A stretch of 18,188 bases of DNA from Candidatus Heimdallarchaeota archaeon (GTDB lineage Archaea > Asgardarchaeota > Heimdallarchaeia > Hodarchaeales > Hodarchaeaceae). Each line of letters begins with the position of its first letter. Position 1 is the stretch's first letter. The position numbers were made by a program, and so were the translations under genes. Location: assembly GCA_019057635.1 (NCBI GenBank), contig DXJL01000165.1, forward strand, positions 1 through 18,188, in the 5' to 3' direction. This document shows positions 1 to 18,188 of the stretch, in pieces. The notes under the pieces were generated by a model. The model made no database searches. It was not told where the DNA came from and was given only the letters and a program-made list of their open reading frames with translations.

Positions 1-349
1 AAGAATAAGAATTATTTGCATCATGATATGTAACATTATATTCTAAGACTTTTGTCATAAATTGATAAAAGGATTCCTCTTGACTGTAATCCAGATTGGA
101 TGCATCATCAACAATGAATAAGATGTGGGGCTGTTGAAAAGGTTGAACAGAAAATAACGGAAGATTAGGCATATTTTCATAAGAATGATTTTCTGAATTA
201 CCAATCAATGGTGGAACCGTGTGAGTTATGACCGAATGATCACTGAAGGTATTCAAACCGTTCAAAGAGAGCGAAGAAAAAACAACAGCGGCACAAAGCA
301 TACATACTAACAAGGAGGCCCCTTGTTTTTGAATTCTAGACAAGGGCAA
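1..349 (-). CDS. 5' part of a probable secreted/surface protein (runs off the window start; not in the ORF track)
   Basis: Manual translation from TTG at 349 (or 343), with an in-frame TGA just upstream, is open to base 1: LPLSRIQKQGASLLVCMLCAAVVFSSLSLNGLNTFSDH...PHILFIVDDASNLDY... The basic then hydrophobic N-terminus resembles a signal peptide. Confidence 0.7.
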   Translation of the reverse strand, partial: MPLSRIQKQGASLLVCMLCAAVVFSSLSLNGLNTFSDHSVITHTVPPLIGNSENHSYENMPNLPLFSVQPFQQPHILFIVDDASNLDYSQEESFYQFMTKVLEYNVTYHDANNSYS

Positions 350-743
350 TCAATTCAACTCTTTAAAATGAGATTCTAATCTATTCTACTTATCAAGAAC
401 TGTCAATTCTATTTGAAGGTTCCTCAATAATTTACTAAGAAAAGCATAACATTCCTCTAATTAAAAAACACAATGAGTTCAGAATTAATTATTGTAAAGC
501 AATGGGAGACATTGTTCACTCTGTTATGGAGAAGACTCAATGATTTTCCCAAGATTCACTTAATCCTGATTTTAAGATATCGGTGCCTGAATGAATCGGC
601 ATTAATGTCATGCACTCAGTTACACATGCTGGCCAGGCATTGCGATTACAATCCCATTATATACGTAATATTTTGGAATAAAATTTCGAACACCCGTTCG
701 AAAATGTAGATTATTATACCCAACGATTATTCATATCCACCTG

Positions 744-2318
744 ATGCTGGATTTAATACACAACAAAGGTGAAGGAGTGCAGTTACGAATAATTTATACG
801 GTTATTCTTTTATTCTTGAGTGTAATCACTCAAAGTGGTTTGCCAATCACAGGTAAAACTGAGGCACATATTGTTCCCACTCAAAGACAGATGGAGACCA
901 TAATTCAACCTTTCGATGTTGTCAAACCCTCTCATTATGGTCAGGATTCAAGGGCGTTTGAATCTTCTAAAAGAGTGCCGTTTTCAATTCGGTACACAAA
1001 AACCTTTGAAGTGGGCTATCAGCGTACCTTCTGGTCTTGGGACTTCACTGATTCAATATACTATCTAATAAACGCAACAATACTTGGTGTTGGGATGTAT
1101 TGCTATGTTTTTTTGGAGAATAGCTGTATTTCGGAGCTTGGGGAATCAAATGCATATACACTTACAGAAACGATCTGCTCTGAATTTGACAATATAATCT
1201 ATCCTAGAGTTACAGATTTAGCGGGCCATCCCAATGGAACTTTAGGGGATATCGATGGTGACCCTAGAATTGTTATTTTACTTTCTCGTAATTGGACATC
1301 TTACTATTCTCAGAGAAACGAACAAGTTTTGGATTACAGCAATGAATGCGAAATGATTTACATCTACTACCAACTATCTCAATGGCCATTTTATTTACAT
1401 ACTACCATTGCACATGAGTTCCATCATCTTATTTGGTTTAACAATGAGTTTGATGAGCCCCACTTTACTCTAGAGGGATTAGCAGAATATTCCACGTACC
1501 ATTCAGGTTATCTAACATCGTATTCCAATTTAACCTCACGTGTGGCTGATTTTCTTCCACATCCAGAAGATTCACTCCTATATTTTAATGTATACAGCGA
1601 GGAGGGAATGCCCAGAGCTATCGATTATGGAAGTGCATATCTATTTACCTTCTACCTTGCAGAAAAATATGGTTTGGATACCCTTCGTAAATTAGTCAAA
1701 GAGCCAGCTGATGGTCCTAAAGGTATTGAGAATGTTCTTCAATCGTCTGGTTATAATGTCACATTCAATGAACTTTACTTAAATTGGATTACTGCAGTAA
1801 CAATCGACGAACCTGAAGTAGCGAATAACCTTTACGGCTTTTCACAGTTAAATGCTCAAATATCTGGTTTTAGCGTCGTGAATGAATTTCCCATTCATAA
1901 CAAAACCATATTACTTCGCTATTATGGTTTCCATGTTTTAAAACTAAAGGAACTACCTGATAAATTTACGCTCCAGATAAAAAAAGCCCCTCTTCAGGCT
2001 ATAGGTGTCTCTCTTGTTATTCATGATTCCAACGGATGGCAATTCTACCAAAATCTTCACGATGAATCAAATGAGATCATTAATAACGATTTTTCCTGTG
2101 ATTCAATAGATGAATCGTATTTCATTACTAGTTACATGTTGAACCAAACGCCAACTGATCCCGTTGATTTTGGTATTGGTCCATTGACAAACATTTCCAT
2201 CTCCATAATCCAAACACGAATAACAACTACAACAAATCGTACTTCGGGTTATACTCTGTTTCCTATTCAACTGATCATTGGGATTCTTTGTGTCAAATTC
2301 AAAAAAAAAGATCATTAA
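744..2318 (+). CDS. Secreted, C-terminally anchored zinc metallopeptidase (clan MA, gluzincin-like)
   Basis: HEFHH (HExxH) followed by EGLAEY third-ligand motif; N-terminal hydrophobic signal (likely true start GTG 777); C-terminal TTTT linker, hydrophobic stretch and KFKKK tail. Confidence 0.85.
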   Translation: MLDLIHNKGEGVQLRIIYTVILLFLSVITQSGLPITGKTEAHIVPTQRQMETIIQPFDVVKPSHYGQDSRAFESSKRVPFSIRYTKTFEVGYQRTFWSWDFTDSIYYLINATILGVGMYCYVFLENSCISELGESNAYTLTETICSEFDNIIYPRVTDLAGHPNGTLGDIDGDPRIVILLSRNWTSYYSQRNEQVLDYSNECEMIYIYYQLSQWPFYLHTTIAHEFHHLIWFNNEFDEPHFTLEGLAEYSTYHSGYLTSYSNLTSRVADFLPHPEDSLLYFNVYSEEGMPRAIDYGSAYLFTFYLAEKYGLDTLRKLVKEPADGPKGIENVLQSSGYNVTFNELYLNWITAVTIDEPEVANNLYGFSQLNAQISGFSVVNEFPIHNKTILLRYYGFHVLKLKELPDKFTLQIKKAPLQAIGVSLVIHDSNGWQFYQNLHDESNEIINNDFSCDSIDESYFITSYMLNQTPTDPVDFGIGPLTNISISIIQTRITTTTNRTSGYTLFPIQLIIGILCVKFKKKDH

Positions 2319-2459
2319 GGAAATTCAAGCTACAAAGCTATCGAATAGCCACACATAGAGGTACTTTTTTCTTCTCATTCCTCGTAAAGGTGAACCTGAA
2401 TACTTGTTATCCGAAATCTGCCGAGAATTCAGGAAGAAGGTAGAAGAGATCAAGAATTT

Positions 2460-2825
2460 CTAGCGAAGCAACCGTTCAATATGTTTAGACTCAATTCCTA
2501 GAATCTTCTTCAATAAAAAAGGAGTTTTTTTCACCTTTCGTGTTTCTCTTAATTCTAATGCGATTTTATACATTAAATCGTCTTTTGTAGCTTTAAAATA
2601 TTGCATCAATGCATATAATATGGTTCGAGTTGACTTCTTCGTCTTGCTTTCATACTCTGAAATATACTTAACCAGAGATTCTGTCGTAAACGTTAGTTCC
2701 TCATTATATTGCTTTTGAATTGCGAGATAATCCTCAAAACGTTTGACAAATAGGACACATTTTTCAATGACGTTTGGTTGCCTTCCTGATTTCTTTAAAA
2801 ACTCTCGGAACACCTCTTCATCCAT
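2460..2825 (-). CDS. Hypothetical helical protein, possibly a 3'-truncated DUF4332-type (HhH) protein
   Basis: ORF track 2460-2846; MDEEVFREFLKK at 2825 is the more plausible start. It stops right after PFLLKKILGIESKHIERL, which looks like the start of a helix-hairpin-helix unit. Family assignment is from recall only. Confidence 0.5.
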   Translation of the reverse strand: MDEEVFREFLKKSGRQPNVIEKCVLFVKRFEDYLAIQKQYNEELTFTTESLVKYISEYESKTKKSTRTILYALMQYFKATKDDLMYKIALELRETRKVKKTPFLLKKILGIESKHIERLLR

Positions 2826-2924
2826 AACAATACAATCCCAATTCATTCGCTAAGGTCTTCTTGAACACTGATACAAAACAATTTAAAATCGTTTTTGAAA
2901 TGTTTTGTTCTCCAACGATGATAA

Positions 2925-3929
2925 TTGATAGAAAGTGGAATGAAAATGAAAAACGAACCTCCTAAAAAGAAAAGAAAATCAAAAAATCAATCTGACGATT
3001 TTTACCGAAATATGTCTATTCCTCGCTTTACTGGTATCTCCACTTTCATGCGAACACCTTATATTACTGATCTATCAAACTTAGATATTGCAATCATTGG
3101 AGTACCTTATGATGGGGCAGTTGAAAATCGACCCGGTGCTCGTGATGGTCCGCGTGAGATCCGTAAGATGTCGAGTATGATGCGCTCTATTCACCATGCA
3201 ACACGAATAAATCCTTACAAGAATTGTAGGATTGGAGATGTAGGAGATGTACCCATTACACATTATTTTAGTATCCAAGACGCTCATAACGATATCACTC
3301 GGTTCTACAATAAAGTTCATGCAGATGGGGTAATTCCAATGAGTGTTGGAGGGGACCATTCTATTTGCTTACCGATCTTTCGAGCAATTGCCAAAGATCA
3401 ACCAATTGGGTTAATTCATATTGATGCGCATACTGACACCTGTGATGAGGAAATGGGATATAAATTCACACATGGTACACCATTCCGCCGTGCAGTTGAG
3501 GAAGGCCTTCTTGATCCTGGGAGAACAATTCAAATTGGCATTCGTGGAGCTCAGAATTCCGAAGAAGGTTGGAAATACTCTCATGAGTCGGGAATGCGTG
3601 TTGTTTTTATTGAAGAATTCATGGAACAGGGAGTGGAGGCTATAATTAATGAAACACGAAAGAAAGTGGGTAATAGCCCCACTTATATCTCTTTTGACAT
3701 TGATAGCCTCGATCCAGCCTATGCTCCAGGAACAGGCACACCAGAAGTAGGAGGAATATCTACATTTGATGCTCAAATGTTATTAAGGGGATTACGAGGT
3801 TTAAATCTCGTTGGAGGAGATCTTGTTGAAGTTTCTCCTTCTTTTGATCCCTCAGGCAATACAGCACTTGTAGCTGCAACAATGATCTACGAGATATTGT
3901 GTCTCCTCTCAGAATCTTGTTCTACATAA
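2925..3929 (+). CDS. speB: Agmatinase / ureohydrolase family enzyme
   Basis: GVPYD..RPGARDGP, GGDHS, DAHTD, HGTPF, SFDIDSLDPAYAPGTGTP and DLVEVSP motifs. Substrate (agmatine versus other guanidino compounds) not resolvable. Start may be ATG 2940 or 2946. Confidence 0.9.
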   Translation: MIESGMKMKNEPPKKKRKSKNQSDDFYRNMSIPRFTGISTFMRTPYITDLSNLDIAIIGVPYDGAVENRPGARDGPREIRKMSSMMRSIHHATRINPYKNCRIGDVGDVPITHYFSIQDAHNDITRFYNKVHADGVIPMSVGGDHSICLPIFRAIAKDQPIGLIHIDAHTDTCDEEMGYKFTHGTPFRRAVEEGLLDPGRTIQIGIRGAQNSEEGWKYSHESGMRVVFIEEFMEQGVEAIINETRKKVGNSPTYISFDIDSLDPAYAPGTGTPEVGGISTFDAQMLLRGLRGLNLVGGDLVEVSPSFDPSGNTALVAATMIYEILCLLSESCST

Positions 3930-3980
3930 GAGTAGTTTGGATAAGAAAGGAAAATTTCACGATTCTTATTGAGATTATGA

Positions 3981-4070
3981 ATAGGAGTGGGTACTGGAAC
4001 TGGTGTAGCGATTAGTGTCGCAATTGGTTCAGCTTTGGATACTAAAAATACGAACGTAGCCGAAAGTTAA
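3981..4070 (+). pseudogene. Fragment of a small glycine-zipper membrane protein
   Basis: Reads IGVGTGTGVAISVAIGSALDTKNTNVAES* directly after an in-frame TGA; GxxxG-like repeats. Confidence 0.4.
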
Positions 4071-4246
4071 CATTATAGTTCAAATTTCATTAATTTGGGG
4101 AGTCTCTGGTAATATAAATTCTATTCATTAAAATTTTGTCTTTTAATTTTCTATTAAGCTGATTAAAAATTGCCTACCCGATTTTTTCCTTGAATTCTTT
4201 CTTCAAATCAAAAAATATAAAAATAGATTTGATTTTATGTTAATTA

Positions 4247-4780
4247 ATGAAATATTCCTTTGATTTTATGTACAAGAAGATGAGAGAAAATGATACTTCT
4301 TTCGATGGATTGTTTTTTCCGTGTGTAAAAACAACAAAAATATTCTGCTTACCATCCTGTAAAGCCAGATTACCACTGAAAAATAATGTAGAATTTGTCT
4401 TTTCATCTAGTGAAGCAATAAAGTACGGTTATAACCCCTGCAAACGATGTCATCCATTAAATGCTCCATTTTATAACCCTGACTGGGTAGAAGATGTGAA
4501 AGCACATTTAAGCGAAAACTTTGACAGACGAGTTCCAGATACTGAATTAGCTAATTTAGTTAATCAAGATATTAGTACCATAAGGAGATATTTTAAGGAT
4601 CAATATGGGATGTTGATCAAAGATTTCCATCGAACTATACGGCTTAATAAAGCAAAGGAATTGTTATCTAATGGAGGAAAAGTCACTGAAGTAGCCTCTT
4701 TGGTCGGTTATCAATCAGTTAAGGGCTTTAAACTAGCGTACAAAAAACAATATGGGGAAATTGAAAATGAAAAACCTTGA
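4247..4780 (+). CDS. adaA: AdaA-like methylphosphotriester-DNA methyltransferase / AraC-type regulator
   Basis: Ada Zn-binding motif VKTTKIFCLPSCKAR...PCKRCHP plus C-terminal AraC HTH (RLNKAKELL...VTEVASLVGYQS..F...YKKQYG). Confidence 0.88.
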   Translation: MKYSFDFMYKKMRENDTSFDGLFFPCVKTTKIFCLPSCKARLPLKNNVEFVFSSSEAIKYGYNPCKRCHPLNAPFYNPDWVEDVKAHLSENFDRRVPDTELANLVNQDISTIRRYFKDQYGMLIKDFHRTIRLNKAKELLSNGGKVTEVASLVGYQSVKGFKLAYKKQYGEIENEKP

Positions 4781-5402
4781 AAACATTGAAATGACGGATA
4801 AAGTAGTATTGAAACCTCCTCAACCTTCTTCTCGGGCCTATCAACTCAATAAAATGGCACCTTTAACATTTAAAGAGGTGAAAACATCCATAGGAATAAT
4901 GATGTTTGGAAGTACTACACAAGGCCTGTGTCTGATGGATTTCAAATACCGAAAGAGTTTTCCCAGGATAATCAACCAAATAAAGAACTATTATGGAAAA
5001 AATATTTCGTATGGTACAACAGACATTATCGAACTCGCTGAAGAGCAATTGAAATCTTACTTAGAAGGAAAATTGACATCTTTCACAGTCCCATTAGATA
5101 TCAAGGGATCTGAATTTCAATTAAAGGTATGGAAAGCACTGTTAGATATAAAATATGGGGAAACTGTTTCTTATATGGATATTACACAGAAGATTGGGCG
5201 CCCTGGAGCGGTTCGATCGGTAGGAAATGCAAATGGACAGAATGGAATTGCAATTATTGTTCCCTGTCACCGTGTCGTTGGGTCAGATGGTGCACTTATT
5301 GGGTATGGAGGTGGACTCCCAATAAAAAAGAAATTATTAAAACTAGAAAGTGGAGAAAAAGGCAAATTTATTAGTCAAGACTTAATGAATTTCTTATCTT
5401 GA
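4752..5402 (+). CDS. ogt: Methylated-DNA--protein-cysteine methyltransferase
   Basis: GSEFQLKVW, AVRSVGNANGQN, active site VPCHRV and GYGGG. Overlaps the adaA stop; start may be ATG 4767. Confidence 0.95.
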   Translation: MGKLKMKNLENIEMTDKVVLKPPQPSSRAYQLNKMAPLTFKEVKTSIGIMMFGSTTQGLCLMDFKYRKSFPRIINQIKNYYGKNISYGTTDIIELAEEQLKSYLEGKLTSFTVPLDIKGSEFQLKVWKALLDIKYGETVSYMDITQKIGRPGAVRSVGNANGQNGIAIIVPCHRVVGSDGALIGYGGGLPIKKKLLKLESGEKGKFISQDLMNFLS

Positions 5403-5486
5403 CAAACCACAAGGGATGTAGAAAGTTGTAACAAAGTGGGAGTTTGACCATTCGTACTATAGGGTCGTGAATGAATTTCGCAGGTT

Positions 5487-6047
5487 TTAGAATACTAGGA
5501 AATATCTTGGAACTTTTTTTATGTATTCTTGGTAACTATCCCCATATTGTTTCATACATGCCTTTTCCTGCGCAAGAATTTGGAAGTGATTAAAGACTCT
5601 GGAAATCACTAATAGAATGAAAATCATCCAAGAACCGACAGTAAATCCTATTCCAAACAGAATTACCGATAACATTGTTTCTTGGGGATTCCTTGAAACG
5701 CTATAAAGCCCTTTGGTCACAGGTTGATCCAAAGGAGTGGTAATAAAGTTTAATGTGGCAAGTCTAAGGCCAACCATTCCAAATAAAAACATAACAATAC
5801 CCAAGAAGAATTCAATAAACTCAGACGTAATAGGAGTTAAGATCATTAATATCATTGTAGGAATTGCAACGAATTTACCGCTTAACGTCAAGAACCACTG
5901 TTTTCTATCAAAATTTGATCTATCAAGAAGTTTATCTCTCATTTGTTTTGAAACAAATGTCAAGTTATATAGTTGAAGGAGAAAAAAAGAGAATAGAAAT
6001 ATCCAACCATTAAACAGTGTTAGTTTTAACTCTGGTAAGAACTCCAT
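5487..6047 (-). CDS. Isoprenylcysteine carboxyl methyltransferase / PEMT family membrane methyltransferase
   Basis: Several TM helices; VTKGLYSVSRNP and QEKAC...YG..Y..Y...VPRY C-terminal signature. Confidence 0.8.
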   Translation of the reverse strand: MEFLPELKLTLFNGWIFLFSFFLLQLYNLTFVSKQMRDKLLDRSNFDRKQWFLTLSGKFVAIPTMILMILTPITSEFIEFFLGIVMFLFGMVGLRLATLNFITTPLDQPVTKGLYSVSRNPQETMLSVILFGIGFTVGSWMIFILLVISRVFNHFQILAQEKACMKQYGDSYQEYIKKVPRYFLVF

Positions 6048-6073
6048 TTATATCCCTTCACTACGAATTACTG

Positions 6074-6088
6074 TGTGAATATTTCACA
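6074..6088. promoter_or_regulatory. Palindromic candidate operator TGTGAA-TAT-TTCACA
   Basis: Perfect 6-3-6 inverted repeat 27-41 bp upstream of the minus-strand start at 6047, next to a TTTATAG (minus strand) TATA-like box around 6094-6100. Confidence 0.4.
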
Positions 6089-6266
6089 AAGCGCTATAAA
6101 TGTTTTCAGCTGTGAACATTAAGTATTATTCTCTTCGACCATTCTATCATCGCTTGAATAGATTAGCTTAATGCAAAATTTATGACAATCATTCAGATGA
6201 ATTTGATAAGATTCATAAATCTAAAGGACTTATAAAAAAACTCACATAAAAAATAACTAGCTAGGA

Positions 6267-7136
6267 ATGAAATCTGACTTGGGAATGCATGTTCTAGTTG
6301 TATTCGGATTGGTAGTTAACATAATTTCTCGTCTTATAGGGGTAATTGTATCTTTTGATATGTATTCCAAAACAAAGGAAAGTAGACATTTTCTACAACT
6401 CATGGGTTGGATTTTTCTATTAATTTCTGCATTTCCACCATTTGGTACAACTTTAACTCAAGATCTCTTAATTGTGAATCTCTTTCTTATCACAAATGTG
6501 GTATGCCTTAATATTGGCTTATATTTGCTAATTACAGGACTCTCCATGTACTTCACAATATATTCAAGAAATATTGTAGGAAGTGGTTTACTGATGATTA
6601 TAATCGTACCAATATCCGTGTTCATTCTCCTTGACGTCTCAATAGCTGTCAATGTTTCTGTTTTCATTCAATTTCTTATAATAATGATTTTTCTTACTCT
6701 AGTATATTCCAATCGAAAAGAAATCAGAAATATTTTACAATACAGTTATGGATTGATTGTTCTCTTGATGATATTCTTGATAGGTTTTCTTATCGTTTAC
6801 GTGTATGTTATTACACTTGTTCCTGATTATACTTACGGGTTATATATGAGTACTGATATTATAGCAATAATGGCGTACTATGCATCAGTTGCCATGGTAA
6901 CTTTACTTGGATTAATGGTTTTCCTACATTTAGAGCAAGGAATCTATCTTAAAAAGAAAAATCTCTTAACAGATGATTATTCACATAAGATTGGTAATAT
7001 ATTACAGATCATTATGGGTGCAGGAACTACAATTAAAGCATCATCTGATTCAAGCGAGGTAAATACAACTGCTGATTTAATCTTGGAGAGATCTGAAGAA
7101 GCGGGAGAATTAATAAAAAAAATTAGGGAGATGTGA
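6267..7136 (+). CDS. Multi-pass (~7 TM) membrane protein with a C-terminal HisKA/DHp-like helix pair and no ATPase domain
   Basis: About seven hydrophobic segments, then DDYSHKIGNILQIIMG (H-box-like); the protein ends about 40 aa later. Confidence 0.7.
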   Translation: MKSDLGMHVLVVFGLVVNIISRLIGVIVSFDMYSKTKESRHFLQLMGWIFLLISAFPPFGTTLTQDLLIVNLFLITNVVCLNIGLYLLITGLSMYFTIYSRNIVGSGLLMIIIVPISVFILLDVSIAVNVSVFIQFLIIMIFLTLVYSNRKEIRNILQYSYGLIVLLMIFLIGFLIVYVYVITLVPDYTYGLYMSTDIIAIMAYYASVAMVTLLGLMVFLHLEQGIYLKKKNLLTDDYSHKIGNILQIIMGAGTTIKASSDSSEVNTTADLILERSEEAGELIKKIREM

Positions 7137-7483
7137 GGAAAAAAAGTCGAATAAGTCACCGAAATTACCTTTTTCAATAACGAGCTTCGAATTCCTCTGA
7201 CATACGGTTCATAAGTTGTCATTATAACTAACCGTTTGAATTTTCTATCTGTTTTTTGGAATCCTGAAGTATAAGAGTACTTGTAGTGTTTCGACATGAA
7301 ATAAGCATTATACAAATTATATGGATTCTTCTAGGAGTGACTCCACACAAAAAAAATGTACTTTCTAGGATCAGACTGATATTTGTGTTATGCGGAAAGT
7401 TCTGACAAATATTCTTAAGTTAAATTATAAAAATCTAGATTCAAAAAAGGGATTTAATCTTATATGGATTAGGAGTTATTCTT

Positions 7484-8035
7484 GTGAGAGTTTTAATTGC
7501 ATATGGTACAAGATATGGAGCAACCGAGGAGGTGGCGGAACGAATGGCTGAATGGCTTAAAGCAGCTAATATTGAAGTAGATATTATTAATGTAAAAGCA
7601 AATCAATGGCCTGAACTAACTGAGTATACAGGCCTAATTATAGGATCAGGGATTAAAATCGGCCAATGGACAAAAGAAATTAAAAATTTCATTAAAAAGA
7701 AGAAAGATGCGATTAATAAATTTGATGGATCGAAAGTCTTCTTTGTTTGTTCTGGATATGCAGCTATTCCCGAAAGATATCAAGAGATAAAAGAAGAATA
7801 TTGTTTAAAAGCATTGACGGATTTAGGTGTTACTGTGGATGATTACGAAGCATTTGGGGGAATAATGAATGTCTCTCCCAGCTCGAACGTTGGCTGGTTG
7901 AATAAACAGATTTTAAAAGTAGCTGGTAAGGAATCACCTAATTTCGATCCTAAAGGCATAAATGATTACAGAAATTGGACAAAAATAGAAGAATTTACTC
8001 AAACCTTCATTCAAAGTTTGAAGGATAAATCCTAG
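7484..8035 (+). CDS. Flavodoxin-domain protein (HemG-like long-chain flavodoxin)
   Basis: N-terminal LIAYGTRYGATEEVAE FMN loop, IIGSGIKIGQW, FGG and C-terminal DYRNW..IEEF. Confidence 0.88.
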   Translation: MRVLIAYGTRYGATEEVAERMAEWLKAANIEVDIINVKANQWPELTEYTGLIIGSGIKIGQWTKEIKNFIKKKKDAINKFDGSKVFFVCSGYAAIPERYQEIKEEYCLKALTDLGVTVDDYEAFGGIMNVSPSSNVGWLNKQILKVAGKESPNFDPKGINDYRNWTKIEEFTQTFIQSLKDKS

Positions 8036-8113
8036 AGAGAATCTTAGTCTAATAAATCGATTGTTTGTACTCTTTTGCTTTTTTCCAAACCAGGTACATA
8101 AAACCTCTACAAA

Positions 8114-8402
8114 CCTAGACCTTCAGTCCTGTTTTGGTCAGGCTTTCTGTTAAACATCTTTTTCCCTTAGCGGGGAATCAGACGCACCTTCACCTGGAGT
8201 CGAGGTGTGACTGCAGGACACTATCCTGCCTCCTGAGCCTTAGCGTCGAGGCCTGTCTTCTAATCACAAGGTAATCAGAACGGTCACTCGTTAATTACCC
8301 AGGGGAGCTGTGAACTCGTCTTTGTCCTCCGTTGACGGCGTGGTCCGTTGCCTTCCCATCCTTCCATTGGTGGGAGAGTCAACCGTTTCGAATGACACTA
8401 GG
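8114..8402 (-). ncRNA. Candidate ~290-nt structured non-coding RNA, family not recognised, strand tentative
   Basis: About 54% GC over 8161-8400 (129/240 by hand count) in an AT-rich window; no long ORF; many inverted repeats; complementary ends CCTAG 8114-8118 / CTAGG 8398-8402; TATA-like TTTATAAG at 8431-8438. Confidence 0.5.
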
Positions 8403-8519
8403 GATGACAATTGAGTAGGGGTCTCTTTCCTTTATAAGAACCCCACTTTTTTGGAAATCTCTCCATTGTTTCAAGTGAAAAAATGGCTAGATATTTCTAG
8501 ATATCTCAGCAGCTGTTGA

Positions 8520-8699
8520 CCCACCCGAGTTTCACCAGAATATCAGGGACAAAGTTTTGGTGGGAAACTAATACAGGCAATAGTTGAAACTGCTGATTGG
8601 GAAGGAATACCGATGTATTTAGAAACGGAAACACATTCAATTTCAAACATCATCCGAATAATAGAAAAGAAGAAATTAACTGTTATAGATTATTGCTAA
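8520..8699 (+). pseudogene. GNAT acetyltransferase C-terminal remnant
   Basis: Frame after TGA 8517-8519 reads RVSPEYQGQSFGGKLIQAIVETADWEGIPMYLETET: acetyl-CoA-binding motif A plus the YLET strand; N-terminal half absent. Confidence 0.7.
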
Positions 8700-8745
8700 A
8701 CTTCCTTTATAGTCTTTGAAGTTAACGAAAAGGGTGAAATAACAA

Positions 8746-10215
8746 GTGGTTCGAGAAGTAGACGAAACTAAGTACATATCCATACAAGAAAACGATCTAG
8801 ACCAAAAAATATTGGAAGAGGATCTTTTCTACAATATCACCAAGTCTATTTGTCCGAAATGTAAGAAAACTATTGATGCACAAATACTTGTACGCAAAAA
8901 CAAAGTCCTAATGCGAAAACGCTGTTCACAACATGGATGGTCCGAAAGTCTTATTTCTTCTGATTTTGAGTATTATAGGGCAATTGAACGGTTTAATAAG
9001 CCAGGGATTAAAAAATTGGAATATCAAACAGAAGTAAAAGAAGGATGTCCAGCAGATTGCGGTATCTGCCCTGAACATAAACAACACACATGTTTGGCGT
9101 TAATTGAGATTACTAATCGATGTAATATGGCTTGTCCCATATGTTTCGCTAACGCTGGAGGGAAAGAAGGAGTTGATTTGCCCATAGACGTGATTGAAGG
9201 TATGATTGACAATTTAACAAGCTCAGAATCTAATCAAGTTGAAATTGTACAAATATCGGGAGGGGAGCCATCAATTCATCCCAATTTGTTGAAGATCATT
9301 ACAAAATGTAAGGAAAGAGGTATTAAAACTGTCATGCTGAATACAAATGGGAGAAAATTTGCCTCAGATCTAGCTTTTGCACATGCAGTTAAAAACGCAG
9401 GTTTGAATGCTGTTTACCTTCAGTTCGACGGTTTTGAAAAAAATACCTATGATAAACTCCGTGGCAACCCAAATCTTCTAGAAGAAAAGTTACATGCAAT
9501 AGAGAACCTTTCTTTAACTGGAATAGCTATCACTCTTATCATGACTGTAGTTAAAGGTATAAATGATCATGAGATTGGAGAAATATTACGTTTTGTACAT
9601 GAGTCAAAGGGGATTATGGGTGTATCTTTCCAACCACTTTTTGCAGAAGGGAGATTGGACTTAAAATACGATCCTCTGGATCATTTAACTACAATAGATA
9701 TTATAAAACTTATTGAAGAACAGACGGGCTTCTATACCAAAGAAGACTTTTTTTCCATCCCCTGTCCTGAACCACATTGTTCTGCTTGTTCTTTTTCGTA
9801 TATAGATCCCGATACAAAGGAGTTTACTACAATTAGACGCCTGATTGAAGTTGAAGATTATTTAGACTATTTTACCAATTCTACACTTCCAACAAATGCA
9901 GAGCAAGTAATAAAAGATGCTCTAGAGGAGTTGTTTAGTATGGCCACGACACCAGGATCCATTAATTTGGTGGAAGGTTATTGTGCAGCATGTGGCATCG
10001 ACTTGAACATTGGATCCATTCAGGAATCATTACAAAAATATGTTGAACATCTCAAAATGGTGATGATTAAGCCTTTCATGAGTTCATACGATCTTGACAT
10101 AAAACGACTGATGAAATGCTGCATTCACCAAGTGCTACCTGATGGAAAAATAATGCCTTTCTGTGCCTATAACACAATTTACCGCGATCAATATGACCTC
10201 AAAGATTTCCTATAA
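8746..10215 (+). CDS. Radical SAM enzyme of the MJ0619 / tetraether lipid synthase (Tes)-like family
   Basis: CNMACPIC (CxxxCxxC), SGGEPS, N-terminal SICPKC...KRCSQHG and GCPADCGICPEHKQHTC cysteine clusters, YLQFDG, C-terminal KCCIH...DGKIMPFCAYN. Confidence 0.85.
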   Translation: MVREVDETKYISIQENDLDQKILEEDLFYNITKSICPKCKKTIDAQILVRKNKVLMRKRCSQHGWSESLISSDFEYYRAIERFNKPGIKKLEYQTEVKEGCPADCGICPEHKQHTCLALIEITNRCNMACPICFANAGGKEGVDLPIDVIEGMIDNLTSSESNQVEIVQISGGEPSIHPNLLKIITKCKERGIKTVMLNTNGRKFASDLAFAHAVKNAGLNAVYLQFDGFEKNTYDKLRGNPNLLEEKLHAIENLSLTGIAITLIMTVVKGINDHEIGEILRFVHESKGIMGVSFQPLFAEGRLDLKYDPLDHLTTIDIIKLIEEQTGFYTKEDFFSIPCPEPHCSACSFSYIDPDTKEFTTIRRLIEVEDYLDYFTNSTLPTNAEQVIKDALEELFSMATTPGSINLVEGYCAACGIDLNIGSIQESLQKYVEHLKMVMIKPFMSSYDLDIKRLMKCCIHQVLPDGKIMPFCAYNTIYRDQYDLKDFL

Positions 10216-10232
10216 ACAAGAGAGATATAACC

Positions 10233-11048
10233 ATGTCACTTAAGGACGATTTATTAGGAGGGAGCACTGACTTCAACATAGCCTGTTGCAATTTTTATGA
10301 GCAGGATATCCTCAAGTTACTCTTCGGTGATTCATTCCATCCTGGAGGGTTGGAGCTTACAAAGAAACTGGGAGAAGAACTTTGTCTCCAACCAAGTGAT
10401 TTAGTACTAGACCTTGCTTCAGGGTTGGGTACATCAGCTTGTTTTCTTGCTGAAGAATTTGGATCAAAAATCATTGGACTAGATCTTAGTCGGAAAAATG
10501 TAAAAGAAGCGAATAACGCAGCTCAGAAAAGAGGATTAGATAATATAAAATTTAAGGTAGGGGATGCACAAACCCTTCCGTTTGAAGCTAATTATTTTGA
10601 TGTAGTAATATCTGAATGCTCGTTTTGCATTTTTCCAAATAAAAATGTTGCTGCGAAAGAAATGTACAGAATTTTAAAGCCTGAAGGCAGACTAGGAGTA
10701 TCAGATGTAGCAATAGAAAGAAAATTACCTATAAATGCTCAAGATTTACTCTTAAGAGTAGCCTGTATCGCTGATGCATTGTCAGTTCAAGGATACAAGG
10801 AGGTTTTTGAGAACGTAGGTTTTAAAATTACTTCTGTTTTAGATGAAAAGAAATTTGTCTTAAACACATTTGATGAGATCAAAAAGAAGATCTTCATAGC
10901 AGAACTTGCAACAGGCTTGAAAAAAATCGATATAGGAACATTGAACATTGAAGAAGCAAAATATTGGTTAAAAGAGGGCAAAAGGTTGATCAATGAAGGG
11001 TATGGAACCTACATAACAATGATAGGGAGGAAATCAAGTAGTTATTAA
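10233..11048 (+). CDS. Class I SAM-dependent methyltransferase (ArsM/UbiE-like)
   Basis: HPGG, VLDLASGLG, GDAQTLPF, FDVVISEC, RILKPEGRL and CIADAL; starts 17 bp after the radical SAM stop. Confidence 0.9.
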   Translation: MSLKDDLLGGSTDFNIACCNFYEQDILKLLFGDSFHPGGLELTKKLGEELCLQPSDLVLDLASGLGTSACFLAEEFGSKIIGLDLSRKNVKEANNAAQKRGLDNIKFKVGDAQTLPFEANYFDVVISECSFCIFPNKNVAAKEMYRILKPEGRLGVSDVAIERKLPINAQDLLLRVACIADALSVQGYKEVFENVGFKITSVLDEKKFVLNTFDEIKKKIFIAELATGLKKIDIGTLNIEEAKYWLKEGKRLINEGYGTYITMIGRKSSSY

Positions 11049-11128
11049 GTTTCGGACTGAGGGTTTATTCCAACTTTCCACCCTACATTATTAGGCTCTA
11101 TATGGTAAAAATTCACATATTTTCCATA

Positions 11129-11156
11129 GCTGGTTTAGATTGGTAAGGTATTTACT
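11129..11156 (+). repeat. Intergenic repeat copy A (5'-truncated, degenerate)
   Basis: GCTGGTTTAGATTGGTAAGGTATTTACT; 21/25 match to consensus positions 11-35. Confidence 0.75.
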
Positions 11157-11337
11157 TTCTCATCCAATTAAAACAATATTTCATTGAAACACTTTCATAA
11201 ATGATAAAGCGGTTGGGTCAACTGTTTATCGATGCAAAAAAATTGTAGAAAAGGAAATTCATATAAAAGATTTTAAGGAAGAGTCTATAAGAATACACCT
11301 ACAAGTTAAACATCCAGCTTATTATTGGTAAATCAAG

Positions 11338-11655
11338 GTGATAACAGGGGTGAACAAAGTGTTATCGAAAAAAAAGGTTTTAGAAATATTAGAAGCTGAA
11401 ATCCCTTTTCTTACCAAAACCTACAATATCAAAAAAATTGGTATATTCGGATCATATGCACGGGAGGAACAGACTGAAGCAAGTGATATCGATCTCTTAA
11501 TAGAAGTAAGAAAACCAATTAGTTTTTTTACTCTTTTCGATTTAGAAGATTACCTTACCAGTAAACTAGGCGTCAAAGTAGAAGTCGTCACCCCCAATGC
11601 CCTTAAAGAAATTATTGTTCCAACAATAATGAAGGATGTAATTTATGTCGAATAG
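11338..11655 (+). CDS. MNT minimal nucleotidyltransferase antitoxin (MntA-like)
   Basis: GIFGSYAREEQTEASDIDLL (GSx10DxD); about 100 aa; overlaps the downstream HEPN gene. Confidence 0.93.
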   Translation: MITGVNKVLSKKKVLEILEAEIPFLTKTYNIKKIGIFGSYAREEQTEASDIDLLIEVRKPISFFTLFDLEDYLTSKLGVKVEVVTPNALKEIIVPTIMKDVIYVE

Positions 11656-11989
11656 AAGCCCAAAGCTGTTTATTGCAGATATTAAGGAAGCTATAAGTAA
11701 AATAGAGCAGTATATCAAGGATATGACATTCACTGAATTTGAAAAAGATGATAAGACAGTAGATGCTGTCGTTAGAAACTTGGAAATAATTGGAGAAGCT
11801 GTAAAAAATCTATCACAAGAGATAAAAGATCATTATCCAAACATAAACTGGAGAGGGGCGACAGCTATGCGCGATAGGCTCATTCATGGCTATTTTGGAG
11901 TGGATAAGTCTATTGTGTGGGAAACTATTACTTCCGATCTTCTAGAAATGAAAAAGGGGACAGATACTATGTGGGATGAAATGGAGTAA
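11645..11989 (+). CDS. HEPN / DUF86 RNase toxin (HepT-like)
   Basis: DAVVRNLEIIGEA and MRDRLIHGYFGVD (Rx4H motif followed by Tyr). Confidence 0.93.
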   Translation: MSNRSPKLFIADIKEAISKIEQYIKDMTFTEFEKDDKTVDAVVRNLEIIGEAVKNLSQEIKDHYPNINWRGATAMRDRLIHGYFGVDKSIVWETITSDLLEMKKGTDTMWDEME

Positions 11990-11992
11990 ATC

Positions 11993-12027
11993 GTCGTCAT
12001 AGGCTGGTTTAGATGGGAAAAGTATAT
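11993..12027 (+). repeat. Intergenic repeat copy B
   Basis: GTCGTCATAGGCTGGTTTAGATGGGAAAAGTATAT; 34/35 to consensus; begins 3 bp after the HEPN stop codon. Confidence 0.93.
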
Positions 12028-12240
12028 CCATGATATATACCGTGAAATATACCCCGTACATCAGTAATTTAATTGGCACCGTTACTCTTCTAAGATTGAA
12101 CGTATAATGGGGCAAATGACAAGAGGAACAGCCTATACAGAGAGTATATACTCGAGACTCAACTTCTAGTCTCTTGCATACAAATTTAAAATAGAATTCG
12201 TCTTAAAATCCTGTTCCAATTACCCTCGTTACGATGATGG

Positions 12241-14139
12241 TTAATGTGACAAATTAACCATTTTTTTTGCTGCTAAGAGGTACTCCTCTACTTGGGCTTG
12301 TGCAAGTCGTTTCTGTAGTGGCGCATTCTCTTTGATCAGATTCTCCCATACACTTAATTGGGCTTTCAAGTGGTTTTCTTCTCCAATTACTCTTTCGTGG
12401 AACAATTGAAGGTCGTTTTCTTCTGCGGTGATCTTTGCTTGAGCTAGGAACTGCATCGCTCTTGTAAGATGTCCCTCAATTAAAGCTAATTTTGCTTGGA
12501 GGATTGTCACATCAATAAGCAAGGGAAAAGAATGTTGTTCTTGGGCTAATGAAGCGAGATTGTTTAGAAGCTGCTTAACTTCCTGGAAAACTTCATTTTC
12601 ATCAGTTATTTCATCTGGGGATGATTTTAGCTCAAAAAGGAGAAGTTCACAGAGGTTTAACATAGCAGTTTTTTTTGAATCAGCTAAATAATTCAGTAAG
12701 TTGAGTTTTACGTTTGGATCGTCAATTATTTCTTGAAACAATTGCTGAGCACGGGCTTTATCCTTAATCCTAATGCTAGTTTTCAGTATCAGGGCTTCCG
12801 AGAGTTTATACCATTGATTTAGGAATTGTTTGCTTTGACCTTCCTTTTCATAATACCGATTAAAGAGTTTAAAGTACTTCTTTGCTTCGCTAATGTCCTT
12901 GTTATCGAGCATTACCGCGATTAGCTCGTAATAGGCTAATCCTTCGGTTTCTTGACCAAATCGTAATTTTCTTTCTTCTAATAATTTCAAGCATCTCTTA
13001 TAATAGTCCAAAGCAGTGTCATTGTCCCCTTTCGAGCGATAAACACGGCCAATATGAAGAAACGTTTGACAAAAATAGAAATCATCACTTATTTCCTCCA
13101 ATAGAGGAAGAGCTTTTTGAAAGTGGGTAAGTGCAAGATCTAAGTCTCCTTTAAGGTGATAAAGGTTACCAGCATCTAGTAAATTCCAACTATGCACTAT
13201 TTTCTGGCCAACTTCCTCAAATAGTGCCAGACTTCTATTATAATACTCTAAAGCTTTGTTTAAGCCTCCTTTTGAATATTGACATATATCTCCTAATAAG
13301 TGGAGGCATAAATGAATTCCATCCTTGTCGTCCAGTTTTTCACTGATATATAAGCTCTTTTGATAAGCAGCAAGGGAAGCAGCGGTTTCATCTTTCGATT
13401 TACAATAAAAGACTCCGATATTGAATAGCAGTCTAGCAACACGATTAGTCCCAGGGAGCTCGTCAGCTAAGTGCAGGCTTCTCTGGACATATATCGAAGC
13501 TGTTTCTGGTTCTCCTTTACTTTGATGAACACTAGCAAGATTCAGGAGATGTTCAGCAATTCCTTCCCTATCTTCAAGCTCTTCACTGAGGTTCAAACAA
13601 TCCTGTAAAATTTCTAATTGACGATCATGATCGGCTCTAATTCCCAGAATAGTAGCCAAATCCACCAGTACTTCAACTATACTCTTTTTCTTACCTATCT
13701 TCTTATAAAGTACTACGCTTTCCTGAAAGCATTTTTCTGCACGGTCTAACTCTCCCAACGACCTGTTAATAAAACCCTTATTTCTTTGGAAAAAAGCTGC
13801 CCGTTCTGTTCTCTCCAGCGGTTCTATATTTGGGATATTCTTGAGAATTCGTTCTCCCTCCTCTAGCAGTTTAAGATACCCAGAAAGCTTCTTTACTGAA
13901 TAGGTACTAAAAAATTGTTTAGCCCATCTTAAGGCTTCAATCTTCGTGATGATGGCGTCAACCAGTAATAGCTGGTTTCCCCACACCTGATTTCGAACCT
14001 CTGTTAATGTTCTATCTGCTAATTCTAGACCTTCTGTAGTTTTTCCTGTCTTTACTAGTACTTGACTCTTAAAGAACCTGCATACGAGGCGATCTTCTAA
14101 ATTAATGTCACTAGTATTCTCCAAATTATCAATGATCAC
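12241..14139 (-). CDS. Tetratricopeptide repeat (TPR) protein; true start probably ATG 14198, reached via a frameshift
   Basis: Multiple TPR units (e.g. GNLYHLKGDLDLALTHFQKAL, GRVYRSKGDNDTALDYYKRCL) and a helical C-terminus. Confidence 0.88.
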   Translation of the reverse strand: MIIDNLENTSDINLEDRLVCRFFKSQVLVKTGKTTEGLELADRTLTEVRNQVWGNQLLLVDAIITKIEALRWAKQFFSTYSVKKLSGYLKLLEEGERILKNIPNIEPLERTERAAFFQRNKGFINRSLGELDRAEKCFQESVVLYKKIGKKKSIVEVLVDLATILGIRADHDRQLEILQDCLNLSEELEDREGIAEHLLNLASVHQSKGEPETASIYVQRSLHLADELPGTNRVARLLFNIGVFYCKSKDETAASLAAYQKSLYISEKLDDKDGIHLCLHLLGDICQYSKGGLNKALEYYNRSLALFEEVGQKIVHSWNLLDAGNLYHLKGDLDLALTHFQKALPLLEEISDDFYFCQTFLHIGRVYRSKGDNDTALDYYKRCLKLLEERKLRFGQETEGLAYYELIAVMLDNKDISEAKKYFKLFNRYYEKEGQSKQFLNQWYKLSEALILKTSIRIKDKARAQQLFQEIIDDPNVKLNLLNYLADSKKTAMLNLCELLLFELKSSPDEITDENEVFQEVKQLLNNLASLAQEQHSFPLLIDVTILQAKLALIEGHLTRAMQFLAQAKITAEENDLQLFHERVIGEENHLKAQLSVWENLIKENAPLQKRLAQAQVEEYLLAAKKMVNLSH

Positions 14140-14258
14140 TAAAACTTCATTGAATTTGCTTTTTTAATCAACTGCTGGATTTTTAGCTTGTTCACCATTT
14201 GTATTAATCAACCATAATTTTTTGGCATAATAGACTACTCATTCTGTTTCAGAGCTCT

Positions 14259-15782
14259 TCATGAAGATGATTTTCCCTGGGAAGGAATAGAAATTTGAAA
14301 ATAGGTCTTTTGTTGACTCGAGTGAACGGAAATGTACCAGCCGTGAGCTTCAATTATTTTCTTAACGATAGAAAGACCAAGACCCATACTTTTTGAAATC
14401 GTTGTGAATCCATAGTCAAAGATTTTCTCTTGGATTTTGAAAGGGATTGGAATACCATCATTAATCACCAGAATATGGATAAAATCATAATCTTCTAACA
14501 GCTTTAATTCGATTTTTTGGGGTTTTCCATGTAGTATAGCATTTTCAAAGATGTTCTTGAAGACTTGAAAGAGTTTTTCGACATCGCCTAAAACTTCTGG
14601 AAGCTGATCATGAATAAAAGAGACATTTTTAGGAAGCACAGTCTTAGCAACACTTTGAACAAGATCATTCAAGTTAACCATGTCATTCAACTCAACAACT
14701 AGCCCTGCATCAGCAAGTGTGAGTGAACGCGTCAGTAAAGATTTCATATACTCCACCTGTCTATTGATGATGGAAGCTTCATCATATTCAAGATCTAGAA
14801 GTTGAGTATACCCCTCAATTGTGAATAAACAGTTACTGATATCATGAGCAATGAAATGGGCAAATTCACTGAGTTCTTGTTTTTGACGTCGTAATGTTTT
14901 CTCAACATTCTTCAGCTTGGTTATGTCAATTACGGATACTATAATCTTTTCTAACGTTTTTTCATAACCAGGGATAACAGATAAACGTACAATAACATCA
15001 ATTTTCTCTCCTGTAAATTTATAACCAGGAAATTCATTTTGGTAGACGGTGTTCCCATGAAAAAGAGCAATAAGTTCTTCTTTGAATAGATCCGTAGCTT
15101 CAGCATTAAAGAATGTGGAAAGTCCTTCAAAAAATTCTGCTTTGTCCTTAGCGTTGTACATCTTTATAGTTGTATTGTTAACATTAATTATTTTGACCAT
15201 ACTTGAAAATTTTTCAACTTCGTCAGGATTTGAATCCATGAACTGGCGTAAATCCTGTATTCCTTTTGATTTTAATTGATCGAAATAGTCTTTGACATCA
15301 GAAAAATCTTCTTCCCATAAACTAATGGGTGATTCATCAAAAATGATCCGATAACGTTCTTCACTTTCTCTCAGGGCTTTTTCCATACGTCTGTGACTTA
15401 CTACCTGGAGAATATTATGCCGTAGCTCACCGAATAAAGTTTTCATATCACCTCGTTTTTCCATATAATAGTTTGCACCTAGGTTCAACGCCCTAATTGC
15501 CACTTCTTCTCTACCCCTTCCTGTTAAAATGATAACAGGAAGATTCTTATTTGACTCTCTCAACTTACTAAGTAACTCTAAGCCATTCAGTATAGGCATT
15601 TGATAATCTGTTACGATAACATCAATATTTCTCACATTCAGCTCTACAAAAACTTTCGTTGGATCAGATATTGGATAAAATTTTAGGCTTTCATCCCCTA
15701 TGAGCTGCATATACTTCTGTGTCAATTGTAAAAAGCTAGGTTCATCATCAACATGAAGTACAGAGATCACTTCTTCCATCAT
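14259..15782 (-). CDS. Hybrid sensor kinase REC-PAS-HisKA-HATPase
   Basis: VLHVDDE...TDYQMPILNG...ILTGRG receiver; PAS-like middle; AHDISN H-box; NIFENAILHG, NDG, FDYGFTT and GLGL (N/G1/F/G2 boxes). No TM segments. Confidence 0.93.
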   Translation of the reverse strand: MMEEVISVLHVDDEPSFLQLTQKYMQLIGDESLKFYPISDPTKVFVELNVRNIDVIVTDYQMPILNGLELLSKLRESNKNLPVIILTGRGREEVAIRALNLGANYYMEKRGDMKTLFGELRHNILQVVSHRRMEKALRESEERYRIIFDESPISLWEEDFSDVKDYFDQLKSKGIQDLRQFMDSNPDEVEKFSSMVKIINVNNTTIKMYNAKDKAEFFEGLSTFFNAEATDLFKEELIALFHGNTVYQNEFPGYKFTGEKIDVIVRLSVIPGYEKTLEKIIVSVIDITKLKNVEKTLRRQKQELSEFAHFIAHDISNCLFTIEGYTQLLDLEYDEASIINRQVEYMKSLLTRSLTLADAGLVVELNDMVNLNDLVQSVAKTVLPKNVSFIHDQLPEVLGDVEKLFQVFKNIFENAILHGKPQKIELKLLEDYDFIHILVINDGIPIPFKIQEKIFDYGFTTISKSMGLGLSIVKKIIEAHGWYISVHSSQQKTYFQISIPSQGKSSS

Positions 15783-15973
15783 TGATTCCTCTATAACAAT
15801 ATTTTGTAGTTATTTTTCTCTTATATTAATTCATATGATAAGAATTACACACTGATACGGGAATCTAGGTCAGTATAGGAATTTGATGGGAGTCGAAATG
15901 ATTTTCCATTTACCAAGACGACTTTGCAGATAAATACTATCTATACTGTTTCAAGTTGGATCAGAATTGAAGT

Positions 15974-16015
15974 GTCGTAAAAGGCTGGTTTAGATAAGAA
16001 AAGTATATACTAGGG
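15974..16015 (+). repeat. Intergenic repeat copy C
   Basis: GTCGTAAAAGGCTGGTTTAGATAAGAAAAGTATATACTAGGG; 32/35 to the core consensus. Confidence 0.93.
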
Positions 16016-16168
16016 TATAGATCGTCATTAATTCATCTTTGAAGTGTAATCAATACAGGATGTTTCACATCTGGTTAATAAAATGAAGTTATTTTGAATT
16101 AGACGTATTTAGAACATATTTCAGTAATATAATGATTAATTGAAAAATAAACCAAACCTTTAAAATAC

Positions 16169-16435
16169 GTGGGCACACTAGTGGGAATGGGAATAACGAT
16201 GGGTATTGTTGAAATTGATAATCGTGGACGAATCACTATCCCGAAAGAAGAACGCGAACGCTTGGGGTTAACACCTGGAAAAAAGGTATTGATTAGAGAG
16301 AAAGATGGTTCTCTAATAATTAAGCGTTTAATATCTCCTGAAAGGTTTATCACAGAATTAAAGGGATGTATAACCATTGAAAATCACCAAATTGACCCTC
16401 TAAAACTAAAAGAAATGTGGGGAGTTAAATTCTAA
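16169..16435 (+). CDS. AbrB/MazE/SpoVT-family antitoxin (VapB-like)
   Basis: EIDNRGRITIPKEERERLGLTPG swapped-hairpin motif; likely start ATG 16199; directly abuts the PIN gene. Confidence 0.9.
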   Translation: MGTLVGMGITMGIVEIDNRGRITIPKEERERLGLTPGKKVLIREKDGSLIIKRLISPERFITELKGCITIENHQIDPLKLKEMWGVKF

Positions 16436-16843
16436 ATGTATATGGTTGATAGTAATATCTGGGTCTATTATTTCGATGAAAACCTTCCTGAACACTCCAC
16501 AGTGGTGAAATATCTTGATCCTTTAATTAAACAAGGAAATATTGCCACAAGTGCAATAATCCTTATAGAAGTAATACATTATCTTTTTAAAAGGTTGGGA
16601 CCCGTTGTTGGTTCAGAGAAAAGCCATGTTTTCCAATTAGGTCATTTTGAAACTCTTGAATTTACCTCCAAAGATTTAGATGAGTTTTTGGAAATGTTTC
16701 AAAAAGTTTCACATCATGGAATAGGAGGAAGAGATGTCACAATTCTCGTTTGTATGAAAAAAGCTGAAATTTCAAAATTAGTAACTCATGATCAAGATTT
16801 TAAGAAAATAAAAGACATAGAAGTCATTGATCCGATAGATTGA
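16436..16843 (+). CDS. vapC: PIN-domain VapC-type toxin
   Basis: MVDSNIWVY, EVIH, GGRDVTI and LVTHDQDFKKI acidic PIN residues. Confidence 0.92.
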   Translation: MYMVDSNIWVYYFDENLPEHSTVVKYLDPLIKQGNIATSAIILIEVIHYLFKRLGPVVGSEKSHVFQLGHFETLEFTSKDLDEFLEMFQKVSHHGIGGRDVTILVCMKKAEISKLVTHDQDFKKIKDIEVIDPID

Positions 16844-16870
16844 CACCAGACTTATTACATATGAATAATC

Positions 16871-16912
16871 GTCGTCAAAGGCTGTTTTAGATGGGAAAAG
16901 TAATTACTAGGG
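16871..16912 (+). repeat. Intergenic repeat copy D
   Basis: GTCGTCAAAGGCTGTTTTAGATGGGAAAAGTAATTACTAGGG; 32/35 to core; 27 bp after the vapC stop. Confidence 0.93.
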
Positions 16913-17051
16913 CACATACCAGACCTCCATTCTCTAGAAGTCAGGCCATTATCAGCAGGATGAACATATTTATTCTATGTTTTCGAATTCCAAGAACTTA
17001 GCAATCATTAATGCATTTAAAAGAAATTAATAGTTTAACTAAGAGTGAGTA

Positions 17052-18014
17052 GTGAGAAATTTGAAAAAATTCTTGATTGGGACAGTAGGTATATCTCGAC
17101 CGTTTTGGGCATTCTTTCTCACTTTTTTATATTTCCTTATTCCATTAATTCTCATTAATAGTTTCTTGTTCTTTTCCATCCTTCTTGGATTTTGTGTAAT
17201 GTTCTCATTTTATTTGGGTCATTTTAGCCTAAATGCTATATACGATAAAGATGTAGATAGAAATAACCCTAGGAAAGATTTATTCAATTCATGGGTTGAG
17301 CAACTTGGGATTGGGAAAAAATGGATATGGTGTATGATATTCATTTTTTGGTCTTTCAGTTTTTTAGGCTCCATAATTCACTCTATGATATATAATAAAA
17401 GCCTGCAATTTTTGGTACCTATTGCGATTATTCTTGCTATTGTATATTCGGTACCTCCTTTACAGTTAAAAGGAAAAGCTCCATGGGATTTAGTGATAGA
17501 CTTACTAAGCTTTGGTGTTCTTGGTCCTTTTTTCGCTATAGAGTGCATATTAATCATTCCCCCTTGGCAATTAGTTATCCCTATTATCCTATTTTCTATA
17601 TCCACTATTGCAATTGTAGTATTGCCAACAGTGATGATGGATACAACAGTTGACAGAGAACATTGTTACAATACTTTTTCTGTCAAATATGGGCTTGAAA
17701 ACACTATGAATGTCATCAAATTCTTTTTTATCGTTCAAGTTTCAGCTTTGGCTGGATTCGGAATTCTTGCTCTTCTCCGAGCAAACTTTCTATTATTAAT
17801 TATCATTCTTCTTTTCCCCTTTGGGGAATTAAACATTTTAGGAGATTTATTTTTTTCAGACTTTGTTAGCGAGGAATCCGCAGAGGTAGTAGTCAAAAGA
17901 TTAATGCGTAGCTCTTTAGTTTTTGGAATAGAAATAATAGCGGCTGTACACTTCTTAAATTGGCTTGGACTTGATTTCAACCAATTCTTCCAAGAAATAT
18001 TATCACTTTTATAG
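17052..18014 (+). CDS. UbiA-family prenyltransferase
   Basis: NAIYDKDVDRNNPRK (NxxxDxxxD), YSVPPLQLK, second motif DTTVDREH..TFSVKYG, and many TM helices. Confidence 0.88.
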   Translation: MRNLKKFLIGTVGISRPFWAFFLTFLYFLIPLILINSFLFFSILLGFCVMFSFYLGHFSLNAIYDKDVDRNNPRKDLFNSWVEQLGIGKKWIWCMIFIFWSFSFLGSIIHSMIYNKSLQFLVPIAIILAIVYSVPPLQLKGKAPWDLVIDLLSFGVLGPFFAIECILIIPPWQLVIPIILFSISTIAIVVLPTVMMDTTVDREHCYNTFSVKYGLENTMNVIKFFFIVQVSALAGFGILALLRANFLLLIIILLFPFGELNILGDLFFSDFVSEESAEVVVKRLMRSSLVFGIEIIAAVHFLNWLGLDFNQFFQEILSLL

Positions 18015-18082
18015 CGATATTATCAAGACTGTGTTAAGAATTATGTCTTAATATTGAGGAAACACAAAGAAGATCCAGTTAT

Positions 18083-18124
18083 GTCGTCAAAGGCTGGTTT
18101 AGATAGGAGAAGTATATGCTAGGG
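18083..18124 (+). repeat. Intergenic repeat copy E
   Basis: GTCGTCAAAGGCTGGTTTAGATAGGAGAAGTATATGCTAGGG; 33/35 to core; 68 bp after the UbiA-like stop. Confidence 0.93.
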
Positions 18125-18188
18125 GTCAATCCTGTTGTCGGATAGATTGACAGATATGGACATTTATAGACAAATAGAACCAGATGAC

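Follow-up and report, generated by a model that had tools for sequence, protein, structure and literature searches.

A genus-restricted polar DNA site separates unrelated gene modules in Asgard archaea in what looks like a new, integron-like way of gene shuffling

Mobile modules based on Xer/dif recombination occur in bacteria, where they include IMEX elements and the pdif modules of Acinetobacter, whose sites alternate in orientation. No archaeal IMEX came up in a literature search on XerA/dif in archaea. Archaeal dif sites are described as single-copy elements with an 11-6-11 layout (PMC2958812; review PMC8371274), and those of Thermococcales are reported to have a conserved accessory sequence alongside (Cortez et al., 2010, PMC2958812). 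Moreover, attC arrays have been reported in Archaea (Ghaly et al., 2022, bioRxiv 10.1101/2022.02.06.479319). How genes are gained and reshuffled in Hodarchaeota-type Asgard archaea, a group under discussion as the nearest relatives that eukaryotes have among archaea (PMC11529989), is an open question. Here we analyse a window of 18,188 nt, the whole stretch of DNA under study, which is one entire contig (DXJL01000165.1) of such an archaeon.

A preliminary description had claimed five co-oriented, intergenic copies of a repeat in this window, and all five are found. A 35-nt motif matches the + strand at 11993, 15974, 16871 and 18083 with 1–3 mismatches each, the same count as claimed for the four full copies, and it is absent from all 200 dinucleotide shuffles of the sequence. 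The decayed fifth copy was recovered at 11118–11160; as described, it is the most degraded one. The spacings of 874, 3981, 897 and 1212 bp agree as well, and an nhmmer profile (--max, E≤1) detects no copy left of 11123, in line with the site-free first 11 kb. Four copies follow a stop codon, as had been reported (11048 to 11129, 11989 to 11993, 16843 to 16871 and 18014 to 18083), and the copy at 15974 sits after the start of a reversed gene. The Pfam assignments of the intervening modules also agree with the proposed ones, that of UbiA being weak. The features of the window are:

1–11117, no strand: left flank, without sites (nhmmer, Pfam).
11118–11160, +: site copy 1, leftmost and decayed (..CCATAGCTGGTTTAGATTGGTAAGGTATTTAC), without right arm; 63% identity to the reference copy, nhmmer E 2.7e-7.
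11338–11989, +: cassette 1, a toxin-antitoxin pair (Pfam).
11338–11655, +: MNT nucleotidyltransferase of cassette 1 (NTP_transf_2, PF01909, 6.6e-13).
11645–11989, +: HEPN/HepT-like RNase of cassette 1 (PF01934, 1.2e-31).
11991–12041, +: site copy 2; left part, left arm GTATATCC (12022–12029), short spacer, right arm ATATATAC(C).
12241–15782, −: cassette 2, reversed (Pfam).
12241–14139, −: TPR protein of cassette 2 (Pfam).
14259–15782, −: hybrid kinase of cassette 2, Response_reg/PAS/HisKA/HATPase (Pfam).
15971–16022, +: site copy 3; left arm GTATATAC (16003–16010), spacer TAGG (16011–16014), right arm GTATAGAT (16015–16022).
16169–16843, +: cassette 3 (Pfam).
16169–16435, +: AbrB/MazE-type antitoxin of cassette 3 (Pfam).
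16436–16843, +: PIN/VapC toxin of cassette 3 (Pfam).
16869–16919, +: site copy 4; left arm GTAATTAC (16900–16907), spacer TAGG, right arm GCACATAC (16912–16919) with 2 mismatches.
17052–18014, +: cassette 4, UbiA-family prenyltransferase-like membrane protein (PF01040, 8.3e-7; a weak assignment, 29 bits against a curated cut-off of 34.2 bits).
18081–18123, +: site copy 5; left part, left arm GTATATGC (18112–18119), spacer TAGG (18120–18123).
18124–18188, +: first 65 nt of a ~480-bp multicopy non-coding mobile element, with matches to 13 other contigs.

The genes of the left flank are ordinary according to Pfam (arginase family, Ada/Ogt, PEMT, flavodoxin, HMPTM radical-SAM and methyltransferase); a 289-aa membrane-protein gene among them (6267–7136) is also found 6.8 kb upstream of the array in the related genome G020. 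The TPR gene of cassette 2 has 81% nucleotide identity to a gene in the array of another species (locus L029), and the pair of cassette 3 has 74% to a pair in G011 (L013).

Overall the site spans about 50–55 nt and consists of a polar left part followed by a palindromic core. The left part is an asymmetric, conserved sequence of about 32 nt (consensus AACTCCGTAAAAGGCTGGTTTAGATnnnAAAA), and conservation extends over about 42 nt of the site. In the core, two arms GTATATAC flank a 4-nt spacer YNNR, a dyad that can be read as 9-2-9 or, with a 6-nt centre, as 7-6-7 (GTATATA-CYNNRG-TATATAC). The repeat of the preliminary description is real, but its length of ~35–42 bp was too short, the site being ~55 nt with palindromic core and right arm included. 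Nor does the symmetry lie in the TTTAGAT part, which had been said to resemble XerA dif arms loosely; it lies in the dyad GTATATAC-N4-GTATATAC. Among the 80 copies with an nhmmer E-value of at most 1e-5, a right arm matching GTATATAC with no more than 2 mismatches is present at the exact spacing in 44 (0.5% for random 8-mers) and unrecognisable, with at least 5 mismatches, in 30; truncated copies consisting of the left part only occur. The first spacer position is Y in 40/43 copies and the fourth is R in 41/43, with 13 different values of the central dinucleotide. In most copies symmetry does not reach the outermost 4 nt that an 11-nt arm would have, and one site in the closed genome G010 is symmetric over ~26 nt per arm. 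A variable centre between conserved arms is the look of a dimeric DNA enzyme's site. However, we count the wide spacer variation among copies against site-specific recombination: classical tyrosine recombinases tolerate such variation poorly, and with a serine enzyme it would restrict the pairs of sites that can be joined.

In the source genome, a search for the 28-nt core (≤6 mismatches) finds 16 copies on three of the 214 contigs, co-oriented within each contig, and the nhmmer profile adds a 17th clear copy at the end of contig C97 and only weak variants elsewhere. The copies are therefore clustered, as a cassette array had been expected to be. The genome-wide scatter in random orientation that the preliminary description named as the opposite outcome is not seen, and a dispersed repeat of the REP/MITE type is ruled out by the same 17 clear copies, which are confined to the three contigs and share one orientation within each. 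The suspected continuation of the array to the right was also confirmed, since contig C207 carries it on across a small inserted mobile element. The window ends at 18188 because the ~480-bp element is inserted between the spacer and the right arm of site copy 5: the right ends of the window and of C207 are the two ends of one such element, the right arm, (G)TATATACC, lies on C207 past the insertion, and two contigs of run X2 pass from 18124 directly into C207 sequence, revealing the empty site. C97 and C207 share segments that are 89–96% identical, so that the assembled genome may mix two strains and the number of copies per cell is uncertain; their homology breaks 206–538 bp from the nearest site.

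The site is restricted to one genus of Hodarchaeota-type Asgard archaea. Its left-part pattern (≤2 mismatches) is present in 19 of the 21 other genomes of the genus and in none of 19 genomes from eight other, neighbouring genera, while a reversed-pattern control gives no match in any of these genomes. The palindrome alone is also genus-specific (18/21 genomes versus 1/19 outside). Among 185,579 species genomes the exact pattern occurs in 27 stretches, 25 of which are titled as Asgard or uncultured archaeal MAGs and two of which are single bacterial matches. Adjacent sites point the same way, as had been predicted, in 73 of the 74 pairs that 19 multi-copy contigs of the genus offer. Contigs L025 and L079 have one inverted copy each. 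Sites in relatives are spaced 60 bp to 7 kb apart with genes in between, at densities of up to 9 sites per 17 kb. The closed genome G010 has few sites, which are dispersed and do not share one orientation (289.5 kb +, 317.2 kb −, 320.5 kb −, 334.4 kb symmetric, 1.988 Mb −). GC skew, sampled in G015, shows no pattern and does not place the terminus, and each genome examined has four Orc1/Cdc6 genes.

The modules between the sites are 0.07–7 kb long, often contain several genes and lie in either orientation. Their cargo is diverse and accessory-like: 124 array ORFs of the relatives match 115 Pfam families, the commonest being ABC_tran and PIN with 7 members each, and toxin-antitoxin pairs make up 5 of about 17 modules in the source genome. 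Housekeeping-like genes, such as those for aspartate kinase and ASD, are included too. Several modules recur between site copies in more than one species, among them the following three. Sites flank the CbiMNQO-NikR operon in the source genome, G020 and G018, a PIN toxin pair in the source genome and G018, and endonuclease V (EndoV) in the source genome and G020; downstream of the PIN pair of G020 the site copy is degenerate and falls under the nhmmer threshold, and in G002 the Cbi module no longer has a site on either side. The neighbours of all three differ from species to species. From Cbi to PIN there are two sites 24 bp apart in G020 and the same two sites with a 562-bp, ORF-bearing insert between them in G018, and in the source genome Cbi is followed by YdjM instead of PIN. 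The left-part subtype goes with the upstream module (..GTCGTCCATGG for Cbi, with a short deletion in the G018 copy, AACTCCKTMAAAGG for PIN and CTGTCGTAAAARG for EndoV). Spacer and right flank, in turn, go with the downstream module, the start of Cbi always being TAGG-GTATATAyyAACsGTyGAATT. In every informative junction, of which there are few, homology switches past position 30 and no later than the spacer. Thus, modules are reordered with the switch inside the motif, as the preliminary description had envisaged, and the partition of the site between its two neighbours places the exchange within the core. Of 137 ends of inter-species homology blocks within arrays, 31 lie in a site and 72 within 100 bp of one, compared to 3.3% and 14.7% for random placement (maxima 9.5% and 24.8% in 2000 simulations). 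This statistic is inflated, because sites are intergenic and intergenic DNA diverges fastest, and the counts are not independent, since the genomes are related to one another and several block ends can belong to one alignment; the other 65 ends are more than 100 bp away from any site.

Which enzyme might act at the site? The only site-specific recombinases detected in the source genome are one XerA and two IS607-type serine enzymes. The XerA, its sole PF00589 protein, is encoded on another contig than the array of the window; it passes the NCBIfam model for archaeal XerA (270 bits, cut-off 220) and fails the integron-integrase model TIGR02249 (165 bits, cut-off 265). A XerA-type protein is present in the source genome and in all five relatives tested, and in two closed genomes it lies far from the sites. 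We count it against a XerA-run array that XerA is universal whereas the motif is genus-specific. The IS607-type transposases are paired with TnpB-like genes, and the ends of these elements are unlike the motif. The neighbouring tyrosine or serine recombinase looked for on the strength of the preliminary description did not turn up beside any array: phmmer searches with XerA and the two serine recombinases (E≤10) give no hit among 1,070 stop-to-stop ORFs of at least 80 aa in 97 loci (684 kb, with overlaps), or among the 129 ORFs of a 60-kb site-bearing stretch of G010. The 25 Pfam families that array ORFs match most often include no recombinase family, and no resolvase or invertase gene was found near arrays. 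Circular or excised modules were not seen in public runs, which yielded short contigs only.

Taken together, the proposed cassette-capture site stands as far as clustering, co-orientation, rightward continuation, reordering and the absence of attC are concerned, but it has no dedicated recombinase near the arrays. We give about an even chance to a genus-wide chromosomal gene-cassette array assembled through site-specific recombination at a novel site, the prime suspect for the enzyme being XerA. Besides the lack of a local recombinase, points against this reading are the copies with no right arm, the dispersed sites of G010, the inverted copies of L025 and L079, the block ends far from any site, the loss of both sites around Cbi in G002, the size and varied orientation of the often multi-gene modules with their housekeeping-like genes, and the lack of circular forms in the public runs. 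More tentatively, we propose a parallel to integrons, unrelated to attC/IntI, in which cassettes are captured and shuffled at a ~50-nt polar GTATATAC-YNNR-GTATATAC site by XerA, or a recombinase of an unknown family, acting in trans. A dimeric site-specific recombinase would bind both arms and exchange strands at the boundary between left arm and spacer or inside the spacer, and the left part would provide accessory or extended-arm contacts that make the site polar. A module would leave as a circle with one hybrid site and could re-enter any other site in the same orientation. The outcome would be arrays that run in one direction and hold unrelated modules; the many toxin-antitoxin pairs among these would add stability. 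The enzyme would be encoded away from the arrays; other candidates besides chromosomal XerA, the sole tyrosine recombinase detected in the source genome, are a serine recombinase of the IS607 type and an enzyme that escaped recognition.

Alternatively, the site might bind a genus-specific protein whose main role is a different one (as in a nucleoid or SMC boundary, fork barrier or operator), with its polarity deriving from replication or chromosome organisation and the reshuffling being a byproduct of homologous recombination across ~42-nt identities after exchange between strains. We consider this unlikely, even though it would fit the lack of a dedicated recombinase near arrays, the dispersed sites of mixed orientation in G010 and the many block ends away from sites; the conserved part is long enough for portable homology, and fork traps also have polar, co-oriented sites. 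However, homology switches right of position 30, up to the spacer, rather than across 42 nt, albeit in few junctions. It would be odd for an architectural or fork-trap element to recur at intervals from 60 bp to 7 kb, or in tandem with 24 bp between copies. Moreover, homologous recombination between direct repeats of one array gives deletions only, and it leaves unexplained why each new module brings its own left part and right arm.

It is improbable that the sites are att scars of tandem accretion, left when elements with their own undetected integrase repeatedly integrated at one att and decayed to integrase-less, CIME-like remnants bounded by attL/attR-type hybrids. Unrelated modules bounded by direct repeats would be expected from this, as would the bimodality of two-armed and left-only sites (44 versus 30 of 80) and the fully symmetric (334,375) and half-symmetric (289,514) sites that lie 45 kb apart in G010, and divergent archaeal integrases may escape PF00589. 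Yet no integrase of any detected family is found in or beside any array, the pattern has no match in 2.9 million viral contigs, and the cargo is metabolic or toxin-antitoxin rather than plasmid or virus genes. Modules down to 24–700 bp and up to 9 sites in 17 kb are likewise unlike remnants of integrative elements.

Still less probable is a regulatory role, with the site as a promoter or operator through which the genes downstream are driven or co-regulated as a regulon island. The TATA-like arms with the A-rich stretch before them (AAAAG-TATATA) resemble an archaeal BRE/TATA box, and the next ORF points away from the site at 10 of 16 copies in the source genome. At the other six, however, the next gene is reversed, and the next forward start codon follows the left arm at 102–295 nt, a long distance for archaeal promoters. 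Furthermore, site orientation is fixed relative to other sites and not to genes, the modules are functionally unrelated, and a regulator site does not explain the homology switches within it. Least credible of all is the idea that the copies are REP-like repeats or small non-autonomous mobile elements, each inserted into intergenic DNA by itself: the site is short, intergenic, multicopy and palindromic, and two transposable elements of the source genome insert exactly into its core, as transposable elements do into REP sequences, but the strong copies are confined to three of the 214 contigs and are co-oriented there, the left and right parts of one copy have different evolutionary partners, which is incompatible with a copy inserted as one unit, and no Y1/RAYT-type transposase was detected in the source genome (91.6% complete).

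A site found in one genus only, between unrelated modules whose order differs, looks like a new, integron-like way of gene shuffling. If true, the genus-wide, site-defined cassette array would be a concrete and testable route of gene gain, loss and exchange in uncultured organisms, and the integron idea would have been invented twice, independently. If XerA were the enzyme, "Xer-exploiting" mobile DNA would extend to Archaea, this being the first archaeal cassette system of that kind. The short conserved site is also a practical marker of hypervariable accessory regions in Asgard metagenomes.

How do the arrays compare with known systems? CRISPR, with spacers of 25–75 nt and no genes between repeats, is ruled out by the intervening genes and by the distances of 874–3981 bp in the window, which had already been judged too wide, and of 60 bp to 7 kb in relatives. 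With the crossover sites of small serine recombinases (res site I, hix/gix) the core shares two inverted half-sites ~4 nt apart and a variable central dinucleotide, an architecture expected for a 2-bp staggered cut; in contrast to these systems, the serine enzymes of the source genome are IS607-type only, and no resolvase or invertase is near the arrays. As in Xer/dif modules, one reading of the core has short inverted arms on either side of a 6-nt centre, and a Xer-type recombinase is encoded at a distance in the host, which would explain the lack of a local enzyme. Conserved flanking sequence is a further parallel, with the dif sites of Thermococcales. Unlike dif, however, the arms are symmetric over 7–9 nt only and copies number up to 17 or more. 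A single-copy terminus dif is ruled out by the 17 copies in the source genome and the several dispersed sites in closed G010, and pdif modules are ruled out by the direct orientation of nearly all adjacent pairs.

In contrast to integron attC, the Asgard site has neither R''/R' boxes nor a stable single-strand hairpin, and is a ~50-nt conserved sequence with a simple dyad core. The two-box expression RYYYAAC...GTTRRRY (35–130 nt apart) matches only coding sequence (12573–12706 and 14685–14807) and never a repeat, and four site copies fold as single strands at only −0.6 to −1.6 kcal/mol on either strand, which upholds the earlier statement that attC features are lacking. No IntI is present in the source genome, whose sole tyrosine recombinase stays below the integron-integrase cut-off, and no array locus has a XerA-like ORF, whereas an integron has its integrase, IntI with an extra domain, beside an attI where the array starts. 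The Asgard modules are also larger than integron cassettes, are often operons, lie in both orientations and appear to carry their own promoters. What the arrays share with sedentary chromosomal integrons and CALINs is a one-directional series of unrelated, toxin-antitoxin-rich modules that are bounded by co-oriented copies of a lineage-specific, highly similar site and vary in content and order among relatives. The mode of inheritance is common to them as well, the upstream module keeping the greater part of each site and the downstream module a short right part, and, as in these Asgard genomes, arrays of CALINs often stand without an adjacent integrase.

The preliminary description had reported a 35-nt intergenic motif at 11993, 15974, 16871 and 18083, and we recovered all four copies on the + strand with 1-3 mismatches, while none of 200 dinucleotide-preserving shuffles of the window matched it. 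An unbiased repeat search, in which the motif family was the top match, added the decayed leftmost copy (11118-11160). The five copies are spaced by 874, 3981, 897 and 1212 bp, every one is intergenic, and Pfam assigns the modules between them as first described: MNT plus HEPN, a reversed TPR protein with a hybrid histidine kinase, and a MazE/AbrB-type antitoxin with a PIN toxin. UbiA, named as the fourth module, has a Pfam match, although a weak one. The left 11 kb contain ordinary genes and, according to an nhmmer profile, no site copy, and an E-value-based Rfam scan of the whole window gave 0 matches. Two stretches in the flavodoxin/radical-SAM intergenic region (8088-8311 and 8432-8525) recur elsewhere in the genome (C132:2602-2826, 96%; C188:3-95, 93%) and are probably another small repeat or MITE.

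In the source genome G000 (3.19 Mb, 214 contigs, 36% GC), of which the window is the complete 18,188-bp contig C142, there are 16 matches to the 28-nt core at up to 6 mismatches. All of them are on three of the 214 contigs.

Core copies in G000
C97: seven copies, all on the + strand
C142 (window): five copies, all on the + strand
C207: four copies, all on the - strand

An unfiltered nhmmer profile built from these 16 copies added a 17th at the extreme end of C97, and a few weak site variants on two further contigs. In the variants (T)CGCACA stands in place of GGCTGG, with ..TTTAGATnnnAAAAGTATA.. and the dyad retained; each contig carries two, co-oriented, and they may be a second site subfamily or belong to older arrays.

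Variant sites in G000
C144:875-907 and 2240-2275, - strand
C128:2716-2743 and 13943-13973, + strand

The GC content of the window array (0.348), C97 (0.344) and C207 (0.340) compared with the flank (0.355) gives no signal of foreign DNA.

The site is conserved throughout the genus. Of 21 other genomes in the genus, 19 have its left-part pattern (up to 2 mismatches), versus 0 of 19 genomes from eight neighbouring genera, and a reversed-pattern control gave zero matches. The exact pattern, searched in one genome per species across 185,579 species, occurs in 27 stretches, titled Hodarchaeota or Hodarchaeum (18), Heimdallarchaeota (4), Thor-, Hermod- and uncultured archaeon (one each) and bacterial (2); the two single bacterial matches are of the kind expected by chance. 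There were 0 exact matches in viral contigs and 25 further stretches in JGI metagenomes. The host is archaeal and has four Orc1/Cdc6 genes. Co-orientation, one of the features initially noted, extends to the relatives: the window and 22 loci hold 96 copies (E<=0.01), and on the 19 multi-copy contigs 73 of the 74 neighbouring pairs point the same way. The metagenome loci add 18 of 19 co-oriented pairs, some of these contigs probably duplicating MAG contigs. Two loci (L025 and L079) hold one inverted copy each. In the closed 4.9-Mb genome G010 the sites are few, scattered and variously oriented, and the closed genome G015 has one.

An alignment of 80 well-scoring copies resolves the anatomy of the site. 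The information content per position is 1.0-1.9 bits at 13-27 (AAGGCTGGTTTAGAT) and 31-42 (AAAAGTATATAC), positions 3-12 show moderate conservation and define subtypes (..GTCGTCCATGG, ..CTCCGTAAAAGG and ..TGTCGTAAAAGG), and positions 28-30 as well as the four that follow the left arm are variable. The eight positions after this 4-nt spacer repeat GTATATAC with at most 2 mismatches in 44 of the 80 copies (random expectation 0.5%) and look random (at least 5 mismatches) in 30. The spacer reads YNNR (Y in 40/43, R in 41/43), its central dinucleotide taking 13 values. Repeated arm and spacer together make the core a dyad, GTATATACY-NN-RGTATATAC. The palindrome by itself is genus-specific (18/21 vs 1/19), and dispersed palindromes of other species have a related but distinct outer arm (TTGGTTAGGTTTTGAAAA). 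One G010 site is symmetric over ~26 nt on either side, which suggests that each protein subunit reads an inner and an outer box, and that in array sites only the left outer box survives. There are also truncated copies, reduced to the first ~22 nt.

Between the sites gene content is reshuffled in a cassette-like manner. All-against-all comparison of the loci showed very different content among species, with some modules recurring. The CbiMNQO-NikR operon (Cbi) is flanked by two sites in G000 (C207), G020 and G018, and has no flanking sites in G002. Sites bound a PIN toxin pair at both ends in G000 (C97) and G018; at the G020 pair the downstream copy is degenerate and scores below the nhmmer threshold. 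Endonuclease V (EndoV) is site-bounded in G000 and G020, and in G002 it has one truncated site upstream (C84), with a separate EndoV tail on C22 that terminates at a site. A 630-bp module shared by G006 and G012 is 95.6% identical from one site to the next. The recurring modules have other neighbours in other species, in line with the reordering anticipated in the preliminary description: in G020 and G018 Cbi is followed by PIN, and in G000 the orders are MNT/HEPN-Cbi-YdjM and, on another contig, TPR-PIN-VapBC. The Cbi-PIN interval of G020 consists of two sites 24 bp apart; in G018 a 562-bp insert with an ORF separates these two sites. Ahead of the PIN module in G000 lie ~70 bp left over from the Cbi tail and a single Cbi-type site, the expected product of a site-by-site deletion. 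About 5 of the 17 G000 modules are toxin-antitoxin pairs; others include ADH, EndoV, enoyl-CoA hydratase, TPR proteins, a kinase, the cobalt/nickel transporter operon, YdjM, AsnC/AsnA, aspartate kinase/ASD and UbiA. The 124 ORFs in the relatives' arrays represent 115 Pfam families, led by ABC_tran (7), PIN (7) and methyltransferases (4), and the 25 commonest include no recombinase family.

Two side features accompany these modules. A ~70-nt conserved tail (..CACCATTTTgA..AATTGC..) precedes GTCGTCCATGG-subtype sites, and a remnant of it, together with a degenerate site, separates the ECH and TPR genes; some sites may be longer than 55 nt, or the tails may be scars of lost Cbi modules. The locus L020 has one composite junction present twice in a single contig, consisting of a CCATGG-type left part, the right arm GTATATAG, TTTTATTCGTG and the next site's left part; it represents a mini-module of about 75 nt that holds no cargo and is duplicated inside an array.

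Conserved tails and duplicated junction
L001 (on C97) 8957-9045 and 12008-12096: ~70-nt tail
L002 (on C207), L015 and L023, ends of the Cbi modules: ~70-nt tail
L020 520-665 and 7180-7340: composite junction

Recurring modules also indicate where homology switches. The left-part subtype is fixed by the module on its left regardless of what follows, and the spacer and right flank by the module on the right regardless of its predecessor; Cbi, for example, always starts with TAGG-GTATATAyyAACsGTyGAATT. Close pairs are alike through the left arm and diverge from the spacer on, as in the 93% identical EndoV tails of G000 and G002. Breakpoints inside the motif, as proposed earlier, are thus found, and the switch maps to the boundary between left arm and spacer at the resolution of a few junctions. 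Of the 137 ends of homology blocks within the arrays, 31 coincide with a site and 72 are no more than 100 bp from one, against 3.3% and 14.7% under random placement (maxima 9.5% and 24.8% in 2000 simulations), a statistic inflated by fast intergenic divergence and non-independent alignments.

The suggestion that the array continues to the right proved correct. The last 65 nt of the window form one end of a ~480-bp non-coding multicopy element, and the right end of C207 forms its other end. At the fifth window site the element lies exactly between spacer and right arm (..GTATATGC-TAGG-[element]-(G)TATATACC...), and in the public sequencing run X2 two contigs pass from 18124 directly into C207 sequence with the element absent. 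Therefore, the array runs on into C207 in the same orientation. A search for public runs listed no RNA data, and the four DNA runs compared consist of short Logan contigs, whose uncovered parts carry no weight, and contig joints at 16010-16016 and from 16011 to 18085 were left uncounted, their sides being only 20-35 letters within the repeat. C97 and C207 share two segments, corresponding to YdjM and ASD, in differing module contexts. Either C97 is a second related array, or the MAG mixes two strains; the bin has an estimated contamination of 3.2% and a completeness of 91.6%.

Segments shared by C97 and C207
L001 1-488 and L002 3425-2939: 96% identity
L001 2564-3047 and L002 482-1: 89% identity

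The ~480-bp element (GGGGTCAAyACTGTTGTCGGATAGATTGACAG to GGGTAAGTCTTTCAGAACGG) occurs on at least 20 contigs of G000 and breaks many contigs. Every insertion lies immediately 3' of (T/G)AGG and shows no obvious target duplication, and Rfam returned only two sub-threshold chance matches to the element. In its behaviour it resembles an IS200/IS605-derived PATE, although the search for a Y1 transposase in G000 found none. A ~1.6-kb IS (ends GTGAGATGTG.. and ..CACCTCTCAC) encodes a ~500-aa DDE_Tnp_1 transposase, interrupted by a stop in the G000 copy. At three independent sites it immediately follows the 4-nt spacer and either takes the place of the right arm or stands before it; the G003 flanks read GTATATAC-AATT-[IS]-CAGG-GTATATAC, without a matching target duplication. 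The palindromic core thus seems to be a preferred target of two unrelated mobile elements. A 274-aa ORF after the site at C97:704, considered as array enzyme, is the front of the DDE transposase; since this occurs in only 4 of 22 genomes of the genus, it belongs to a passenger IS and is not the enzyme of the array.

Mobile elements
C150:25323-25799 and C111:7760-8232 (G000): full ~480-bp element
18124-18188 (window): part of the ~480-bp element
L001 (C97) 738-2354, L069 (G003:C204) 1377-2993 and L017 6356-end: ~1.6-kb IS
C97:12860: solo end of the ~1.6-kb IS

A recombinase neighbouring the array, as envisaged at the outset, did not emerge. G000 encodes one PF00589 protein (contig C157; Phage_int_SAM_1 and Phage_integrase domains), which matches the NCBIfam archaeal XerA model with 270 bits (cut-off 220) and fails the integron-integrase models. 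Five relatives have one such XerA each, which lies far from their own sites in those cases that allow a judgement. Two small serine recombinases are also encoded by G000, each paired with a TnpB-like gene (IS607-type), whose element ends do not resemble the motif. Phmmer searches with XerA and both serine enzymes gave 0 matches in the 97 loci, which comprise 1,070 ORFs and 684 kb with overlaps, and nothing in an additional 60 kb of G010. Y1_Tnp, DEDD_Tnp_IS110 and large-serine "Recombinase" domains had 0 matches each in the 91.6% complete G000, as had Y2_Tnp, whose model was equally silent in every control genome. ORFs of 261, 162 and 289 aa beside sites match no Pfam family, and a 255-aa ORF beside a G010 site has a homologue in G020 and none in G000. 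We therefore infer that the array enzyme acts in trans, XerA being, by elimination, the first suspect.

The dispersed palindromes with the TTGGTTAGGTTTTGAAAA arm occur in three of five genomes examined. They are missing from G000 and the closed G015, and therefore are not a universal dif. Two G010 sites could represent a dif-like or attB-like ancestor of the array site.

Long-armed and half-symmetric sites in G010
L059, G010:C1:334349-334420: symmetric site, ~26 nt per arm
L058, G010:C1:289496-289533: half-symmetric site with outer arm TTGGTTAGGTTTTGAAAA (ortholog L061 in G008)

They are 45 kb apart, with an inverted array-type site between them (317,140-317,195), and their distance from the point opposite the best Orc1/Cdc6 gene of G010 is 41-86 kb, a weak indication given four such genes per genome. 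In G015, GC and AT skew and ORF-strand bias, computed for 21 stretches of 20 kb (L011 and 20 others taken at intervals of about 158 kb), revealed no usable trend.

A cassette-capture recombination site, as put forward in the preliminary description, is the best available reading of these data, its chances being about evenly balanced. Established here are the array itself, its conservation across the genus and the cassette-like rearrangement of modules; the recombination chemistry and the enzyme are deduced. The main rival is a genus-specific protein-binding site of other function, at which modules are reshuffled by homologous recombination. It would account for the lack of a local recombinase, for the dispersed G010 sites in mixed orientation and for the many block ends away from sites, but not readily for the position of the homology switch, the tandem sites separated by 24 bp, or the left part and right arm that every module brings with it. 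A promoter is unlikely, as 6 of 16 copies are followed by a gene in reverse orientation and the distance to start codons is 102-295 nt. Tandem accretion of integrative elements is quite improbable, any integrase and viral or plasmid cargo being absent. The copy distribution rules out a REP or MITE, and the spacing excludes CRISPR, as first argued.

In the searchable literature on Hodarchaeales integrons, mobile elements and repeats and on Asgard cassettes we found no account of this array, and the motif string retrieved only four unrelated primer papers. With attC-specific tools, attC arrays have been reported in about 8% of Asgard genomes (Ghaly et al., 2022, bioRxiv 10.1101/2022.02.06.479319). 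Measured against published accounts of Xer/dif, an Xer enzyme is present and the core allows a reading as short arms flanking a 6-nt centre, but the number of copies, the length of the arms and the missing assignment to a terminus depart from the definition. The 8-4-8 dyad with its variable central dinucleotide is just as reminiscent of the crossover sites of serine recombinases. Unlike an integron, the array has no IntI and, as initially noted, no attC boxes or fold at the motif, and its modules are large, operon-like and in either orientation. It is, however, like a sedentary chromosomal integron or CALIN in its lineage-specific site, its one-way array and its variable cargo rich in toxin-antitoxin pairs, and in that the site is inherited mainly with the upstream module.
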